The notes under the pieces: model-generated
The model's database searches: none
What the model was told of the DNA's origin: nothing
Seen by the model: the letters and a program-made list of their open reading frames with translations, nothing else
In this document: one piece after another, positions 1 through 64,000 of the stretch
Layout of the letters: every line of letters begins with the position of its first letter
How positions within the stretch are numbered: the first letter of the stretch is position 1
NCBI GenBank assembly: GCA_965233585.1
Contig: CBDDTI010000747.1
Location: forward strand, 1,009,513-1,073,512
DNA from: a bacterium
GTDB lineage: Bacteria > SAR324 > NAC60-12
Length of the DNA stretch: 64,000 bases
Reading direction: 5' to 3'
Translations under genes and position numbers: made by a program

Positions 1-25
1 CCCTTGTGGCATAACTGGTTTTGCT

Positions 26-122
26 AATACACGAGCCAGAAAAGGTGTGAAAAAGAATGATTTAGGGCATGTGGTTTGACTTTGATCTTTGTTTCTGGAA
101 CGAATCTAAATTGTTCTTCATT
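26..122. repeat. Degenerate direct repeat, copy 1 (copy 2 at 1348..1441), flanking the TA islet
   Basis: aatacacgagc...aaaagaatgattt...tttgactttg(a/g)tctttgttt...ttcatt occurs collinearly at both sites. Confidence 0.7.
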
Positions 123-133
123 CACTGATGACG

Positions 134-571
134 TTAGTTTAAAAAATCATCTAAATACAACACACCTACTTCTTGAATAGATTTGAATTGTCTATCATTC
201 GTCACGATTGAAGAACAACCACTTTGTATTGCTGTTGCTATATGAATTGTATCAAAAAGTTTAACCTGATAATCTGCTCTAATCTCTGACGATTTGATCA
301 AAATTTCTGTACTTATCTGTTGACATTGAACATAGGAATTGAAAAGTATTGCTTGCATATAAACATTTTCTAGGTCTTGGTTTTTATCTTTTTTAGGTTT
401 AACAAGACACTCTACAATCGTCAAAGTACTAGTCACAATTTGATGATTTCTTCCTTTTAGAACATTAAAAAAATCGCCAGCTAAACTTTGATATTTTTCT
501 ACTCCTTCAAAAACATAGATAAATACATTTGTATCAAAGTATAAAGGTCTATCAAAAAACTTATCTTTCAT
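134..571 (-). CDS. vapC: PIN-domain toxin (VapC family)
   Basis: LYFDTNVFI N-terminal motif, E in TIVECL, D in LFDTIHIATA, and VTNDRQF; directly downstream of an AbrB-type gene. Confidence 0.9.
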   Translation of the reverse strand: MKDKFFDRPLYFDTNVFIYVFEGVEKYQSLAGDFFNVLKGRNHQIVTSTLTIVECLVKPKKDKNQDLENVYMQAILFNSYVQCQQISTEILIKSSEIRADYQVKLFDTIHIATAIQSGCSSIVTNDRQFKSIQEVGVLYLDDFLN

Positions 572-583
572 TGAACTTGTCTT

Positions 584-853
584 TCATTCACTTCTTAGAT
601 GACGGACGTATTCATTGATTTCTTCAGCAGTTTCAAAGCTTCTATGTTCTTTTGCTATTCCTAACATAGAATGAAAATCAATAGCGACTTTTTCTCTTGG
701 TTGTATCGTTTGGGGTTCTAAGATGATTTTTCCATTTTCAGCTCTTGCTTCCAATGTATCGCCTTCGCTAATTCCGACCTCTCTGCGAACGGCAGCAGGA
801 ATTGTAATTTGACATTTTTGTTTGACTTTGACGTATGGCATTGCGTTCTCCAT
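584..853 (-). CDS. vapB: AbrB/MazE/SpoVT-family antitoxin
   Basis: QITIPAAVRREVGISEGDTL...GKIILEP swapped-hairpin motif; operon with the PIN toxin. Confidence 0.85.
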   Translation of the reverse strand: MENAMPYVKVKQKCQITIPAAVRREVGISEGDTLEARAENGKIILEPQTIQPREKVAIDFHSMLGIAKEHRSFETAEEINEYVRHLRSE

Positions 854-1060
854 TTTAAATAAGGGTTAGAAAGTGAGATTTTAGCAGATTCAAATTACAT
901 TGTGTCAACTTTGTCTTTCTTTTTATGGATTTTGTTTCTGCTCTTCAGAAAAATTGTTGATTGTTGAAGATGAACAAAAAATTTTTTTAAAGACAGCATA
1001 TAAAAGTAGTGAATATAATAAAATTTATAACTTAAATAACTAATTATGAAAGGAGAAGAA

Positions 1061-1339
1061 ATGAAATATTTTGATGAAGAAGAAAAAGAATTGATTGAAT
1101 CAATAGAAAATGGAGTCAATCAAGTTGATAGCGTTGCAAATTTAGAGGAAGAGAAGGCGAGGTATCAAGAAATATTTGCAAAAAATTTTTCTAAAAGGAA
1201 GGCAATAAGTTTGCGTATTTTAGAAAGTGATTTGTTTGATTTAAAAAGCCGAGCATTGGAAGAAGGAATACCTTATCAAACATTGATAAATTCAATTTTG
1301 CATAAGTATTTAAAAGGTTCTTTAAATCAAAAAAGCTGA
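1061..1339 (+). CDS. CopG/BrnA-like ribbon-helix-helix antitoxin (orphan)
   Basis: Acidic N-terminus EEEKELIESIE and C-terminal ISLRI..DL..LKSRALEEGIPYQTLINSILHKY; AGGAGA RBS before ATG 1061. Confidence 0.8.
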   Translation: MKYFDEEEKELIESIENGVNQVDSVANLEEEKARYQEIFAKNFSKRKAISLRILESDLFDLKSRALEEGIPYQTLINSILHKYLKGSLNQKS

Positions 1340-1347
1340 TAACACTC

Positions 1348-1441
1348 AATACACGAGCAAAAAAAGTGCCGAAAAGAATGATTTGCAGCAGGTTATTTGA
1401 CTTTGGTCTTTGTTTTGTGAGAGACTAACGGATTTTTCATT
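1348..1441. repeat. Degenerate direct repeat, copy 2; tpiA upstream region
   Basis: Collinear similarity to 26..122; contains TTGACT, a possible -35. Confidence 0.7.
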
Positions 1442-1452
1442 AGGAAAACGAT

Positions 1453-2196
1453 ATGATTCAACTCATTGCAGGCAACTGGAAAATGAATGGGTCGCGTGCT
1501 TTACTTCAGGAGATGGTGGAACGATTAGAAGCATTTGACCCCACAAAAATTCAGATTGCAGTCTGTCCTTCTTTTGTTCATCTCTCTGATGCCCTCCAGC
1601 TTTTTGAAAAGACTCCTTGGACGATTGGGGCGCAAAATATTTCTGACCAATTATCAGGTGCATTGACGGGTGAGACTTCTGTTTTGATGCTCAAAGAATA
1701 TCTTGTGCAGTTGTGTATTGTGGGGCATTCGGAACGGCGTCAATTTTTTCAAGAAAATGATGTGTTGATTGGCAAAAAAGCCTCGTTGTTACTGGAACAT
1801 GGAATCCGTCCCATTATCTGTGTAGGTGAGACATTAGAGCAACGTCAAAACAACGAACATGAAAAAGTTGTCTGTCAGCAGTTAACAGATATTTTTGAGC
1901 AAATTGCTCAAGACCATGTTGGTCAATGTGTGATTGCTTATGAACCTGTCTGGGCGATTGGAACAGGCAAGACAGCATCTGCACAAGATGCCAATGCGAT
2001 GCACATGGTGGTCAGGCATTTTTTGAAGGAATTGCATGCTCCTGTTGCTGATGCAATACCCTTGCTTTATGGTGGTAGTGTCAACGAAAGTAACTCTGAA
2101 GAATTGATGAAACAACCCCAAATCAATGGTGCATTGGTAGGTGGGGCAAGCCTGAAACCTGATAGCTTTGCCAACTTGATTCAAGCCACACTTTAA
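1453..2196 (+). CDS. tpiA: Triosephosphate isomerase
   Basis: AGNWKMN, GHSERR, AYEPVWAIGTG, LYGGSV, LVGGASL motifs. Confidence 0.98.
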   Translation: MIQLIAGNWKMNGSRALLQEMVERLEAFDPTKIQIAVCPSFVHLSDALQLFEKTPWTIGAQNISDQLSGALTGETSVLMLKEYLVQLCIVGHSERRQFFQENDVLIGKKASLLLEHGIRPIICVGETLEQRQNNEHEKVVCQQLTDIFEQIAQDHVGQCVIAYEPVWAIGTGKTASAQDANAMHMVVRHFLKELHAPVADAIPLLYGGSVNESNSEELMKQPQINGALVGGASLKPDSFANLIQATL

Positions 2197-2229
2197 ACCT
2201 ATTTTTTACTTTAAATTTATTTTTTGACC

Positions 2230-2631
2230 ATGTTTGAACTAATTCTAACAATACACATTGCGATTGCCGTGATCCTCATTTTTACTGTTCTTCTTCAATC
2301 TGGGAGGGGGTCGGAGATGGGCGCAGCATTTGGTGGACTTGGACAAGCCGCATCTGCCCGTGGTGAGATGAGTGGGCTTGCCAAATTTACCAGCTCCATT
2401 GCTGCTATTTTTATGGTGAGTTCTCTGACCCTTGCTTATCTTTCCTCCAAAGAAGTAGGTACCTCTGTCATCTCTAAAATTCAAGAGACTCCGATTTCTG
2501 CTTCTGCAACTGATACCACTCAAGAAGGTCAGGAAGAGACAACAGAGACGCCGACTTTAGACCAAACTGACGCTCCAGACCTGCAAAATTCTGGTGCTTC
2601 TCCTTCTGAAACAACTCCACAGGATCAATGA
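2230..2631 (+). CDS. secG: Preprotein translocase subunit SecG with acidic C-terminal tail
   Basis: Two TM helices, VLLQSGRGSEMGAAFGG motif, usual position after tpiA. Confidence 0.92.
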   Translation: MFELILTIHIAIAVILIFTVLLQSGRGSEMGAAFGGLGQAASARGEMSGLAKFTSSIAAIFMVSSLTLAYLSSKEVGTSVISKIQETPISASATDTTQEGQEETTETPTLDQTDAPDLQNSGASPSETTPQDQ

Positions 2632-4325
2632 TTCAAATCTTTCTTCTTACTTTTCTGTAAGGAGGAAGCCAACATTTCTTCAGCCGTTTCTATGGCTTGG
2701 GAACTTACAGTTTTTCCCCCAATGAGTTTGGCAAGACCTAGAGGAAGATTTTTTTGTGTGAGTGTTTGGGCTTTGGTGTAAACCGCACCTTGTTTGGTCG
2801 TTTTGCTGACCACGATGTGCTGTTGTGCAAACGATGCAATTTGTGGCAGATGCGTAATACAAATCGTTTGCCTCTCTTGAGAAAGTGAAAGAATTTTTTC
2901 TCCAACCATCTCTGCAATTCTGCCGCTGATTCCTGCATCTATCTCATCAAAAATGATGGAACAGTACTCATCTTGTTGTCTCAGGACTGTCTTGATGGCA
3001 AGCATCACTCTTGAAAGCTCTCCTCCTGATGCAATTTTTTCAAGAGGTCGCATTTCTTGTCCAAGATTTGCAGAAAAATAAAATTGCACAAGGTCAATGC
3101 CATTTTCACTATATGGGGGTGTTTTTTCAGAAGACCTTGTTTGAACGTTTGCTTGAAATTGGGCATTAGGCATTCCCAAATCATGCAACTGTCTGCAGAC
3201 TTGGGCGTCAAACTGTGTGGCAAGTGCTGAACGTTGTTGCGAAAGTTTTTGCGAGGCGTTTTCAAGTTCTTTGGTTAGCTGAAGCAGACGTTTTTCTGTC
3301 TCTTCTACCTCTAGTTCTAAATGTTCCAGCTGTGTCCGTTCTGCTTTTGCTTTTTCAAGGAAGGCAAGAATCTCATCAAGCGACCTGCCGTATTTCCGTT
3401 TGAGTTGCTGAATGGTATTTAAGCGGCTGTTAATTTGCTCAATACGTTCAGGGCAAAACTCTACTTTTGAATGGTAATCTGAAACCTGATAGAAGGTTTC
3501 TTGTAGTTGTAAGAAGGCATCTTCTGCAGATTGCAACAAAGGTTCTAAGGAAGGATCTATTTGGACAAGGTGAGAAAGTGAGTCCCGCGTTTTGTCAAGG
3601 TGGCTCAAGATGGATAGGTCGCTTTCAATACCTTGTTCAATGATGTCATAAGAGAGTGTTGCAAGTTTTTGGGCATTGACCAGCTTTTTGGATTCTTCTT
3701 GCAATTCTTGTTCTTCATTCTCTCGGAGTTGTGCATCAGTGATTTCACGAATTTGATAATCCAATAAATCTATGCGCAAGGCACGTTCTTGAAGCTGTTG
3801 CTGAATTTTACAGAGCAGTTTTTGTGCATCATGCCAAGCATGATAGAGGTCATAGACATGGAGTGTTTTCAAATTCCCAAAAGTATCCAAAAAAGTCAGA
3901 TGTGCTTGCCTGTCTAATAAATTTTTATTTTCATGTTGTCCATGAATCTGCACTAAAGATGAGCCGATGGCTTCCAATGTTCTTAAATTGACATTGACAT
4001 CGTTGAGGAAAATGCGTTGTGAGCCTGCTGATTTAATGATTCGCCTAACAATCAAGGCATCATCAAAATCAATTTCTGCTTCAGATAATAGTTTTTGGGT
4101 ATGAGGTAGTTTTTTAATGTCAAAAATGGCTTCAACTGACAACTTTTCGCATTGATCCCGAATGAGACCATAATCTGTTTTTTTCCCGATCGCTAATTGA
4201 ATCGCCTTAATGATGGCAGACTTCCCTGAACCTGTCTCGCCCGTGAGAACAATAAACCCAGAATCCAAAGATAACTCTAATAACTCTATCGTTGCCAGAT
4301 GAGAGATGCGAAGATTCGTCAGCAT
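2625..4325 (-). CDS. recN: DNA repair protein RecN
   Basis: LTGETGSGKS Walker A, coiled coil, ASGGELSRVMLA signature, IFDEIDAGISG, ITHLPQIA. Confidence 0.97.
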   Translation of the reverse strand: MLTNLRISHLATIELLELSLDSGFIVLTGETGSGKSAIIKAIQLAIGKKTDYGLIRDQCEKLSVEAIFDIKKLPHTQKLLSEAEIDFDDALIVRRIIKSAGSQRIFLNDVNVNLRTLEAIGSSLVQIHGQHENKNLLDRQAHLTFLDTFGNLKTLHVYDLYHAWHDAQKLLCKIQQQLQERALRIDLLDYQIREITDAQLRENEEQELQEESKKLVNAQKLATLSYDIIEQGIESDLSILSHLDKTRDSLSHLVQIDPSLEPLLQSAEDAFLQLQETFYQVSDYHSKVEFCPERIEQINSRLNTIQQLKRKYGRSLDEILAFLEKAKAERTQLEHLELEVEETEKRLLQLTKELENASQKLSQQRSALATQFDAQVCRQLHDLGMPNAQFQANVQTRSSEKTPPYSENGIDLVQFYFSANLGQEMRPLEKIASGGELSRVMLAIKTVLRQQDEYCSIIFDEIDAGISGRIAEMVGEKILSLSQERQTICITHLPQIASFAQQHIVVSKTTKQGAVYTKAQTLTQKNLPLGLAKLIGGKTVSSQAIETAEEMLASSLQKSKKKDLNH

Positions 4326-4435
4326 AGTAGAAAAGACAATTTGAAAGATTGACAAGACAAGATCGTTTCATTATCCTGCATTCTATGTTCCATATTCTGT
4401 GTTCCATAGTTTGATGCCATTAAGAAGGAAAAAAG

Positions 4436-4714
4436 ATGAATAAATTAGAACTTGTACAAAGACTCTCTGAAAAGCTGGGAAGAGATAAAGAAATCCTTGC
4501 TAAAAAAACAGTAGATTTATTTTTTAATCAAATCAAGGAATCCTTGCTTTCAGGGGAAGATGTTGAAGTGAGAGGCTTTGGAGTGTTTAGAGTGAAAACG
4601 ACAGAGGCTCATGTTGCTAGAAACCCCCGAACAGGTGAGCAAGTGCAAGTCCCTAGCAGAAGGCGCCCTGTCTTTAAGGTTGGGTTGAATCTTAAAGAAC
4701 GTATCAATAAGTAG
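4436..4714 (+). CDS. HU/IHF-family DNA-binding protein
   Basis: MNKLELV..., VEVRGFGVF, ARNPRTGEQV, PVFKVG. Confidence 0.93.
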   Translation: MNKLELVQRLSEKLGRDKEILAKKTVDLFFNQIKESLLSGEDVEVRGFGVFRVKTTEAHVARNPRTGEQVQVPSRRRPVFKVGLNLKERINK

Positions 4715-4727
4715 TTTGCTATTCTTG

Positions 4728-6638
4728 TCATTCTTTTTCTTGAAGCTGTTGTAATAGCTTCAAATTGTCTTTGGCTTGAGTGTATTGGGGGTCAATTTGA
4801 AGAGCCGCATTGAAAGCAGTTTTTGCCTCTTCTGCCTGACCTGCATTGGCTAAGATGACGCCTAAATTGTTAAACACTTCTGGGTCATTTGGATTGATTG
4901 ACACCGACTGTCTTAAATGTTGAAAGGCTTTTTCGTAGTTTCCCGCTTGTAATTCTTGTTGACCAAGTGCTTTGTGTGCTGTGGCAAGGGTCAATCTTCC
5001 TTGATTTTGATTTGCAACAGCAGGACGTCGTTGCAACAGTTCAATGATTTTTGAATATTCTCCTCTTGTTCCGTGCAGTTGTGCTTGTTCCAAGAAAGCA
5101 TCGTTAATAATCCCCTGAACTTCCCACATACTGACATGAGGTGCAATTTTGGTAATGATTTGGTATTCCTTCAGACTTTGGTCATAATTCCCCATAGAGC
5201 GATAGACACGAGCAAGATTGATTCTTGCTAATAAAAATCGTGACGCACTTTGTAAAGATTTATTGAAATAGACCTTTGCCGCACGAAATTGCTTTTGTTC
5301 TCCATAAGCAAAGCCCAAATTGTGCAAAGTTCGGGCTTTTGTAGGGGCTTTGTGTGCGGCATCTTTCCAAAGTGTCTCTGTTGTCTCATAAACAGCATTT
5401 CTTTGGCGAGTCCCCCAGATTCCAAAAAGGACGAAGGCGACCAATCCACAACCTATGATTTTTGATTTTTGATTTTTGATTGCCCAAAAAATGACATCTG
5501 CTAAAAAAAGCATCCAGCCAATCATTGGCAAGTAGGCTTTGTATTCCACCAAAATATCCCGCTCTGGGACAATAATATAAGGTCCAAAAGTGAGATAAAA
5601 CCAAAATCCCCCAAATGCACACAAACGGAACTTTTTATGAGCTAAGAAAAGCAACATTGCAATTACTGCGACATGAAAAGCGACGGCATACAATGTCAAA
5701 TCCTGACCAACTGCGGGGTCAAAATTATGATCAACGTTCATCCAATTTAAAACTGGTAAAGTGATGAGCTTCCAATAAAACACCATCACGCGGGACATCG
5801 TTTGCCAATGTTCAGTAGCAGACCACAAAGTGTCAGAGCCAAAACCAACAAAATAATTCCCATCTTTAAATAAGGCATTGTCTTTTAAAAAATAAAACAA
5901 AACCCCAGCGATTCCTAAAGTACCTAAAATGACAGGCAACAAGGCACGTTTGATTTTTTGCCAGCTGTCTAAGTGCATGAGGGCTTCATAAAGCACTGGC
6001 ACAACGAGCCATGTCATTGCCATTGATTTAGAACCTGCCGCCACCCAGTATGATGCTAATGCCAAAGAAACCCAAATGACAGAAGGTTTGTAATTTTTAT
6101 CAAAAAAGGAGTCCCTTGCCTTCACATAGCAAAGTGTTGCAAGCATGTAAAACAAGGTTGCCATTTGGGACGTGCGTTGTGTCAGGTAGGTGACTGCTGC
6201 ACTTGCCAGAGGGTGAATTGCAAAGATGGTCGCAACACTCATGGCTGTTAGGAGGAGAGAATATTGACGTTCTTGATGCTGAACGTATGTACTTTTAAGC
6301 AAAGTATAAACCAACAGGCACAAAACCCAAGCATTGATGATGTGGATAGCAATATTAACAATGTGGTATCCGTAAGGATTCAATCCGTCCCACTGGTGAT
6401 TGAGGGAAAATAAAATCAACGCAAAGTTTCGCCCTCCCAGACTAGAAAAAGCCTCTTTGAAGTAATAAGTCCAACTTTCCCAATTCCGTTCTACAAGAAA
6501 TGGAATGTCGTCAAAGTGAAAAACAGCGTTCAGAGAGTTGGAATATCCTAGCCAAATAATGCTAGGAACCCAGATGACAAAGAAAAATGTGAGGTTTCTT
6601 TTGCTGAGAAACTGATTGAAAAGATTGGATTGCATCAT
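4728..6638 (-). CDS. TMTC-like GT-C membrane glycosyltransferase with C-terminal TPRs
   Basis: YSNSLNAVFHFDD motif, YGYHIVNIAIH, FAIHPL, multiple TM helices, TPR repeats. Confidence 0.8.
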   Translation of the reverse strand: MMQSNLFNQFLSKRNLTFFFVIWVPSIIWLGYSNSLNAVFHFDDIPFLVERNWESWTYYFKEAFSSLGGRNFALILFSLNHQWDGLNPYGYHIVNIAIHIINAWVLCLLVYTLLKSTYVQHQERQYSLLLTAMSVATIFAIHPLASAAVTYLTQRTSQMATLFYMLATLCYVKARDSFFDKNYKPSVIWVSLALASYWVAAGSKSMAMTWLVVPVLYEALMHLDSWQKIKRALLPVILGTLGIAGVLFYFLKDNALFKDGNYFVGFGSDTLWSATEHWQTMSRVMVFYWKLITLPVLNWMNVDHNFDPAVGQDLTLYAVAFHVAVIAMLLFLAHKKFRLCAFGGFWFYLTFGPYIIVPERDILVEYKAYLPMIGWMLFLADVIFWAIKNQKSKIIGCGLVAFVLFGIWGTRQRNAVYETTETLWKDAAHKAPTKARTLHNLGFAYGEQKQFRAAKVYFNKSLQSASRFLLARINLARVYRSMGNYDQSLKEYQIITKIAPHVSMWEVQGIINDAFLEQAQLHGTRGEYSKIIELLQRRPAVANQNQGRLTLATAHKALGQQELQAGNYEKAFQHLRQSVSINPNDPEVFNNLGVILANAGQAEEAKTAFNAALQIDPQYTQAKDNLKLLQQLQEKE

Positions 6639-6658
6639 GTTAAAAAATTAGCAAAGAA

Positions 6659-7693
6659 CTATGAGGATTGGTCTGTGGCAACAGGGAGTATTTTGATTTC
6701 ATGTTGACCATCAGAAGTGGTCAATGTTGTTTGACCAGCAATACTTTTGTAGTTGACCATGGCGATTGCATGATAGGTGTCTTGATGTTGTAATTTGCTG
6801 ACACTGGTGACGGTGGCAACTTTTTTTTCATTCTCAAATTTTCCATTTTCAAAAAGAGAATCTTGGGCTTGAAGCTGAACAGAACAAGGGACTTTTAGCC
6901 CCATCAATTTTTTATTTGGGTGTCCAAGATGTTTCATTCTTGCATGGGTTTCTTGCCCAAGATAACAGCCTTTGCGATACGACATGTGCGATGTCAAAGA
7001 GGCTTCTTCAGGCAGACAGTTTTCATAATCTACACCATAGCGGGGAATCAGCTCATCAATTCGTTTATTTTCTAACACTTGAAACCCGATTAAACAAACG
7101 TTTTCTTGGCAAGATAAGTTCTGAAAGACCTCAAAATAATCCTGATAAGGAATGAGAAGACAGCAAGCTGAAGTGTTGCCAAAAGGTAGAGACCACCAGA
7201 AGCATTGATGGAATGTTTGACAGAATTGAGAGGCAATCACTTCTGCATTTTGACCAATGAGCTGACAATACACAAATTGTTCTTCCAGAAGAATTTCAAC
7301 GTCCTCTTGAATGTGGAATTTTTGCAGATGGTCTATGACAAAAGATGCGTGATTTGGCTCAGTCAAGAGGATAAGGTCTTCTTCAGTTCTTTGCAAAATG
7401 TCAATTCGTGTTAAAATCTTGCCTCTGTGTTGACAAATTAAACTTTGTTGGGATTCTCCATTTTGTAGAGTCAATACGTGATTTGTCACCATTCCATTTA
7501 AAAAATGCCGAACATCTTTTCCCCACAAACGCACCAATTCAAATGCCTTACAATCCAGCAAACCGCATTGGTTTGAAAGGTGATTTTGCTCTTCTTGTGC
7601 ATAAGAGATGGGTAGCTTGCCTTTGGGCAGTTGAACAAACTTGGCTTGGTGGTCTTGATGGAACAAGTCAATTTTTTCAAAAGGTTTCATCAT
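6659..7693 (-). CDS. ygfZ: YgfZ/GcvT folate-binding protein
   Basis: KGCYLGQE signature; FLNGMVTNHV. Confidence 0.9.
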   Translation of the reverse strand: MMKPFEKIDLFHQDHQAKFVQLPKGKLPISYAQEEQNHLSNQCGLLDCKAFELVRLWGKDVRHFLNGMVTNHVLTLQNGESQQSLICQHRGKILTRIDILQRTEEDLILLTEPNHASFVIDHLQKFHIQEDVEILLEEQFVYCQLIGQNAEVIASQFCQTFHQCFWWSLPFGNTSACCLLIPYQDYFEVFQNLSCQENVCLIGFQVLENKRIDELIPRYGVDYENCLPEEASLTSHMSYRKGCYLGQETHARMKHLGHPNKKLMGLKVPCSVQLQAQDSLFENGKFENEKKVATVTSVSKLQHQDTYHAIAMVNYKSIAGQTTLTTSDGQHEIKILPVATDQSS

Positions 7694-7804
7694 GTCTGGA
7701 AGATTGTGTCTGGAATATTATGGCATTTGAAGAACGATTTTTATTATAGCTAAACACACACTTTTATCTAGCACTTATATTTTTATCTAGCATTTATCTG
7801 GTTT

Positions 7805-9280
7805 ATGAAATTACAAACTCCGTATGTCGCATGTCTTGTCTTATCAGTCACTTTCCTCTTCAATTATCTTGCTGTCAACATTGGACTTCACACTGTTGCA
7901 GAAGTCGTCACTTATGCACTGCCTGCAATCTTGCTTCCTTTGATATTTTTACTATGTTCTGTCTGGTCTTTAGAAAAGCTATTTCAGGGTTCACCAAAGG
8001 CGATTAGTAGTTTTTTTATGTTCATCACGCTTGCGGCTGTTGTGGAGCCTCATCGTCAGAACAACCCTGAAATGCCCCTTTTGATCTTTTGGTCTTATGT
8101 CACTCCTTTGCTCCTGTTTGTCACGTGCTTGGGATATTTTTTTTGGAAAAAATCACTTCAACTTTTGCTGGTGTTTTTAATCGTTTTTGGGGCAGAGAGA
8201 GCGTATCAAACGAGCTTAAAACTTTATGAAAGGTGGGAAAAGCAGAGTTATGTTGAATCAGAAAGCTACCAAAGAGAATCAGCAAACTATTTCAATGACA
8301 CCCAAGATGTGAAGCCATTTGTTGAGAGATTGAATGTGTACCATGTCTTGATTGATAGTTATCCTTCATTGGAGGGACTTAAACGTTTTAACGCAAATAA
8401 TGAATCCTTTTATCAAACACTAGAGTCCAAAGGGTTTCGTGCGTATCGGCATGCGTTTTCAAATTATCCCAATACGCAAGAAAGTTTAATCTCTATGTGG
8501 GCTATGCAACATACTTACAACAATTCAGATGACAATTTTGACCCGTATGCACTGTATGGACGCAATGAAAGTTTTAGACGTTTGATCCAAGAAGACTATC
8601 AAATCTATTGTGATTACCCTTGTTATTCAAAAACACAAAGTCCAAGTCAACCTGTCTCTCCCAATATCAAATCTCAACTCCGTTTAAGGAATGACAGGCT
8701 TTTGCAATATTACATGCTTTATTATTTGGGACCGATTATTTCTACACTTTTAGGCACTTCTGAAAAACCTCAAGACTCCCTTGCAAGAGAATGGCTTTTG
8801 ATCAATGATCACCTTCAAAACCCTGCTTTTGTGTATTTGCACGACCTTTCTCATCAGGCACACCACCAAAAAAGACGCGAGGTTCTAAATCGCTCTATTC
8901 TGAAAATTGTTGACGACATTTCTCAAAAACAAGAACCTAGCATCATCATTTTGAGTTCAGACCATGGAAACAGAAAAGAATGGGCAGAAAATAACACTGA
9001 AAAAGAGACGCCACTTCATAACTTTGGGATTTTGCTGGCAATCAGATGGCCCCAAATGTGTGAGTCGTTCAATCAAGTAGAACGCATCACGCCTGTCAAT
9101 TTGTATGCTTATGTTTTTGCTTGTTTAGATGGAAGCCCTGAACCTGAAGAATTGCAACCTGATGACAGCTACATGAAGGGAAAGACTTTGCTTGAAGACA
9201 TCAACATCGGGGAAGACAATTATTTGCACATTCAAGATCATAAACCACTGAAGATGCCAAAACTTGTAGAGCAAAATTAA
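7805..9280 (+). CDS. Membrane-anchored sulfatase/alkaline-phosphatase-superfamily protein
   Basis: N-terminal TM helices; NVYHVLIDSY, SNYPNT, IILSSDHG motifs. Confidence 0.65.
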   Translation: MKLQTPYVACLVLSVTFLFNYLAVNIGLHTVAEVVTYALPAILLPLIFLLCSVWSLEKLFQGSPKAISSFFMFITLAAVVEPHRQNNPEMPLLIFWSYVTPLLLFVTCLGYFFWKKSLQLLLVFLIVFGAERAYQTSLKLYERWEKQSYVESESYQRESANYFNDTQDVKPFVERLNVYHVLIDSYPSLEGLKRFNANNESFYQTLESKGFRAYRHAFSNYPNTQESLISMWAMQHTYNNSDDNFDPYALYGRNESFRRLIQEDYQIYCDYPCYSKTQSPSQPVSPNIKSQLRLRNDRLLQYYMLYYLGPIISTLLGTSEKPQDSLAREWLLINDHLQNPAFVYLHDLSHQAHHQKRREVLNRSILKIVDDISQKQEPSIIILSSDHGNRKEWAENNTEKETPLHNFGILLAIRWPQMCESFNQVERITPVNLYAYVFACLDGSPEPEELQPDDSYMKGKTLLEDINIGEDNYLHIQDHKPLKMPKLVEQN

Positions 9281-9297
9281 AGATGTCTTGAGGACGC

Positions 9298-10416
9298 TTA
9301 AAAACGTAGGCTGACACCTATATTGAGGAGAGTGCTGCCGATTTTTTCGGTGTTGAGAAGTCTTTCTTGTTTGGAGAAAAAGCCATGTAAGCGGTAGCCT
9401 TTTAAATCATCAAAAGGGAAGATTTCTACACCAATGGTAGAGCTGTTAAATTCTTCCCGTTTCTCTAGTTGAATGGCATCAATAGACCACTTGACAAAAG
9501 GCTGGAATCGCTGCCCTTGATGTTGTGCTTTCACGACGATGGAATCTTCCTGTTCTGAATCATGGTTAATAATTTCATCTTTGTCATTCAGCTCTTTATA
9601 AGCATCTTGTTGTCTATTTAAAAAATCAAAATCAATGACTCCGTTTTGTGTTTTCAAAGATGCCCCAATAGAATAAACTCTTGATGTAAATGCTTCTTTT
9701 GTTTGAACTTTTTCGTTCTCACTATCAAGCCGAAATTCTTCTGCAGAGGGAAAGAAACCATATTGAATGACAGGTTTAAAATTCCCATCTATAAACTCTC
9801 CATACCATGCAAGATTGTATGACATGGCATATTGATTTTGATTGCCACTTGGAATCTGATTGAGCAGTTGCAAAATCAGAGTTTGTTCTTTGATTTCAGG
9901 CATGGCTTGTTTCAGATTGAGCAAAAGCGATGCGCCTACTGTGTATAAATCTTTGAGACGGTTACCGATGTGTGAATAATGAAAAACGTCAATGGGATTT
10001 TTGCTCCCTTCTATGCCACCTTGCAAGACAAACTGCTTGCCAATACGAAACTGCATGAGTTCTGAAAAGTGATGACGAAGATACCAATACTCTAATCCTA
10101 AGCTGGTGTTATCTTTTTGTTGTTGAAAATCACGATTCCATCGGACTCGCATGTGGTAGTCTATTTTTGGACTGACAGCACCCCTAAGGTTGAGGTGCGC
10201 TCGGTTGACCACAAACTGTGTGGTAGTGCCTGATGAAGAGTTGTTTTTAGAATGGTCATCACTGAAGCCTGATTGTAAATCTGTTCGGAATTCAGGTTCT
10301 AATAATAGTAATTCTTCTGCAGCCAATACAGATGTTTGAAAGGCGAGGAAACACAGTGTGCAAACAATGCGTCTGATAAGAGAGAAGCAATCTTTTTCTT
10401 GTTGCATAGTAACCAA
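9298..10416 (-). CDS. Putative outer-membrane porin
   Basis: Signal peptide, amphipathic beta pattern, FRIGKQ, C-terminal GVSLRF. Confidence 0.6.
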   Translation of the reverse strand: MVTMQQEKDCFSLIRRIVCTLCFLAFQTSVLAAEELLLLEPEFRTDLQSGFSDDHSKNNSSSGTTTQFVVNRAHLNLRGAVSPKIDYHMRVRWNRDFQQQKDNTSLGLEYWYLRHHFSELMQFRIGKQFVLQGGIEGSKNPIDVFHYSHIGNRLKDLYTVGASLLLNLKQAMPEIKEQTLILQLLNQIPSGNQNQYAMSYNLAWYGEFIDGNFKPVIQYGFFPSAEEFRLDSENEKVQTKEAFTSRVYSIGASLKTQNGVIDFDFLNRQQDAYKELNDKDEIINHDSEQEDSIVVKAQHQGQRFQPFVKWSIDAIQLEKREEFNSSTIGVEIFPFDDLKGYRLHGFFSKQERLLNTEKIGSTLLNIGVSLRF

Positions 10417-10529
10417 TTTAAACCTGTCAATCTATCATGGGATTAAGAAAGAATCCATTGAATAGTGGTGAGGGCTTATGATACGATAAGAGTTTTGCTT
10501 CATCGTTAAAGAGTGACCAAGTTTAGAAA

Positions 10530-10901
10530 ATGATTAAGGACGCATTAAGTTATTTATCACCTGATTTAGAAATTGAAGGGACTGTGATTTGCAGTGGTCC
10601 TATTCGTGTTGATTCAAAGATACGGGGAAAAATAGAGTCAAAGCAGCAAGTCAACATTGGCACTCCTGCTTTAATTCAAGGACCGATTCGGGCAAAAACA
10701 GTAGTCGTAAATGGCACAGTCAAAGGAGATTTGCATATTTCAGAAACGGTTGCGATTCTTTCACAAGCCAAAGTTGAAGGAGACATTTATGTCCCCGAAG
10801 GCGGGTTGTCTGTTGTGAAAGGAAGCAGAATTGAAGGAAGATTGAAGATAGGTTTTCCAAAAATTCCTAAACTAAAATCTATGCAACAGTCTGGCGTGTA
10901 G
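10530..10901 (+). CDS. Bactofilin (polymer-forming cytoskeletal protein)
   Basis: IEGTV/IRVD/VVVNGTVKGDL/AKVEGDI beta-helix pattern. Confidence 0.88.
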   Translation: MIKDALSYLSPDLEIEGTVICSGPIRVDSKIRGKIESKQQVNIGTPALIQGPIRAKTVVVNGTVKGDLHISETVAILSQAKVEGDIYVPEGGLSVVKGSRIEGRLKIGFPKIPKLKSMQQSGV

Positions 10902-11499
10902 GACTTGGAGCATTGGCAGCTTTGATTGCACTGGCAGCTTGTGCTGTCTTAATCTTCTGCATGGCTATATTTTCAGGCTTGATTTCTGCGGGCTTTTCAG
11001 CCTCCACTTTCTGATGAGTCGCAGGCTGGTCTTTTGCTGTTTCATTTGATTGAGGTGAATATGTTGCTTTTGGCTTGTCCTGCATAAACTCCATGAATTT
11101 AGGGTTTTTTAGGAGAGCAAGAGTTTCTTCTTTTGTCTCGTCATTAAGCAAACCTTCTTTAATTTTAGGTGCAAAATCTTCCACCTTTTCAATATCCAAA
11201 TCCTCCACAGCATCAAGTTCTAAAATTTGCTCACGTTCTTGGTCTGTCACTTCTTTAAGCCTTCTTTCTATGGCAGCTGAAAAAATATCAACGGCTTTTT
11301 CTTTCAAAGCTGGGTCGCCTTCTATATTTTCAATGCGTGAAAGCACTTTGGCATATGCAGAGGTTTGTTCTGTTTTTTCTCCTTTCTCACTGCCTTGGGC
11401 TTGAGCTGTGTTGACCTGAGGTTTCTTGACCTGTGCCTCTTCAGATTTGACTGTGCGTTGTTCTAAACGTGGTTGTACAGTTTGAGCTTGAACCTGCAT
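10879..11499 (-). CDS. Hypothetical protein, K/E/A/Q-rich
   Basis: 206-aa ORF with AAGGAG RBS upstream. Confidence 0.6.
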   Translation of the reverse strand: MQVQAQTVQPRLEQRTVKSEEAQVKKPQVNTAQAQGSEKGEKTEQTSAYAKVLSRIENIEGDPALKEKAVDIFSAAIERRLKEVTDQEREQILELDAVEDLDIEKVEDFAPKIKEGLLNDETKEETLALLKNPKFMEFMQDKPKATYSPQSNETAKDQPATHQKVEAEKPAEIKPENIAMQKIKTAQAASAIKAANAPSPTRQTVA

Positions 11500-11759
11500 G
11501 GAACTCCTTTTGTTAAATCAATTTTTCACTATGGATAACTAGCCTAAAGTCATTCAATAATGATGCCAATGTCTGAAAATTTGATGATTGATGATGAATC
11601 ACGAATCTTTAAACTTGTAAAAGTTTGAAGGATTTGCTTTCGGCATTTGAAAACTTGACTCAATCATTTCTTTCTTGTACATGTTTTGCTGTCTTTAAAA
11701 TTAAGAGTGATTTATGTTATTTATAAAAAAGCGTCAATATTATGTAAAATAATTTTAAA

Positions 11760-12176
11760 TTGAAAAAAAAAGAGAAAACAGAAATAATAGAAAAATTAAT
11801 ACAAAAGACCAAAATGAAATCACACAAAATCAATAACAACAACTACTTCATTTTTGACAAAGATTTAAAAGATCAAAAACTTCATTTCTTGTGGGGTAAA
11901 TTTGACTTTCGCATCAAATTTCGTTCCGTAGAAGATAGAAAGCAAGCACAATATCAAGACCATGCTGGAAACTTCTTTGCAATGGACTATTTGGAAGGAT
12001 TTTTAAAAAAGCAATGGCATCGCTTTGAACGTGTGACAGGACATGGCTTTACTTTTGAGGAAACTTGTTGGAGTTTTGATGGAAGTTTGTTCTATGTAGA
12101 ATTACCCAAAAATTTGAAACGAGCCGCAATGGAACTGGCAGCAATAGAATTTGATTGGGAATCAACTCAATCTTGA
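11760..12176 (+). CDS. Hypothetical protein (start may be ATG 11814)
   Basis: ORF whose stop overlaps the clpB start (TGATG). Confidence 0.55.
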   Translation: MKKKEKTEIIEKLIQKTKMKSHKINNNNYFIFDKDLKDQKLHFLWGKFDFRIKFRSVEDRKQAQYQDHAGNFFAMDYLEGFLKKQWHRFERVTGHGFTFEETCWSFDGSLFYVELPKNLKRAAMELAAIEFDWESTQS

Positions 12177-14647
12177 TGATACCACACCGCCTTTCTCCTC
12201 TTGCCCAAGAGGCATGGCAATCTGCCAAACAAAATTCATCTTCTGCCTTACAACCAGAACAACTTGCGATCGCGTTGCTTCAGCAACAAGAATCATTGCT
12301 GATTCCTTTCCTACAACTCACTGCGAAAGATATTTCTCATTTAATTGATGATTTAGAACTTTCTTTAAAGGCTTTGCACCCTTCAAAAGACTCAGGATTT
12401 TCTGACGAACTTCAAACTCTTCTTTCTCAAAACCAAGATGAATTAATCACTCCAGAAGTTTTATTTTTGAAGATTGTCAACATCTCTCGCTTACAAAAAC
12501 TTTTTGAAAAACATGGCATTTTTGCAAATGAGCTTCAGCAAAAAATTACTCAAACCAATTATCAGCAGCATTCTGGAGTCCAAGATGTTTTTCAACTGTA
12601 TTGTGTAGATTTAGTTGAACTTGCCAAACTGGAAAAATTTGACCCCGTCATCAGCAGAGAAAAAGAACTCAAACGTGTCATTCAAATTCTTTGCAGACGT
12701 TATAAAAACAATCCACTTTTGTTAGGAGACCCTGGAGTTGGAAAAACCGCCATTGTGGAAGGTTTGGCGTGTAAGATTGCATCAGGTAAAGCACCAGAGA
12801 CGTTAAAAAACAAACGTCTTTTAAGTTTGGACATTGGTGCATTGATAGCGGGGGCTTCCTATCGTGGAGAGTTTGAAGACCGTCTGAAAAAACTGATTAA
12901 GGCACTAGAAAACGACGAGGGTGAAACATTGTTGTTCATTGATGAATTTCAAACCTTGATGGGAGCTGGTAAAACTGATGGTGGTATTGATGCTGTCAAT
13001 TTGTTCAAGCCTGCTTTGGCACGTGGAAAATTGAGGTGCATCGGGGCAACAACTTTTGACGACTTCAAACAAATTGCAACAAATACTGCTCTGACAAGAC
13101 GTTTTCAACAGGTCATGATTGTTGAACCAGATTTTGAAGCGTCTCTTGAAATCCTACGAGGTTTGAAACCTAGATATGAATCGCATCACAGCATCAAAAT
13201 CAAAGATGAAGCTCTTGTTTCATCTATTCGGCTTTCACAAAGGTATCTACCTGAACGTCAGTTACCTGATAAAGCGATTGATTTGATTGATGAAGCCTCT
13301 GCTAACTTAAAAATTCAAAGAGAATCACCTCCTGAAGAACTCACACAACTCAATGAGCAGATTGCATCGTTGGAAGCCAAACCGCTCTCCAAAATTGAAG
13401 AAAAGCATCATTTGCAAGAATTGCGAGAACGTCAAGAATCGTTACAAAAAATTTGGAATGACGAGCTGGCACATCGTTTGGAACTTCAAAAACTTAAAAA
13501 TAAACTAGAACAAGTCAAGCATCAAGAAAAGATTGCCCAACAAAATAAAGATTTTGAACTTGCTGCCAAACTTCGTTATGAAACTTTAGAGACTTTAGAA
13601 AGTCAGCTTGACTCACATCAAGCCAAGCAACCCCGTTTTGCATTTAAGGAGTTTGTGGAACAAGAAGACATTGCCCAAATTATTTCAGAATGGAGCAGTG
13701 TGCCAATTTCAAAAATTTTAGATACAGAACAAGCAAAACTGACACAGATGGAACAAGCGTTGGAGTCCAGAATTGTAGGACAAAGAGAAGCTGTTTTGGC
13801 AGTTTCTAACGCCATTCGCAGAGCAAGGGCTGGTGTTCAAGACCCAAACCGTCCCATCGGGTCGTTCATTTTTTTAGGTGTTTCTGGTGTTGGAAAAACG
13901 GAACTGGCACGTTCGCTGGCAGAATATCTTTTTGATGATGAAAAAGCCTTAATCCGCTTTGACATGTCTGAATATATGGAACGTTATTCTGCAACCCGTT
14001 TGATTGGCGCACCTCCGGGATATGTTGGGTTTGAGTCTGGAGGAGAATTGACAGAGATCATTAAACGCAAGCCATATGCTGTCATTTTGTTTGATGAAAT
14101 TGAAAAAGCACACCCTGATATTTTTAACCTGTTCTTACAAATCCTTGATGATGGCAGACTGACAGACACCAAAGGTCGTAGTGTCCGATTCAATGATACG
14201 TTAATCATTATGACCACCAACCTTGGCAGTGACCAACTACTGAACATGCAACAAAATCAAACGGCTCAAGATGTGGCACAGACGATTGAACAAGAACTTT
14301 TTACACATTTTAAACCAGAGTTTTTAAATAGGATTGATGAAATCATTGCATTCAATCGTTTGGGGGTTCATGCCTTTGAAAAAATTGTGAGGATTCAGCT
14401 GGAAGGCATTCAAAAAAGGTTAGCTGAACAAAACAGAAGTATTGAGTTTCAAGACAGCATTAGACACGAACTTGCTAAAAAAACGGCTCGTTCACCGCTT
14501 GGAGCTAGACCTTTGAAACGTATGATTCAAAGAGAGATTCTTGACCCCATTGCCTCTAAAATTATTGATGGTAGCTTCCCGCAAGAACAAACTTTATATG
14601 TGAGGTGGGAAGATGGTTTATTTTATTTTGATTTGGAGAAGAAATGA
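12176..14647 (+). CDS. clpB: ATP-dependent chaperone ClpB
   Basis: Two AAA+ modules (GDPGVGKT, GVSGVGKT), M-domain coiled coil, RLIGAPPGYVG, GARPLKR. Confidence 0.93.
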   Translation: MIPHRLSPLAQEAWQSAKQNSSSALQPEQLAIALLQQQESLLIPFLQLTAKDISHLIDDLELSLKALHPSKDSGFSDELQTLLSQNQDELITPEVLFLKIVNISRLQKLFEKHGIFANELQQKITQTNYQQHSGVQDVFQLYCVDLVELAKLEKFDPVISREKELKRVIQILCRRYKNNPLLLGDPGVGKTAIVEGLACKIASGKAPETLKNKRLLSLDIGALIAGASYRGEFEDRLKKLIKALENDEGETLLFIDEFQTLMGAGKTDGGIDAVNLFKPALARGKLRCIGATTFDDFKQIATNTALTRRFQQVMIVEPDFEASLEILRGLKPRYESHHSIKIKDEALVSSIRLSQRYLPERQLPDKAIDLIDEASANLKIQRESPPEELTQLNEQIASLEAKPLSKIEEKHHLQELRERQESLQKIWNDELAHRLELQKLKNKLEQVKHQEKIAQQNKDFELAAKLRYETLETLESQLDSHQAKQPRFAFKEFVEQEDIAQIISEWSSVPISKILDTEQAKLTQMEQALESRIVGQREAVLAVSNAIRRARAGVQDPNRPIGSFIFLGVSGVGKTELARSLAEYLFDDEKALIRFDMSEYMERYSATRLIGAPPGYVGFESGGELTEIIKRKPYAVILFDEIEKAHPDIFNLFLQILDDGRLTDTKGRSVRFNDTLIIMTTNLGSDQLLNMQQNQTAQDVAQTIEQELFTHFKPEFLNRIDEIIAFNRLGVHAFEKIVRIQLEGIQKRLAEQNRSIEFQDSIRHELAKKTARSPLGARPLKRMIQREILDPIASKIIDGSFPQEQTLYVRWEDGLFYFDLEKK

Positions 14648-15246
14648 CAAACATTTTATGGCATGTGCATGACCCCATGTGTTCTTGGTGCTGGGGTTTC
14701 AAAAAAACTTGGGAGACAGTCAAAAGTCGGTTGCCAGACTCTGTGATTGTGAAAAATCTTGTTGGTGGACTTGCACCAGATAGTGACGTTCCCATGCCTG
14801 AACAAACAAAACAGTACTTACAAAACGCATGGCACAATGTGGCACGAACAACAGGTGCGACATTTAATTTTGACTTTTGGACGCAGAATATTCCCAGACG
14901 TTCTACTTATCCTGCATGCCGTGCTGTGATTGCCGCATCAAAACAGCATGCAGAAGAAGCTATGATTGAAGCCATTCAGCATGCTTATTATTTGCAGGCA
15001 AAAAATCCTTCTGATTTGGAAACTTTGGTGGCTTGTGCAGAACAATTAGGTTTGGACTTAGAAAAGTTTCAAAGTGATATAGCCAATGCAGATGAAGAAT
15101 TTCAAAACCAGATACAAAAAGCACAACAACTTGGAACACAAGGATTCCCTTCTCTTATCTTGGAGACACCAAGTCAGATGACTCAGATTGCCATTCACTA
15201 TACAGACCCAGATTTAATAATCAAGCAAATCATCAAAAATCTATGA
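14644..15246 (+). CDS. DsbA-family thioredoxin-fold protein
   Basis: DPMCSWCWGF CxxC motif, GFPSL cis-Pro motif. Confidence 0.88.
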   Translation: MTNILWHVHDPMCSWCWGFKKTWETVKSRLPDSVIVKNLVGGLAPDSDVPMPEQTKQYLQNAWHNVARTTGATFNFDFWTQNIPRRSTYPACRAVIAASKQHAEEAMIEAIQHAYYLQAKNPSDLETLVACAEQLGLDLEKFQSDIANADEEFQNQIQKAQQLGTQGFPSLILETPSQMTQIAIHYTDPDLIIKQIIKNL

Positions 15247-15260
15247 GTGGACATCAAGTT

Positions 15261-16043
15261 TTAAAGGTCTCTTTTGGGAGAGAATAAGAACTTTGTGCAA
15301 GGCTTCTTGTCATTTAAAGAATCAATCACAAAGTTGTTATTCATTCCATTGACAATCCACATTTCAACATGATGTTTTTTGCAAATTTCTGCAGCTTGAA
15401 TTTTTGAGGTCATACCTCCTGTTCCCAAAGCTGATTCTTTTTCTTGTACAAAAGATGAAATTTGTCCGAGGTCGGTAATGGTGTGTAAAAGTTTTGCTTG
15501 TGAATAAAGATGAGGGTTTTGGTCATAAACTCCATCAATGTCTGATGCAAGGATTAGCAAATCTGCATGTACAACAGAAGCCACAAACGCAGAAAGTTTG
15601 TCATTGTCTCCCAAGATGATTTCCTCATAAGACACAGTGTCGTTCTCATTGACAATGGGAATATACCCATGTTGCACCAACTTTAACAACGTGTTTTGAG
15701 TATTCAACTTGGAGTGTTCATTTTCAAATGCCATGTATGTCATCAAACATTGCGCAATCTTTAACCCGAAGCTACTAAAAACTTCGTCATAAAGAAGCAT
15801 CAATTTAGGCTGTCCAATGGCAGCCATCGCTTGCTTTGAATTGATTTGCTCATCAAGCCCGCTTATGTCCACAAATTGCCTAGCTGCTGCAATGGCGCCA
15901 GAAGAAACGATGATGATGTCGTAGTCTTCTTGCAAGGTGATAATCTGCCTTGCAAGGTCTTCTAGTTTTGCATAGGAAAAACGATTTGTGCCAGCTGTGA
16001 GGGTCGCTGTTCCCATTTTGATGACAAGTCGTTTTTTGGTCAT
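15261..16043 (-). CDS. proB: Glutamate 5-kinase (short form, no PUA domain)
   Basis: VIKMGT, VSSGAIAA, PIVNEND, GDNDKLSA, GTGGMTSK. Confidence 0.95.
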   Translation of the reverse strand: MTKKRLVIKMGTATLTAGTNRFSYAKLEDLARQIITLQEDYDIIIVSSGAIAAARQFVDISGLDEQINSKQAMAAIGQPKLMLLYDEVFSSFGLKIAQCLMTYMAFENEHSKLNTQNTLLKLVQHGYIPIVNENDTVSYEEIILGDNDKLSAFVASVVHADLLILASDIDGVYDQNPHLYSQAKLLHTITDLGQISSFVQEKESALGTGGMTSKIQAAEICKKHHVEMWIVNGMNNNFVIDSLNDKKPCTKFLFSPKRDL

Positions 16044-17227
16044 GTTCTGATTTGACCAGTACCACAAATCAGCCATTTGTTGGTGACGAGCTGATTAATT
16101 CCAATAGGTCCTCTAAAATGGAGCTTTTGCGTACTGATTGCCATTTCTGCACCCAAACCGAATTGAGAACCATCGGTAAATCGTGTTGAGACGTTATGAA
16201 AAACCGCAGCACAATCTACATGAGTTTGAAAATGCTTGGCAGTTTGGTCATTGTAAGTGATGATGCAGGCAGAATGTCCCCCTGAATGCTTGTTAATTGT
16301 TGCAATGGCTTCATCAACACTTGGTACCATCACCAACAGCATTTTTGCTGATAAAAATTCTTCTGATAGTATTGCTGAATTTTGTATTTCTTGCACATCT
16401 GTTTTGAACTGACGAATAGTTTCATCTCCTATGATTTCTATGTTATGTTCCCGCAAAGCATCAATTAATTTGACAACTTGAGTCTTCAGATTGGGTAAGT
16501 CAGTATGAATTAACACCTTATCTAAAGCATTGCAAACACTGATGCGTTGTTTGCCATTCACAATCACCTGAATTGCCATCTCAAAATCAGAATTTGAATC
16601 AACATACAAAAAATTATTTCCACGTCCACTCACTAAAACAGGAACAGTCGCATATTCATTGACAAAGTCAATCAAACTATCTCCCCCTCTTGGCACAATC
16701 AAATCAACATGATATGTATTGTGTTTGATCAATTCTTGTGTCTGGATTCGGTCTAAACGAAGATATTGAATGTAATTTAAATCTACTTGATGCTTTGCCA
16801 GTGCTTCATGCCAAAGTTTTACAAGAAATAAATTAGTATGAACAGCTTCTTTGCCTCCTTTCAGTAAAACTTGATTCCCTGCTTTAAATGCTGTGATGGC
16901 GGCTTCAATGGTGACGTCAGGTCGTGATTCGTAGATAATCAACAGCTTGCCAAAGGGCACTGTTCTGTTTTCAACAGAAAAACCGTTTTCATGCTGAAAT
17001 GAATATAAAACTTGTGATTCTGGGTCTTCAGAGTCAACCACTTGTTTAACAGACTTTACCATGCCCTCTATTTTTTCAAAGCTGACTTCTAACCTTTCCA
17101 AAAGTGAAGGGTCAATCTGCTGACAATTCAATAAATCTTTTTTGTTTTCTTCAAGAATCTCATGCTTATTTTCAACGATGAGCGATGCCAAGTCATTGAG
17201 AACCTTGTTTTTGATGAGGGTGTCCAT
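16040..17227 (-). CDS. proA: Gamma-glutamyl phosphate reductase
   Basis: IIYESRPDVT, LIVPRGG, VCNAL, NVSTRFTDG..FGLGAEMAISTQKLH.RGP. Confidence 0.95.
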   Translation of the reverse strand: MDTLIKNKVLNDLASLIVENKHEILEENKKDLLNCQQIDPSLLERLEVSFEKIEGMVKSVKQVVDSEDPESQVLYSFQHENGFSVENRTVPFGKLLIIYESRPDVTIEAAITAFKAGNQVLLKGGKEAVHTNLFLVKLWHEALAKHQVDLNYIQYLRLDRIQTQELIKHNTYHVDLIVPRGGDSLIDFVNEYATVPVLVSGRGNNFLYVDSNSDFEMAIQVIVNGKQRISVCNALDKVLIHTDLPNLKTQVVKLIDALREHNIEIIGDETIRQFKTDVQEIQNSAILSEEFLSAKMLLVMVPSVDEAIATINKHSGGHSACIITYNDQTAKHFQTHVDCAAVFHNVSTRFTDGSQFGLGAEMAISTQKLHFRGPIGINQLVTNKWLICGTGQIRT

Positions 17228-17258
17228 ATTTTAGTAAAAATATTTATTTTAAGAAGAA

Positions 17259-18086
17259 TTACACAGAATATAAACCGTGTTGTTTATGTTCCATGACGGA
17301 AATACCTTGCCGAATTTTGTCTAAATAATTCAGATCAATTTCTGCTGTAATCATACATGGTTGCTCTGATGCACATGCAATCACTTTCCCCCAGGGGTCA
17401 ACAACAACTGAATTGCCATAAGAACATCTTGTTCCATAATGCACCCCATATTGTGCAGCAGCGATGACGTAAGATTGCGTTTCAATGGCTCTTGCCCTGA
17501 GTAAAGTGATCCAGTGGTCTTTGCCTGTTTCTAAAAAGAATGCGGCAGGCACTAGGAAGATTTGAGATCCTTTTTCTCGTAATGCTTGGTAAAGCGATGG
17601 AAAACGTAAGTCATAACAAATGGTTGAGCCAACCCGACCAAGCGAAGAGTCAAAGACTGTTAAGGTCTGACCTGAAACGATGCTACTAGATTCTAAATGT
17701 TGCAAATTATCTGTGCGAATGTCGCATAAATGGATTTTGCGATACACGCCAAGAATCTCGCCATTGGCTTCAATAAAGACAGAGGTGTTATAAAGTTTGT
17801 TGGGTACGTCTGTTATTTTTTCATAAAACGAGCCCATGGCGATTGCGATGGAATACTTGGAAGCATATTCTTGGAATTGCTGAACCAATTCTCCTTCAAG
17901 CGTTTGTGCTGTCTCAAATTTTGTCTCCTGACATTCTCCTAAATAATGGAACATTTCAGGTAGTGCGATTAAAGCAGACCCACAACTTTTAGCATGTTCA
18001 ATAAAACTTTTTGCTTGCTTCAAGTTTTCAGAAACGTCTGATGTGGAACACATCTGCCCAACGCTTACTAAATAATTTGATGTCAT
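17259..18086 (-). CDS. Carbon-nitrogen hydrolase (Nit1/deaminated-glutathione-amidase-like)
   Basis: E-K-C triad: LPEM, YRKIHL, ICYDLRFP; LLRARAIETQ. Confidence 0.88.
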   Translation of the reverse strand: MTSNYLVSVGQMCSTSDVSENLKQAKSFIEHAKSCGSALIALPEMFHYLGECQETKFETAQTLEGELVQQFQEYASKYSIAIAMGSFYEKITDVPNKLYNTSVFIEANGEILGVYRKIHLCDIRTDNLQHLESSSIVSGQTLTVFDSSLGRVGSTICYDLRFPSLYQALREKGSQIFLVPAAFFLETGKDHWITLLRARAIETQSYVIAAAQYGVHYGTRCSYGNSVVVDPWGKVIACASEQPCMITAEIDLNYLDKIRQGISVMEHKQHGLYSV

Positions 18087-18255
18087 ACGAAAAATCTATT
18101 TTGAAGTAAAAAATACACCTAGTTGAGAATGTACAAAAGCCATTCATTGTATCTTATGCCAACGGATTTAGCCAGTTCTAAATGGACTCTGACAAAAATT
18201 GATTTTCTTGTCAAATGAAGATAGACTGGAGGGTTTACCTTTGAATAGGAGTTTT

Positions 18256-19737
18256 ATGCTTGACGAAAGTTTAGAAAAAGGATTGACATTTGATGATGTT
18301 TTGCTGGTGCCTGATTACTCTGATATTCAACCCAATAAAACCGATATTTCTAGTCGCTTAACAAAAAATTTAACGCTCAAATTGCCGCTGGTTAGTGCAG
18401 CAATGGATACTGTAACAGAATATGAGGTCGCAGTTTGCATGGCACAAGAAGGTGGCATTGGAATCATTCACAAAAATATGAGCATTCAGGAGCAAGTGGG
18501 ACAAGTAGAACGGGTCAAACGTTCAGAAAGTGGTATGATTGTAAACCCCATTTCTATTGAACCAGAACGCCCTATCTTGGAAGCAAAAGCATTGATGGAT
18601 CGCTATCGTATTTCTGGAGTTCCCGTCACAAAATCTCATCAGCTCGTGGGAATTTTGACCAATCGTGATATTCGCTTCTTAGATGACTATTTACAGCCTG
18701 TTGAAAATGTCATGACCAAAGGCAAAGACAAATTGATTACTATCACAGGCAAAATTTCCCTAGAAGATGCCAGACGTATTTTGCAAGAAAATCGGATTGA
18801 AAAATTACCTGTGGTCAATGAACACTATGAATTGACAGGTTTGATTACCATTAAAGATATTGAAAAGAAACGAAAGCATCCTCATGCAAACAAGGATCAT
18901 TCAGGACGTTTGTGTGTTGGTGCTGCAGTCGGTGTGCAAAATGCGCTAGAACATACTCAAGCTCTGGTGGATGCACAAGTAGATGTGATTGTGATTGATT
19001 CTGCTCATGGACATTCTCAAGGAGTAATTGATGCTGTGAATCAAATTCGTTCTACTTTTCCAGATTTAGAAATGATTGCAGGTAATGTCGTCACTCCAGA
19101 AGCGGCAGAGGCTCTAATTCAGGCAGGAGCAACAGGAATTAAAGTTGGTGTCGGTCCGGGGTCTATTTGCACAACTCGTATCATTTCAGGGGTTGGAGTT
19201 CCTCAGTTAAGTGCAATCAAAAATACATTGCGTGTGACACAAAAATATGATGTTCCTATTATTTCTGATGGTGGAGTCAAATTTTCAGGAGATATTGCCA
19301 AAGCGATTGCAGCAGGCGCTCATTGTGTGATGGTCGGAAGCCTTCTTGCCGGGACTTCAGAAAGTCCGGGTAAAGTGATTTTGTATCAAGGCAGACGTTA
19401 CAAATCTTATCGTGGCATGGGGTCGCTTGGAGCAATGAAAGCCGAGGGGGGAAAAGAACGATATTTTCAGAGTGGTGAAAAACGTTCTAAATTAGTTCCC
19501 GAAGGTGTGGAGGGACGTGTTCCCTATCGGGGACCTTTGTCTGATACACTTTATCAATTAGCAGGGGGTTTGCGTTCTGGTATGGGTTACACAGGTTCTC
19601 GTACAATTGAGGATTTGAGGCAAGGCTCAAGGTTTATGCAAATCACATCTGCAACTTTACGAGAAAATCATGTACACGATGTCTTCATTGTGGAGGAAGC
19701 TCCAAACTATCCTGCAGACCATGCAACTGAAACATAA
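18256..19737 (+). CDS. guaB: IMP dehydrogenase
   Basis: LTFDDVLL, CBS pair, KVGVGPGSICTTR, YRGMGS; AGGAG RBS. Confidence 0.98.
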   Translation: MLDESLEKGLTFDDVLLVPDYSDIQPNKTDISSRLTKNLTLKLPLVSAAMDTVTEYEVAVCMAQEGGIGIIHKNMSIQEQVGQVERVKRSESGMIVNPISIEPERPILEAKALMDRYRISGVPVTKSHQLVGILTNRDIRFLDDYLQPVENVMTKGKDKLITITGKISLEDARRILQENRIEKLPVVNEHYELTGLITIKDIEKKRKHPHANKDHSGRLCVGAAVGVQNALEHTQALVDAQVDVIVIDSAHGHSQGVIDAVNQIRSTFPDLEMIAGNVVTPEAAEALIQAGATGIKVGVGPGSICTTRIISGVGVPQLSAIKNTLRVTQKYDVPIISDGGVKFSGDIAKAIAAGAHCVMVGSLLAGTSESPGKVILYQGRRYKSYRGMGSLGAMKAEGGKERYFQSGEKRSKLVPEGVEGRVPYRGPLSDTLYQLAGGLRSGMGYTGSRTIEDLRQGSRFMQITSATLRENHVHDVFIVEEAPNYPADHATET

Positions 19738-19759
19738 CAATTCTACAAACCCACATTCT

Positions 19760-20800
19760 ATGAATCTCTTTTCGCTTAAATCTGTTTTAAGTTTTTCTCT
19801 GCTCATACTGAGTTTGAGTGGTTGCTCCTTTCACTTTCTACGTGGTCAAGAATTGGAAGCAGAGAAAAGGTGGGAGGAAGCATCAACAGAATATCAGCTG
19901 GCTTTGGCATCATTTCCTAACGATGAAGACATTAAAGCGTCTCTTGATAGAGTCAACATCTTCGTCGCTAAGGACAACATGCAACGATATTATGAGATGT
20001 TGAAGAAAAAAGAATATAACAAAGCATATCGTAGATTGGTTGACGCAACAGTGCAAGATACCAATCTACAAGAAGCCAAAGATGAAATCAAACGTTGGAC
20101 AAAAGTTCTCATTGCAGGTCAAGCAGAATTTGACTTTAGTGAGGTGAATTACAATTTACATCTTGTTGATGAAATCAATCTTGAAGCTCATTTTCAAAGT
20201 CCGTCAGGTCGTACAGTCAAAGCACCTATCTCATATGAAACAGGAATCTTTTTTACAGAAGATTTACTTTACGACATGCCAACTCAAAAAGCACTTCAAT
20301 ACATCATGAAGTCAGTTGGCGTGAAGCTCATCAAAAAATTATCACCCACACGTAAAAGTGTCATTTATCGTAAATTTGTTGAGTTCAGGGCTCCGGGTTC
20401 TCAATCTATTTCTGGAACATTGAGTAAGTCAAACAGGGAAGAGCAAATCATTCAACTCTCGCAACGTTTGCAACCAAGTTCTCCTGACTTACCCTTAATG
20501 ACCTCTCCTAAATTTTTCCGTTATAGTTTGAATTTTGACAAACAGCAAATTCGGATTACTTCAAGTGGTTCTAGGTTAGAGCCATTTCCCAACGTAAGTT
20601 ATGTCAATGGGAAAAATCGTAGAATTTTTGTAGATTTTGGATCATATCAATTCAAGCGAACAGACTCCACTTGGCAAATTAGAAAGTTGGCAAACAAAAC
20701 GATCACAGATGATTACTTCGTCATTTTGCAAAATAACTTTGCACTTTTTCCTTACTTCTTTTACCGAGAAGGACAATACCGCTACGTTAATTCTCAATAA
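19760..20800 (+). CDS. Hypothetical lipoprotein with N-terminal TPR-like helices
   Basis: Lipobox LSGC after a hydrophobic stretch; helical N-terminus. Confidence 0.65.
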   Translation: MNLFSLKSVLSFSLLILSLSGCSFHFLRGQELEAEKRWEEASTEYQLALASFPNDEDIKASLDRVNIFVAKDNMQRYYEMLKKKEYNKAYRRLVDATVQDTNLQEAKDEIKRWTKVLIAGQAEFDFSEVNYNLHLVDEINLEAHFQSPSGRTVKAPISYETGIFFTEDLLYDMPTQKALQYIMKSVGVKLIKKLSPTRKSVIYRKFVEFRAPGSQSISGTLSKSNREEQIIQLSQRLQPSSPDLPLMTSPKFFRYSLNFDKQQIRITSSGSRLEPFPNVSYVNGKNRRIFVDFGSYQFKRTDSTWQIRKLANKTITDDYFVILQNNFALFPYFFYREGQYRYVNSQ

Positions 20801-21170
20801 AAAGAAACTTCTCATCTTCTCGTTCTACATCATCCTTTTCCATGGTTTCCCTCTTCTATTTTTATTGATAATTTATATAAGCGATAATATTGATTATAAA
20901 TTATATAAAAATATGCCTTCCAATGTACTCAAATAAAGAACTAGAAATTTTATTCTCTTATAGAAGAATAATTATATAACATTAATATATAGCACTATTT
21001 AAAAACTCAGCTCAAAGGTTTTATCGGTTGATTTTAACCATACCATCTACGACAATATATTTTACCGCTACTAGAATCATTGTTAATATGGCATGGGAAA
21101 GGGAGAGGATAAAGACCGTGAGGTCACTCATGAGACATTTGCATTTAGAAGTTAAACCTATTTTCTGTAT

Positions 21171-22069
21171 ATGAAAACATTACGGACTCCCACTTTTTTT
21201 TGATTATGTCCTATTACTTATTTTAGGAGCGATGTTGGGAAGTAGTTTTTTATTAATGAAAGTTGGCTGTGTCCTCTACTCCTACACTAGTTGTCGTCTT
21301 TTTCAGGTTGTTAGTTGGGTTTATCATTTTATATGGTGTGTTGAAGGTAAAAAATTAACAACTTCCTACTTACCATAATCTACACTTTTGGAAGATTTGT
21401 AGTATTCTTGCTATCACATCTAACATGATTCCTTTTACTTTAATCACTTGGGCAGAAAAGGAGATTGAAAGCGGGTTTGCCTCAATCTACATGTCAATGA
21501 TTCCTATTTTTTCAGTCATATTGGCTCACTTTCTCACTGAAGATGAAAAAATATTAACTAAGAAATTGATAGGTACAACAATCAGTTTTGCTGGGGTTCT
21601 CTTTTTATTGTGGAAAAGCTTAGCAGGGATTACACTCAATTTATTAGCACAGTTAGCTTGTCTGCTTGCTGCATTTTGTTATGCTTATTCCAGAATCAAA
21701 ACCAAACAGCTGACTAATATCTAACCTGTTGTGGCAAGTACAGGTGTTTTGTTGTGTGCTGTGATTCTGATGCTACCTTTGACTTTTCTGTTTGGAGAGT
21801 TTTCAAATTTCACACCCTCAATGGAATCCGTCATTGCTATCATTTTGCTAGGAGCTTTTCCCACAGCGATTGCATTTGTCATCCTTTATAAACTCATTGA
21901 TGAAGTCGGGGCGGTTTTTATGACACTTGTCAATTATCTTGCCCCTTGTTTCGGTTTACTTTGGGGGTATTTTATCCTTTCAGAAGAATTAAGCTATCAA
22001 AACTTTATGGCTTTAATTGTTATTACTGTGGGTGTTATGGTGACTTCTTATTCCAAGAAAACTAAATAA
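21171..22069 (+). pseudogene. Disrupted DMT/EamA-family transporter
   Basis: Reconstructs to LGAM.GSSFLLMKV...FRL...IPFTLITWAE; frameshifts near 21211 and 21268, in-frame stops near 21356 and 21722. Confidence 0.85.
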
Positions 22070-22175
22070 ATGCTGTCATTCTCATACGACATTTTATATT
22101 TTCACAAAAAATAATTTAGCTAATTGAAAAGAATTTTTGAAGTCATTGCATGCGGTATCAGGAGTAATAGCTTAA

Positions 22176-23219
22176 CTATGCAACGATTCTACCTCCTTTA
22201 CTGTCAAAAAAATGAATTTGACTGTTGTCAAATTTCAATCCAACTTTTGAGTCTAAAGGGTATTGAGATTGTCCTTTGACACGGATATTGATTTTTCCTA
22301 GAACTTCGCAATTTACTAAAATGAAGCTATCAGCTCCTAGATATTCTACTAAGTCAATTATTCCTGTACAGTCTCCTTCATTTGCAGAGACAACCTCTAT
22401 AGACTCTGGTCTCACACCTAAATAGCTTGCTTTTGAAAAAATATCTTTTAAATGCAAACTATTCGCAAATTGGCTACTTTTCTCTTGAAGAGGAATGATA
22501 TTCATTTGAGGACTACCAATGAATTGAGCAACAAATAGATTGTTTGGTTTTTCATAAAGCTCCTTTGGTGTTCCTATTTGTTCAATTCTTCCACCTTGTA
22601 ACACGACTATTCGGTCTGCTAGTGTCATAGCCTCTACCTGATCATGCGTCACGTAAATCATGGTAGATTTTAAGGTTTGATGTAGTTTGGCAATTTCATA
22701 GCGCATCTCAACACGAAGTGCGGCATCCAAGTTAGAAAGCGGTTCATCAAATAAAAAAGCAAGAGGAGACCTGACAATAGAGCGTCCAATGGCGACACGT
22801 TGCCTTTGTCCTCCTGATAAATGCTTCGGTTTTCGTTCTAAATAAGGTTCTAATCGTAAGACAGAGGCTACTTTGTTAACTTTTTCAGTCATTTCAATTT
22901 TAGAACTTCCTGCTGTTTTTAAACTAAATCCCATATTTTCCCGAACCGTCATGTGTGGATATAAAGCATACGACTGAAAAACCATAGCCAACCCTCGTTG
23001 AGATGGAGGTTGGTCTGTGACATCTTGACTGTTGATTAAAATTTGTCCTCTATTGGTGTCTTCCAAGCCAGCAATCATACGAAGTAATGTAGATTTTCCA
23101 CAGCCAGAAGGTCCGACAAAAACAATAAATTCTCCCGTGTTGATGGATAAACTGACCCCTTTGATCACTTGTAGGCTTTCATACCATTTTTCTACTTGGT
23201 TCAGTTGAATTGTTGCCAT
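22176..23219 (-). CDS. Sugar ABC transporter ATP-binding protein (MalK-like)
   Basis: GPSGCGKST, LSGGQRQR, DEPLSNLDA, YVTHDQVEA. Confidence 0.95.
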   Translation of the reverse strand: MATIQLNQVEKWYESLQVIKGVSLSINTGEFIVFVGPSGCGKSTLLRMIAGLEDTNRGQILINSQDVTDQPPSQRGLAMVFQSYALYPHMTVRENMGFSLKTAGSSKIEMTEKVNKVASVLRLEPYLERKPKHLSGGQRQRVAIGRSIVRSPLAFLFDEPLSNLDAALRVEMRYEIAKLHQTLKSTMIYVTHDQVEAMTLADRIVVLQGGRIEQIGTPKELYEKPNNLFVAQFIGSPQMNIIPLQEKSSQFANSLHLKDIFSKASYLGVRPESIEVVSANEGDCTGIIDLVEYLGADSFILVNCEVLGKINIRVKGQSQYPLDSKVGLKFDNSQIHFFDSKGGRIVA

Positions 23220-23221
23220 AG

Positions 23222-24493
23222 TTATTTCCTTTCTGCAGATGGTGATGCCCATGCAAGCCAAGTAGAAGCTGTCCACGTAAAGTCTTGCCCTCCCGATGGC
23301 TCACCATTTTGGGGCGAAAAATACTCTGCAAATCCATGATTTTGGATCAATGTTGCAGTCTGTGTTCTAATAGTTTCTGCAAAAGCGTGGTATCCTGCAT
23401 CTGATAATCCCATAGCAATTAGAGCATTCATAATTCCCCAAATAGGTCCACGCCAATAACGTTTAGCATCAAAGTGAATGCTAGATGGGTCACAACTAGG
23501 AACAACAAATTTTGAGCTTTTCAGAAATCTTTCTAAATGCACCATCATCTCCTCGTGGCGAAGCCCTGCATACCAACATAGAAAAGAAGCATTAGAAAGG
23601 CAATGACTATGAGTTGAACTTCTAAAATCAAAAGCATTGTAAGCCTGTGTTTTGGGATTCCAAAGTTGTTGACAGCCTTCTTCAATTCTTTTAATCCATT
23701 GAATTATAGCGTTTTGTTCTTCTCCTAAGATTTCAGCAATCTTTTTTAAGTCTTTATTGGCTCGGAGCAAAATGAAAGTCAATGTTGGGTCTGCTACCCA
23801 AAAGAACCCATGAGTTCTAATAAAATCTTGATCCCAATCAGCATCTCTAGCTTGATAAAGAATGGTGAGGTATCGGTCATAGTCTAATTTTGTAGGACGT
23901 GCATCAGCTTCCACATGTTTAATATCTTTTCTCTGGTAATCACCAACATTTGTCTCCTTCACATGACTTAAAGGAATATCCCAGTCAGGAGAATTATCTC
24001 GCCCACTTTCCCAAGGATGTGTCGCAACAATAGCTCCTTGTTCACTTCTGTTATCATCAAACCATTGATGCCAACGTTTCAATTTAGGAAATAAGGAATA
24101 GAGATGAGGCAACCCTAATGAAGGGTCTTGCTGATAAATTTTTAGAGCAAAACTTGCTACCAAAGGAGGTTGGGTGATTCCCGAAGAGGCAATGCCAGTG
24201 GTGACCGTTTGATTTCCTGTTTTCCAAACATCAGGTCCGGGGAAGTATCCATCATCTAACTGATGAAATAAGATATGAGGCACCATTCCATTTGCCCACT
24301 GTCCTTGAAATAAAGTATGGAGTTCCTCCCAAGCTCTTGGAAGATCAAAAGTCGCAAAACCTAAGGCGGCAAAAGCACTATCCCAGTTCCACTGGTAAGG
24401 GTAGAGTCCTGAAGTAGGAATGGTGTAACCACCTTTATCATTTGATTTTAATATTGCCCTTGCTTGTTGGTCTATTGCTTCAGTTTCTTTCAT
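23222..24493 (-). CDS. GH63-family glycoside hydrolase (mannosylglycerate/glucosylglycerate hydrolase-like)
   Basis: LYPYQWNWDS, GMVPHI, ITQPP, HPWESGRDNSP.WD, YWRGPIW, FAEYF, FTWTA. Confidence 0.85.
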   Translation of the reverse strand: MKETEAIDQQARAILKSNDKGGYTIPTSGLYPYQWNWDSAFAALGFATFDLPRAWEELHTLFQGQWANGMVPHILFHQLDDGYFPGPDVWKTGNQTVTTGIASSGITQPPLVASFALKIYQQDPSLGLPHLYSLFPKLKRWHQWFDDNRSEQGAIVATHPWESGRDNSPDWDIPLSHVKETNVGDYQRKDIKHVEADARPTKLDYDRYLTILYQARDADWDQDFIRTHGFFWVADPTLTFILLRANKDLKKIAEILGEEQNAIIQWIKRIEEGCQQLWNPKTQAYNAFDFRSSTHSHCLSNASFLCWYAGLRHEEMMVHLERFLKSSKFVVPSCDPSSIHFDAKRYWRGPIWGIMNALIAMGLSDAGYHAFAETIRTQTATLIQNHGFAEYFSPQNGEPSGGQDFTWTASTWLAWASPSAERK

Positions 24494-24506
24494 TGTTATT
24501 ATTTTC

Positions 24507-25730
24507 TTATTTGACTGCACCAGCTGCCAAACCTTTCACCATAAATTTTTCCAAAACAAGAAAAATAATAAGTATAGGGATTGTTGCGATGACTGCACCA
24601 GCCATTAAATGTTGACGCGGTATTTCGGAGCTGTTGAGCATAGCGATTCCTCTCGTCAATGTAAACTTATTGGGGTCATCTAAAAGCATAAATGCTAGTA
24701 AAAACTCGTTCCATGCAATCATAAAGACATAGAGAGAAACAGATGCGATTGCAGGTAAGCTCAGTGGCAACGTAATTTTTAAAATCACTTGTATCCGATT
24801 GAGTCCGTCCATTAAGCCTGCTTCTTCTATTTCTGCAGGTATCCCCCTAAAATATCCTTGCAACATATATAAAGCTACTGGAATTGTCGTGACAGGATAA
24901 ATCAATAAAATACCAAGCAATGAATTTCTCAGCCCCAATATAGAAAAGCCAATATAAATTGGCAATGCCAAAACAATCATTGGCACAAGGTAGATCAACA
25001 GTATTGAGCGAGAAAGTATTTTTCTTCCCTTGAAACGAAGCCGAGCGACTGCATAAGCTCCTAAAATGCTCACCACTAAAGTTATGATGACAGTAGCAGA
25101 AGAGACTAAAAAAGATGTAACAAGGTAGTTTCCAAAGTTAAATTCTTCAAATAATTCAAAATACGAGCGAAACAATCCCATTCCTTTTTCCAACTCCAAA
25201 CTGAAGTCCAGCGGATTAGCTAACAAAGTTTGTTGGCTTTTAAGGCTGGTCATCATCATGACATAAAACGGAACAGCCACAATCACGATAAAAAACAAGT
25301 AACCAAAGCCAAGTAAAAACCTAATGACAGTAGATTCAAATTCATGCCTATTCATTTGTCCCATCGACGTTTCTCTGAACATAGAAGTCAAAGGAACAAT
25401 GAGAAATATCATCAGCGCCAAAAATGAAACCCACTGAATATCTATTAGCTGAACATTGATTCCAAATGGTCTCATCAATGAAAGCAAAAGGAAGCTAAGC
25501 GAGCTGAATATCCCTAAAATCAACATTTGCCTGACTGGAGAATAATATTTTTTAACAATAAGAGATAGTTCTGCCACGAATGCCCCCGTACATGCACCTG
25601 CTATTAAATCTGGTACAACAGGTTTTCCTGAAACTAATGCCAAAATAGCAGTGATGACAACAGAGCCACACACTCCCCATGTTAAGCCAATACCTAATGC
25701 CAGTAACCAGCCTTGTCTCAAGACTTTCAT
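24507..25730 (-). CDS. Carbohydrate ABC permease (MalG-like) with extra N-terminal TM segments
   Basis: EAA loop IPAEIEEAGLMDG; FMIAWNEFL. Confidence 0.92.
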   Translation of the reverse strand: MKVLRQGWLLALGIGLTWGVCGSVVITAILALVSGKPVVPDLIAGACTGAFVAELSLIVKKYYSPVRQMLILGIFSSLSFLLLSLMRPFGINVQLIDIQWVSFLALMIFLIVPLTSMFRETSMGQMNRHEFESTVIRFLLGFGYLFFIVIVAVPFYVMMMTSLKSQQTLLANPLDFSLELEKGMGLFRSYFELFEEFNFGNYLVTSFLVSSATVIITLVVSILGAYAVARLRFKGRKILSRSILLIYLVPMIVLALPIYIGFSILGLRNSLLGILLIYPVTTIPVALYMLQGYFRGIPAEIEEAGLMDGLNRIQVILKITLPLSLPAIASVSLYVFMIAWNEFLLAFMLLDDPNKFTLTRGIAMLNSSEIPRQHLMAGAVIATIPILIIFLVLEKFMVKGLAAGAVK

Positions 25731-27046
25731 AATCCTTCTTCTTGGCTAAATAACTTAAAGAAAAGCAAAGCAAAAACGATGAGACATAGAAAAATGACGA
25801 CAGCTACTGCTGCCCCCGCTCCTATGTCTGACAAAGCAAAGGCTTGTTCATAGACATTGACAGTCAAAGTTCTGGTACCTGCATTGCCCCCAGTCAGTAA
25901 GAAAATGTCATCAAACTTGTTAAACGTCCAAATAAAGCGAAGTAGAAATAAAATAGAAAGAATGCCAAATAAATGAGGAATAGAAAGGTACCAAAACTGC
26001 TGAAAAGGGGAGGCCCCATCCATTTTTGCAGCTTCATAAATATCTGAATCTATGGACTGCAACCTTGCTAGAATAAATAAAAATGACAAAGGGAAGTATC
26101 TCCAAATCTCAAAGACCGTCACAGTAATCAACGCTAGAGGTTTCTCACCAAAAAAGTTAATCGCCTCGTCTATTGCCTTCATCTGTATTAAAAGAGCATT
26201 TGCTGAGCCAGAGAAGGGGTCAAATAAGGTGACCCAAGTTAATGCTACTGCAATGACAGGGGCTACATAAGGAAAGAGAAGTAACCCCCGCAAACAGCCC
26301 CTTCCTCTAAAACTGACGTTGAGAAGCAGTGCTGCCATACATCCAACAACGATTGCTCCAATAGTACCAAAAACTGTATAAAAAAACGTAATTCCCAAAG
26401 TAGAGATAAATTCACTACTATTAAAAAACTTTGTAAAATTTTTGAAGGTAAACTCAGCATTCCAAAGACTAGAATTAGACTCTCCTAGTATGGTTGGTAC
26501 AGAATCTTTAATGTTCTGACCTTGATCTAAAAAAATTTGCTGAACTACAACAGGAATCTTTAGTTTTTCCTTGTAACCGGGCTTCCAAGTTCCAAATGAG
26601 CAAAAAAGAACTCTTGAATCTAGCTTGCATCTTCTGTCTAGTGCCTGAACTTCCAAGCCTCGTGGAATGATGTCTGACAGAGTGACATTGTAAATCGCTT
26701 TTTTTTGAGATGAATTACTGAGGCGATACTCTATGTTCACATCATCGCCTTCTTTTTTAGCCTGACCTTTCATACGTTCATACACTTTGGGAGAAACAGT
26801 GCGTAAGTCAGCCAATTCAATGGGCTTTAAGCTGATCCAAAAAATAGCCAGCAATGGAAGAGCGACCACCAGTGCGACGCTGAGTAAGGTGGGAAAAAGC
26901 AGTCTCCATGCTAATAGAGTTTCTCGTTTTTGCAGAAGACTGATTTCTGTAGGGGGGAGAGTTTGTTCAACATGATGGGTAGAATTAAGGCTATTCACAT
27001 CGGTAGAGCCACCCAAAGTATTCATGTTGAACAAATTCCAGAGCAA
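25727..27046 (-). CDS. Carbohydrate ABC permease (MalF-like) with periplasmic insertion
   Basis: IYEAAKMDGAS EAA loop; RFIWTFNKFDDIFLLT. Confidence 0.92.
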   Translation of the reverse strand: MLWNLFNMNTLGGSTDVNSLNSTHHVEQTLPPTEISLLQKRETLLAWRLLFPTLLSVALVVALPLLAIFWISLKPIELADLRTVSPKVYERMKGQAKKEGDDVNIEYRLSNSSQKKAIYNVTLSDIIPRGLEVQALDRRCKLDSRVLFCSFGTWKPGYKEKLKIPVVVQQIFLDQGQNIKDSVPTILGESNSSLWNAEFTFKNFTKFFNSSEFISTLGITFFYTVFGTIGAIVVGCMAALLLNVSFRGRGCLRGLLLFPYVAPVIAVALTWVTLFDPFSGSANALLIQMKAIDEAINFFGEKPLALITVTVFEIWRYFPLSFLFILARLQSIDSDIYEAAKMDGASPFQQFWYLSIPHLFGILSILFLLRFIWTFNKFDDIFLLTGGNAGTRTLTVNVYEQAFALSDIGAGAAVAVVIFLCLIVFALLFFKLFSQEEGL

Positions 27047-27092
27047 AGGATTAGGAAATAAATTAAATCATAGTGAGACTATGGAGAGATGA

Positions 27093-28448
27093 CTACAATT
27101 TGCCTAATTCATCATTTAGCTTATCCACTGTTTGAGTGGCAGAACGTACGCCATCCATATATTCTCTGACTAAACGGTTAATGACTTGACTATTGATGAT
27201 CTTAGATGCCAAAGAAAGTTGTCTTTCTGAGACTCCCCAACGTTTTGCAGTGTCTAAACCATCTACAATCTCATTGATCATCTCACTAGCGTAAAGCTCT
27301 GAAAGTGGTGCTTTACGGTCTACACCTACGGGCAAAGTTGCCCATGCTTTAACAAACTTTTCGGGGTCTTCAGCATCTCCACGACGGACTGGAAATTTAC
27401 CTTCTGGGGCAATGGAAAGCGTTTGCATGTAACCTTCATCCATAGAATATTTGACAAATGCCATCGCACTGTCAATATCTGCATCTGCAGTAATCCCAAA
27501 ATAACGGACATCTCCCCAAGCTGCTCCATTTGGATTAGAAGGTCCTGACAGACGGGTCACAATACTTGTCTTAGAAGCAAGTTCTCGGCTAGTTGGGTCA
27601 TCATTTATCGTAGGTGGAGCACTGTCTCGCAAACCAGCAAGTTCATCTAAAATGAAAGGAGACCATATAATCATTGCTGCTCTACCAGCAAAATAAAGTT
27701 CACGCGACTGCTTCCAATACAATTCTCCTTTAGGGGAAGAATCAGTTAATGCCTTGTAGAATTTGAGAACCTCCATCGTTTTTTTCTGATCAAGAACTTT
27801 AAAACCGTTGTCATCTACGGGGGAAACTCCGTTGGCTAAAAAGACATGTTCTAACACTTGACTCATAAAATTCTCATCAATTTTAGTGGCAGCAACAAAC
27901 CCAAAAATTTCAGGAGGATTGTGTAATTTTCTCAAAGCAGCTTGTATGTTTTCATAGCTATTTGGAGAATCAAGCCCATATTTGTCAAATAAATCTTTAC
28001 GATAGACAATCATCTGAGTCCATCCATCAACAGGAACAGAAGCATAACCATCATCTACCGAAGACATATTCAAAGCACCCGGTGCAAAAGTCTCCATTCC
28101 AAGTTCATCAATGATTTCAGTTGCCGCATCTACATCTAAAATGCCAGCCTCAGCCCAAGGTAGTGCATATTGTAGGGGGTGGTAAATCACATCGGGTAAA
28201 TCTCCTGCAGAAAAAGCTGCCGTAGCTCTAGTCCCTAAATCAGACTCTGAGACGGGAGTGACTTTGACTTGAATCCCTGTCTTTCTTTCAAAATCTGCTG
28301 CCATCTTTTCCTGTTTTGCCAACCTTGCTGGTTGCTCTTCTGTTGTCCAAAAACGGATAGAGTCAGCATGGACAGACTCCAAACCAGTTAATGCCACACC
28401 ACCTGCCAATAAAGCATAGACACTTTTTTTCCAAAACTTTGTAACCAT
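27093..28448 (-). CDS. Carbohydrate ABC substrate-binding protein
   Basis: Signal peptide, AGDLPDVI, YRKDLF; first gene of the ABC operon. Confidence 0.92.
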   Translation of the reverse strand: MVTKFWKKSVYALLAGGVALTGLESVHADSIRFWTTEEQPARLAKQEKMAADFERKTGIQVKVTPVSESDLGTRATAAFSAGDLPDVIYHPLQYALPWAEAGILDVDAATEIIDELGMETFAPGALNMSSVDDGYASVPVDGWTQMIVYRKDLFDKYGLDSPNSYENIQAALRKLHNPPEIFGFVAATKIDENFMSQVLEHVFLANGVSPVDDNGFKVLDQKKTMEVLKFYKALTDSSPKGELYWKQSRELYFAGRAAMIIWSPFILDELAGLRDSAPPTINDDPTSRELASKTSIVTRLSGPSNPNGAAWGDVRYFGITADADIDSAMAFVKYSMDEGYMQTLSIAPEGKFPVRRGDAEDPEKFVKAWATLPVGVDRKAPLSELYASEMINEIVDGLDTAKRWGVSERQLSLASKIINSQVINRLVREYMDGVRSATQTVDKLNDELGKL

Positions 28449-28687
28449 CGTTTAACGATCTCCAAATTAAAAATTATTAATACTCAAGAATAAGCTCGCA
28501 AGTGTACTGACAAAAAGAAATGATGTCAAGATTTTTTGAAAAAGACCAGAGAAAGGGGCTGGATTTGATTTAAAGAATGGAGAGAACACCTTAAAAAATC
28601 ATCAAATTCATGCTACACTACGTGTCTCAAAAATTGCTCATCATTCATCTTATCTCGCTCTAGGAAAACTCAACTTCATTAGTAACT

Positions 28688-31600
28688 ATGTTTCAATTTG
28701 CTCATCTACACCTTCACACTGAGTACAGTCTGCTAGAAAGCACGATTCGGATCAAAGAATTAGCATATCGTTTAAAAGAATTAGATTATTCTCATTGTGC
28801 CATCACTGATAGTGGCAACATGTTTGGCGCCATAGAATTTCACCATGAATTACGAAAATTGGATATTGTTCCAATTATAGGTATGTCTGCTTATGTTGTC
28901 TCTGATTTATCAAAAATTGAAGGAGGAACACATCAATATCAAACCTTATTCTTGTGTCAAAACAAAGAGGGATATAAAAATCTAACTTATCTTGCAAGCA
29001 AAGGATACACAGAAGGCAAGATTGATGGAATCCCACACATAGATCATGCTTTGATTGAAAAACATCATTCGGGATTGATTGTGCTCAGTGGAGGCATCAA
29101 TGGAGAGGTGGGGACAAGACTCAATCACAACCAAAAAGATGAAGCGTATCGTATTGCATCTTGGTATAAAGATGTCTTTTCTGGCAGATACTATATTGAA
29201 TTGCAGTCAACAGGATTAGGTGATGAGCAACGAATCAATGAATTATCTATGACTCTTGCTCAACAATTAGACTTACCTTTAGTGGGTGCAAATCATTGTC
29301 TTTATCTTTCGCAGGAAGACGCTGAGGCTCACTACATTTTTCAGTTGTATGGTTTACAAAAGAAGATTACGGACGTTGATGCCCCAAAACAGCCCCCCAA
29401 TCATGCTTATCTCAAATCTCTACTTGAGATGCAAGAAGTGTTTCAAGACAATCATTTGCCCCAAGAAGCCTTGACCAATACAATGGTGATTGCAGAACAA
29501 TGCAATTTAGAACTCTATAACTCTACACATTATTTACCTAAATACGTCCCACCTCCAAATCACACACTGGCATCATGGTTTGAGCATGCGTCCAAAGAAG
29601 GCTTAAACCAAAGGTTAGACACTCTTTATCAGCAATATCAGCCTAGCGAAGACTTTCAAACCTTTCGTCTCCAATATGATGAAAGGTTAGATTTTGAGTT
29701 AAGTGTCATTAATCAAATGAACTATGCAGGATATTTTTTGATTGTTGCCGATTTTATTAACTGGGCTAAAGACCATGATGTTTGCGTAGGACCAGGTCGG
29801 GGGTCTGGTGCTGGTTCAATTATTGCCTATGCTTTGAAAATTACAGATGTTGATCCGTTAAAATATGGGCTTTTGTTTGAACGTTTTCTGAATCCTGAAC
29901 GTGTCAGTTTGCCCGATTTTGATATTGATTTTGATGGAGCAGGCAGAGAACGTGTCATTCAATATGTCAAAGATAAATACGGGCAGGAAAACGTCTGTCA
30001 AATTTCTACTTTCCAATCACTTGGAGCCAAGGCAGTGTTAAGAAGCGTGTGCCGTGTTCTGGGGTTTCCTTATAAAAAAGGAGATGAAATTTCAAAATTA
30101 GTCCCTAATAAACAACCAGCACCTAGTTTGAGCGAGGCTATTCAACAAGAAGTTGAATTAAAAAGGTTACTCAATTCTGGTGAAGAAGAAGAAAAACGTC
30201 TAATGAATCTCGCCTTAAAGTTAGAGGGGTTAAAAACTCATTTGGGAACTCATGCTGCTGGAATTATTATTATGGATTCTCCTGTCAGTGACGTCATGCC
30301 TGTTTGCACAGGAAAAGAAGGTGACATGCAGTCCATGTTTACCATGTCACATGTAGAAGATCAGGGAGGGGTTAAATTTGATTTTTTAGGCTTACAAAAT
30401 TTGATCATCATTAAAGACACCGTGGATCTCATTCAATCTAATCACCACCAAAATCTTGACATAGATGCCATTTCTCTAAATGATACCAAAACTTTTGAAC
30501 TGCTTAGTCGGGGGGAAACAACTGGAATTTTTCAACTGGAATCTCAAGGGAATCAGAAACTTTTGACCTCAATGAAGCCATCATCTTTTGAAGATATAGT
30601 GGCAACTATTGCCCTTTATCGTCCCGGTCCGCTGAAATCTGGTATGGTAGATACATTTGTTGAATGCAAACATGGTAGAAAAAAAATTGTTTACTTACAC
30701 CCCTTACTTGAACCAATTCTATCGGAAACTTATGGTGTTATGGTTTATCAGGAACAGGTGATGCAGTCTGCTCAAAATCTTGCTTTATTTTCTCTTAGTC
30801 AAGCTGATTTATTGCGGAGAGCTATGGGGAAAAAGAAACCTGAAGAACTAGCAAAGCAGAGGGAAAACTTTGTCAATGGCTGCCTAAAAAACACTGAATT
30901 TATCAATCTATGTCAAGAAGAAGATCATCAAAAAATTGCAAATACTATTTTTGAAAATATTGATCATTTTTCAGGTTATGGATTCAATAAATCTCATACT
31001 GTTGCTTATGGGTTAATCGCATACCAAACCGCATATCTCAAAGCTCATTATCCTATACAATTCATTACAACATGGCTAAATTGTTCAATTGGAAATTCTG
31101 ATAAATTACTACATTTTATCCAAGAAGCTCACAACATGGGGGTTCAAATTCTTCCCCCAGATGTTAATTTTAGTTTTCAAAATTTTAGCATCTCTACTAT
31201 TGGCTACCAAATAACAGAAGACACTCTTCAAAAATTGCAAGAATTATTTCAAGACAATCACATCATACTTCAATTACAAGACCTCAAAAATCAAGAATTT
31301 ACAGAATTAGAACATTTTTTGGAGAGTTTGAAAAACTGTTTAGAAGAAGATTTTGAAAAATATAAAGAAGTTCTTTTATCTCTGTCTCAAAAACAGGCTG
31401 TTAGATTCGGTTTACATGGCATCAAAGAATTAAGTAAACATGCTGTGGAGTCCATCATAGAAACAAGAACGAAGCAAGACAATCAAACTTTTAAAGACTT
31501 CATTGATTTTTTTAAATTTACAAATTTATCAAACTTTAGCAAAAAAGCTTTAACGACATTAGTGCAGTGTGGTGGCTTTGATTCTATCAATCCTAACCGA

Positions 31601-32428
31601 GCTTTATTATTAGAAGTGTTAGAACAAGCTTATTTCTTAGGAAGTTCTTATCAAAAAGAAATGATTCCAGACCAAAATTCTTTATTTGATCTTTTGTCTA
31701 ACGATGAATTGAAGAAAGCAGAGGTGAGTTTAGAGTATCCAGATATTAAACCATGGAACTATAAAAAATTACTGGCTATTGAAAAAACAAATTTAGGATT
31801 TTATATTTCAGGGCATCCGTTGAATCATTGTTTGTCAGAAATTAAATCATTCGGGGTCTGTATCAATTCTGTTCAGGATTATATCAACAAAGAGAGTTTT
31901 TACATCATTGGAATGATTAGTCATAAAATGATCAAGATGGATAGAAATATGAATCATTTTGCTATGATCACACTAGAAGATTTAACTGGCAGTATTAATA
32001 TTTCTATACGTGGCAAAGTTTATGATGAGTATCAAGATAATTTAGTAGAAGACGAACCTATCATTATTAAAACAAAATATAACCAATTTGTTTCAAAGTC
32101 TGATGAAAAAGAATCTGAACAAACTATCAATTTTTTTAACATAGAAGAAATCTATCTATTAGATCAATTTAGAGAACAGCATGTTAAATCAATTCATTTA
32201 TCACTTAATTTTAATCAAGATTTACAAGGCAGAAGTTTAGAACAACTTCAATCTTTACCTCAAATACATTCAGGTCAAACTCCCATCACCATTCATCTAT
32301 CAGATTCATTAAACAATCAGGTGTCAATTCAACTTAAAGAAAAAGTGAACTTATCACCACAACTAATTCAAGATTTGCAAGAAAATCTGAAGAATTTTCA
32401 AATTGATTATTCTTATCCAATAAATTAA
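28688..32428 (+). CDS. dnaE: DNA polymerase III alpha subunit
   Basis: HLHLHTEYS PHP start, GPGRGSGAGS, FERFLNPERVSLPDFDIDFD, YGFNKSH, OB fold. Confidence 0.98.
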   Translation: MFQFAHLHLHTEYSLLESTIRIKELAYRLKELDYSHCAITDSGNMFGAIEFHHELRKLDIVPIIGMSAYVVSDLSKIEGGTHQYQTLFLCQNKEGYKNLTYLASKGYTEGKIDGIPHIDHALIEKHHSGLIVLSGGINGEVGTRLNHNQKDEAYRIASWYKDVFSGRYYIELQSTGLGDEQRINELSMTLAQQLDLPLVGANHCLYLSQEDAEAHYIFQLYGLQKKITDVDAPKQPPNHAYLKSLLEMQEVFQDNHLPQEALTNTMVIAEQCNLELYNSTHYLPKYVPPPNHTLASWFEHASKEGLNQRLDTLYQQYQPSEDFQTFRLQYDERLDFELSVINQMNYAGYFLIVADFINWAKDHDVCVGPGRGSGAGSIIAYALKITDVDPLKYGLLFERFLNPERVSLPDFDIDFDGAGRERVIQYVKDKYGQENVCQISTFQSLGAKAVLRSVCRVLGFPYKKGDEISKLVPNKQPAPSLSEAIQQEVELKRLLNSGEEEEKRLMNLALKLEGLKTHLGTHAAGIIIMDSPVSDVMPVCTGKEGDMQSMFTMSHVEDQGGVKFDFLGLQNLIIIKDTVDLIQSNHHQNLDIDAISLNDTKTFELLSRGETTGIFQLESQGNQKLLTSMKPSSFEDIVATIALYRPGPLKSGMVDTFVECKHGRKKIVYLHPLLEPILSETYGVMVYQEQVMQSAQNLALFSLSQADLLRRAMGKKKPEELAKQRENFVNGCLKNTEFINLCQEEDHQKIANTIFENIDHFSGYGFNKSHTVAYGLIAYQTAYLKAHYPIQFITTWLNCSIGNSDKLLHFIQEAHNMGVQILPPDVNFSFQNFSISTIGYQITEDTLQKLQELFQDNHIILQLQDLKNQEFTELEHFLESLKNCLEEDFEKYKEVLLSLSQKQAVRFGLHGIKELSKHAVESIIETRTKQDNQTFKDFIDFFKFTNLSNFSKKALTTLVQCGGFDSINPNRALLLEVLEQAYFLGSSYQKEMIPDQNSLFDLLSNDELKKAEVSLEYPDIKPWNYKKLLAIEKTNLGFYISGHPLNHCLSEIKSFGVCINSVQDYINKESFYIIGMISHKMIKMDRNMNHFAMITLEDLTGSINISIRGKVYDEYQDNLVEDEPIIIKTKYNQFVSKSDEKESEQTINFFNIEEIYLLDQFREQHVKSIHLSLNFNQDLQGRSLEQLQSLPQIHSGQTPITIHLSDSLNNQVSIQLKEKVNLSPQLIQDLQENLKNFQIDYSYPIN

Positions 32429-33021
32429 AGCCTGATAATTTGTACTTGGTCTATGAATCCAAGATTTTCCAAGTTTTTTGATAATTTCTCTGATTCATCT
32501 TTAGTTGTTTTTCCTACCCTCACTCTGTAAAGAGTTCTTTGATCTGTGGAAATATATGTATGTAAATAAGCATCATTAAATCCATGGTTTTTTAAATTAT
32601 TTAATAACTCATTTGCTCTTGATCTACTAGATGAAGTAAAGACTTGGACTGTATAATTGCCTCTTACTCTTTGTGGCATTTTTACAGATTTAGGTTTTTT
32701 GATTTTCGCTTGATTGACCTTTTGAGGTTTTTGATTTTTTTCTTCTTTTTGTAAATCTTTTGTATTTTTTTGTAATTTTTCTAAATGTTCCTGATCAAAG
32801 ACAAATGAATCAGTTTGTTGATTAGAAGTATTATTTAAAAAATTTAATTCTTCAGGCTTAACTGTAATAGATTGCTGATTAATAATTTTTTGAGATTCTG
32901 GTATAGAAGCAAAATCTTTCCCTGATAGAATCCCTAAAATAAAGCTAATGATTAAAGAGGTTATTGATAAAAAGAATACAATGAACAACTGGAATTTTGT
33001 TAAATTAACTTGATAATTCAT
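32425..33021 (-). CDS. SPOR-domain cell-division protein
   Basis: N-terminal TM helix; YTVQV...YRVRVG SPOR motif. Confidence 0.85.
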   Translation of the reverse strand: MNYQVNLTKFQLFIVFFLSITSLIISFILGILSGKDFASIPESQKIINQQSITVKPEELNFLNNTSNQQTDSFVFDQEHLEKLQKNTKDLQKEEKNQKPQKVNQAKIKKPKSVKMPQRVRGNYTVQVFTSSSRSRANELLNNLKNHGFNDAYLHTYISTDQRTLYRVRVGKTTKDESEKLSKNLENLGFIDQVQIIRL

Positions 33022-34163
33022 AATTTATGTTTGTTTTTTAGCCATTTAAAATATGTAGATTGAATTGCATCTCCCATTTCTTTCCTATACCGTTCACGAG
33101 AAAATAGATTCGCTCTATCTGAACAAATTTGAGGGTCAAACTCTTTCCACCTTAATTCCATTGAAGCAACTGCTTGAGATAACGACTCAACTATTGGCAA
33201 GTCAAAAAATATCCCAGTTTCTTGGGTTACAGTTTCCAAAGCTCCTCCCTTAGCATAAGCAATCACAGGAATACCCGATGCCAATGCTTCTAAAGGTGTG
33301 ATTCCAAAATCATCTTCACCCGGAAAAATAAATGCTCTTGCTTTACGATAAAATTGTGCTATTAGTTCATCATTAACATTCCCTAAAAATTCAATATTTT
33401 CACAAGCAATATGACGGCAATAAATTTCTGTTTGTCCTGTCCCTATAATTTTCAAAGGTAAACCCAATTGATTGAAAGTGTGTATTGCCAAATCTACATT
33501 TTTGTTTGGAGCAAATGCACCGACCATCAAGTAATACGTATCTCTATTTAATTCAGATTTTAAAGGTTTAAATTGATCTAAATTGGCAGGAGGGTAAATG
33601 ACAATAGAATCCTTACAATAAATATTTTTAATTTGCTTTTGAATATTTTGACTATTACATAAAATTTGATGAATATTTTGATTAGAATTAAAATCCCAGT
33701 ATTGAAGGTAAGGACGGATTAATTTTGCAACACAGCTTGTCAATGTATTGGAAGAAGTCGTATTAAAATATTGGTCAAACAAATTCCACATGTATCTCAT
33801 AGGTGCATGAATATAGGAGACATGACAAGTTTTTTCAGTAATTTTAACTCCTTTAGCAACACAATGACTAGAACTAATGACTAAATCATATTGCTCCAAA
33901 TCAAATGATTCAATAGCATGAGGAAAAAGTGGTAAATAATATCTATATTTATCAAATGAATATGGAAATTTATTGAGGTATGAAGTATATATTTTATGAT
34001 TTAAGATAGTGCCTGAAATTTTTTCAGAATGACAGAACAATGTATAAATATCTGAACGAGGAAATAGCTCGCAAAGGACTTCTAAACATTTTTCACCTCC
34101 TCTCATTCCAGTTAACCAATCATGCACCAATGCTATTTTTAATCCACTTTTCCAATCAGTCAT
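33018..34163 (-). CDS. GT4 glycosyltransferase
   Basis: ALVHDWLTGMRGGEK, EDDFGITPLEALASG. Confidence 0.92.
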   Translation of the reverse strand: MTDWKSGLKIALVHDWLTGMRGGEKCLEVLCELFPRSDIYTLFCHSEKISGTILNHKIYTSYLNKFPYSFDKYRYYLPLFPHAIESFDLEQYDLVISSSHCVAKGVKITEKTCHVSYIHAPMRYMWNLFDQYFNTTSSNTLTSCVAKLIRPYLQYWDFNSNQNIHQILCNSQNIQKQIKNIYCKDSIVIYPPANLDQFKPLKSELNRDTYYLMVGAFAPNKNVDLAIHTFNQLGLPLKIIGTGQTEIYCRHIACENIEFLGNVNDELIAQFYRKARAFIFPGEDDFGITPLEALASGIPVIAYAKGGALETVTQETGIFFDLPIVESLSQAVASMELRWKEFDPQICSDRANLFSRERYRKEMGDAIQSTYFKWLKNKHKL

Positions 34164-34166
34164 AAA

Positions 34167-35852
34167 CTAATAAGAAGCAACTTGATTGATTGTATTAGAA
34201 GCATATTCTTTAATAGCATTTGCAATAGATCTTGCCATTTTTTCTCTCTGAACAGGTTGCAACATATTATGTCGATCTTGACGATTTTTAAGATTTGCAA
34301 TTTCTATAAGAATAGAAATAGGAATCTTGCTATATCTTAAAACTCCGGGTAAAGATTTTTTTCCATGACGATAATAATAGGAACGTATTGGTGAATTTTT
34401 ATGAATCTTGATATGAGCAGATTTTAAATTTTTGATCATTTTTTTCGCAAAAAACAAACTTTTTTGTGCTTGATAATAATTGTCAATTTTTTGAAATTTG
34501 ATACGAGAAGCAAATTCTTTTCTTTTTGTATAAATTCTTTTTAAAGTGCGAAATTCTGGTACTTTAAGCTCTGCATCAGGATAATAAATTGTTGCACCAC
34601 GAAGAGAAGAGTGCAAAGCATCAGCATGCAAGCTAATAAAAATAATATTGTCCTTAGGAACACCTTTTTTGACTAGCTGGTGATAAAGATAGTTAATTAA
34701 GTAAATACGAAAATTGATGCTAATTTTGCTACTGGTTAAATTATAGTTTGGATTCACTAACAAAAATTCATCGCGATCCTTCGTTGTTTGTAATTTATGA
34801 ACAGGCTGCTTTTGATTCGCATCTTTAACGGTTTGATAAACTTTAAATTGACTTCGTTCTAAAATGTTTTTCAATCGTAAAAGTACGTCATAAGTCAGTT
34901 CATCTTCAAAAATTAAATCACGATTTTTTTTGGATCCCCCAATCGCACCGGGATCATTACCTCCATGTCCTGAATCAAGAATAATATGTAAAGGATAAAG
35001 TGAACTAGGAGCATGATTTTTGTGAGAATCTAAATTGTCTAAATCTAATTCAGATTGAAGATTTTCAGAATTGTTTAAGTATTTATCACTAATCCAAGCA
35101 AGTGGAATCTTTAATTTTGTTCCAACAGGTATGTTGTTTTCATTTTTAATCTTATTGATCAGTAGCAGTTGGTTTGCTAAATGACGAACTTCTTTGTCCC
35201 AAATCCTGCCTGTAAAACGGATAATGACAGCAGAGTAAATAGATTCTCCTTGTAATATCTTATAAGTTGCAAATTTATTTTGATGACTATCCTCAAAAAG
35301 TTTTAATGGTTTTTTCAAAGAAATTTTTTGAACAGGTAATAACTCCTTTCTTATCCAAGACAGAGGAATCCAAACTACATCTCCTTTTCTCAAATAATTT
35401 TTTTTCACCTTATTAAATGATTGAAGTTTCTTGTAACTAATATGTTGTTTTGCAAAGAGACCTGAAAGCAAGCTCCATGTCTCATGGTTAGAAACAACAG
35501 AATGTTTCCAAGAATTTTTAATGATTTGATCATTGGGGAAAAGATATTTTAAAGACAAACTTTGCAATTCTGGCTTCAGCAAAGAAAAAGGAATTTGAAT
35601 GAAATGATTTGGATAAAGTCTTCGGTTTTGATTCAGTTTCTTAATCTCTTGATAAGCAGTTTGCCAATGAGCAGTCAATTTTTGAGCAAGAGAATAAAAC
35701 GAATCCCCAGATTTTATCTTTGTTTTGAGATGAATACCAGTTTGAATGCAAACCGAAAATTCTCTTTGAAAGGACATAAATTTTTTACATGGAAACGCTA
35801 ATGCAATCTGACTTGTTCCTATTGTTAGAAGTGTGAAGATTATTTTTTTCAT
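34167..35852 (-). CDS. N-acetylmuramoyl-L-alanine amidase (Amidase_3) with LysM-like repeats
   Basis: IILDSGHGGNDPGA, FISLHAD, ILIEIANL; KSGDSFYSLA LysM-like segments. Confidence 0.88.
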   Translation of the reverse strand: MKKIIFTLLTIGTSQIALAFPCKKFMSFQREFSVCIQTGIHLKTKIKSGDSFYSLAQKLTAHWQTAYQEIKKLNQNRRLYPNHFIQIPFSLLKPELQSLSLKYLFPNDQIIKNSWKHSVVSNHETWSLLSGLFAKQHISYKKLQSFNKVKKNYLRKGDVVWIPLSWIRKELLPVQKISLKKPLKLFEDSHQNKFATYKILQGESIYSAVIIRFTGRIWDKEVRHLANQLLLINKIKNENNIPVGTKLKIPLAWISDKYLNNSENLQSELDLDNLDSHKNHAPSSLYPLHIILDSGHGGNDPGAIGGSKKNRDLIFEDELTYDVLLRLKNILERSQFKVYQTVKDANQKQPVHKLQTTKDRDEFLLVNPNYNLTSSKISINFRIYLINYLYHQLVKKGVPKDNIIFISLHADALHSSLRGATIYYPDAELKVPEFRTLKRIYTKRKEFASRIKFQKIDNYYQAQKSLFFAKKMIKNLKSAHIKIHKNSPIRSYYYRHGKKSLPGVLRYSKIPISILIEIANLKNRQDRHNMLQPVQREKMARSIANAIKEYASNTINQVASY

Positions 35853-36017
35853 ATTATCGTTTTAGGGTTTTTGTTTTGCTTTTGAGCAATATTTTTTCCT
35901 TTTTAATAAAAATATTTTACATAATATTGACCATTTTTTATAAAAGTTTAAAAACCTTGGTAATTGAGTGCTTGACACGAAATCTCAAAAAAAGGAGTTG
36001 TTGGGAAAAAGACAAAA

Positions 36018-36044
36018 GAGATTGCGGGTCAAGCCCGCAATGAC
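36018..36044. repeat. REP-like palindrome
   Basis: gagATTGCGGGtcaagCCCGCAATgac: 8-bp perfect stem with 5-nt loop. Confidence 0.6.
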
Positions 36045-36106
36045 TGATGACTTTTGACAGCAAGTATGACAAAACTTGCTAGGGGACGAAATACTACTCC
36101 AAAACA

Positions 36107-36499
36107 CTACCTCCCAAACTTGATTAAAAACATGTCCCAACTGCCTGAATTGCTGTGTCCATCAAAATTTCCTCCAGCAGAATCCACACTCACTCCTCTT
36201 CCAGAATCATAACTGCTAGTGCCAAGCAATTTAGACCACTGCTTCACTCCTGAACCATCATACTTGATTAAAAACATGTCCCAACTGCCTGAATTGCTGT
36301 GTCCATCAAAATTTCCTCCAGAGGATCCTGTCACGTAAACATTGCCTGATGAATCCACACTCACTCCAAATGCTCTATCATCACCGCTAGTGCCAAGCAG
36401 TTTTGACCAGCTTGAACCTCCGATTTGCTTCCAAGAGTATTTGGCAGCAATGGCTTGTGTATAGCAACTCCAATCTGATGCAGGCGTGTTGTCAGAGGC
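36107..36499 (-). pseudogene. 3' remnant of an SBBP beta-propeller repeat protein
   Basis: VSVDSSGNVYVTG...DMFLIKYD..G.KQWSKLLG repeats; internal direct repeat (~36119-36177 vs ~36262-36320); no start codon for the upstream in-frame part. Confidence 0.75.
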
Positions 36500-36531
36500 T
36501 TTAGCCCGTTCGCTGGAGTGATTTGTTGTAT
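36497..36531 (-). mobile_element. Probable truncated integron attC site (left half)
   Basis: Minus strand ATACAACAAATCACTCCAGCGAACGGGCTAAAGCC overlapping the upstream gene's stop (YNKSLQRTG*); matching right arm absent. Confidence 0.5.
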
Positions 36532-37856
36532 GTTAAACTAATGATACTGATTTTTCGTTGTCTTAGTACCCAATAAAACATTGCATATGTGAGCAAACTA
36601 TCAATTGCAAGTCCTACGGCAAACATAACGGCAATTAACATCAAAGTAGGTTTGTAAACTCCAAGTGAATACAAAACAAACAATGTCCCATAAAAAAGTG
36701 TGTTGACTACAATTGACTGAAACAACATGTAATTTGTTTTTCCAATACCATAAAAAATACTGTCAATCACATTATTGAATGCAAAAGCAATATAAAAAAT
36801 TAACGATACTAGGATTACTTGATATACACCAGCATAATTTTCTACATTCATTACGTTTTTTACAAATGAACTCCAAAAGGGAATTGTGATTAGCCATACC
36901 AACGTAATTATTCCTGTTATCGTAAAATATCCCAAAGTTTTTTGCTTAATTGCATTGTTGCCAAACTCTCCACAATCCCTTTTAATTAGTTGTCCTAACT
37001 GCATTACTGGCAACAAAAGCCAGCCCCATATAAAGCTATTTGCCACCCAAAAAGTGCCTTGTTCTCCAACAACATTAACCATTTTAAGAATCATTAGCAG
37101 AAAAGCGGTATTCCTAACAAAACTTTCAAGACCAGAGTAGCTCCCTACCTTTACCCACTCCTTCATCCAAGCGTACGAACCTCGTTCTTTTAAAGAAATT
37201 CTGTAGCCTTCCCAATTTAGGAAAACGATGGCAATCAAAAGTAGAATAAGATTCACAATGATGTTTCCAACACCAATGCCATTGACGCCAAGTTGAAGAG
37301 AAAACGATAGTGAAGAGATGAGGAAAGTATCAGAAGAAATAGTTAGTAGCATTTGAATCACTAACAAAGCGTACAAATATCTATCTTTTTTAATTGTAAT
37401 GATGACAAGCGTTAAAAACTGCACAACAGTATAAAAAATTGAGGCAATGCTTTCCAACCAAATATAAGTGATTGTAGCAGGTATAAGCTCCTTTTTTTGA
37501 CTCATAAAAGCTGTTAATGGCTCGGTAAATATAATGATAATTACTGAAAAAAGCGTATAAATTCCAAATGTAACAACTAACCCAGTTTTTATTTTATTTT
37601 TTAGCTCTGATTGATTAGCTAATGACTTTCCCATCAAATAAAAAAGAGGTAACATAATTGCCTCTTGTAGAACTTCGTATACTACATTCAACCATGCTAA
37701 CTGACTCGCAATATTCAATCCCCAATCTATGGGCATATTACCTAAAAAGAAAATTCTTACTGTCTTATAGATGTTTGGGATAAATCCCATTACAAGCAGA
37801 GTTGTGAAAAGTCTAAGATTTATATAATTGAGAGACAGTACTATAAATTTAATCAT
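36501..37856 (-). CDS. MATE-like multidrug/solute exporter
   Basis: About 12 TM helices over 451 aa; GLESFVRN; IDSIFYGIGKT. Confidence 0.7.
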   Translation of the reverse strand: MIKFIVLSLNYINLRLFTTLLVMGFIPNIYKTVRIFFLGNMPIDWGLNIASQLAWLNVVYEVLQEAIMLPLFYLMGKSLANQSELKNKIKTGLVVTFGIYTLFSVIIIIFTEPLTAFMSQKKELIPATITYIWLESIASIFYTVVQFLTLVIITIKKDRYLYALLVIQMLLTISSDTFLISSLSFSLQLGVNGIGVGNIIVNLILLLIAIVFLNWEGYRISLKERGSYAWMKEWVKVGSYSGLESFVRNTAFLLMILKMVNVVGEQGTFWVANSFIWGWLLLPVMQLGQLIKRDCGEFGNNAIKQKTLGYFTITGIITLVWLITIPFWSSFVKNVMNVENYAGVYQVILVSLIFYIAFAFNNVIDSIFYGIGKTNYMLFQSIVVNTLFYGTLFVLYSLGVYKPTLMLIAVMFAVGLAIDSLLTYAMFYWVLRQRKISIISLTYNKSLQRTG

Positions 37857-37863
37857 AGTTGGA

Positions 37864-38807
37864 TCATGGTTTCACTATGTAGTCACGAACTTTTTTCCAT
37901 ATATTTCCATCAAGATTGTCGCCATGGTGTTCGCTAGCTAGTTTTAAGATACGAAATTTTTCTAAAATATCATCTGCAAGAGAACTATCTGGCAATTTAT
38001 TAGTCAATTTGTTTGACTTGACTAATTCAATCAACTTTAACTCACCTACATTTTCTGGTGGATTTAGCCCCGATTTTACAACAAGCTTTTCCAAGACTTC
38101 AATTAAACATTTCTCAGCGTTACGCATTCCAAATTCACAATTATCAGATACAGTTTTCTTTCTTTTCCATCGCACAACTAAAACTGTCCTAAGTCCTTTT
38201 TTACTTTCATGAGATGCATGCAAGAGATGAGGGGAAAACAAAACAATATCTCCTGCTGACATATTCAATGTCTTAACTTCACTCTCATAGTTATCTGCAG
38301 GATCTATGAAATCTTTTGCCAGGAAGTCAACATTAGGTAAATGTGGCAGATAACGAGCAAAAGGAAACACTTTTAATGCACCATTTGATGTATTTACATC
38401 TTCTAGTGCAATCCATGTAGTTAAATCATAACTTTCGGATTTATTTATTGACCAATAATCAGAGTCTCTATGTCCATGAGTTTTCTGGCTAGCACTTGGA
38501 GATTTCTGAATAAGTGCAGATCGAACGATTTCTACTTCATGTTCCAATATTTCACAAACAAGCGGCTTAACTTGAGGGGTTATTCTATCACACAGATATT
38601 CCACAATTTCACATGGCTTACTCCACCGATCAATAACACTCATATACTCAATTTTGGAACATTAATAGACTGTGCCATCTCCTCTATTGCTTTATCAACT
38701 TGATCGCAGCAGTGTTTCTGCATATCCAAACCCAGCACTTTTTTTACCAAGTAGCCATTATTTTGATAAAAATATAGATCTTCTTTGCTCAACATAGTTG
38801 ATTTCAT
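37864..38807 (-). pseudogene. Phytanoyl-CoA dioxygenase (PhyH)-family gene with one frameshift
   Basis: N-terminal FYQNNGYLVKK from ATG 38807, frameshift at ~38652-38655; GHRDSDYW, TTWIALEDV..SNGAL, HLLHAS. Confidence 0.75.
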
Positions 38808-38834
38808 GTCATCTCATTTTTCTTAAATTTCATA

Positions 38835-38870
38835 AAAAGATGCTACTTGAGACCATTATCTCAAGTAGCA
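38835..38870 (-). terminator. Intrinsic terminator-like hairpin
   Basis: Perfect 12-bp stem tgctacttgaga/tctcaagtagca followed on the minus strand by TCTTTTT. Confidence 0.55.
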
Positions 38871-39102
38871 AGGAAAAAGAAGGAGGCCATGCAGTAGCTG
38901 AGTAAAAAGTGAGATGCAAGCATTTTTTGCAAAAAATGGAATGATTGAAAAAATCGTGCTGGAACACTGGAATGGCTGAACGTGCTTTTCCACAGGGACA
39001 GCAAACGAAGTCATAAAAAACTTTTCAGATGATTTGCAATTTAGGCTATACTGATACGCTCAAAAGTTTTTGGGTATCAAATCAAAAAGTATAGAATCAG
39101 CT

Positions 39103-39279
39103 ATGAAATTTTCGCCAAGTCACTGGGTTGGTAGTATTGGTCTGTTACTGATGCTCGTCATGTGTGGGTTCATGGCATACATGCTTTTGAATTATGATGA
39201 ACTCAGGCGGGAACAAGTCAACATTGTCCGCGATTATATGAACACTCGCTCTCACTCTCAAGCATCACCTCAACCATGA
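39103..39279 (+). CDS. Small single-TM hypothetical protein
   Basis: Hydrophobic helix; stop overlaps the ilvE start (ATGA). Confidence 0.5.
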   Translation: MKFSPSHWVGSIGLLLMLVMCGFMAYMLLNYDELRREQVNIVRDYMNTRSHSQASPQP

Positions 39280-40352
39280 ACATTACAGAACAACTTATTC
39301 CAGAAGCACAACGTAAAGCCCTCCCAAAGGATATTTCTCAAATTGACTTCGGCTCTCAAATGTCTAACCATATGTTTATGATGGATTGGGAAGAAGGTCA
39401 AGGCTGGCAGAATCATCGTGTTGTCCCTTATCAAGAGATTCCACTTTTTCCTGCGGCAAAAGTATTTCATTATGGTCAAGAAATTTTTGAAGGTTTAAAA
39501 GCCTACACCTTAGCTGATGGAACGCATGCGTTATTTAGACCACGTGAAAACTTTAGCAGAATGAATCGTTCTGCGGCACGACTTGCCATGCCCCAAATTC
39601 CAGAAGAAGAGGCACTTTTAGGCTTAAAAAGGCTGTTGCAAATTGAAAGAGATTGGATTCCCAAAGAACCTTACACCAGCCTTTACATCAGACCGACTTT
39701 GATTGGCACTGAACCCACATTGGGGTTGGCTGCATCTAAAAAGTTTTTGTTTTTTATCATTTTATCTCCTGTTGCTCCGTTTTATTCGTCAAATCTCAAA
39801 GCCGTTAAAATCTGGGTGACATCAGAGTATTCTCGTGCAGCGCCAAAGGGAACAGGTCAAGCCAAGTGCGGGGGAAATTATTCTGCAAGCCTCATTGCAG
39901 TCAAGCAAGCACGTGACAAAAATTATCAACAAGAATTATGGCTTGATGCGGCACAAGGCAAGTATGTTGAAGAGGTGGGGTCTATGAATCTTTTCTTTCG
40001 GATTGGTGATGAATTGGTCACACCAAGTTTGGAAACTGGAACGATTTTGTCTGGAATTACCAGAAAGTCTGTCATAGACATTTTTAGGCATTGGGGAATC
40101 CGTGTGGTAGAACGTATGATTGAGTTTGAGGAGGTTGTCAACCGTGCAAAAGATGGCACACTCACAGAAGTTTTTGGAGCAGGCACTGCGGTTGTCATTG
40201 CCCCAGTTGGTCAAATTGACAGCCAAGACCATCAATGCACCATTGCCGATGGACAAACTGGACAATGGACTCAACGCATCTATGACTACTTGACAGACCT
40301 CCAATATGGACGCGAACAAGACATCTTCCAGTGGATGGAGTCCATTGACTAA
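39276..40352 (+). CDS. ilvE: Branched-chain amino acid aminotransferase
   Basis: FHYGQEIFEGLKAY, LYIRP, AKCGGNY, EEVGSMN, ILSGITRKS, GAGTA. Confidence 0.97.
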   Translation: MNITEQLIPEAQRKALPKDISQIDFGSQMSNHMFMMDWEEGQGWQNHRVVPYQEIPLFPAAKVFHYGQEIFEGLKAYTLADGTHALFRPRENFSRMNRSAARLAMPQIPEEEALLGLKRLLQIERDWIPKEPYTSLYIRPTLIGTEPTLGLAASKKFLFFIILSPVAPFYSSNLKAVKIWVTSEYSRAAPKGTGQAKCGGNYSASLIAVKQARDKNYQQELWLDAAQGKYVEEVGSMNLFFRIGDELVTPSLETGTILSGITRKSVIDIFRHWGIRVVERMIEFEEVVNRAKDGTLTEVFGAGTAVVIAPVGQIDSQDHQCTIADGQTGQWTQRIYDYLTDLQYGREQDIFQWMESID

Positions 40353-40406
40353 AAAGTGCCAATGACTTGATTCAAGTCAATGATTTGAATGATTTGATTG
40401 AAACAA

Positions 40407-41132
40407 ATGATTTTGACCAACAAAAGTTTTTGGACTCATGCCATAGCCTCATCTGTCCTTGCATTTGGTGTTCTGCTTCCTGCAGACTTTGCACACCGTG
40501 CCATCTTCATTCAAGCCGCTTTGTTTGCCCTTTCTGGAGCAGTAACGAACTGGCTGGCTGTTTATATGCTGTTTGAAAAAATTCCTTTGGTCTATGGTTC
40601 AGGTGTCGTTCCTACTCATTTTGAGGAATTTAAGGCAGGCATTCACAAGATGGTGATTGAGAATTTTTTCACAGAAGAAAAGATTTCTAAAATCACACAA
40701 AATTTAAGTCAACAATTTTCCAAAGAGCAAATTGTTCAAAAAATCAATTTAGATGATTTGTTTGATGACTTTGTCAATGTCATCTGCGACTCTTCCTTTG
40801 GCTCATTTTTAAGCATGCTTGGGGGTAGAACAGCATTGGAAGTGCTTCGTGAACCATTCAAAAAAGAGATGAGCAGGCGAGTGGACACCATGATTGACAC
40901 CCTCCAAATAGAAGAAAAAATTGCACAAATGACAGACCCCCAAATGTTACTTGAAAAAATAGAATCATTGATTGACAACAGATTGAACGAACTCACTCCA
41001 GAAGGAGTCAAAAAACTGGTAGAAGACATGATTCGCAAACATCTTGGCTGGCTGGTCGTTTGGGGCGGTGTCTTTGGTGGATTGATTGGTGCTTTGTCTG
41101 CTTATCTGCAATCGGTGACGTCATTCTTTTAA
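40407..41132 (+). CDS. DUF445-family membrane protein
   Basis: ALSGAVTNWLAVYMLF ... HLGWLVVWGGVFGGLIG. Confidence 0.85.
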   Translation: MILTNKSFWTHAIASSVLAFGVLLPADFAHRAIFIQAALFALSGAVTNWLAVYMLFEKIPLVYGSGVVPTHFEEFKAGIHKMVIENFFTEEKISKITQNLSQQFSKEQIVQKINLDDLFDDFVNVICDSSFGSFLSMLGGRTALEVLREPFKKEMSRRVDTMIDTLQIEEKIAQMTDPQMLLEKIESLIDNRLNELTPEGVKKLVEDMIRKHLGWLVVWGGVFGGLIGALSAYLQSVTSFF

Positions 41133-41301
41133 ATTTCCTTGAAACAAAATCAGTCCAAAGAAGTTAAATATAAGATTTTTGGGGATTCACAAGTCAATTT
41201 TTGTGTCAAAACATTCTTTTAAATTTCCTTGAAACAAAATCAATCTACAGGAGTTAAATATAAGATTTTTGGGGATTCACAAGTCAACTTTCATATCAAA
41301 A
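41122..41301. repeat. Two tandem 90-bp imperfect repeats
   Basis: cattcttttaaatttccttgaaacaaaatca...taagatttttggggattcacaagtcaa at 41122 and 41212. Confidence 0.9.
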
Positions 41302-41352
41302 ATTTGACTTAATTAGGTGGTGATTGTTTGTGTCTATTTTTAAAATTTGATT

Positions 41353-42180
41353 ATGGAAGGGCAACAACTGAAGGACATTGTCAAAGATTTCTGGAATGAG
41401 CAGTCTTGCGGAGAAGTGTATGCAACAGGAGAATCTGAACAAGACTATTATGAATCTCATGCAAAGAAACGTTATGAACTAGAACCTTATATTTACGATT
41501 TTGCAAAGTTTTCTGAAGGAGCAGGTCAAGATATTCTTGAGATTGGTGTCGGAATGGGTGCAGACCACATAGAATGGGCAAAGTCTCAACCTCGTTCACT
41601 CACGGGAATAGACCTCACTCCAAGAGCTGTTGAACACACCAAAAAAAGACTTCAGTTCTATTTTCCCAAAGACTCGTTCAAGTCCAAAGTTGAGACCGCT
41701 GATGCTGAAATCCTACCTTTTAACAATGACTCGTTTGACATCATTTATTCATGGGGGGTGCTTCATCACTCACCAAACACGCCTCAAGCATTTCAGGAAG
41801 TCTTTCGCGTGCTTCGGGAAGGAGGGACAGCAAAAATTATGATTTACCATAAATATTCTTTGACAGGCTACATGCTTTGGATCAAATATGGGTTACTAAA
41901 AGGTCAAATTTTTCGTACGTTAGATGACATTTATTATCACCATTTGGAAAGTCTTGGCACTAAGGCTTACTCTGTGGAAGAGGCAAGGCAAATGTGTTCT
42001 GCTTTTTCAGAAGTTAAAATCAAAACGCAGCTGAGCTTTGGCGATTTGTTAGAGGGTCAAGTTGGACAGAGGCATCAAGGGCTTTTACTCACCATTGCCA
42101 AAAAAATTTATCCCCGAACACTTTTTAAATCTCTTTTTAGAAAACATGGAATTATGATGATGATTGAGCTAAAAAAATGA
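41353..42180 (+). CDS. Class I SAM-dependent methyltransferase
   Basis: ILEIGVGMG, GIDLT, ADAEILPF, FDIIYSWGVLHH. Confidence 0.9.
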   Translation: MEGQQLKDIVKDFWNEQSCGEVYATGESEQDYYESHAKKRYELEPYIYDFAKFSEGAGQDILEIGVGMGADHIEWAKSQPRSLTGIDLTPRAVEHTKKRLQFYFPKDSFKSKVETADAEILPFNNDSFDIIYSWGVLHHSPNTPQAFQEVFRVLREGGTAKIMIYHKYSLTGYMLWIKYGLLKGQIFRTLDDIYYHHLESLGTKAYSVEEARQMCSAFSEVKIKTQLSFGDLLEGQVGQRHQGLLLTIAKKIYPRTLFKSLFRKHGIMMMIELKK

Positions 42181-42267
42181 GATTTAAAAAGAAAAATGAA
42201 GTAAGAGGTCAAGCAACAAACGATCGCTCCCTCAATCCAATCATATTTCAAACTTTGACATTTTAAA

Positions 42268-43905
42268 ATGACAGCATTAGACGACATTAGACAACATTTC
42301 ACAGGACGTTCCCTCACATACATTGTGCTTGATGGCTGGGGAATTGGGGAAACTGCCAAGTACGATGCAATCCATCTGGCAAAAACTCCAACCATTGACA
42401 GACTTTTCAAGGACTATCCGAACACAAGACTTTGGACTCATGGCACTCATGTTGGTTTGCCAAGCGACAATGATCTTGGGGGGTCAGAGGTAGGACACAT
42501 GACGATGGGTGCAGGTCAAGTTTTGGAGCAAGGACCAACCTACATCAATCGGCTGATTAATGACGGCTCTCTTTTTAAAAGTCCTGCATTGGAAAAATTG
42601 ATCAAAAACTGTCTTGACAAACAAACGCCATTTCATTTGATTGGTCTGCTTTCTGATGGCAACATTCACAGCAACATTGCTCATGCAGTGGCTTTGATAG
42701 AACATGCTTTTCAGGTTGGAATCAAACAGGTCTATCTTCATGCGTTGTTAGATGGTCGTGACGTTGGAATCCAGTCTGCTCTTGATTACATTGAGCCGAT
42801 AGAAAGTTTATTCCAAAAGCTCAAATCCCAACGACCAGACATTGATTATGCTTTTGCAAGTGGAGGAGGGCGTGAGCAAATCACGATGGACCGAGACCAA
42901 AATTGGCAGGTCATGCAAGAAAGTTGGGACGTTCATGTCTTGGGCAAATGCGAACGCAAGTTTCCTTCTATGACTGACGCTGTGTTGCACTATCGCCACA
43001 TGCACAAAGGTATCATTGATCAAGCCATACCAAGTTTTGTCATTGAACGAGACGGCAAGCCTGTTGCCACCATGCAAGATGGACATTCTTTGGTCTTTTT
43101 CAACTTCCGTGCAGACAGGGCTTTGCAGTTTAGTCAGATGATTGAAGATGACGACTTCCCACATTTTGACCGCACTCCACGACCTGATTTGATGTTTGCA
43201 AGCATGATGGTCTATGACCAAGACAACCAACGTCCTGTTCTCCATCTTGTCAAACCTCCAACTGTTGAAAATCCTCTTGGCAAGCGAGTTTTAGAGCTTG
43301 GCATGAAGCAATTTAGGTTGGCTGAAACCCAAAAATATCCACATGTTACTTTCTTTTTCAATGGAGGATACCGCGAACCGCTTGACCCCAAACGAGAGCT
43401 TTATCATCTAATTGATTCTGACAAACTGGAGTCTTTTGACCTGAAGCCTGAAATGAAAGCCTATGAAATTGCAGACCAAGCTGTGCAATTCATTGCCTCT
43501 CAAGACTATCAGTTTGGTGTCATCAATTTTGCAAATGCTGACATGGTTGGGCATTCAGGAAACTTACAAGCGGCTATCCAAAGTGCTGAAGCCGTTGACC
43601 AAGCACTTGCCAAAATTGTTGCTGAAACAGAAAAACAAAAAGGCATGGTTGTCATCACTGCAGACCACGGAAACGCAGATGAAATGAGTGTCTGGAACAA
43701 ATCCCGTGAAATCTGGGAGCCAAGTGCTAAACATTCATTGAATCCTGTCCCTTTCCTCTTGTTTGACCCACTTTACCAAGACAACTATCAACTGAAACAA
43801 GCCAGTCAACACTCATTGAATTTAAGTCACATTGCCTCAACTAACATGATTTTATTAGGGCAATCTGCTCCCTCAGATATGAACGACCCACTTTTTGAAG
43901 TGTAA
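42268..43905 (+). CDS. gpmI: 2,3-bisphosphoglycerate-independent phosphoglycerate mutase
   Basis: VLDGWG, GGSEVGH, NFRADR, NADMVGH, TADHGNA. Confidence 0.96.
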   Translation: MTALDDIRQHFTGRSLTYIVLDGWGIGETAKYDAIHLAKTPTIDRLFKDYPNTRLWTHGTHVGLPSDNDLGGSEVGHMTMGAGQVLEQGPTYINRLINDGSLFKSPALEKLIKNCLDKQTPFHLIGLLSDGNIHSNIAHAVALIEHAFQVGIKQVYLHALLDGRDVGIQSALDYIEPIESLFQKLKSQRPDIDYAFASGGGREQITMDRDQNWQVMQESWDVHVLGKCERKFPSMTDAVLHYRHMHKGIIDQAIPSFVIERDGKPVATMQDGHSLVFFNFRADRALQFSQMIEDDDFPHFDRTPRPDLMFASMMVYDQDNQRPVLHLVKPPTVENPLGKRVLELGMKQFRLAETQKYPHVTFFFNGGYREPLDPKRELYHLIDSDKLESFDLKPEMKAYEIADQAVQFIASQDYQFGVINFANADMVGHSGNLQAAIQSAEAVDQALAKIVAETEKQKGMVVITADHGNADEMSVWNKSREIWEPSAKHSLNPVPFLLFDPLYQDNYQLKQASQHSLNLSHIASTNMILLGQSAPSDMNDPLFEV

Positions 43906-43929
43906 AAACAAGGTATTTGTAAAATCAAA

Positions 43930-45912
43930 ATGTATCAAAACGAAAATGAGGGTGAACATGACTATTTATCTTTGTTTGGAAACATTGATATTGAGGAAGT
44001 AGTCAATCAAATTTCTAAATCTTCAAATCAAATCAATCAAATTTTAAGGAGCATGGATAGTCAGAAAAGACCAATTATTTTGAGTTCTCTAATGATTTGT
44101 CTTTTTGAAAAAGAAAATTTACAAAATGATTTTAAAAATCATTTTATGACATTTGCACCAGAGACTATTATCACAAATGTTCCTTTAACACTTGAAAAAG
44201 TTTTAAAGAAAGAGCAAATCCCCCAAGACAAAATTGACATACTCAAAAACCAATTTGATTATGCAATCAAAGATGATATAGATGTTCAGAAAAGTGATCT
44301 TTTAAAAGAAATTTTAAGAGAGCTAGAAGATCATGTCATTCCTCTATTTCAAACAAAGACAAATTATGACATTATTGGAAAGTTTTACGAAGAATTTTTA
44401 AAATATGCTGGTGTGACAAATGTTAAAAATGGCATTGTTTTAACTCCAAGACATATCACAGAATTTTTTACTGATTTAATTGAGATGAAATATAATGATG
44501 TCATTTTTGATCCTTGTTGTGGAACAGGTGCTTTTTTAGTTTCTGGAATGAATAGAATTTTAAACATCATTGAAAACTCTCATTTAACAAACAAACAAAA
44601 CCTTAAAAATCAAGTCAAGGAAAAGCAATTAATAGGTTTTGAAAAAAATCCTACTATGTTTGCCTTATCTATTTCTAATATGCTTTTTAGAGGTGATGGA
44701 AAGGCTCAAATTCACCATATAGATTTTTTTGATGAACAAACAAAAGCTGTTTTAGAAAATAAGAATCCTACAATCGGCTTCATCAACCCACCTTATGGGG
44801 GTCAAGACAATAAGAAAAACCCTACCAAGAAAGAGATTCAATTTTTAGCTAAACTTTTAGATCAATGTAGTCGCTATGTCATCATCATTGCACCACTTTC
44901 TACTTACTTCAAAGAAGACCATTTGAGAAACTCCATTTTAGCAAGACATACACTAAAAGCTGTGATAAATATGCCAAATGAATTATTTCAACCTAATGCT
45001 TCAACTCACACTGCCATTGCTGTTTTTGAAACTCATACTCCTCATTGTCAAAAAGAAGTTTTGTTTTATGACTTAAAAGATAATAGTTTTGTCCTATCCA
45101 AACAGAAAGGAAGAACTGATGTTCTAAACAAATGGAATACTCTCAAAAAATCTTTATTAAGAGAGATTAAAAACCCCAATCAGTACGTAGATGCTACCAG
45201 TTTTTTAAAAACTTCTATACAAGAAAATGATGAATGGATTATTCAATCACATTCAAAAACAGATTACTCACAGCTTAGTGAAAAGCATTTTTTAAACTCA
45301 ATAAGAGAATATGTTATTTTTAAAACTAAAAAGAATTTAAATTTATTAGACAAAGATTTGAATGAATTAGAATTTTTAGAAATTTTACAAAAAAATCATA
45401 TTGACAATCAATCTAAGTTAAAAAGAGAATTACCCAAAGAATTGAAATGTAAAGAATTTGATATTCAAGATGTATTCATTGTTAGAGGTTCAAAAAAAAG
45501 TTTTACACAACATCAAATCGTGACAGGAGAATACGCATATATCACAACCTCTAACAAAAACAATGGATTTTTTGGAACTTCTGATGTCTATACCGAAGAA
45601 GGAAATGTGATTACTTTTGACAGCGCAACTGATGGGAAGTGTTTCTATCAAGAACATGCTTTTGTCGGGTCTGACCATGTAGAAATTTTAGAACCTAAAA
45701 ACTTTGAATTAAATCAATATCTTGGTCTGTATTTCATTACCATACTAAACATGGAATTATTTAGATATTCTTTTGGCAGAAAAAGATCACAAAAAAGAAT
45801 GAAAAAAGATAAAATTTACTTGCCATACATCAAAGAAGGAAATGAAGACGTTCCAGACTTTTGTCGTATGGAAGAATACATCAAATGTTTGCCATACTCA
45901 CAACATCTTTAA
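43930..45912 (+). CDS. N6-adenine DNA methyltransferase fused to an HsdS-like target recognition domain
   Basis: GIVLTPRHI, DPCCGTGAFL motif I, INPPY motif IV; C-terminal YITTSNKNNG...FRYSFGRK TRD-like region. Confidence 0.85.
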   Translation: MYQNENEGEHDYLSLFGNIDIEEVVNQISKSSNQINQILRSMDSQKRPIILSSLMICLFEKENLQNDFKNHFMTFAPETIITNVPLTLEKVLKKEQIPQDKIDILKNQFDYAIKDDIDVQKSDLLKEILRELEDHVIPLFQTKTNYDIIGKFYEEFLKYAGVTNVKNGIVLTPRHITEFFTDLIEMKYNDVIFDPCCGTGAFLVSGMNRILNIIENSHLTNKQNLKNQVKEKQLIGFEKNPTMFALSISNMLFRGDGKAQIHHIDFFDEQTKAVLENKNPTIGFINPPYGGQDNKKNPTKKEIQFLAKLLDQCSRYVIIIAPLSTYFKEDHLRNSILARHTLKAVINMPNELFQPNASTHTAIAVFETHTPHCQKEVLFYDLKDNSFVLSKQKGRTDVLNKWNTLKKSLLREIKNPNQYVDATSFLKTSIQENDEWIIQSHSKTDYSQLSEKHFLNSIREYVIFKTKKNLNLLDKDLNELEFLEILQKNHIDNQSKLKRELPKELKCKEFDIQDVFIVRGSKKSFTQHQIVTGEYAYITTSNKNNGFFGTSDVYTEEGNVITFDSATDGKCFYQEHAFVGSDHVEILEPKNFELNQYLGLYFITILNMELFRYSFGRKRSQKRMKKDKIYLPYIKEGNEDVPDFCRMEEYIKCLPYSQHL

Positions 45913-45918
45913 AATCAG

Positions 45919-46185
45919 ATGGCATCTCTCAAAAAAGTTTTCTCTTTTCTGCATCGTTTGACTGGTTGGTTAGTCATTTTTCTAATCCAATGTTACCAAA
46001 TTTGTCTGTCACCTTATTTGCCTAAAAGTTGCAGGTTCACACCTTCTTGTTCTCAATATGCGGTGGAAGCCTTCAAAACTTTTCAATTTTGGTATGCCTC
46101 TTACTTGACTATCAGACGCATCTTGCGTTGCAATCCTTTTGGTAGCTGTGGCGATGACCCTCTGCCCAAACCCAAGCATGTTTGA
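45919..46185 (+). CDS. yidD: Membrane protein insertion efficiency factor
   Basis: CRFTPSCSQYAVEA...RILRCNPFG..GDDP. Confidence 0.95.
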   Translation: MASLKKVFSFLHRLTGWLVIFLIQCYQICLSPYLPKSCRFTPSCSQYAVEAFKTFQFWYASYLTIRRILRCNPFGSCGDDPLPKPKHV

Positions 46186-47782
46186 CCAAAAACAACTGCA
46201 CCAGCTTTGCACAGCACAAGACATGCAAAAGCTAGACAGCCACACCATTCATCAGTTAGGCATGCCTAGTTTGTTGTTGATGGAAAATGCAGGGCGTGCC
46301 GTAGCAGATTGGGTTGATGCTCATCACCTTCAACAAAACCCTGATGACCTTGTTGTTGTGTGTTGTGGCAATGGGAATAATGGCGGAGATGGCTATGTGA
46401 TTGCTAGATTGCTTAAAAATCGTGGTTACTCTGTCAAAGTGGTCTGCCTCCAATTTCCTAAGTCTGATGATGCACAAGCCAATGCAAAACTTTGGCAAAT
46501 CTTTGGAGGAGAGACTCTTGAACTACTTGAGAAAAACATCAACTCGCCAGCAACACGTGCTTTATCAGAAGCAAAAGTGATTGTTGATGCCATCTTTGGA
46601 GTGTCGTTTCGTGGTGAATTGCAAGGGGCATTTTATGAATGGATTCAACAAATCAATCACAATCAACATGCGTTGAAAATTGCAGTGGACTTGCCAAGTG
46701 GAATCAATCCAAATTCCGGTGACGTGCAAAAGACTGCTGTCCAATGCCACGCGACGATTGCATTACAAAAAATCAAACAAGGTTGTTTGCAATTTCCTGC
46801 AAGACGTTTTGTTGGCAGTCTTCATTGTATGGATATTTGTGTTGCAGAACATTTGTCAGTTGACAACAACACTTTTTTAATGACACCAGAATTTGCAAAA
46901 TCACTTCTGCCTGTGCGTCCAATAGATGGTCATAAAGGAACGTTTGGGCATCTCTTTTTGGCATGTGGTTCTGCTGGAATGTCTGGCGCAGCATCATTGG
47001 CAAGTCAAGGTGGATTAAGGTCTGGTGCAGGTTTGGTCACAGCATTTGTTCCACGTCAAATGGAGTCTCTTCAATGCTTGGAAGCCATGACAACTTGTTC
47101 TTCAGTAGGTGCTGATTCTTATTTCTCAAAAGAACAAATCCCTTATGCCAAATCTCTTCTGCCGAAATATCAAGCTCTTGTGATCGGTTGCGGGGTTGGC
47201 AAACAGCCTGAAACTGCTGAGTTTGTCAATGAGCTTGTCAAAGTCGCAACACAGCCTACAGTCATTGATGCTGACGGCTTAAATCTGTTAAACACTTCGT
47301 TTCTTGAAGGCGAACATCAGCCTCTGGTTCTCACGCCTCACCCCAAAGAATTGTCCCGCTTATGTGGGGAATCTGTTGAGACGATTAGCAAAGACCGCCT
47401 TGCAATCACACGGCATTATGCTCAAAAATGGAAGGCTTGCCTCATTCTCAAAGGGGCATATCCAGTTGTTGGAATGCCCGATGGAAGTCTTTTGATTGTG
47501 CCAGTTGCCAATGATGCTTTGGCAACAGCAGGTTCAGGAGATGTGCTAGCAGGCATCATTGGGGGATATTTAGCCCAAAGGCTGACGACACAAGACGCCG
47601 CATCTTTGGGGTGTTTCATTCACGGATTGACAGGGGAACTCATTTCAAAACAACTAGCCAGTTCATTTGTCAATGCCTCTGATTTAGTGAAAGGATTGAA
47701 CCTTGCTTTAAAATTTTTGCAAGATTTGACGCCAAGACGTTCAAATCAAATGCAATCTGATGTGACAAAACTAATTTTTTAA
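46178..47782 (+). CDS. nnr: Bifunctional NAD(P)HX epimerase/dehydratase
   Basis: LMENAG, GNNGGDG, AVDLPSG, HKGTFG, VIDADGL, LTPHPKE, ATAGSGDVLAG. Confidence 0.95.
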   Translation: MFDQKQLHQLCTAQDMQKLDSHTIHQLGMPSLLLMENAGRAVADWVDAHHLQQNPDDLVVVCCGNGNNGGDGYVIARLLKNRGYSVKVVCLQFPKSDDAQANAKLWQIFGGETLELLEKNINSPATRALSEAKVIVDAIFGVSFRGELQGAFYEWIQQINHNQHALKIAVDLPSGINPNSGDVQKTAVQCHATIALQKIKQGCLQFPARRFVGSLHCMDICVAEHLSVDNNTFLMTPEFAKSLLPVRPIDGHKGTFGHLFLACGSAGMSGAASLASQGGLRSGAGLVTAFVPRQMESLQCLEAMTTCSSVGADSYFSKEQIPYAKSLLPKYQALVIGCGVGKQPETAEFVNELVKVATQPTVIDADGLNLLNTSFLEGEHQPLVLTPHPKELSRLCGESVETISKDRLAITRHYAQKWKACLILKGAYPVVGMPDGSLLIVPVANDALATAGSGDVLAGIIGGYLAQRLTTQDAASLGCFIHGLTGELISKQLASSFVNASDLVKGLNLALKFLQDLTPRRSNQMQSDVTKLIF

Positions 47783-47792
47783 GGAGTAACAA

Positions 47793-48053
47793 ATGGGTTT
47801 TCAAATGGCAGTATGGTTTCTTTTGGCATGTGGATTGGGAACAGTCATTGTGCTATGGAATCGTAAAAAATCGGAACTCTCAGACCAAACCAGCTCGCAA
47901 AAAGTCTCTTCCAACATGGTTGTCTATTTTGACCCCATCAAAGGGGAGGGACATTTGTTTGTTGGCGGGATTGTTGTCATTATTTTTGTTTCATTCTTCT
48001 TCTACGAATTTGCACAAATTATGCGTTCTATCTTTTTTGGCTCATTCTCTTAA
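47793..48053 (+). CDS. Small two-TM hypothetical protein
   Basis: AAGGAG RBS, two hydrophobic segments. Confidence 0.6.
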   Translation: MGFQMAVWFLLACGLGTVIVLWNRKKSELSDQTSSQKVSSNMVVYFDPIKGEGHLFVGGIVVIIFVSFFFYEFAQIMRSIFFGSFS

Positions 48054-48065
48054 ATCTTCTTCAAC

Positions 48066-48587
48066 TCAGCAGTGTTTGCTGAGTTCCTGTTGAATCAAAG
48101 CGTGCATGCTGTCATCAAGGGAGGGCATGATGGTGGCAAGATTGTCAAGATGCCATGAAAGCAGTTGGTGCATGTTATCATGTCCAATATCTTCAGGGCG
48201 GATGATGCCATTGACAAGGCTCACCGTCGCATGCAAGTCTTGCCCAACATAGAGTTTTCCTGATGAATGCACCAGTTTAAGTGAGTATCGTTCTAAAGTT
48301 AACTCTCCTCGTATTTGAGTCCCCGGTTTGATAGGGTTTTTAAATTGTGCTTGTTTCACTTTGAGCAACAAAGGGATCACACAAAATTGATGTTCTTTGA
48401 GAGTTTTGAAAAACACCAACTGTCCTGTCAAATTAGCAACCATTTCAATTTGCAAGACGCCCGGCACAATAGGATTGCCGGGAAAATGGTCTTGAGTCCA
48501 TTCTTCATTAGGGTCAAAAGTTTTTGTTCCTTTTAAAAACGTTTCATAATCAGTCTCCGTGATAAGATCAAGGAATTTCCAGCGCAT
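48066..48587 (-). CDS. FabA/FabZ-like hotdog dehydratase
   Basis: DHFPGNPIVPGVLQIE motif. Confidence 0.85.
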   Translation of the reverse strand: MRWKFLDLITETDYETFLKGTKTFDPNEEWTQDHFPGNPIVPGVLQIEMVANLTGQLVFFKTLKEHQFCVIPLLLKVKQAQFKNPIKPGTQIRGELTLERYSLKLVHSSGKLYVGQDLHATVSLVNGIIRPEDIGHDNMHQLLSWHLDNLATIMPSLDDSMHALIQQELSKHC

Positions 48588-48621
48588 GAGTTTGTTGTAT
48601 CTTTAGAAAAGGTGAGTTGAA

Positions 48622-49161
48622 TCAGGCATTGAAATCTTGGTCTATGTAAGACACATCAGGGTCAATACCAAGTGACTGCATCAATCGCAACCACCGTTGT
48701 TGATGTTGAATTTCAAATGCAATATTGTAATCAATATCAGTCAGCCACCATGCTCCTTGCTTGATTTCATCATCAAGTTGGTTTTCTCCCCAACCTGCAT
48801 AACCACACCCAAAATGATACTCTTTGGGTCCTTGATTTTTTAAAATGGCATCTACTACCACTTGCAAGGGGCTTAACGAAAGTTTAGGCGTGATTAAAGC
48901 TGTATTTTCATCGCAAAAATCGTTGGAGTGAAGCGACCAAAAAAAATCAGACTGCACAGGACCGCCAAGCAAGAGTGGAGACTCAATTTTGCAATCAATG
49001 TCTGATTTCAACACGTCTTTAATCAAAAAAGGAGTAGGAATGTTGATGACAAACCCAGATGCTGATTTTTGTGTATAATCACACAGCAAGATAATAGAAT
49101 GCTTAAAATAGCCATCTAAACCGGGCATTGCCACTAATAATGAAGGATTGAATTGTCTCAT
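48622..49161 (-). CDS. YqgE/AlgH-family protein
   Basis: LLVAMP, GGPV, GYAGWGENQLDDEI..GAW. Confidence 0.92.
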   Translation of the reverse strand: MRQFNPSLLVAMPGLDGYFKHSIILLCDYTQKSASGFVINIPTPFLIKDVLKSDIDCKIESPLLLGGPVQSDFFWSLHSNDFCDENTALITPKLSLSPLQVVVDAILKNQGPKEYHFGCGYAGWGENQLDDEIKQGAWWLTDIDYNIAFEIQHQQRWLRLMQSLGIDPDVSYIDQDFNA

Positions 49162-49183
49162 AACTCTTTTGTTTAATCAAACC

Positions 49184-50254
49184 ATGATTCCAAACCATAT
49201 CAGAAAATCAGAAGAAGACAAGGCAAGAATGCAAAAATTTCTGGACGGACTTCTTCAAGGTCGCTCTGACATACTGAACAAAGACCTTGCCAGTGCTTTT
49301 GATGTGGCAATCGCTATCTTGGAATCCGCCAATCAGACACATTTGTTAGCACTCATTGTCATCAGAAGATTCTGGTTTCAGTGTCTCAATGAATTTTTTG
49401 CAAAACATACTTTTGCAAGGAACATCTCTATTACGGCACAATTCATTGTCAATGGAAAGTATTTAGAAAAAACTTTGCCTCTTTTTCAACCTGCATCGCA
49501 AGTGTTCTATGTTCTCAAATCATTGCAAGAGGAGCATTTTGCAAGAGAACATGAATTTGTGATGACTGTACAAAAACGAATCAGAAGCAAATTGACTGAA
49601 TCAGAAAAGGCAAGACTTCTGGAACATGCCGTCTTTAAACCGCATGAAAGGACTTTGCACCTCACGGTGTATGATGGGGGTTTTGCACAGGCAGTGCGTC
49701 AAGACATGAGCATTTATTTAAGTCGGATCAATTCTGTCTTACCTCTTCGTTTACGTATAGACCATTTAGAATGCCAAATCGGCTCTATCCCCACCGTTCA
49801 ATCTGACCAAATCTGGCTTTCTCGTCTTTGTATTCGTTGGCAAGAAGTCGTTCAAACCCCTTTTTTGCTCACTTGTGTCCCTGCATTCATTGACAGAAAG
49901 TCTGACCAAACTGCCTCCTTAGTCATCTATACCCAAGAACTTTTAGATGATTTTCAGACCCTTTCAGGACAACTTTTAAAGCAGATTTTTGCGACATTCC
50001 CCCAACTTCAAAATGTATTTCACAAGGTGTGGTTTCTCCACAGACCTGCCATGAATGTTGCCCAAGAACAAAGACGTGTTCTGCTTTATGCAGAATCTAT
50101 CATCAATCCAAAAGCCTGCTATGAAAAACTACCTGCGGCATGGAAAAGGATTCAAAGAACTCCACCTAAACCCAAACCTTCAGAGCCAAAACTTTCTACC
50201 GAAGAGCAGATTCAAGCCGTTTTTGACAGAGTGTTGAATCGCAACAGTGCTTAG
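49184..50254 (+). CDS. Hypothetical protein, possibly with DUF721/DciA-like domain(s)
   Basis: TLHLTVYDGGFAQAV...YLSRIN pattern; its 3' end is duplicated at 61410..61683. Confidence 0.55.
   Translation: MIPNHIRKSEEDKARMQKFLDGLLQGRSDILNKDLASAFDVAIAILESANQTHLLALIVIRRFWFQCLNEFFAKHTFARNISITAQFIVNGKYLEKTLPLFQPASQVFYVLKSLQEEHFAREHEFVMTVQKRIRSKLTESEKARLLEHAVFKPHERTLHLTVYDGGFAQAVRQDMSIYLSRINSVLPLRLRIDHLECQIGSIPTVQSDQIWLSRLCIRWQEVVQTPFLLTCVPAFIDRKSDQTASLVIYTQELLDDFQTLSGQLLKQIFATFPQLQNVFHKVWFLHRPAMNVAQEQRRVLLYAESIINPKACYEKLPAAWKRIQRTPPKPKPSEPKLSTEEQIQAVFDRVLNRNSA
49978..50254. repeat. Left direct repeat of the island (~275 bp)
   Basis: Near-identical to 61410..61683 (one 3-bp indel and a few substitutions). 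Confidence 0.95.
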
Positions 50255-50325
50255 TTAAATAGAATTTCTGTGTGGACATCGTTTAAGAAATGGGCTGTGT
50301 CATAGACCAGAACAATTTAACAGTC

Positions 50326-51186
50326 TTCTGATTTTAAACTTACAAGTGCCAACTTTTGCCATGTTCACGTTTTTGATGGGGGCGGTTCATTGAGTTGAGA
50401 AGGTGAGACTGGGATTGCCCATCAGCACAGGGTTTTGACGAGAAGCTCCTTTGTCTTTGGTGAGTCCAGAGACTTGTGCATAGACTCGTTTGTAGAGGTG
50501 GTCTACGTCTTGGGGTTCGGGTTGGAGCAGTTCTTGGATGACAAAGTAAGTGAATAAGCGATGCCCCTTTTCCCAATAGGCACTGGAGAACTGATTTTCT
50601 GTGCCTGCCGTCAAGATGACCATCTTCTCTTGGTCAAAGTTGACTTTTTTTGGGGTTTTCATCAGGGGCGCTTTGCCTTTGAAGACGAGCTTGCCGTCTG
50701 TTTTGCCTGTAAAGCAAGAATCTACAAAAGCAATGACTTTAGAGGCTTTGGTGTCTGTGAGTGCTTTGTAGAAGTGAGCCAGTTTAAATTCAGGGTAATC
50801 TTCAACGTAGTCTGGAATGCTGTCTGAAGGGAGGATGTAGGGTTCATCTTTGTTCTCGCCTAGTGGCACACCATGTCCATTGTAATAGAAATAGATGATG
50901 TCGCCTTCTTCCACTTCCTGTTTCAAGAATTTCATTTTGTCTGTGATGAGTCCTCTGGTGGCTTTGTCGTCAGTGAGTAAGATAGTCCTTCCTTCAGTGA
51001 CTCCTTGCTGTTTGACGATGGTTTCAGTGAAGAGTTCCGCAGAACGTTTGGCATAGATGATGTCATCAGCTTGCAGATACTTTTCAATGCCGATAGCAAA
51101 GACCCAAACTTTGGGGTTCTTGTCGGCTTTGGCAAGGTTTTGAAGTTTTGGCAGGAGGTCATCTTGGTATTTAGAGCCGTCTTTGT
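50326..51186. repeat. 861-bp duplication of the caspase domain plus 3' flank (copy of 54119..54979)
   Basis: Constant offset of 3793 bp; identical translation, no DNA differences seen by eye. Confidence 0.95.
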
Positions 51187-51277
51187 GTCTATAAAGAGTT
51201 TCCAATATCGGTGCTGTGCTGCCATATTTATTTTGAACATTGGGATTTGCTCCCCTGTCTAACAAGAATTCCACCAC
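50387..51277 (-). CDS. Caspase-family (peptidase C14) protein with a partial ankyrin N-terminus; may be a fragment
   Basis: FAIGIEKY, YFYYNGHG (His), FVDSCFTG (Cys); starts inside an ankyrin repeat. Confidence 0.75.
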   Translation of the reverse strand: MVEFLLDRGANPNVQNKYGSTAPILETLYRHKDGSKYQDDLLPKLQNLAKADKNPKVWVFAIGIEKYLQADDIIYAKRSAELFTETIVKQQGVTEGRTILLTDDKATRGLITDKMKFLKQEVEEGDIIYFYYNGHGVPLGENKDEPYILPSDSIPDYVEDYPEFKLAHFYKALTDTKASKVIAFVDSCFTGKTDGKLVFKGKAPLMKTPKKVNFDQEKMVILTAGTENQFSSAYWEKGHRLFTYFVIQELLQPEPQDVDHLYKRVYAQVSGLTKDKGASRQNPVLMGNPSLTFSTQ

Positions 51278-51318
51278 TTCCTTAACACCTGCTCTTTGCT
51301 GAAAAGACGGGTTCTTGA

Positions 51319-52758
51319 TTAGTTCAGAGCCATCTTGTTTTCCAACAACTCCACCACTTCCTTGTGTCCCCTCCGACTTGCCAACATCAGTGCTGTGCTG
51401 CCATATTCATTTTGAGCTTCTATCTTCGCTCCCCTGTCTAACAAGAACTCCACCACTTCCTTGTGTCCATTCAGACTTGCCAGAATCAGTGCTGTGTTAC
51501 CATATTCATTTTGAGCCTCTATCTTCGCTCCCCTGTCTAACAAGAACTCCACCACTTCCTTGTGTCCTTGCTGACTTGCCAACATCAGTGCTGTGTCACC
51601 AGATTTATTTTGAGCCTCTATCTTTGCTCCCCTGTCTAACAAGAACTCCACCACTTCCTTGTGTCCTTGCTGACTTGCCAACATCAGTGCTGTTTCACCA
51701 TATTCATCTTGAGCCTCTATCTTTGCTCCCCTGTCTAACAAAGACTTGACCTTGTTCAGATTTCCCTGTTCACTTGCTTTTAGGAGTGTTTGATCATGGG
51801 CGTTTGCTGCTATCTTGTTTTCCAACAACTCCACCACTTCCTTGTGTCCATAAAAACTTGCCCAAATCAGTGCTGTGTTACCAGATTTATCTTGAGCCTC
51901 CATGTTCGCTCCCCTGTCTAACAAGAACTCCACCACTTCCTTGTGTCCCTTCCGACTTGCCCAAATCAGTGCTGTGTTACCATATTCATTTTGAGCCTCT
52001 ATCTTTGCTCCCCTGTCTAACAAGAACTCCACCACTTCCTTGTGTCCCTTCCGACTTGCCCAAATCAGTGCTGTGTTACCATATTCATTTTGAGCCTCTA
52101 TCTTTGCTCCCCTGTCTAACAAGAACTCCACCACTTCCTTGTGTCCATAAAAACTTGCCAACATCAGTGCTGTGTCACCATCTTCATTTTGAGCCTCTAT
52201 CTTTGCTCCCCTGTCTAACAAAGACTTGACCTTGTTCAGATTTCCCTGTTCACTTGCTTTTAGGAGTGTTTGATCATGGGCGTTTGCTGCTATCTTGTTT
52301 TCCAACAACTCCACCACTTCCTTGTGTCCATTCCGACTTGCCCAAATCAGTGCTGTGTTACCATATTCATCTTGAGCCTCTATCTTTGCTCCCCTGTCTA
52401 ACAAGAACTCCACCACTTCCTTGTGTCCATAAAAACTTGCCAACATCAGTGCTGTGTCACCATCTTCATCTTGAGCCTCTATCTTCGCTCCCCTGTCTAA
52501 CAAGAACTCCACCACTTCCTTGTGTCCCTTCCGACTTGCCAACATCAGTGCTGTGTTACCATATTCATTTTGAGCCTCTATCTTCGCTCCCCTGTCTAAC
52601 AAAGACTTGACCTTGTTCAGATTTCCCTGTTCACTTGCTTTTAGGAGTGTTTGATCATGGGCGTTTGCTGCTAGAAATGCTTGAGAACAAGCTATCAAGA
52701 CAGATAAAAAAAGGAGGGATAAGAAAGGAGAGAAGACTTTTGATAAAGTTTTCATCAT
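51319..52758 (-). CDS. Ankyrin-repeat lipoprotein A (3 cap+repeat modules: 3, 4 and 4 repeats)
   Basis: Lipobox-like LIAC; 33-aa/99-bp repeats AQxxxGxTALxxASxxGHKEVVExLLDRGAKIE. Confidence 0.92.
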   Translation of the reverse strand: MMKTLSKVFSPFLSLLFLSVLIACSQAFLAANAHDQTLLKASEQGNLNKVKSLLDRGAKIEAQNEYGNTALMLASRKGHKEVVEFLLDRGAKIEAQDEDGDTALMLASFYGHKEVVEFLLDRGAKIEAQDEYGNTALIWASRNGHKEVVELLENKIAANAHDQTLLKASEQGNLNKVKSLLDRGAKIEAQNEDGDTALMLASFYGHKEVVEFLLDRGAKIEAQNEYGNTALIWASRKGHKEVVEFLLDRGAKIEAQNEYGNTALIWASRKGHKEVVEFLLDRGANMEAQDKSGNTALIWASFYGHKEVVELLENKIAANAHDQTLLKASEQGNLNKVKSLLDRGAKIEAQDEYGETALMLASQQGHKEVVEFLLDRGAKIEAQNKSGDTALMLASQQGHKEVVEFLLDRGAKIEAQNEYGNTALILASLNGHKEVVEFLLDRGAKIEAQNEYGSTALMLASRRGHKEVVELLENKMALN

Positions 52759-52944
52759 GATTTCTTTGGAAAAAGATTAAATCAAAAACAAAGAGACTGA
52801 ATAACATTGGAGACGTGAGTTCTTTTTGCTGAAGCAAGAGTCAGCCCAACCGAATGAGGAGAGTGTAAGCGAACGTCAGCAAAGGTTTGTCTTGACAAGG
52901 TGTCTTTGTCTGAGATGGTCTGGAGTTTGTTTTGAGAAGTTTGT

Positions 52945-54072
52945 TTAAGGTTGAATGCGATAAGTGGTAATTTGGTGGTCGTACTGGTCTAATAATTCCA
53001 AGACATTGAGCAGTTGGTCATTTCCTTTGATGAGAGTCTCTGAAATTTCTTGAAGCTTCAGTTGGAGTTCAGTTGGAGTTTGGAGCAAGATGAGCATTTC
53101 TTTCAAATTGATATTGCTGGTCGCTTCTCCCAAAGAAACTATCAAGTCATCTTCTTCTTTTTCAGGATAAACAAAATCCTGTTCTTCGTAGCGATTTTGA
53201 AAGATAAATCCAACATTGCCCTGATAATCCACAGAAAGTAAAGTGAAGTACATGGGCTGTTGGGTTCGGATACGAACTGTCATTTTGTCTCCATCTCTAA
53301 AAAAAGATGAATTGGTCTCAAAACTTTCAGATTGGTTGGCATCAAACAAATCACTGACTGAAGGCAATCGTAGATCAGTCTCGCCACAGGACAACATGTA
53401 GTATTGATTGTCACGATCAAAAGTCAGTTCCATTGGGAAATTCAAATCTTGAAGTTCTGGGTTCTTTTGCAAGAACACCCCTTTCGGTTTGTTGCCATTG
53501 AGGCACTTGGGGTCTTGACTGAATCTCCGACTCAATCGTTTAAAAAATGGGCTTTTGTCATAGACCAGAACAATTTGATGGTATCCATCGGGAAGTTTTT
53601 GAGCAGCCACTTGACGGAAGTCTCCAAAGAGTTGAGCCTTGGATTTGGTTCCATCTTGCTGGATGATTTCAATCTCGCATTGCATCACCTCTGATTCTTT
53701 GGCGTTACAATTTTCTTGACGTTGACTGATACTCTGCACCTGCACGCCGTTGACAGCTGCTGCAATTTGAACAATGGCATCCTTTCTTGCTTCTTGCCAA
53801 TCATCTCCCAGACCACAGGCAAACACTTCATAAGGTTTAACAGCCACTTCACATGGTAGAGTTTGAAGTGGCTGGGAAGTAGGAGTTTTTGTCTTTGGCT
53901 GCTTGGTTTCAGGCGGAGAGGTTTGTTTGACCTTTTTCAGAACTTCCTGTTTGCTTACCCCGCTGAATGTTGTTGATAGATCAGGAGGTGTTGCCGTTTG
54001 TTGAGAACAAGCATGGAGAACGAAGGACACAGCAACTGCTGAAAGCACAGTGATTTTTTGAATAGTCGTCAT
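52945..54072 (-). CDS. Lipoprotein with LPP20-like N-domain and DUF4384-like C-domain
   Basis: Lipobox LHAC; EARKDAIVQIA helix; FRDGDKMTVRIRTQQPMYFTLLSVDYQGNV..IF. Confidence 0.7.
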   Translation of the reverse strand: MTTIQKITVLSAVAVSFVLHACSQQTATPPDLSTTFSGVSKQEVLKKVKQTSPPETKQPKTKTPTSQPLQTLPCEVAVKPYEVFACGLGDDWQEARKDAIVQIAAAVNGVQVQSISQRQENCNAKESEVMQCEIEIIQQDGTKSKAQLFGDFRQVAAQKLPDGYHQIVLVYDKSPFFKRLSRRFSQDPKCLNGNKPKGVFLQKNPELQDLNFPMELTFDRDNQYYMLSCGETDLRLPSVSDLFDANQSESFETNSSFFRDGDKMTVRIRTQQPMYFTLLSVDYQGNVGFIFQNRYEEQDFVYPEKEEDDLIVSLGEATSNINLKEMLILLQTPTELQLKLQEISETLIKGNDQLLNVLELLDQYDHQITTYRIQP

Positions 54073-54179
54073 CTTGATTGAAAGATGAAACACAGATTCA
54101 CACAAAACATCACATCGTTTCTGATTTTAAACTTACAAGTGCCAACTTTTGCCATGTTCACGTTTTTGATGGGGGCGGT

Positions 54180-57074
54180 TCATTGAGTTGAGAAGGTGAG
54201 ACTGGGATTGCCCATCAGCACAGGGTTTTGACGAGAAGCTCCTTTGTCTTTGGTGAGTCCAGAGACTTGTGCATAGACTCGTTTGTAGAGGTGGTCTACG
54301 TCTTGGGGTTCGGGTTGGAGCAGTTCTTGGATGACAAAGTAAGTGAATAAGCGATGCCCCTTTTCCCAATAGGCACTGGAGAACTGATTTTCTGTGCCTG
54401 CCGTCAAGATGACCATCTTCTCTTGGTCAAAGTTGACTTTTTTTGGGGTTTTCATCAGGGGCGCTTTGCCTTTGAAGACGAGCTTGCCGTCTGTTTTGCC
54501 TGTAAAGCAAGAATCTACAAAAGCAATGACTTTAGAGGCTTTGGTGTCTGTGAGTGCTTTGTAGAAGTGAGCCAGTTTAAATTCAGGGTAATCTTCAACG
54601 TAGTCTGGAATGCTGTCTGAAGGGAGGATGTAGGGTTCATCTTTGTTCTCGCCTAGTGGCACACCATGTCCATTGTAATAGAAATAGATGATGTCGCCTT
54701 CTTCCACTTCCTGTTTCAAGAATTTCATTTTGTCTGTGATGAGTCCTCTGGTGGCTTTGTCGTCAGTGAGTAAGATAGTCCTTCCTTCAGTGACTCCTTG
54801 CTGTTTGACGATGGTTTCAGTGAAGAGTTCCGCAGAACGTTTGGCATAGATGATGTCATCAGCTTGCAGATACTTTTCAATGCCGATAGCAAAGACCCAA
54901 ACTTTGGGGTTCTTGTCGGCTTTGGCAAGGTTTTGAAGTTTTGGCAGGAGGTCATCTTGGTATTTAGAGCCGTCTTTGTAGAAGATTTGATCTACAAGGT
55001 CCACTTTCAGATTGGGATTTTGCAAGGTGAGTTCAGGTAGGTTTTGAATGGTTTCTTGACCTCCCACTGCAGCGACTAAAGCATTGGTTTGTTGATGGGT
55101 TTCATCAGTAGCTTGGGCTTGGAACTGCTGGTCTTGATACTGCAACTTGACTTGTTTGAGTTGCAGGCTGTTGTCATCTGCGATGGCAAATTGTGCCTTC
55201 ACTTTGAAACGTTGAGGGTCTTGGAACAAGGTTTTTCTCAAAGACAGAGAGAGTCCAGAGACTTTAAGAGGTTGTTGATAATCAGATTGAGTGCTTTGGA
55301 GCGTGACAAACATGTCTCCTGTGTCTTTGTTCATTGTGGGTTGCTGTATCTGGAGAGAGGCGATGACATCGTTGGTTGCTTTGGCGACAATGGCTTTCGT
55401 TGGCAAGGCATCAAGATCTTTTTGGTAGGTTTGATAGGCTTTTTTGAGTTTGGTATTGCGGTCTTCTACTAGCTGACGATAGGCCTCTTGGATTTTATCT
55501 ACTTTTGCTTGTCTTTGAGCAGTGATTTGTCGGACACGTGCTTCAAACTCTGTGTTGGTCTCCCATTCGTCTTGTTTCAGTTGTATGGCTTCAGGGACTT
55601 GAGGTTTGGGAATCTGATAGTCTGCGACACGTTGATAGACACTTTTGAGCTTGTTGTGTTGGGATTGGATCAAGCGATTAGCATAAGTGGTGATGGACTC
55701 TAGGGCAGGGGTCTGTTTATTGTGCTTCCAGTCTGAAGTCTGCGATGACAACGACTTCACTGGAAACATCTTGAACGCACTTGTCACCCAAAACACCTGC
55801 TCTTTGCTGAAAAGATGGATTCTTGCTTCATTCAAAGCAATCTCCAACAACTCCACCACTTCCTCGTGATGCCTACTTGATTGACTTGCCAGAATCAGTG
55901 CTGTGTCACCAGCTTCATTTTGAACATTGGGATTCGCTCCCCTGTCTAACAACAACTCCACTACCTCCTTCTGTACTTCCTCACTTGCTATCATCAGCGC
56001 TGTGTTACCATATTCATTTTGAGCCTCTATCTTCGCTCCCCTGTCTAACAAGAACTCCACTACTTCCTTGTGTCCTTGCCGACTTGCCAACATCAGTGCT
56101 GTGTCACCATCTTTATTTTGAGCTTCTACATCAGCTCCGTTTTTTAATAAACTTTTAGCAATTTCTAGTTTTTGATGGCGAATCGCCCAGATAAAAATCG
56201 GTTCATGATTGGCTTTTACTTTGGGATTGGCTCCGTTTGCAAGAAGTGAATTGACTGTTTGCAAATATCCCCTTTTACTTGCTACTACTAAAGCGGTTTC
56301 TCCATGACGATTTTCACTTTCTAAATTGACATCATAGCGAATAAGTTTTTGAACTGCTTTAAAATGTTCCCTTTGAACCAATAGAATGAGCAAGGGATTT
56401 CCATCGTTATCTTGTATTCCTAGTTTGAATTTTGCCCCAAAATCTTCAACAGCAACCATCCATAATGGTTCATGGTCTAGTTGCCTCAAATATCTCAAGG
56501 CTCTTACAGGATTACGATTCACAATCGGTTCAATTTCAAAATCATAATAATCTTGAGCCACTTGATACCACCGAAAGCGACCAGTCACGGATTCATCATG
56601 GTAATAATTTGTGAAAATTTGCAATTTTTCTTCAGTGGTCAACTGATAAGAAGAAAAAGGATCAAGACTTGTTTTCAGAAGAATAAAACGAGTCAGCGTA
56701 TCAAGCACTGGAAAACCAACAAGTTTATATTCTCCAGTCGCTACTTTGAGCCTCAAGTTAGCTGTTCCGTCAATTGAAATCAGTGCATAGTGCTCATTTA
56801 TAGTCCCAAAATAAGGTAGACCCAAAAATGCACTGAGTTGGTAGTAAGTTGAGACACCGCCACTGCCAACCCACCCTCCACTTTCAACTGAATTAGGAGA
56901 GATAGAAATGTCGTTTTTATCCAAGAAGTTAGCAGGAAGGGGTCTGGCTTCAGCAGGCGGATCAGGGATTTCTATTTCGGCTTTCCAAAATCCGATACAG
57001 CTTTGCAACGTTAAGGTCACAACAACCATTAGAAGAACATGGCAGCAAGAAAACAAAGTATTGAAAGATTTCAT
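54180..57074 (-). CDS. Lipoprotein: N-domain, ankyrin repeats, coiled coil, caspase (peptidase C14)
   Basis: Lipobox LQSC; about 6 ankyrin repeats; DEWETNTEFEAR helical segment; NGHG and DSC dyad. Confidence 0.88.
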   Translation of the reverse strand: MKSFNTLFSCCHVLLMVVVTLTLQSCIGFWKAEIEIPDPPAEARPLPANFLDKNDISISPNSVESGGWVGSGGVSTYYQLSAFLGLPYFGTINEHYALISIDGTANLRLKVATGEYKLVGFPVLDTLTRFILLKTSLDPFSSYQLTTEEKLQIFTNYYHDESVTGRFRWYQVAQDYYDFEIEPIVNRNPVRALRYLRQLDHEPLWMVAVEDFGAKFKLGIQDNDGNPLLILLVQREHFKAVQKLIRYDVNLESENRHGETALVVASKRGYLQTVNSLLANGANPKVKANHEPIFIWAIRHQKLEIAKSLLKNGADVEAQNKDGDTALMLASRQGHKEVVEFLLDRGAKIEAQNEYGNTALMIASEEVQKEVVELLLDRGANPNVQNEAGDTALILASQSSRHHEEVVELLEIALNEARIHLFSKEQVFWVTSAFKMFPVKSLSSQTSDWKHNKQTPALESITTYANRLIQSQHNKLKSVYQRVADYQIPKPQVPEAIQLKQDEWETNTEFEARVRQITAQRQAKVDKIQEAYRQLVEDRNTKLKKAYQTYQKDLDALPTKAIVAKATNDVIASLQIQQPTMNKDTGDMFVTLQSTQSDYQQPLKVSGLSLSLRKTLFQDPQRFKVKAQFAIADDNSLQLKQVKLQYQDQQFQAQATDETHQQTNALVAAVGGQETIQNLPELTLQNPNLKVDLVDQIFYKDGSKYQDDLLPKLQNLAKADKNPKVWVFAIGIEKYLQADDIIYAKRSAELFTETIVKQQGVTEGRTILLTDDKATRGLITDKMKFLKQEVEEGDIIYFYYNGHGVPLGENKDEPYILPSDSIPDYVEDYPEFKLAHFYKALTDTKASKVIAFVDSCFTGKTDGKLVFKGKAPLMKTPKKVNFDQEKMVILTAGTENQFSSAYWEKGHRLFTYFVIQELLQPEPQDVDHLYKRVYAQVSGLTKDKGASRQNPVLMGNPSLTFSTQ

Positions 57075-57150
57075 CGTGAATTTTTTGGGAAAAAGATTAA
57101 ATCAAAAACAAAGAGACTCAACAAGAGATTGAATCACAGAAAAAAGCGAT

Positions 57151-57179
57151 AGTCTAATACTAGATAAGAGTGCTGTCAA
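57151..57179 (-). promoter_or_regulatory. Sigma70-like promoter for the ankyrin-caspase gene
   Basis: TTGACA-17 bp-TAGACT on the minus strand. Confidence 0.65.
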
Positions 57180-57354
57180 GTTTTTTTGCAAATTCAAATG
57201 ACTGGCTTGCTTGGAGACGTGAGTTCTTTTTGCTGAAGCAAGAGTCAGTCTGACTGAATGAGTGGAAAGCTTGCAAAAGTGATCCAGAAACAAATTGACT
57301 GAATCAGAAAAGCAAAGGAAACACCTGCTCTTTGCTGAAAAGACGGGTTCTTGA

Positions 57355-59007
57355 TTAGTTCAGAGCCATCTTGTTTTCCAACAACTCCACCACTTCCTTG
57401 TGTCCCCTCCGACTTGCCAACATCAGTGCTGTGCTGCCATATTCATTTTGAGCTTCTATCTTCGCTCCCCTGTCTAACAAGAACTCCACCACTTCCTTGT
57501 GTCCATTCAGACTTGCCAGAATCAGTGCTGTGTTACCATATTCATTTTGAGCCTCTATCTTCGCTCCCCTGTCTAACAAGAACTCCACCACTTCCTTGTG
57601 TCCTTGCTGACTTGCCAACATCAGTGCTGTTTCACCATATTCATCTTGAGCCTCTATCTTCGCTCCCCTGTCTAACAAGAACTCCACCACTTCCTTGTGT
57701 CCTTGCTGACTTGCCAACATCAGTGCTGTTTCACCATATTCATCTTGAGCCTCTATCTTCGCTCCCCTGTCTAACAAGAACTCCACCACTTCCTTGTGTC
57801 CTTGCTGACTTGCCAACATCAGTGCTGTTTCACCAGATTTATTTTGAGCCTCTATCTTTGCTCCCCTGTCTAACAAGAACTCCACCACTTCCTTGTGTCC
57901 CTTCCGACTTGCCAACATCAGTGCTGTGTTACCATATTCATTTTGAGCCTCTATCTTCGCTCCCCTGTCTAACAAAGACTTGACCTTGTTCAGATTTCCC
58001 TGTTCACTTGCTTTTAGGAGTGTTTGATCATGGGCGTTTGCTGCTATCTTGTTTTCCAACAACTCCACCACTTCCTTGTGTCCATTCAGACTTGCCAACA
58101 TCAGTGCTGTGTTACCATATTTATCTTGAGCCTCTATCTTTGCTCCCCTGTCTAACAACAACTCCACCACTTCCTTGTGTCCTTGCTGACTTGCCCAAAT
58201 CAGTTCTGTGTCACCAGATTTATTTTGAGCCTCTATCTTTGCTCCCCTGTCTAACAAGAACTCCACCACTTCCTTGTGTCCCTTCCGACTTGCCAACATC
58301 AGTGCTGTGTCACCATCTTCATCTTGAGCCTCTATCTTCGCTCCCCTGTCTAACAACAACTCCACCACTTCCTTGTGTCCCTTCCGACTTGCCAACATCA
58401 GTGCTGTGTCACCAGATTTATTTTGAGCCTCTATCTTTGCTCCCCTGTCTAACAACAACTCCACCACTTCCTTGTGTCCCTTCCGACTTGCCCAAATCAG
58501 TGCTGTGTCACCACCTTCATCTTGAGCCTCTATCTTCGCTCCCCTGTCTAACAACAACTCCACCACTTCCTTGTGTCCATAAAAACTTGCCAACATCAGT
58601 GCTGTGTTACCATATTCATTTTGAGCCTCTATCTTCGCTCCCCTGTCTAACAACAACTCCACCACTTCCTTGTGTCCATTCCGACTTGCCCAAATCAGTT
58701 CTGTGTTACCATATTCATTTTGAGCCTCTATCTTCGCTCCCCTGTCTAACAACAACTCCACCACTTCCTTGTGTCCCTTCCGACTTGCCAACATCAGTGC
58801 TGTGTTACCATATTCATCTTGAGCCTCTATCTTTGCTCCCCTGTCTAACAAAGACTTGACCTTGTTCAGATTTCCCTGTTCACTTGCTTTTAGGAGTGTT
58901 TGATCATGGGCGTTTGCTGCTAGAAATGCTTGAGAACAAGCTATCAAGACAGATAAAAAAAGGAGGGATAAGAAAGGAGAGAAGACTTTTGATAAAGTTT
59001 TCATCAT
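57355..59007 (-). CDS. Ankyrin-repeat lipoprotein B (2 cap+repeat modules: 8 and 6 repeats)
   Basis: Same signal peptide, cap and C-terminus as 51319..52758, with a different repeat order. Confidence 0.92.
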   Translation of the reverse strand: MMKTLSKVFSPFLSLLFLSVLIACSQAFLAANAHDQTLLKASEQGNLNKVKSLLDRGAKIEAQDEYGNTALMLASRKGHKEVVELLLDRGAKIEAQNEYGNTELIWASRNGHKEVVELLLDRGAKIEAQNEYGNTALMLASFYGHKEVVELLLDRGAKIEAQDEGGDTALIWASRKGHKEVVELLLDRGAKIEAQNKSGDTALMLASRKGHKEVVELLLDRGAKIEAQDEDGDTALMLASRKGHKEVVEFLLDRGAKIEAQNKSGDTELIWASQQGHKEVVELLLDRGAKIEAQDKYGNTALMLASLNGHKEVVELLENKIAANAHDQTLLKASEQGNLNKVKSLLDRGAKIEAQNEYGNTALMLASRKGHKEVVEFLLDRGAKIEAQNKSGETALMLASQQGHKEVVEFLLDRGAKIEAQDEYGETALMLASQQGHKEVVEFLLDRGAKIEAQDEYGETALMLASQQGHKEVVEFLLDRGAKIEAQNEYGNTALILASLNGHKEVVEFLLDRGAKIEAQNEYGSTALMLASRRGHKEVVELLENKMALN

Positions 59008-59068
59008 GATTTCTTTGGAAAAAGATTAAATCAAAAACAAAGAGACTGAATAACAGAAGAAAAGCAAG

Positions 59069-59097
59069 AGCCTAATACTAGATAAGAGTGCTGTCAA
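59069..59097 (-). promoter_or_regulatory. Sigma70-like promoter for ankyrin lipoprotein B (paralogous to 57151..57179)
   Basis: TTGACA-17 bp-TAGGCT with an identical spacer. Confidence 0.6.
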
Positions 59098-59372
59098 GTT
59101 TTTTTGCAAATTCAAATGGCTTGATTGGAGACGTGAATTTTTTATGGAAATTTTAATATAGGCAAGAGTTGAGGTGCCAAAATTAACTTTTTTCTGGTCA
59201 AAATGAATTTTGACTTGCAAGAAAGTTAGAAGTTGGCTACAATGCTGGGTTTGTATCTCACAACTTGATTGAAAAGTTGTGAACTGGGGTCTTCGCACTG
59301 GTCTAAACAGGCTGTCAGGTGCTTGGTGAGGCTCTGTTTTTATGTTAATCTTTTTTCATCATTTAAATCAAA

Positions 59373-59966
59373 ATGAAAACTATTCAAAAAATTGCTGTTT
59401 TTTCAGCAGCTACCATGTCCTTTGCCCTCCATGCTTGTTCTCAACAAACAGCTCCTGCCCCTGCTCCTGCTGAGGCAATCAATCCAGAACCCGAATGGAT
59501 CTCAAACGTGCCTGATGACAGCGATGGTAAGAAGTTTTTTATTGGACAATCTAGCATTCGTGCCAATCGGCAAAGTGCGCGTAACGATGCTAGAGCCAAT
59601 GCCAGAGTACAGATGGTAGAAGAAATGGGGGCTCTTGTGAAAAGCAAGCTGGAGGAAGCGAAGCAGTCTTTTGGCAGATCCAGCGAGGTCATTGACCCTA
59701 TCACAGCGACACGTCAATTTCAGCAGCAATTTTCTGCTGGTCAAGTGAGGGGTTCTAAAGTTCAAAAATACTACGATACTCAGGAGGAAGGCTCTAGAGG
59801 AAAAAAAGGTTGGGTCTCTCATGTGTTGGTGAGTGTTCCTGTAGATTCTTTGAATGCCGCCTTTCAAGAGCTTTCTGAACAAAAGTATGAGCAAGCCATG
59901 AAAGACGAACAAGCAAATGCAGCAGAGTTCTGGGGTAATTTGAAGAAGCAAGGGTTTATAGAATAA
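59373..59966 (+). CDS. LPP20-like lipoprotein
   Basis: Lipobox LHAC; PEWI; FFIGQS; ARNDARANARVQM. Confidence 0.75.
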   Translation: MKTIQKIAVFSAATMSFALHACSQQTAPAPAPAEAINPEPEWISNVPDDSDGKKFFIGQSSIRANRQSARNDARANARVQMVEEMGALVKSKLEEAKQSFGRSSEVIDPITATRQFQQQFSAGQVRGSKVQKYYDTQEEGSRGKKGWVSHVLVSVPVDSLNAAFQELSEQKYEQAMKDEQANAAEFWGNLKKQGFIE

Positions 59967-59990
59967 TTCCCAGTCTGACTCATCGCTTTT

Positions 59991-61310
59991 GTGGGGAAGG
60001 ATGTTTGGGTTTTCACCTTTGGGAATCACCGAATTCTTGACTTTCCAATGGGGATTCCCTTCCCCAGGTCCCAAAAATGGCTCTTTACGTTTGCACTGTT
60101 GTATATCTGCTTTATGGTCCTTTTGCGTCTGAACCTCCTCTGTCAATTTAAAGTCTTGAAGGTCATAGTGGTCAGGTGTTGTACTGGCTTGTATTTATTG
60201 GTTGGAGGCTGTAGTCAATCCTATCCTCTCATAGAACCAAGCCTGTCTGAAAAGCCGGACTGGATCCATCATCCACCCGAACAGCAAAACATCTCTCATC
60301 TTGTAGGAATCTCAGATGAGTTTCACTCACAAGAAAGCGAAGCCAGACTTCAAGCCAGAAACCATGCCACAATAGAGTTTTTGCAAGAATGCGGGCTTTC
60401 TGTGAAGTATGGCGTAGAAGAATATGGATTTTCTTCAGGGTCACGTTCAGAGGTGATTGATGAAAGGCTGAAGGCTTATGAAGAAAGGTTTCTACATACT
60501 GAGGGAGTGGTTCAAAGGCTTAAACATGAGGCAAGCTATACTGAAAAAAAGACAGAGCAACCAAACAAAACTCTTCCCATCAAGGTTACATACAAAGTTT
60601 GGAGACTCTTTAGCATCTCAAAAGATGAATGCGATAGAATTGAAGAAGAAACCCGTACCAAACATCAGGCAATCAGAGACAACTTGAACCAGATGGTAGC
60701 CAACGCACAACAGCTGGCAGCTGAGGGAAACCTCCATGATGCTCTTAAAAAATTCAAAGAGTTAGAACTGGAGGTTCAAAAGTTCAAGTGGCTGGATGTC
60801 ACCTCCATCAGGAATGAGGCTGGTCAATTAGAAAGCACTTGGTTGAATAGCTTTTCCCTAAAAGTGAAGCCAGAAAAACAAATTTTAACTCTCAACCAAC
60901 ATCTTAAAGCCTTTCAGATTCAGGTTTTTTTTCAAACTAATACTCAGACTAGCCCCACTCCTGCAACCTCTTTTCCTCTCAAAATCAAGATGTTACAGGG
61001 GAGTTGGAGACCTATTGCCTCAACATTGAGTGACCAGCAAGGAATTTCAAAATTTGATCTTAACCAAACTGTCGGGCAACCCATCTCTTTCAAAGCACCT
61101 ACGACCTTGAGTCTCATCATTCAGCCTAATATTGCAAACAGCAACATCAGTAGCTATGCAAAACAGACTTTGCTCCAGAAACAAGTCTCCCACCAAATCA
61201 TTGTTCAAAAACATTTTTCTCCTGAACCTTTTCTTGACAGTGCAACAGGCGTCCATTTGAACCTGAACTCTCACAAAGCTCTTTTCAACAAGGACAGTCA
61301 GTTCAAGTGA
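59991..61310 (+). CDS. LPP20-like lipoprotein (true start probably ~60150-60170; C-terminus possibly truncated)
   Basis: LLVGGC lipobox, KPDWI, LVGIS, EARLQARNHA. Confidence 0.65.
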   Translation: MGKDVWVFTFGNHRILDFPMGIPFPRSQKWLFTFALLYICFMVLLRLNLLCQFKVLKVIVVRCCTGLYLLVGGCSQSYPLIEPSLSEKPDWIHHPPEQQNISHLVGISDEFHSQESEARLQARNHATIEFLQECGLSVKYGVEEYGFSSGSRSEVIDERLKAYEERFLHTEGVVQRLKHEASYTEKKTEQPNKTLPIKVTYKVWRLFSISKDECDRIEEETRTKHQAIRDNLNQMVANAQQLAAEGNLHDALKKFKELELEVQKFKWLDVTSIRNEAGQLESTWLNSFSLKVKPEKQILTLNQHLKAFQIQVFFQTNTQTSPTPATSFPLKIKMLQGSWRPIASTLSDQQGISKFDLNQTVGQPISFKAPTTLSLIIQPNIANSNISSYAKQTLLQKQVSHQIIVQKHFSPEPFLDSATGVHLNLNSHKALFNKDSQFK

Positions 61311-61409
61311 GTGAACAACCAAAATGAGCTCCACTTGATATGAAAAAGACTGACAGCTTTGGTTTTGCGACCAAATTTAACTCTGTTTTGGTCTTCATGC
61401 TTTCTTGCC

Positions 61410-61683
61410 AAAGCAGATTTTTGCGACATTCCCCCAACTTCAAAATGTATTTCACAAGGTGTGGTTTCTCCACAGACCTGCCATGAATGTTGCCCAAGAA
61501 CAAAGACGTGTTCTGCTTTATGCAGAATCTATCAATCCAAAAGCCTGCTATGAAAAGCTACCTGCAGCATGGAAAAGGATTCAAAGAACCCCGCCTAAAC
61601 CCAAATCTTCAGAGCCAAAACTTTCTACTGATGAGCAGATTCAAGCCGTTTTTGACAGAGTGTTGAATCGCAACAGTGCTTAG
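61410..61683. repeat. Right direct repeat of the island; duplicated 3' end of gene 49184..50254
   Basis: Translates to KQIFATFPQL...VLNRNSA*, matching the left copy. Confidence 0.95.
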
Positions 61684-63568
61684 CAGTCAAGAACTCTAAT
61701 GCTTTTTGGAGTTGAATGTCTTGACCTTGTTGAATGCTTTCAATGGTGTCATCAATCCAAATATCTGGAAGAACACCCTGACCTTCATAAAGCTCGCCTG
61801 TCTTTTGAAACGAGGCGATTCTTGAGGCTTTAAAAACGTAGCCAGAATTTGGGAGTTTAAAAACATTGGCAAAACCACTGCCCCCAGAACTTGCAACCCC
61901 TATCAATTTGACGCAAGGTAACCCTTTGAATGCCCCTAAAAAAATGTCAGTCGCACTAAAATTACGTTCATTCATCAAAATCACCAATGGTGCGTCATAC
62001 CTTTTATCAACGTTTGGACTCACGACTGTCAAATGCAACTTTGAAAACTCTCCTTTTGGCAAATCCCATTTCAAAGCATGAGTTGCCAACCATTCGTCTA
62101 TGGCTTGACGTTCGTCTATCTTCCAAATTTTAGACTTTCTGGGGTGTAAAAAACGACTTTGCAATCCGTAGCTTTCATTCACATTGGGGTCTTTATCTGC
62201 ATCTATTCGCAATGCGGCAATGTTGATGACTTGAGGTTGATTGAGAAAATAAGCAAGCAACTTCAAAGTAGGTTGACGGCTTCCACCTCCATTGTCTCTT
62301 ACATCAATAATAAGTCCTTTTGTGCTTTGAAAAGATGACATGGCTTCATCTAATTTCTCCAAAAATTCATTACTCTTACCCATCTTGGACATCTTCAAAT
62401 ACCCGATATTCTGAGACATCACTTGGTAAGAAATAGAATCTTCAGAATGATTGCCAGATAAATTGTCAGATAAATCATTATTTTTGTCAAATATAGTTGT
62501 TTTTTCTTCCTTCTTTGCATTTGTAAAAACCACTTGGATTTGGTCTTGAACGATACCTTGTTCTCTACGTGTGATTTGCAAAAATGGAGGAATCCAACGA
62601 GTAACAGATTTTCTTAACCCTTTAGAACCTTTGGCTCTGTAAAATCCTGTTTGTTGCTGAAGTTTTTGGACAGAAAGCCCATCAATGGATTTTAAGAAAG
62701 GAAAATCAGAATGATAGAATTTTCTTGTTGAAGACAACGCAACAACCTTTCCTCCTATTTCCTTAAGGTCAAAAGGAAGTGAAACACGGGGAATGTCTAT
62801 GTTTTTTTGCAAAAAACGATAACTTAAAGTTGTATGTCCATCTCCAAAAAGTGCCAGAAACTTCCTAACCTGAAGCCCAAAGTCTCCCTTATGGATTCCT
62901 GCCCCTAAACTATTTCTTATCGTATCCAATGCGTTTTGATAGTCCACATGACGCAACTTGAGATAAGCAAAATGATTGACTAAATTGGTTTCTAACGTAT
63001 CAAGGTCTTCTTTGGATTGCTTGGCAGAAAGCCAAACGTCCTGATTTTCCAATTCTTCAGAAGTAGGGAAGCCATAGAGTCTAGTTGTCAGGTGTGCAAA
63101 ACGGGGGTCACTTAAAGTGCTGTGAGGTCTTGAAACTTGTCTTGCTTGTCTTAAGTGATTCAGTAAAATTTGTTTTTTATCCAAAGTACTGTGAAGTTTG
63201 ACAACCTGATTATCTTGGAGGTCTTTCAATGTGAGTTCTACATCAAAAAAATTATATTTTCCAAACAAACTTATGACAGCAGTGGTGTCTCCAATTATTC
63301 TTTTTTTCCAATAAAATCCGTAAGTGTCTTTTGAAACTTGCTTGATCTCTTCCAAACCAACTCCTTCTATTTCTAGGAGTTGATACCAACGTCCTTGAAG
63401 TTTCACATGCAGTGCATCATGCTTTGTCCATCTGATATTTTCAAATGGGCTTTTATCGCCAATTCCGTCCAGATGATACAAACTTTGACACGCTACAAAA
63501 AAGAAAGGCGTCACGATAAAAACCAGAGACTTCCAAATGGAATGTCCCCATCTTGTGTTGCTCTTCAT
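61625..63568 (-). CDS. S41-family (tail-specific) protease, putative lipoprotein
   Basis: FFVAC lipobox; IGYLKM, LIIDVRDNGGG, NFSATDIF, GVLPDI. Confidence 0.88.
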   Translation of the reverse strand: MKSNTRWGHSIWKSLVFIVTPFFFVACQSLYHLDGIGDKSPFENIRWTKHDALHVKLQGRWYQLLEIEGVGLEEIKQVSKDTYGFYWKKRIIGDTTAVISLFGKYNFFDVELTLKDLQDNQVVKLHSTLDKKQILLNHLRQARQVSRPHSTLSDPRFAHLTTRLYGFPTSEELENQDVWLSAKQSKEDLDTLETNLVNHFAYLKLRHVDYQNALDTIRNSLGAGIHKGDFGLQVRKFLALFGDGHTTLSYRFLQKNIDIPRVSLPFDLKEIGGKVVALSSTRKFYHSDFPFLKSIDGLSVQKLQQQTGFYRAKGSKGLRKSVTRWIPPFLQITRREQGIVQDQIQVVFTNAKKEEKTTIFDKNNDLSDNLSGNHSEDSISYQVMSQNIGYLKMSKMGKSNEFLEKLDEAMSSFQSTKGLIIDVRDNGGGSRQPTLKLLAYFLNQPQVINIAALRIDADKDPNVNESYGLQSRFLHPRKSKIWKIDERQAIDEWLATHALKWDLPKGEFSKLHLTVVSPNVDKRYDAPLVILMNERNFSATDIFLGAFKGLPCVKLIGVASSGGSGFANVFKLPNSGYVFKASRIASFQKTGELYEGQGVLPDIWIDDTIESIQQGQDIQLQKALEFLTAKHCCDSTLCQKRLESAHQ

Positions 63569-63780
63569 TTCATTTCCAAAAAATTGAATCTATCAAAAAT
63601 GTTCAGTCTATCACAAATGCAAAAACCACTGTCAAACAAAGTCAGGGTTTAGTAGCCTTTTCATCTGACGACAAAATAGATAGAATGTTCCTTTTTCAAA
63701 TCAAATTTTTGGTATTGTTAAACTATAAGTGATATGCGATATTAAGTTCATTTAATTGAATTGATAGTCATGGTGTAGCA

Positions 63781-64000
63781 ATGAAGTCGTGTCCTAGATG
63801 TGAAAGTGAGAAGACGGTTAAGAATGGTTTCTTATATGGTAAACCGAGGAGGCGTTGCAATGCCTGCAACTATCAATATACCAAGTCCTATCGTGGTCAA
63901 ATCTCACCACAGATCAAAAGAAGAGCATTAGAGTTGTATTTGGAGGGTCTTGGTTTCAGGTCAATCGGTCGTTTGCTGAATTGTTCTCATGTTTCAGTTT
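63781..64000 (+). mobile_element. IS1-family transposase, N-terminal part (runs off the window)
   Basis: MKSCPRCES..TVKNG...RRCNACNYQY zinc ribbon followed by ALELYLEGLGFRSIGRLL HTH. Confidence 0.85.

Follow-up and report, generated by a model that had tools for sequence, protein, structure and literature searches.

Introduction

The bacterial caspase-like proteases studied so far are, to our knowledge, cytoplasmic. Among peptidases of clan CD, family C14B, metacaspases, MALT1, Geobacter GSU0716 and the cyanobacterial orthocaspases have a caspase fold with His-Gly and Asp-Ser-Cys motifs. An acidic S1 pocket receives Arg or Lys (Asp95 and Asp211 in TbMCA2; Asp365, Asp462 and Glu500 in MALT1), and dimerisation activates both MALT1 and the initiator caspases (PMC4357240). 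In the window (the whole stretch of 64,000 nucleotides analysed, from a SAR324 bacterium), an island of about 11 kb encodes a caspase of the same fold and motifs that differs from the C14B enzymes in its predicted export signal, its long helical stalk, its dedicated partner gene and a Ser in place of the helix-1 S1 Asp. MALT1 joins its caspase-fold domain to an Ig domain and the island has an Ig-like DUF4384 domain in the partner, a likeness by analogy only.

Caspase-like proteases fused to a repeat domain also occur beside bacterial gasdermins, where the repeats are proposed to link recognition of a ligand with proteolysis (10.1101/2021.06.07.447441); the island differs in having predicted export signals, ankyrin rather than LRR, TPR or WD40 repeats, an LPP20-DUF4384 partner and no gasdermin-like recurring neighbour in 81 clustered loci. 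The ANK, TPR and WD repeats of fungal NLRs share with the island a high internal identity, variation on the concave face of ankyrins and recombination within and between loci, and their number is polymorphic between strains (PMC4986451), but the island is bacterial, is without NACHT or NB-ARC and encodes proteins predicted to lie outside the cytoplasm. Such fungal repeats evolve in concert and parallel the island more closely than do the variable lymphocyte receptors named in the original prediction. NLR/STAND receptors carry NACHT or NB-ARC; Pfam gave no match to either in the island proteins, nor was one listed among the best five families of each of 79 related caspases.

DARPins have the same fixed framework, serial capped blocks and variable positions as the island's ankyrin arrays AnkA and AnkB (alignment to PDB 5le2), and DARPin position 10 faces the binding surface (PMC3308923), but the island arrays are natural, bear a lipoprotein-type signal and show only two to five residues per position. 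Envelope proteins of the LPP20/SHS2 fold (Lpp20, FlgP, FlgT and HP1454) share an LPP20-like N-domain with the partner, and ring formation by this fold needs an insert (PMC12222027); in the partner, by contrast, this domain is joined to DUF4384 and the gene accompanies a caspase. Polymorphic toxins combine a variable C-terminal toxin with a constant N-terminus and a linked immunity gene, whereas this caspase family shows the reverse, a constant C-terminus behind a variable N-terminus. A literature search over titles and abstract openings (subscription papers and supplements were outside its scope) found no description of a caspase/LPP20-DUF4384 pair, and the accessible parts of PMC10907252 and PMC4933709 do not describe it.

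Layout of the island and read support

Seven ORFs are bracketed by two copies of the 3' end of a core gene (Table 1), which are identical at 267 of 277 positions. No integrase was found among the seven, although the flanking repeat is present, and the island does not read as integrase-mobilised. No name was found for the core flank gene or for the closest caspases. An IS-like end has 33 other copies in the genome. Promoter and terminator counts in the region were not above chance (20 against 13.6 +/- 4.6), and neither were sigma-70-like sites. Two features lie beyond those originally listed for this DNA: the flanking direct repeat and the probable derivation of the pure arrays from the caspase gene.

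Table 1. Features of the caspase/ankyrin island and its flanks (positions in the window).
Feature	Position	Strand	Remarks
Core gene, single-copy	49148-50254	+	found in 24/24 same-family genomes
Left copy of 277-bp direct repeat	49978..50254	+	core gene 3' end
Second partner gene, 42-bp remnant	50278..50318	-	39/42 identical to 53535-53576
Casp2, signal-less	50387-51277	-	partial ankyrin repeat joined to exact caspase-domain copy
AnkA, predicted lipoprotein	51319-52758	-	11 near-identical ankyrin repeats, capped blocks 3+4+4
Partner, predicted lipoprotein	ORF 52945-54105, start taken as ATG at 54072	-	LPP20-like N-domain, helical middle, Ig-like DUF4384 C-domain
Casp1	54180-57074	-	signal, orphan domain 27-215, ankyrin repeats, long helical stalk, beta domain, C14 caspase fold
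Casp1 leader	57080..57262	-	pieces common to AnkA and AnkB; sigma-70-like site 57179-57151, 10/12
AnkB, AnkA paralogue	57355-59007	-	14 repeats, capped blocks 8+6; signal and stop same as AnkA
LPP, LPP20-like predicted lipoprotein	59373-59966	+	signal DNA 76% like partner's
G7	ORF 59991-61310; possible TTG start at 60156	+	weakly LPP20-like N-terminus, rest orphan
Right copy of direct repeat	61410..61683	+	3-bp deletion, 7 substitutions

The second, signal-less caspase copy that had been noted is real: 861 bp are identical between Casp2 (50326-51186) and Casp1 (54119-54979), and the duplicate appears in read contigs. We rejected an assembly artefact for the duplicate and its flanks, since read contigs cover both Casp2 junctions and depth is about doubled; the reads are four runs from at most two samples of one study, give short contigs only and are possibly the assembly's own source. 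Depth over the duplicated segment was 18 against 7-11 (X3), 9.9 against 3-5 (X4) and 4.9 against 2.5-4.1 (X2), and was not doubled in X1. Read contigs break at 54119 and 54979, the edges of the segment, and both junction contigs exist with 30 letters on the short side each, one of them below the bridging rule applied. The listed read differences from these runs all trace to other copies within the island, and no excision joint is among them. Repeat order inside the arrays is taken from the assembly, short-contig support covering the caspase duplicate and its flanks. Casp2 is out of frame with AnkA; it and the partner fragment are two remnants, and their presence suggests turnover or decay in the island. 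Casp2 as a ready recombination acceptor for AnkA is not favoured, there being no exact match of at least 25 nt.

The caspase, its signal and its partner

Casp1 is a C14 peptidase (caspase fold) with a His/Cys dyad. His803 and Cys856 are invariant in 82/82 aligned relatives, and the predicted ankyrin-coiled-coil-caspase with an intact dyad is thereby confirmed. The structure model (pTM 0.79) shows helices of 29 and 49 residues, then a beta domain and then the caspase, and structure comparison places the fold nearest to metacaspase 4 (Z 21.7, rmsd 3.0, 224 aligned) and MALT1 (Z 21.0, rmsd 2.9, 212 aligned), with further matches to GPI transamidase (Z 15.5) and gingipains (Z 10.2). Pfam Peptidase_C14 matches Casp2 over cut-off (E 1e-11), with no such listing for Casp1; PADLOC and NCBIfam caspase models match Casp1 at 724-937, and PADLOC run on 10 proteins gave generic domain matches only, none to gasdermin. 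In the S1 pocket, as judged by sequence alignment only, Asp854 is invariant and Ser747 aligns with the helix-1 Asp, with Ser in 78 of 82 rows, so that P1 preference may differ from that of the C14B enzymes. Atlas searches with the stalk and the orphan domain (27-215) returned no usable match; residues 27-215 drew one weak HMMER match (E 1.6e-5) among 1.84 billion representatives.

Lipoboxes were called by eye and with our own N-terminus rule. The original prediction gave all full-length genes lipobox-type signals, which holds in canonical form for AnkA and AnkB (LIAC24); the other four have non-canonical ends, namely LQSC26 in Casp1, LHAC22 in the partner and LPP (our rule scored LPP 'none') and, only if translation starts at the TTG, VGGC19 in G7. 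The same rule found export-like N-termini in 119 of 134 caspases and 91 of 102 partners, against 248 of 665 other ORFs. Judging by its predicted signal, the island caspase is likely an exported protein; a lipid anchor is not universal, since P0001-P0003, its nearest relatives, lack the lipobox Cys.

The partner matches Pfam DUF4384 over cut-off (E 2e-8), and this domain resembles Ig domains at Z 7-8, a value that is often reached, in a comparison that barely covered the LPP20 part; the island's partner has lost the conserved Trp and first Gly of its family. Three LPP20-like proteins had been proposed, and they are so by transitive homology only: no window protein passes the Pfam LPP20 (PF02169) cut-off, LPP matching below it (E 0.004), whereas one of four partner relatives scanned passes it and two more fall below, the best at 7e-7. 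LPP matches the partner profile at E 5.5e-5, and G7 matches LPP at E 5.5e-8 and the partner profile at E 9e-4 (probability 23%). Foldseek found no match to the partner at E<=0.001 and a weak one to HP1454 (E 0.07, probability 0.91). Complex prediction for stalk-caspase and partner scored 0.00, which speaks neither for nor against pairing.

A conserved two-gene core

In the Campylobacteria class, the 7 of 201 genomes that have the caspase are also the 7 that have the partner (adjacent in 7/7, with up to eight caspases per partner); the two sets likewise coincide for 6 of 201 Vibrionaceae and 3 of 88 genomes of the SAR324 phylum. Of 80 metagenome loci, 54 have a partner near the caspase; so do 53 of 79 genome loci, a count that is circular because the partner profile was built from those loci. 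Cultured strains of Photobacterium, Vibrio, Shewanella and Desulfoluna carry the caspase family, Photobacterium indicum and Shewanella atlantica among them; on viral contigs, only one relative was found. As far as gene content can tell, the conserved system is a caspase with a predicted export signal and a swappable N-terminus together with one LPP20-DUF4384 partner, and this co-occurrence upholds the earlier claim of an undescribed unit in which an intact-dyad caspase with export signals travels with such a gene.

Recurrence of the larger set that was expected (ankyrin, C14, LPP20 and DUF4384) is not supported: ankyrin matches are found in only 6 of 161 related loci (three fused to the caspase, three standalone), and the two extra LPP20-like genes have matches in 3 and 0 of the 161 at E<=1e-3. 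The nearest caspases (P0001, P0002, P0003 and P0005; clade support 99 in a quick version of the tree search) all have fused ankyrins, and P0001 and P0002 are near-identical paralogues with different arrays. A caspase-less paralogue of the N-terminus lies in the locus of 11 of 88 related caspases (two rows being the same locus). The only other recurring neighbour is an MltC-type transglycosylase (16/161 loci); no substrate gene recurs in 81 clustered loci and no gasdermin-like neighbour either, and within this scope and that of PADLOC the remark that no gasdermin or other substrate is visible stands.

On the common stalk and caspase sit N-termini of Lcl_C, WD40, ankyrin, Sel1 and PDZ-S41 type, and also rotamase. 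Given the enzymes among them (S41 protease, rotamase), a carrier fits better here than a sensor: stalk and caspase would form a C-terminal anchoring or self-processing unit for exported passengers, which the caspase would release or transfer once the partner docks or triggers, and ankyrins would be adhesin passengers rather than triggers. Such display and shedding agrees with passengers that include enzymes as well as binders, with several caspases sharing one partner, with the autoprocessing of toxins and large surface proteins by caspase-like domains (PMC3482391) and with the fold shared by GPI transamidase and gingipains. We nevertheless regard it as unlikely overall: some members have short N-termini and a length of about 290-450 aa, and conservation of the QNPNL motif ahead of the caspase, in about 44-53 of 82 rows, is weak for an obligatory cut site.

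A role directed at a host in this lineage, in which arrays on the cell surface or on vesicles would bind host proteins and the caspase would cut host targets, seems to us less probable still. About 9 Mb of low-coding contigs with tandem histone clusters lie in the same bin, which points to a bacterium sampled with a eukaryote, another family of ankyrin proteins with signals is encoded elsewhere in the genome, and ankyrins are enriched in symbionts (PMC4986451; PMC6372511; 10.1101/608950); but sharing a bin with eukaryote-like DNA is no proof of symbiosis, the genes are linked to no secretion route other than Sec/lipoprotein, and environmental genomes, among them Sulfurimonas and Desulfoluna, commonly carry the core pair with N-termini other than ankyrin.

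Repeat variation and origin of the arrays

Pfam ankyrin matches fall in AnkA, AnkB and Casp1. AnkA and AnkB together hold 25 repeats over 3.1 kb, all in frame, with signals intact and leaders shared, and 19 distinct units are found among the 25 on a near-frozen framework. That these pure arrays vary at binding positions, as predicted, is evident: pN is 0.294 at six DARPin-type positions against a pS of 0.024 in the other 18 codons, although pS within the six variable codons is 0.147 and the ratio there only 2. All four codons with at least three residues fall among the six (P 0.0014), and the extra alleles are 18 non-synonymous to 3 synonymous, nearly all at binding positions; array repeats are not independent of one another in these statistics. 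The four-gamete test fails for 28 of 105 site pairs, which indicates recombination and supports the predicted repeat shuffling; variation of much this kind would also arise if gene conversion had preserved old divergent repeats. Excess variability at DARPin positions is generic (29 of 29 other arrays scored), but only one of the 29 is equally homogeneous. The arrays thus show the high internal identity and binding-face variation of NLR-type hypervariable repeats.

Casp1 shares exact in-frame stretches of up to 62 nt with AnkA and AnkB, AnkA ends in a stop where Casp1 reads on, and AnkB has the same stop. From these matches, AnkA and AnkB are likely stop-truncated, duplicated copies of the ankyrin-caspase gene, and they likely trade repeats with Casp1's own ankyrin part. 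Rather than forming a receptor class conserved in its own right, the arrays elaborate the caspase N-terminus in this lineage.

Alternatively, the pair is real, but recombination in an island made unstable by its many repeats has thrown up the arrays, Casp2 and the extra lipoproteins as by-products with no function. The exact caspase copy, the AnkA/Casp2 frame break, the partner remnant and the stop common to both arrays would fit, as would the instability to which the IS-like ends point and the failure of the extra genes to recur in related loci; we think this doubtful given the intact reading frames and signals, the shared leaders, the non-synonymous excess at binding positions and the recurrence of caspase-less N-terminal paralogues at other loci. 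A role of AnkA and AnkB as inhibitors or immunity proteins, holding back an exported caspase of the cell itself or of a rival, is very improbable. Some polymorphic toxin systems do use ankyrins for immunity (PMC3482391) and a designed ankyrin protein inhibits caspase-2 (PMC8229355), but the arrays probably stem from the N-terminus of the caspase itself and 155 of 161 related loci have no ankyrin match.

Proposed function and significance

The reading we prefer, tentatively and at slightly less than an even chance, is that caspase and partner form an envelope sensor-protease clustered by its ligand, with the arrays donating repeats or acting as co-receptors. Once a target is bound by the N-terminal ankyrin repeats of Casp1 in the cell envelope, caspase domains would be gathered by the helical stalk together with the partner, and the protease so switched on; one partner probably serves several caspases with differing N-termini. 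In favour of this reading are the coupling of the two genes, the exchanged N-termini, the export-like signals, a fold close to that of dimerisation-activated MALT1, and the variation and sharing of repeats; counting against it are the lack of a recurring substrate gene in the loci compared, the enzymes among the N-termini, the generic nature of variability at DARPin positions, the residues lost from the island's partner, the two remnants, the rarity of standalone ankyrin genes near related caspases, the single relative on viral contigs and the merely generic PADLOC matches. AnkA and AnkB would be a reservoir of binding repeats recombining with those of the caspase, and probably multivalent co-receptors as well. 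More speculatively, and in our view unlikely, the arrays could be a natural DARPin library for an envelope caspase, their cassettes shuffled onto the sensor so that its trigger changes across the population, with the partner as shared activation platform; this would be a receptor repertoire generated by recombination and placed outside the cytoplasm.

If both repeat exchange and ligand-triggered cleavage hold true, the system would amount to a receptor-protease that diversifies on the surface of a bacterium. The presence of the family in cultured strains, its export signals and its fixed partner lay its role open to genetic test, and to this the island adds a natural repeat library, varied where engineers randomise DARPins and linked to a protease.

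Organization of the island

The window closes a 1.07-Mb contig of the genome, and the island near its end holds seven ORFs, of which two read on the plus strand and the other five on the minus strand. Pfam confirmed ankyrin repeats, the C14 domain and DUF4384 in the island proteins, while LPP20 matched only below its cut-off. At each edge of the island stands a copy of the core flank gene's final 277 bp (267/277 identical); since that gene occurs once in 24/24 genomes of the same family (and in 0/16 of the sister family), the island is an insertion or a duplication-bounded region. No integrase was found among the island genes, and the left end of the island contains two remnants. The flank gene (368 aa; no Pfam or NCBIfam match) is divergent from an AlgH-like gene in 14/14 loci fetched. 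The S41 peptidase directly outside the island was not found beside the flank gene in the short loci of 14 relatives.

Coordinates of the island genes and other features
Feature	Position	Strand	Remarks
Low-GC region	31000-36000		about 29-30% GC, yet with dnaE start, SPOR-type gene, glycosyltransferase, amidase-like gene (names by eye)
Methyltransferase gene	43930-45912		low GC; fused N6-methyltransferase and specificity domain (restriction-modification type), inserted among housekeeping genes
Core flank gene	49148-50254		3' end duplicated
Island	50255-61409		
Casp2	50387-51277	-	signal-less caspase copy
AnkA	51319-52758	-	pure ankyrin array
Partner	52945-54072	-	DUF4384 protein, LPP20-like N-domain
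Casp1	54180-57074	-	ankyrin-stalk-caspase
AnkB	57355-59007	-	pure ankyrin array
LPP	59373-59966	+	
G7	60156-61310	+	
S41 peptidase	61625-63568		lipobox-like start
Repeat element (end)	63700-64000		probably an IS; 33 further near-identical loci, confined to the five large contigs
Second ankyrin family	C747:766797-771622		
Second ankyrin family	C745:254104-255588		
Second ankyrin family	C746:199893-200621		

A coupled caspase and partner

With Casp1 residues 440-964 as query we found 68 relatives whose N-termini were unlike each other: ankyrin, WD40, Lcl_C, Sel1/TPR, PDZ-S41, rotamase and FGE. Loci were fetched from genomes (79), metagenomes (80) and a virus (1), with Campylobacterota, Vibrionaceae, Shewanella, Spirochaetota and Desulfoluna among the sources; the domain scan of locus proteins covered 79. 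When the neighbours in 81 loci were clustered, a single companion stood out, the partner homologue, which was present in 57. The partner profile was positive in 53/79 genome loci (circularly, as it was built from these) and in 54/80 metagenome loci (a set partly redundant with the former), the partner being mostly the next gene to the caspase. Whole-genome counts, in which kin are not independent and some matches may be among the aligned sequences, agreed: of 201 genomes from the class to which a Sulfurimonas genome belongs, the same seven (centre genome included) had both genes, adjacent, and 194 had neither, one genome having a second, partial partner match with no caspase listed for it; both genes fell in the same six of 201 Vibrionaceae and the same three of 88 genomes of the window's phylum, where three more matched the partner N-domain only. 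One genome held eight caspases and one full-length partner. The caspase and partner genes are coupled, and the N-termini of the caspases are swapped.

The original prediction had expected a recurring set of ankyrin, C14, LPP20 and DUF4384 genes: caspase and partner do recur together, but ankyrins occur in only 6/161 related loci (three of them fused) and the additional LPP20-like genes rarely lie beside the pair. Apart from the partner, the one neighbour met often was an MltC-type transglycosylase (16/161). Five Vibrio and Photobacterium loci (L030, L033, L043, L045, L048) carry a longer operon of caspase, unknown gene, partner, MltC-type transglycosylase, LPP20 and ETEC_3214-domain gene, with two ankyrin-bearing genes, one with LPP20, in L033; because these strains are cultured, this operon is the best test bed.

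Predicted structure and export

The stalk-caspase model (pLDDT 89, pTM 0.79) shows long helices, a beta domain and a caspase fold whose nearest structural matches are metacaspase 4 (Z 21.7), MALT1 (Z 21.0) and GSU0716 (Z 20.5). The intact H/C dyad read from the sequence holds: all 82 aligned rows have His803 and Cys856, and Asp854 is kept. Ser747 aligns in sequence where metacaspases have the S1 aspartate, by the residues named in PMC4357240. The partner model (pTM 0.69) pairs an alpha/beta N-domain, weakly matching HP1454, with an Ig-like C-domain (Z at a common level); LPP20-fold proteins include ring-forming envelope scaffolds, according to PMC12222027. The window's partner has lost two family-conserved residues.

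By a custom hydrophobicity rule, export-like starts were found in 119/134 caspases, 91/102 partners and 248/665 other ORFs, fewer than half of the caspase and partner starts being lipobox-type. We infer that caspase and partner are exported to the envelope. A display-and-shed carrier, rather than a sensor, seems to us unlikely.

Origin and variation of the ankyrin arrays

Casp2 and Casp1 have exactly 861 bp in common, in keeping with the second, signal-less copy read from the sequence. In four public runs (all from one study, and perhaps the reads from which the assembly was built) contigs break at both ends of this stretch, depth is about double in two of the four, and both Casp2 junctions appear in contigs; together these rule out assembly error as the origin of the copy.

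AnkA and AnkB stop where Casp1 reads on, followed by 33 nt still matching Casp1; all three have leader DNA in common, and each array holds in-frame exact stretches of up to 62 nt in common with Casp1. All four nearest caspases have fused ankyrins; the paralogues P0001 and P0002 are almost identical but differ in their arrays, and P0005 lacks the stalk, as does Casp2. Caspase-less copies of the N-terminal domain, mostly Lcl_C, adjoin 11/88 related caspases. That the arrays are neutral by-products around a real caspase-partner pair we judge improbable, and that they are inhibitors, very improbable indeed.

The arrays (AnkA 11 repeats, AnkB 14, in capped blocks; 19/25 distinct) vary at ankyrin positions 1, 2, 3, 5, 9, 10, 13 and 14 on a framework nearly frozen even at synonymous sites. 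DARPin-type positions, which we take to be numbered 2, 3, 5, 13, 14 and 33, match those seen when the repeats are aligned with a DARPin of known structure. In these six codons pN was 0.294 and pS 0.147, against a pS of 0.024 in the other 18, and 28/105 informative site pairs failed the four-gamete test. Position 10 faces the binding surface, as stated in PMC3308923. All 29 control arrays scorable among the 120 best ankyrin matches were more variable at DARPin-type positions, so the position bias is partly generic; homogeneity like that of AnkA and AnkB (0.74, 0.78) was seen in only one of the 29. Fourteen of the 120 (P0069, P0072, P0075, P0078, P0094 and nine more) have a Pfam caspase domain of another subfamily, many apparently without His-Gly/Asp-x-Cys motifs by pattern search, and may be exported ankyrin pseudo-caspases.

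The genome bin combines five large contigs rich in coding sequence (about 2.9 Mb) with contigs of mostly low coding content (about 9 Mb), of which C7 and C488 carry tandem histone clusters: the bin is a bacterium mixed with eukaryotic DNA. A second ankyrin family, unlinked to any caspase, mostly has signal peptides and a common framework with variable binding positions. Both these eukaryotic contigs and this family speak for a host-directed role, to which we nonetheless give little credence.

Proposed mechanism and relation to known systems

Given the observed anatomy, dyad, coupling, swapped N-termini and repeat pattern, we lean, at not quite even chances, toward a target-triggered sensor-protease: caspase and partner would be exported to the envelope, the N-terminal module would bind a target, and clustering through stalk and partner would activate the caspase (on the model of MALT1 and initiator caspases), with AnkA and AnkB as repeat donors and co-receptors. 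Against it we count the partner's lost residues, the left-end remnants and the loosely linked LPP20-like genes.

The module resembles gasdermin-associated proteases in its repeat-fused caspase-like protease, and the arrays resemble fungal NLR repeats under concerted evolution, as described in 10.1101/2021.06.07.447441 and PMC4986451; unlike these, it has no NTPase, varies at its N-terminal end and bears export signals. No gasdermin was seen and no substrate gene was visible in related loci, in line with the reading of the sequence alone. Matches in PADLOC and NCBIfam were limited to generic domains (below cut-off where one is given), and the literature searched, with supplements and subscription papers outside its scope, held no description of the pair. 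We therefore regard this as a real, undescribed caspase-partner module, probably of the envelope, joined to what appears to be a lineage-specific natural ankyrin library.

What the first reader, a model, noticed from the sequence alone, without database searches (positions are those of the whole stretch)
51319..59007. Natural DARPin-like library: repeat variation concentrated at binding positions and reshuffled combinatorially
The 25 internal repeats of genes A and B share an almost invariant DNA scaffold; the only frequent silent change seen is GCA/GCG. They vary at AQ[N/D][E/K][Y/D/S/G]G[N/D/E/S]T.L[ML/IW/IL]AS[RK/RN/FY/QQ/LN/RR]GH, largely the beta-turn and helix-1 positions randomised in designed ankyrin binders. 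A small set of multi-base alleles (e.g. TTTTAT, CAGCAA, CTGAAT, ATTTGG) recurs in different combinations. That points to sub-repeat recombination or gene conversion plus diversifying selection, not random point mutation.
Basis: partly seen in the sequence, partly recalled or inferred. Interest (0 to 1): 0.8.

Follow-up and report, generated by a model that had tools for sequence, protein, structure and literature searches.

The report
Reshuffling ankyrin binder lipoproteins in SAR324
An uncultured marine bacterium carries two predicted lipoprotein genes built from 25 almost identical ankyrin repeats that differ mainly on the predicted binding face and have swapped pieces with one another, likely a fast-evolving set of binding proteins of a kind already described for fungal immune receptors.

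Summary
Genes A (51319-52758) and B (57355-59007) hold 25 in-frame 99-bp ankyrin units (92% mean DNA identity, 20 distinct). Five of the six DARPin library positions vary, and amino-acid change there exceeds silent change (14 vs 6 steps, p about 0.01). The units do not fit a tree (47 of 131 site pairs show four gametes). A and B have identical ends and caps but differently ordered arrays. Assembly chimerism is unlikely, though repeat order was not checked against reads.

Variation at these positions is the default in any ankyrin array (86 control arrays). The diagnostic part is the silent-site homogeneity. The library is tiny, and no dedicated mutator, template or recombinase was found. Best reading: concerted evolution by ordinary recombination plus diversifying selection, as published for fungal NLR ankyrin repeats.

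New here: capped multi-module lipoproteins split off an ankyrin-caspase gene cassette, and the same signature in LRR and Kelch arrays of this SAR324-like genome. The scan noted similar ankyrin arrays in two other genomes, and propeller families in this one.

The parts
51319..52758 (-). Gene A, 479 aa: signal peptide with lipobox LIAC, then three capped ankyrin modules (N-cap + 3, 4 and 4 units)
   Evidence: AlphaFold mean pLDDT 92.3, pTM 0.52, modules joined by continuous helices
57355..59007 (-). Gene B, 550 aa: same leader and caps as A, two modules (N-cap + 8 and 6 units)
52603..52686 (-). First N-cap of A; its last 70 nt are identical in all five caps (also 52222-52305, 51742-51825, 58852-58935, 57976-58059)
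54180..57074 (-). Gene C, 964 aa: predicted lipoprotein, ankyrin domain whose last three repeats share the A/B DNA scaffold (55854-56150), helical linker, caspase-like C14 domain with HG and DSC motifs
51283..51318 (-). 36-nt tail after A's stop, identical to B's (57319-57354) and homologous to the coding linker behind C's ankyrin domain: A and B look like truncated ankyrin-caspase genes
51180..51283 (-). Single ankyrin-repeat remnant, in frame with the downstream caspase copy
50326..51186 (-). 861-bp exact duplicate of the 3' end of gene C (54119-54979); ORF 50387-51277 is a leaderless caspase-like domain
   Evidence: one contig at about 2x depth in two runs
52945..54105 (-). Gene D, DUF4384 lipoprotein
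59373..59966 (+). LPP20-like lipoprotein (E 0.0044, below Pfam cut-off); leader 76-82% like gene D's
59991..61310 (+). Second divergent gene, probable lipoprotein, no convincing family
57151..57179 (-). Sigma-70-like promoter match upstream of C (10 of 12); a homologous copy lies upstream of B (59069-59097) and is deleted upstream of A
49978..50254 (+). Left copy of a 277-bp direct repeat (96%; right copy 61410-61683) bracketing the 11.2-kb cassette

Best explanation
Genes A and B encode predicted lipid-anchored ankyrin binding proteins whose near-identical repeats have recombined with one another, likely through ordinary unequal crossing-over and gene conversion that keep the scaffold uniform while selection likely preserves amino-acid variants on the binding face. 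Shown: the repeat anatomy, the mosaic alleles, identical gene ends around differently ordered arrays, and the excess of amino-acid change at the binding positions. Inferred: point mutations create new binding residues; recombination among 28 tandem units within 8 kb erases most neutral variants and deals the selected ones into new combinations, repeat numbers and module layouts. Each layout would give a different binding surface. A and B probably derive from an ankyrin-caspase gene of a secreted LPP20/DUF4384 lipoprotein cassette by a stop in the linker. The most likely ligands are variable proteins of the animal host or of other microbes outside the cell; no ligand is known.
For: Mosaicism: 47 of 131 pairs four-gamete incompatible, Rm 6; CI 0.46. 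Speed: no difference between A and B over 222 nt at the 5' end, 312 nt at the 3' end and the shared part of five caps, yet arrays of 3+4+4 vs 8+6 units. Selection: 14 amino-acid-changing steps over 15.2 sites in six a-priori codons vs 6 silent steps over 21 sites, binomial p 0.011 (steps counted by hand, summing to the script's minimum of 27). Diversity ratio 4.3, rough neutral simulation p 0.006. Structure: variable positions 1-5 in the beta-turn and 7-14 in helix 1 (DSSP), in register with the positions that differ among repeats of DARPin D12 in 5LEB. Same signature in this genome's Kelch array (0 silent steps over 23 sites in invariant codons, 26.5 changing steps, p 0.01-0.05) and LRR array (0 over 11.7, 15 changing steps in 5 codons). 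Lineage-specific: 29 of 29 fetched ankyrin loci of other SAR324-group genomes have 42-51% mean internal identity. RecA present. Precedent: PMC4986451 section 17.
Against: The selection tests rest on about 20 mutational steps from one genome. Whole-unit pN/pS is only 1.28, and the LRR whole-unit test is not significant (p 0.22). Five SBBP-type and three Kelch-type arrays in the genome show ratios below 1 over the whole unit. Recurrent mutation can mimic recombination between sites 3 nt apart. No allele or length difference between individuals was seen; the arrays are unresolved in the short-read contigs. MutS and MutL are present, so nothing explains an unusually high recombination rate. Lipoprotein status rests on a lipobox motif read by eye. 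Host identity comes from earlier AI notes.
Confidence: 0.7

Rival explanations
1. Recent amplification with relaxed constraint and no positive selection: a few repeats were copied and recombined, purifying selection kept the scaffold, and the tolerant surface positions simply drifted.
For: These positions are the most variable in ankyrin arrays generally. Whole-unit pN/pS 1.28. Small numbers. Persi et al. (PMC5120217, passages) report fast evolution among young repeats under relaxed or positive selection.
Against: Neutral surface codons should be no more diverse than silent sites, yet they are about 4-5 times more diverse (0.278 vs 0.052-0.065). The Kelch array shows 0 silent steps over 23 sites in invariant codons.
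Confidence: 0.14
2. A and B act partly as a reservoir of binding repeats for the ankyrin sensor of the caspase-like protease C, or can fuse to the downstream caspase copy, so the shuffling retargets a secreted protease.
For: C's repeats share the DNA scaffold (89-90 of 99 nt in the A/B pool for two repeats) and carry new combinations of pool alleles. A/B tails match C's linker, and an in-register ankyrin remnant precedes the caspase copy. A lacks the promoter copy. Relatives fuse multi-module ankyrin arrays to the caspase (P0001, P0002, P0005). The N-terminal domain is swapped across the family: Lcl_C, WD40, ankyrin, Sel1, S41.
Against: C's repeats carry private silent and amino-acid changes, so they are not kept homogeneous. 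A and B are intact, with leaders. No fusion joint was reported in the laid contigs (table 5).
Confidence: 0.09
3. Artefact: an assembler stitched reads of near-identical repeats, or of several strains, into chimeric arrays.
For: No listed short-read piece spans an array. The genome bin is mixed: 711 of 747 contigs have low ORF density. The window lies at a contig end.
Against: 30 of the 47 incompatible pairs lie within 30 nt (counted), and the longest invariant stretch is 23 nt, too short for overlap chimeras. Runs hold 0.74-0.88 of sampled 31-mers with no other letters. Frames are intact, and the contig is 1.07 Mb.
Confidence: 0.04
4. A dedicated diversifier (diversity-generating retroelement, shufflon or silent-cassette system) writes the variants.
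For: Variation is tightly focused on a few codons. One reverse transcriptase lies on a large bacterial contig (C746).
Against: No template or silent copy: all 29 BLAST matches of the unit are in this locus. That RT lies on another contig among restriction-modification-like genes. 9 of 23 variable sites have no adenine allele. No recombinase among 13 neighbouring ORFs.
Confidence: 0.03

Closest known systems
High-internal-conservation (HIC) ANK, TPR and WD40 repeats of fungal NLRs (Dyrka et al. 2014, PMC4986451, passages and section 17 read; Ament-Velasquez and Saupe 2026, PMC13449251, passages and section 12 read)
   Same: Near-identical repeats; hypervariable, positively selected positions on the inner helix and beta-hairpin; repeat shuffling within and between genes. 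HIC repeats also occur outside fungi, including in bacteria and in 5.59% of repeat proteins without an ATPase domain.
   Different: No NACHT/NB-ARC domain; predicted exported lipoproteins rather than cytoplasmic receptors; capped multi-module layout; the linked effector is a caspase-like domain in a neighbouring gene; no RIP-type mutation source.
Wolbachia ankyrin genes (Siozios et al. 2013, PMC3563639, passages read)
   Same: Bacterial ankyrin genes with repeat-number change, chimeric repeats and recombination at short direct repeats.
   Different: The term 'positive selection' has 0 occurrences in that text; the passages describe short identical stretches flanking deletions, not a whole homogenised scaffold with variation confined to the binding face.
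Designed ankyrin repeat proteins and rigid DARPin-DARPin-DARPin fusions (PDB 5LEB, 5LEC, 5LE2)
   Same: Best sequence hit and top five fold hits for gene A; N-cap plus internal repeats, three domains joined by shared helices; 5 of 6 library positions vary.
   Different: Natural; 2-6 alleles per site; position 33 is fixed while 1, 7, 9, 10 and 22 also vary; no separate C-cap sequence; module orientation uncertain (pTM 0.52, TM-scores about 0.4).
Ankyrin-type eukaryotic-like proteins of sponge and coral symbionts (Wu et al. 2026, PMC13747020, abstract and opening read)
   Same: Ankyrin proteins in a probably host-associated marine bacterium; such proteins can let bacteria escape phagocytosis.
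   Different: No function tested here; repeat-level diversification was not seen in what I read.
Uncharacterised caspase-like (C14) proteins with swappable N-terminal domains beside LPP20/DUF4384 lipoproteins (Campylobacterota, Spirochaetaceae, Shewanella, Photobacterium)
   Same: Gene C is a member (up to 49% identity over the linker plus caspase region); LPP20 or DUF4384 neighbours in 9 of 20 loci examined.
   Different: None of 109 fetched loci of relatives had a homogenised ankyrin array (strict motif scan).

Membership tests
Ankyrin repeat proteins | 33-residue beta-turn/helix/helix repeats | tested here: met
   Pfam Ank far above cut-off; model pLDDT 92
HIC repeat arrays (fungal NLR type) | High internal identity (85% over 100 aa in Dyrka; Psim 0.7 or more in Ament-Velasquez) | tested here: inconclusive
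   Mean pairwise identity 0.83-0.84 in amino acids and 0.92 in DNA: above 0.7, near 0.85; T-REKS itself not run
HIC repeat arrays (fungal NLR type) | Diversifying selection at concave-face positions | tested here: met
   p 0.011 and 0.006; moderate, one genome
HIC repeat arrays (fungal NLR type) | Repeat exchange within and between genes | tested here: met
   four-gamete test, Rm 6, A1=B9 and other twins; CI 0.46
HIC repeat arrays (fungal NLR type) | Repeat-number polymorphism among individuals | not testable with these tools
   only short-read contigs of 2 samples, arrays unresolved; no close strain in metagenome contigs or 40 relatives
NLR/STAND receptors | NACHT or NB-ARC ATPase domain | tested here: not met
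   none in A, B, C or neighbours
Diversity-generating retroelement | Template repeat plus adjacent reverse transcriptase | tested here: not met
Diversity-generating retroelement | Variation restricted to template adenines | tested here: not met
   9 of 23 variable sites lack an A allele and many adenines are invariant; no template to compare
Shufflon / site-specific inversion | Recombinase gene and inverted crossover sites | tested here: not met
   no recombinase in 13 ORFs; units are direct repeats
Silent-cassette antigenic variation | Promoterless donor copies and one expression site | tested here: inconclusive
   no copies elsewhere; A lacks the promoter copy but is full length and could be read through from D
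Bacterial lipoprotein | Signal peptide with lipobox cysteine | tested here: inconclusive
   LIAC after a hydrophobic stretch read from the sequence; no predictor available
Peptidase C14 (gene C and copy) | His-Cys dyad in a caspase fold | tested here: met
   Pfam C14 E 1e-11 for the identical copy; NGHG and DSC(F) conserved in 8 aligned relatives; activity untested

The most novel reading that the evidence does not exclude
A host-associated bacterium runs an ongoing, antibody-like repertoire: recombination within the population keeps generating multi-specific, shared-helix ankyrin binders (with parallel Kelch and LRR repertoires) that track variable host or rival proteins, and the ankyrin pool also retargets a secreted caspase-like protease.
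Probability: 0.12. Interest if true: 0.8.

Novelty: new variant of a known kind. Interest (0 to 1): 0.45.

Why it matters
It extends the repeat-shuffling-plus-selection regime of fungal immune receptors to exported, non-NLR bacterial proteins. It gives a compact, testable case of how symbiont ankyrin proteins could change specificity quickly. The 20 natural repeat variants are ready reagents for finding what such proteins bind in an animal host, an open question for eukaryote-like proteins of sponge and coral bacteria. The three-domain shared-helix layout parallels an engineered DARPin format. Without a ligand or population data it remains a good example of a known evolutionary pattern, not a new mechanism.

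Tried and rejected
Close strains: an exact scaffold pattern found 0 stretches in metagenome contigs; DNA of the cassette matched 0 of 40 relatives; gene C's C-terminal part alone found no genome contig, though an alignment then found 35 and 69 loci. No RNA holder listed; this is no evidence on expression. Cluster membership and accessions of the closest relatives could not be looked up, and a closer laying of contigs on gene B could not be made, so per-repeat read support and the DNA of P0001, P0002 and P0005 stay unchecked. DGR, shufflon and loss of mismatch repair: rejected. Phase-variation tracts, suggested by earlier notes on other lipoproteins: only 7-base A/T runs near A, B and C; not supported. 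My first control extraction was too strict (12 arrays) and was redone with a profile (88 arrays including A and B); the 33-residue profile missed five of eight other ankyrin genes of this genome that were tried, so they were not scored. The remnant row was out of register and is not used. Linkage did not decay with distance (rho -0.04, p 0.66): uninformative. No complex prediction was run, since no binding partner is claimed. Literature searches listed no paper on homogenised, binding-face-variable ankyrin lipoproteins in bacteria or on the caspase-LPP20-DUF4384 cassette; the library is open-access only and supplements were not read.
Full report
Setting. The window is the last 64 kb of a 1.07-Mb contig. 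The 12-Mb bin is mixed: five large contigs of about 2.9 Mb have bacterial coding density, and 711 of 747 contigs do not. The nearest named relatives of a housekeeping gene in the window include SAR324 cluster bacteria at 42-47% identity. That the host is a coral comes from earlier AI notes; I did not test it.

The observation. Genes A and B contain 11 and 14 units of exactly 99 bp, in frame and without indels. Mean pairwise DNA identity is 0.92; 20 of 25 units are distinct, with 23 variable sites. Additional variation occurs at DARPin positions 22 (F/L) and 7 (A/E). Units are grouped into capped modules, 3+4+4 in A and 8+6 in B, behind five N-caps identical over their last 70 nt. The AlphaFold model of A (pLDDT 92, pTM 0.52) puts positions 1-5 in the beta-turn and 7-14 in helix 1, and joins modules by continuous helices. 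Its best sequence and fold matches are engineered triple-DARPin rigid fusions. The numbering of DARPin library positions (2, 3, 5, 13, 14, 33) is recalled; three papers read in passages say only that they lie on the concave surface, and the alignment to 5LEB shows its repeats differing at these positions. Five of the six vary here.

Is the positional match surprising? Not by itself. Among 86 control arrays drawn from the 120 best ankyrin hits, the same positions are among the most variable at every level of internal identity, and the concentration rises with identity; one control array equals A and B. What is unusual is the DNA homogeneity: 29 of 29 fetched ankyrin loci from other genomes of the phylum have 42-51% mean internal identity.

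Recombination. 47 of 131 informative site pairs show all four gametes, with at least six crossovers in 81 bp. The best tree found needs 59 steps where 27 would suffice. A and B are identical over 222 nt at the start and 312 nt at the end, yet differ in repeat number and order, so array rearrangement outpaces point mutation unless the ends are being converted. Shuffling is incomplete: 20 haplotypes against about 25 under independence. Most alleles are single-base neighbours, so mutation supplies them and recombination redistributes them.

Selection. The six library codons carry 14 amino-acid-changing steps over 15.2 sites, against 6 silent steps over 21 sites in the whole unit (p 0.011) and 7 changing steps over 62.8 sites elsewhere. 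Diversity is 0.278 against 0.065, with p 0.006 in a rough neutral simulation. This is moderate evidence from few events; whole-unit pN/pS is 1.28.

Artefact check. Four runs from two samples of one study hold 74-88% of sampled words. Their contigs match the unique spacers with no other letters, and in two runs the 861-bp caspase duplication has about double depth. No listed piece spans an array, so repeat order is unverified. Thirty of the 47 incompatible pairs lie within 30 nt, and the longest invariant stretch is 23 nt, which overlap chimeras would not produce.

Surroundings. On the minus strand the order is B, C (ankyrin plus caspase-like domain), D (DUF4384 lipoprotein), A, and a leaderless exact copy of C's caspase domain preceded by one ankyrin remnant; two further probable lipoprotein genes diverge from B. 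A 277-bp direct repeat brackets the 11.2-kb block. C's repeats share the A/B scaffold and alleles but keep private changes. The non-coding tails of A and B match C's coding linker, and unnamed relatives fuse multi-module ankyrin arrays to the same caspase domain, so A and B most likely arose from such a gene by truncation and duplication. Across the family the N-terminal domain is interchangeable, and LPP20 or DUF4384 neighbours appear in 9 of 20 loci (90 of 145 neighbouring ORFs scanned). A lacks the promoter-like segment found before B and C.

No dedicated machine. All 29 matches of the unit in the genome lie in this locus. Of 113 reverse transcriptase matches, one lies on the five large bacterial contigs, far away. 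RecA, MutS and MutL are present.

A genome-wide habit. An LRR gene (C747:553817-555145) has 15 units with 16 of 21 codons fully invariant and 15 changing steps in five codons. A Kelch lipoprotein (C746:485812-488226) has 10 units with no silent step in 35 invariant codons and 26.5 changing steps. Of 17 arrays listed in a systematic scan, these two, gene B and one short 11-residue repeat have whole-unit ratios above 1; the older propeller arrays are below 1. Earlier notes of this scan describe those families and similar ankyrin arrays in two other genomes; they are unchecked and not independent support.

Comparison with what is known. Dyrka et al. [quoted passage not shown] Ament-Velasquez and Saupe 2026 (PMC13449251) show repeat exchange between genes and such repeats in bacteria. 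Wolbachia ankyrin genes recombine and change repeat number (PMC3563639). Chlamydial repeat families were reported not to evolve in concert (PMC4209131; passages). A and B work like the fungal arrays but are not NLRs. My searches listed no description of this regime in bacterial ankyrin lipoproteins.

Verdict. Real, and probably adaptive: a new variant of a known kind, interest 0.45. Shown: anatomy, mosaicism, excess change at the binding face. Inferred: mechanism, export, host ligand. Untested: ongoing variation in populations and any link to protease targeting.

Noticed in passing
G000 C747:553817-555145 (-): LRR gene with 15 units of 63 bp; 16 of 21 codons invariant in DNA, variation in five codons around the LxC motif, reshuffled (16 of 25 pairs four-gamete).
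   Followed up: partly
G000 C746:485812-488226 (-): Kelch lipoprotein with 10 scored units of 141 bp, no silent change in 35 invariant codons, hypervariable loop codons, Rm 6.
   Followed up: partly
G000 C745-C747, many loci: Numerous 141-bp and 171-bp propeller repeat genes, most with a lipobox-like motif, 81-89% internal identity.
   Followed up: partly
window 49978-50254 and 61410-61683: 277-bp direct repeat (3' end of an unannotated 368-aa gene) bracketing the cassette; suggests integration, or possible excision or amplification.
   Followed up: partly
window 63691-64000: Start of a multicopy element at the contig end, more than 30 near-identical matches on the bacterial contigs; probably an insertion sequence.
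   Followed up: no
G000 C745:87794-90657 and 391545-404661: Two long CRISPR-like arrays (period about 62); the repeat resembles the Cas12a type (recalled, not tested).
   Followed up: no
G000 C746:293879-295444: 521-aa reverse transcriptase among restriction-modification-like genes; possibly a defence RT.
   Followed up: no
G000 C747:766797-771622: Four tandem genes with 34-residue ankyrin repeats, more diverged than A and B.
   Followed up: no
L013-L116 and P0001-P0068: Widespread uncharacterised family: helical linker plus caspase-like domain with interchangeable N-terminal domains (Lcl_C, WD40, ankyrin, Sel1, S41/PDZ, rotamase), often beside LPP20/DUF4384 lipoproteins.
   Followed up: partly
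P0120, P0172, P0099: Ankyrin arrays of a sponge-type family (P0172 is Amphimedon) with the same recurring, reshuffled binding-face alleles at protein level.
   Followed up: no
window 43930-45912: Low-GC N6-methyltransferase fused to a type I specificity domain.
   Followed up: no
window 61625-63568 (-): S41 peptidase beside the cassette; S41 domains are fused to the caspase-like domain in three Sulfurimonas loci.
   Followed up: no
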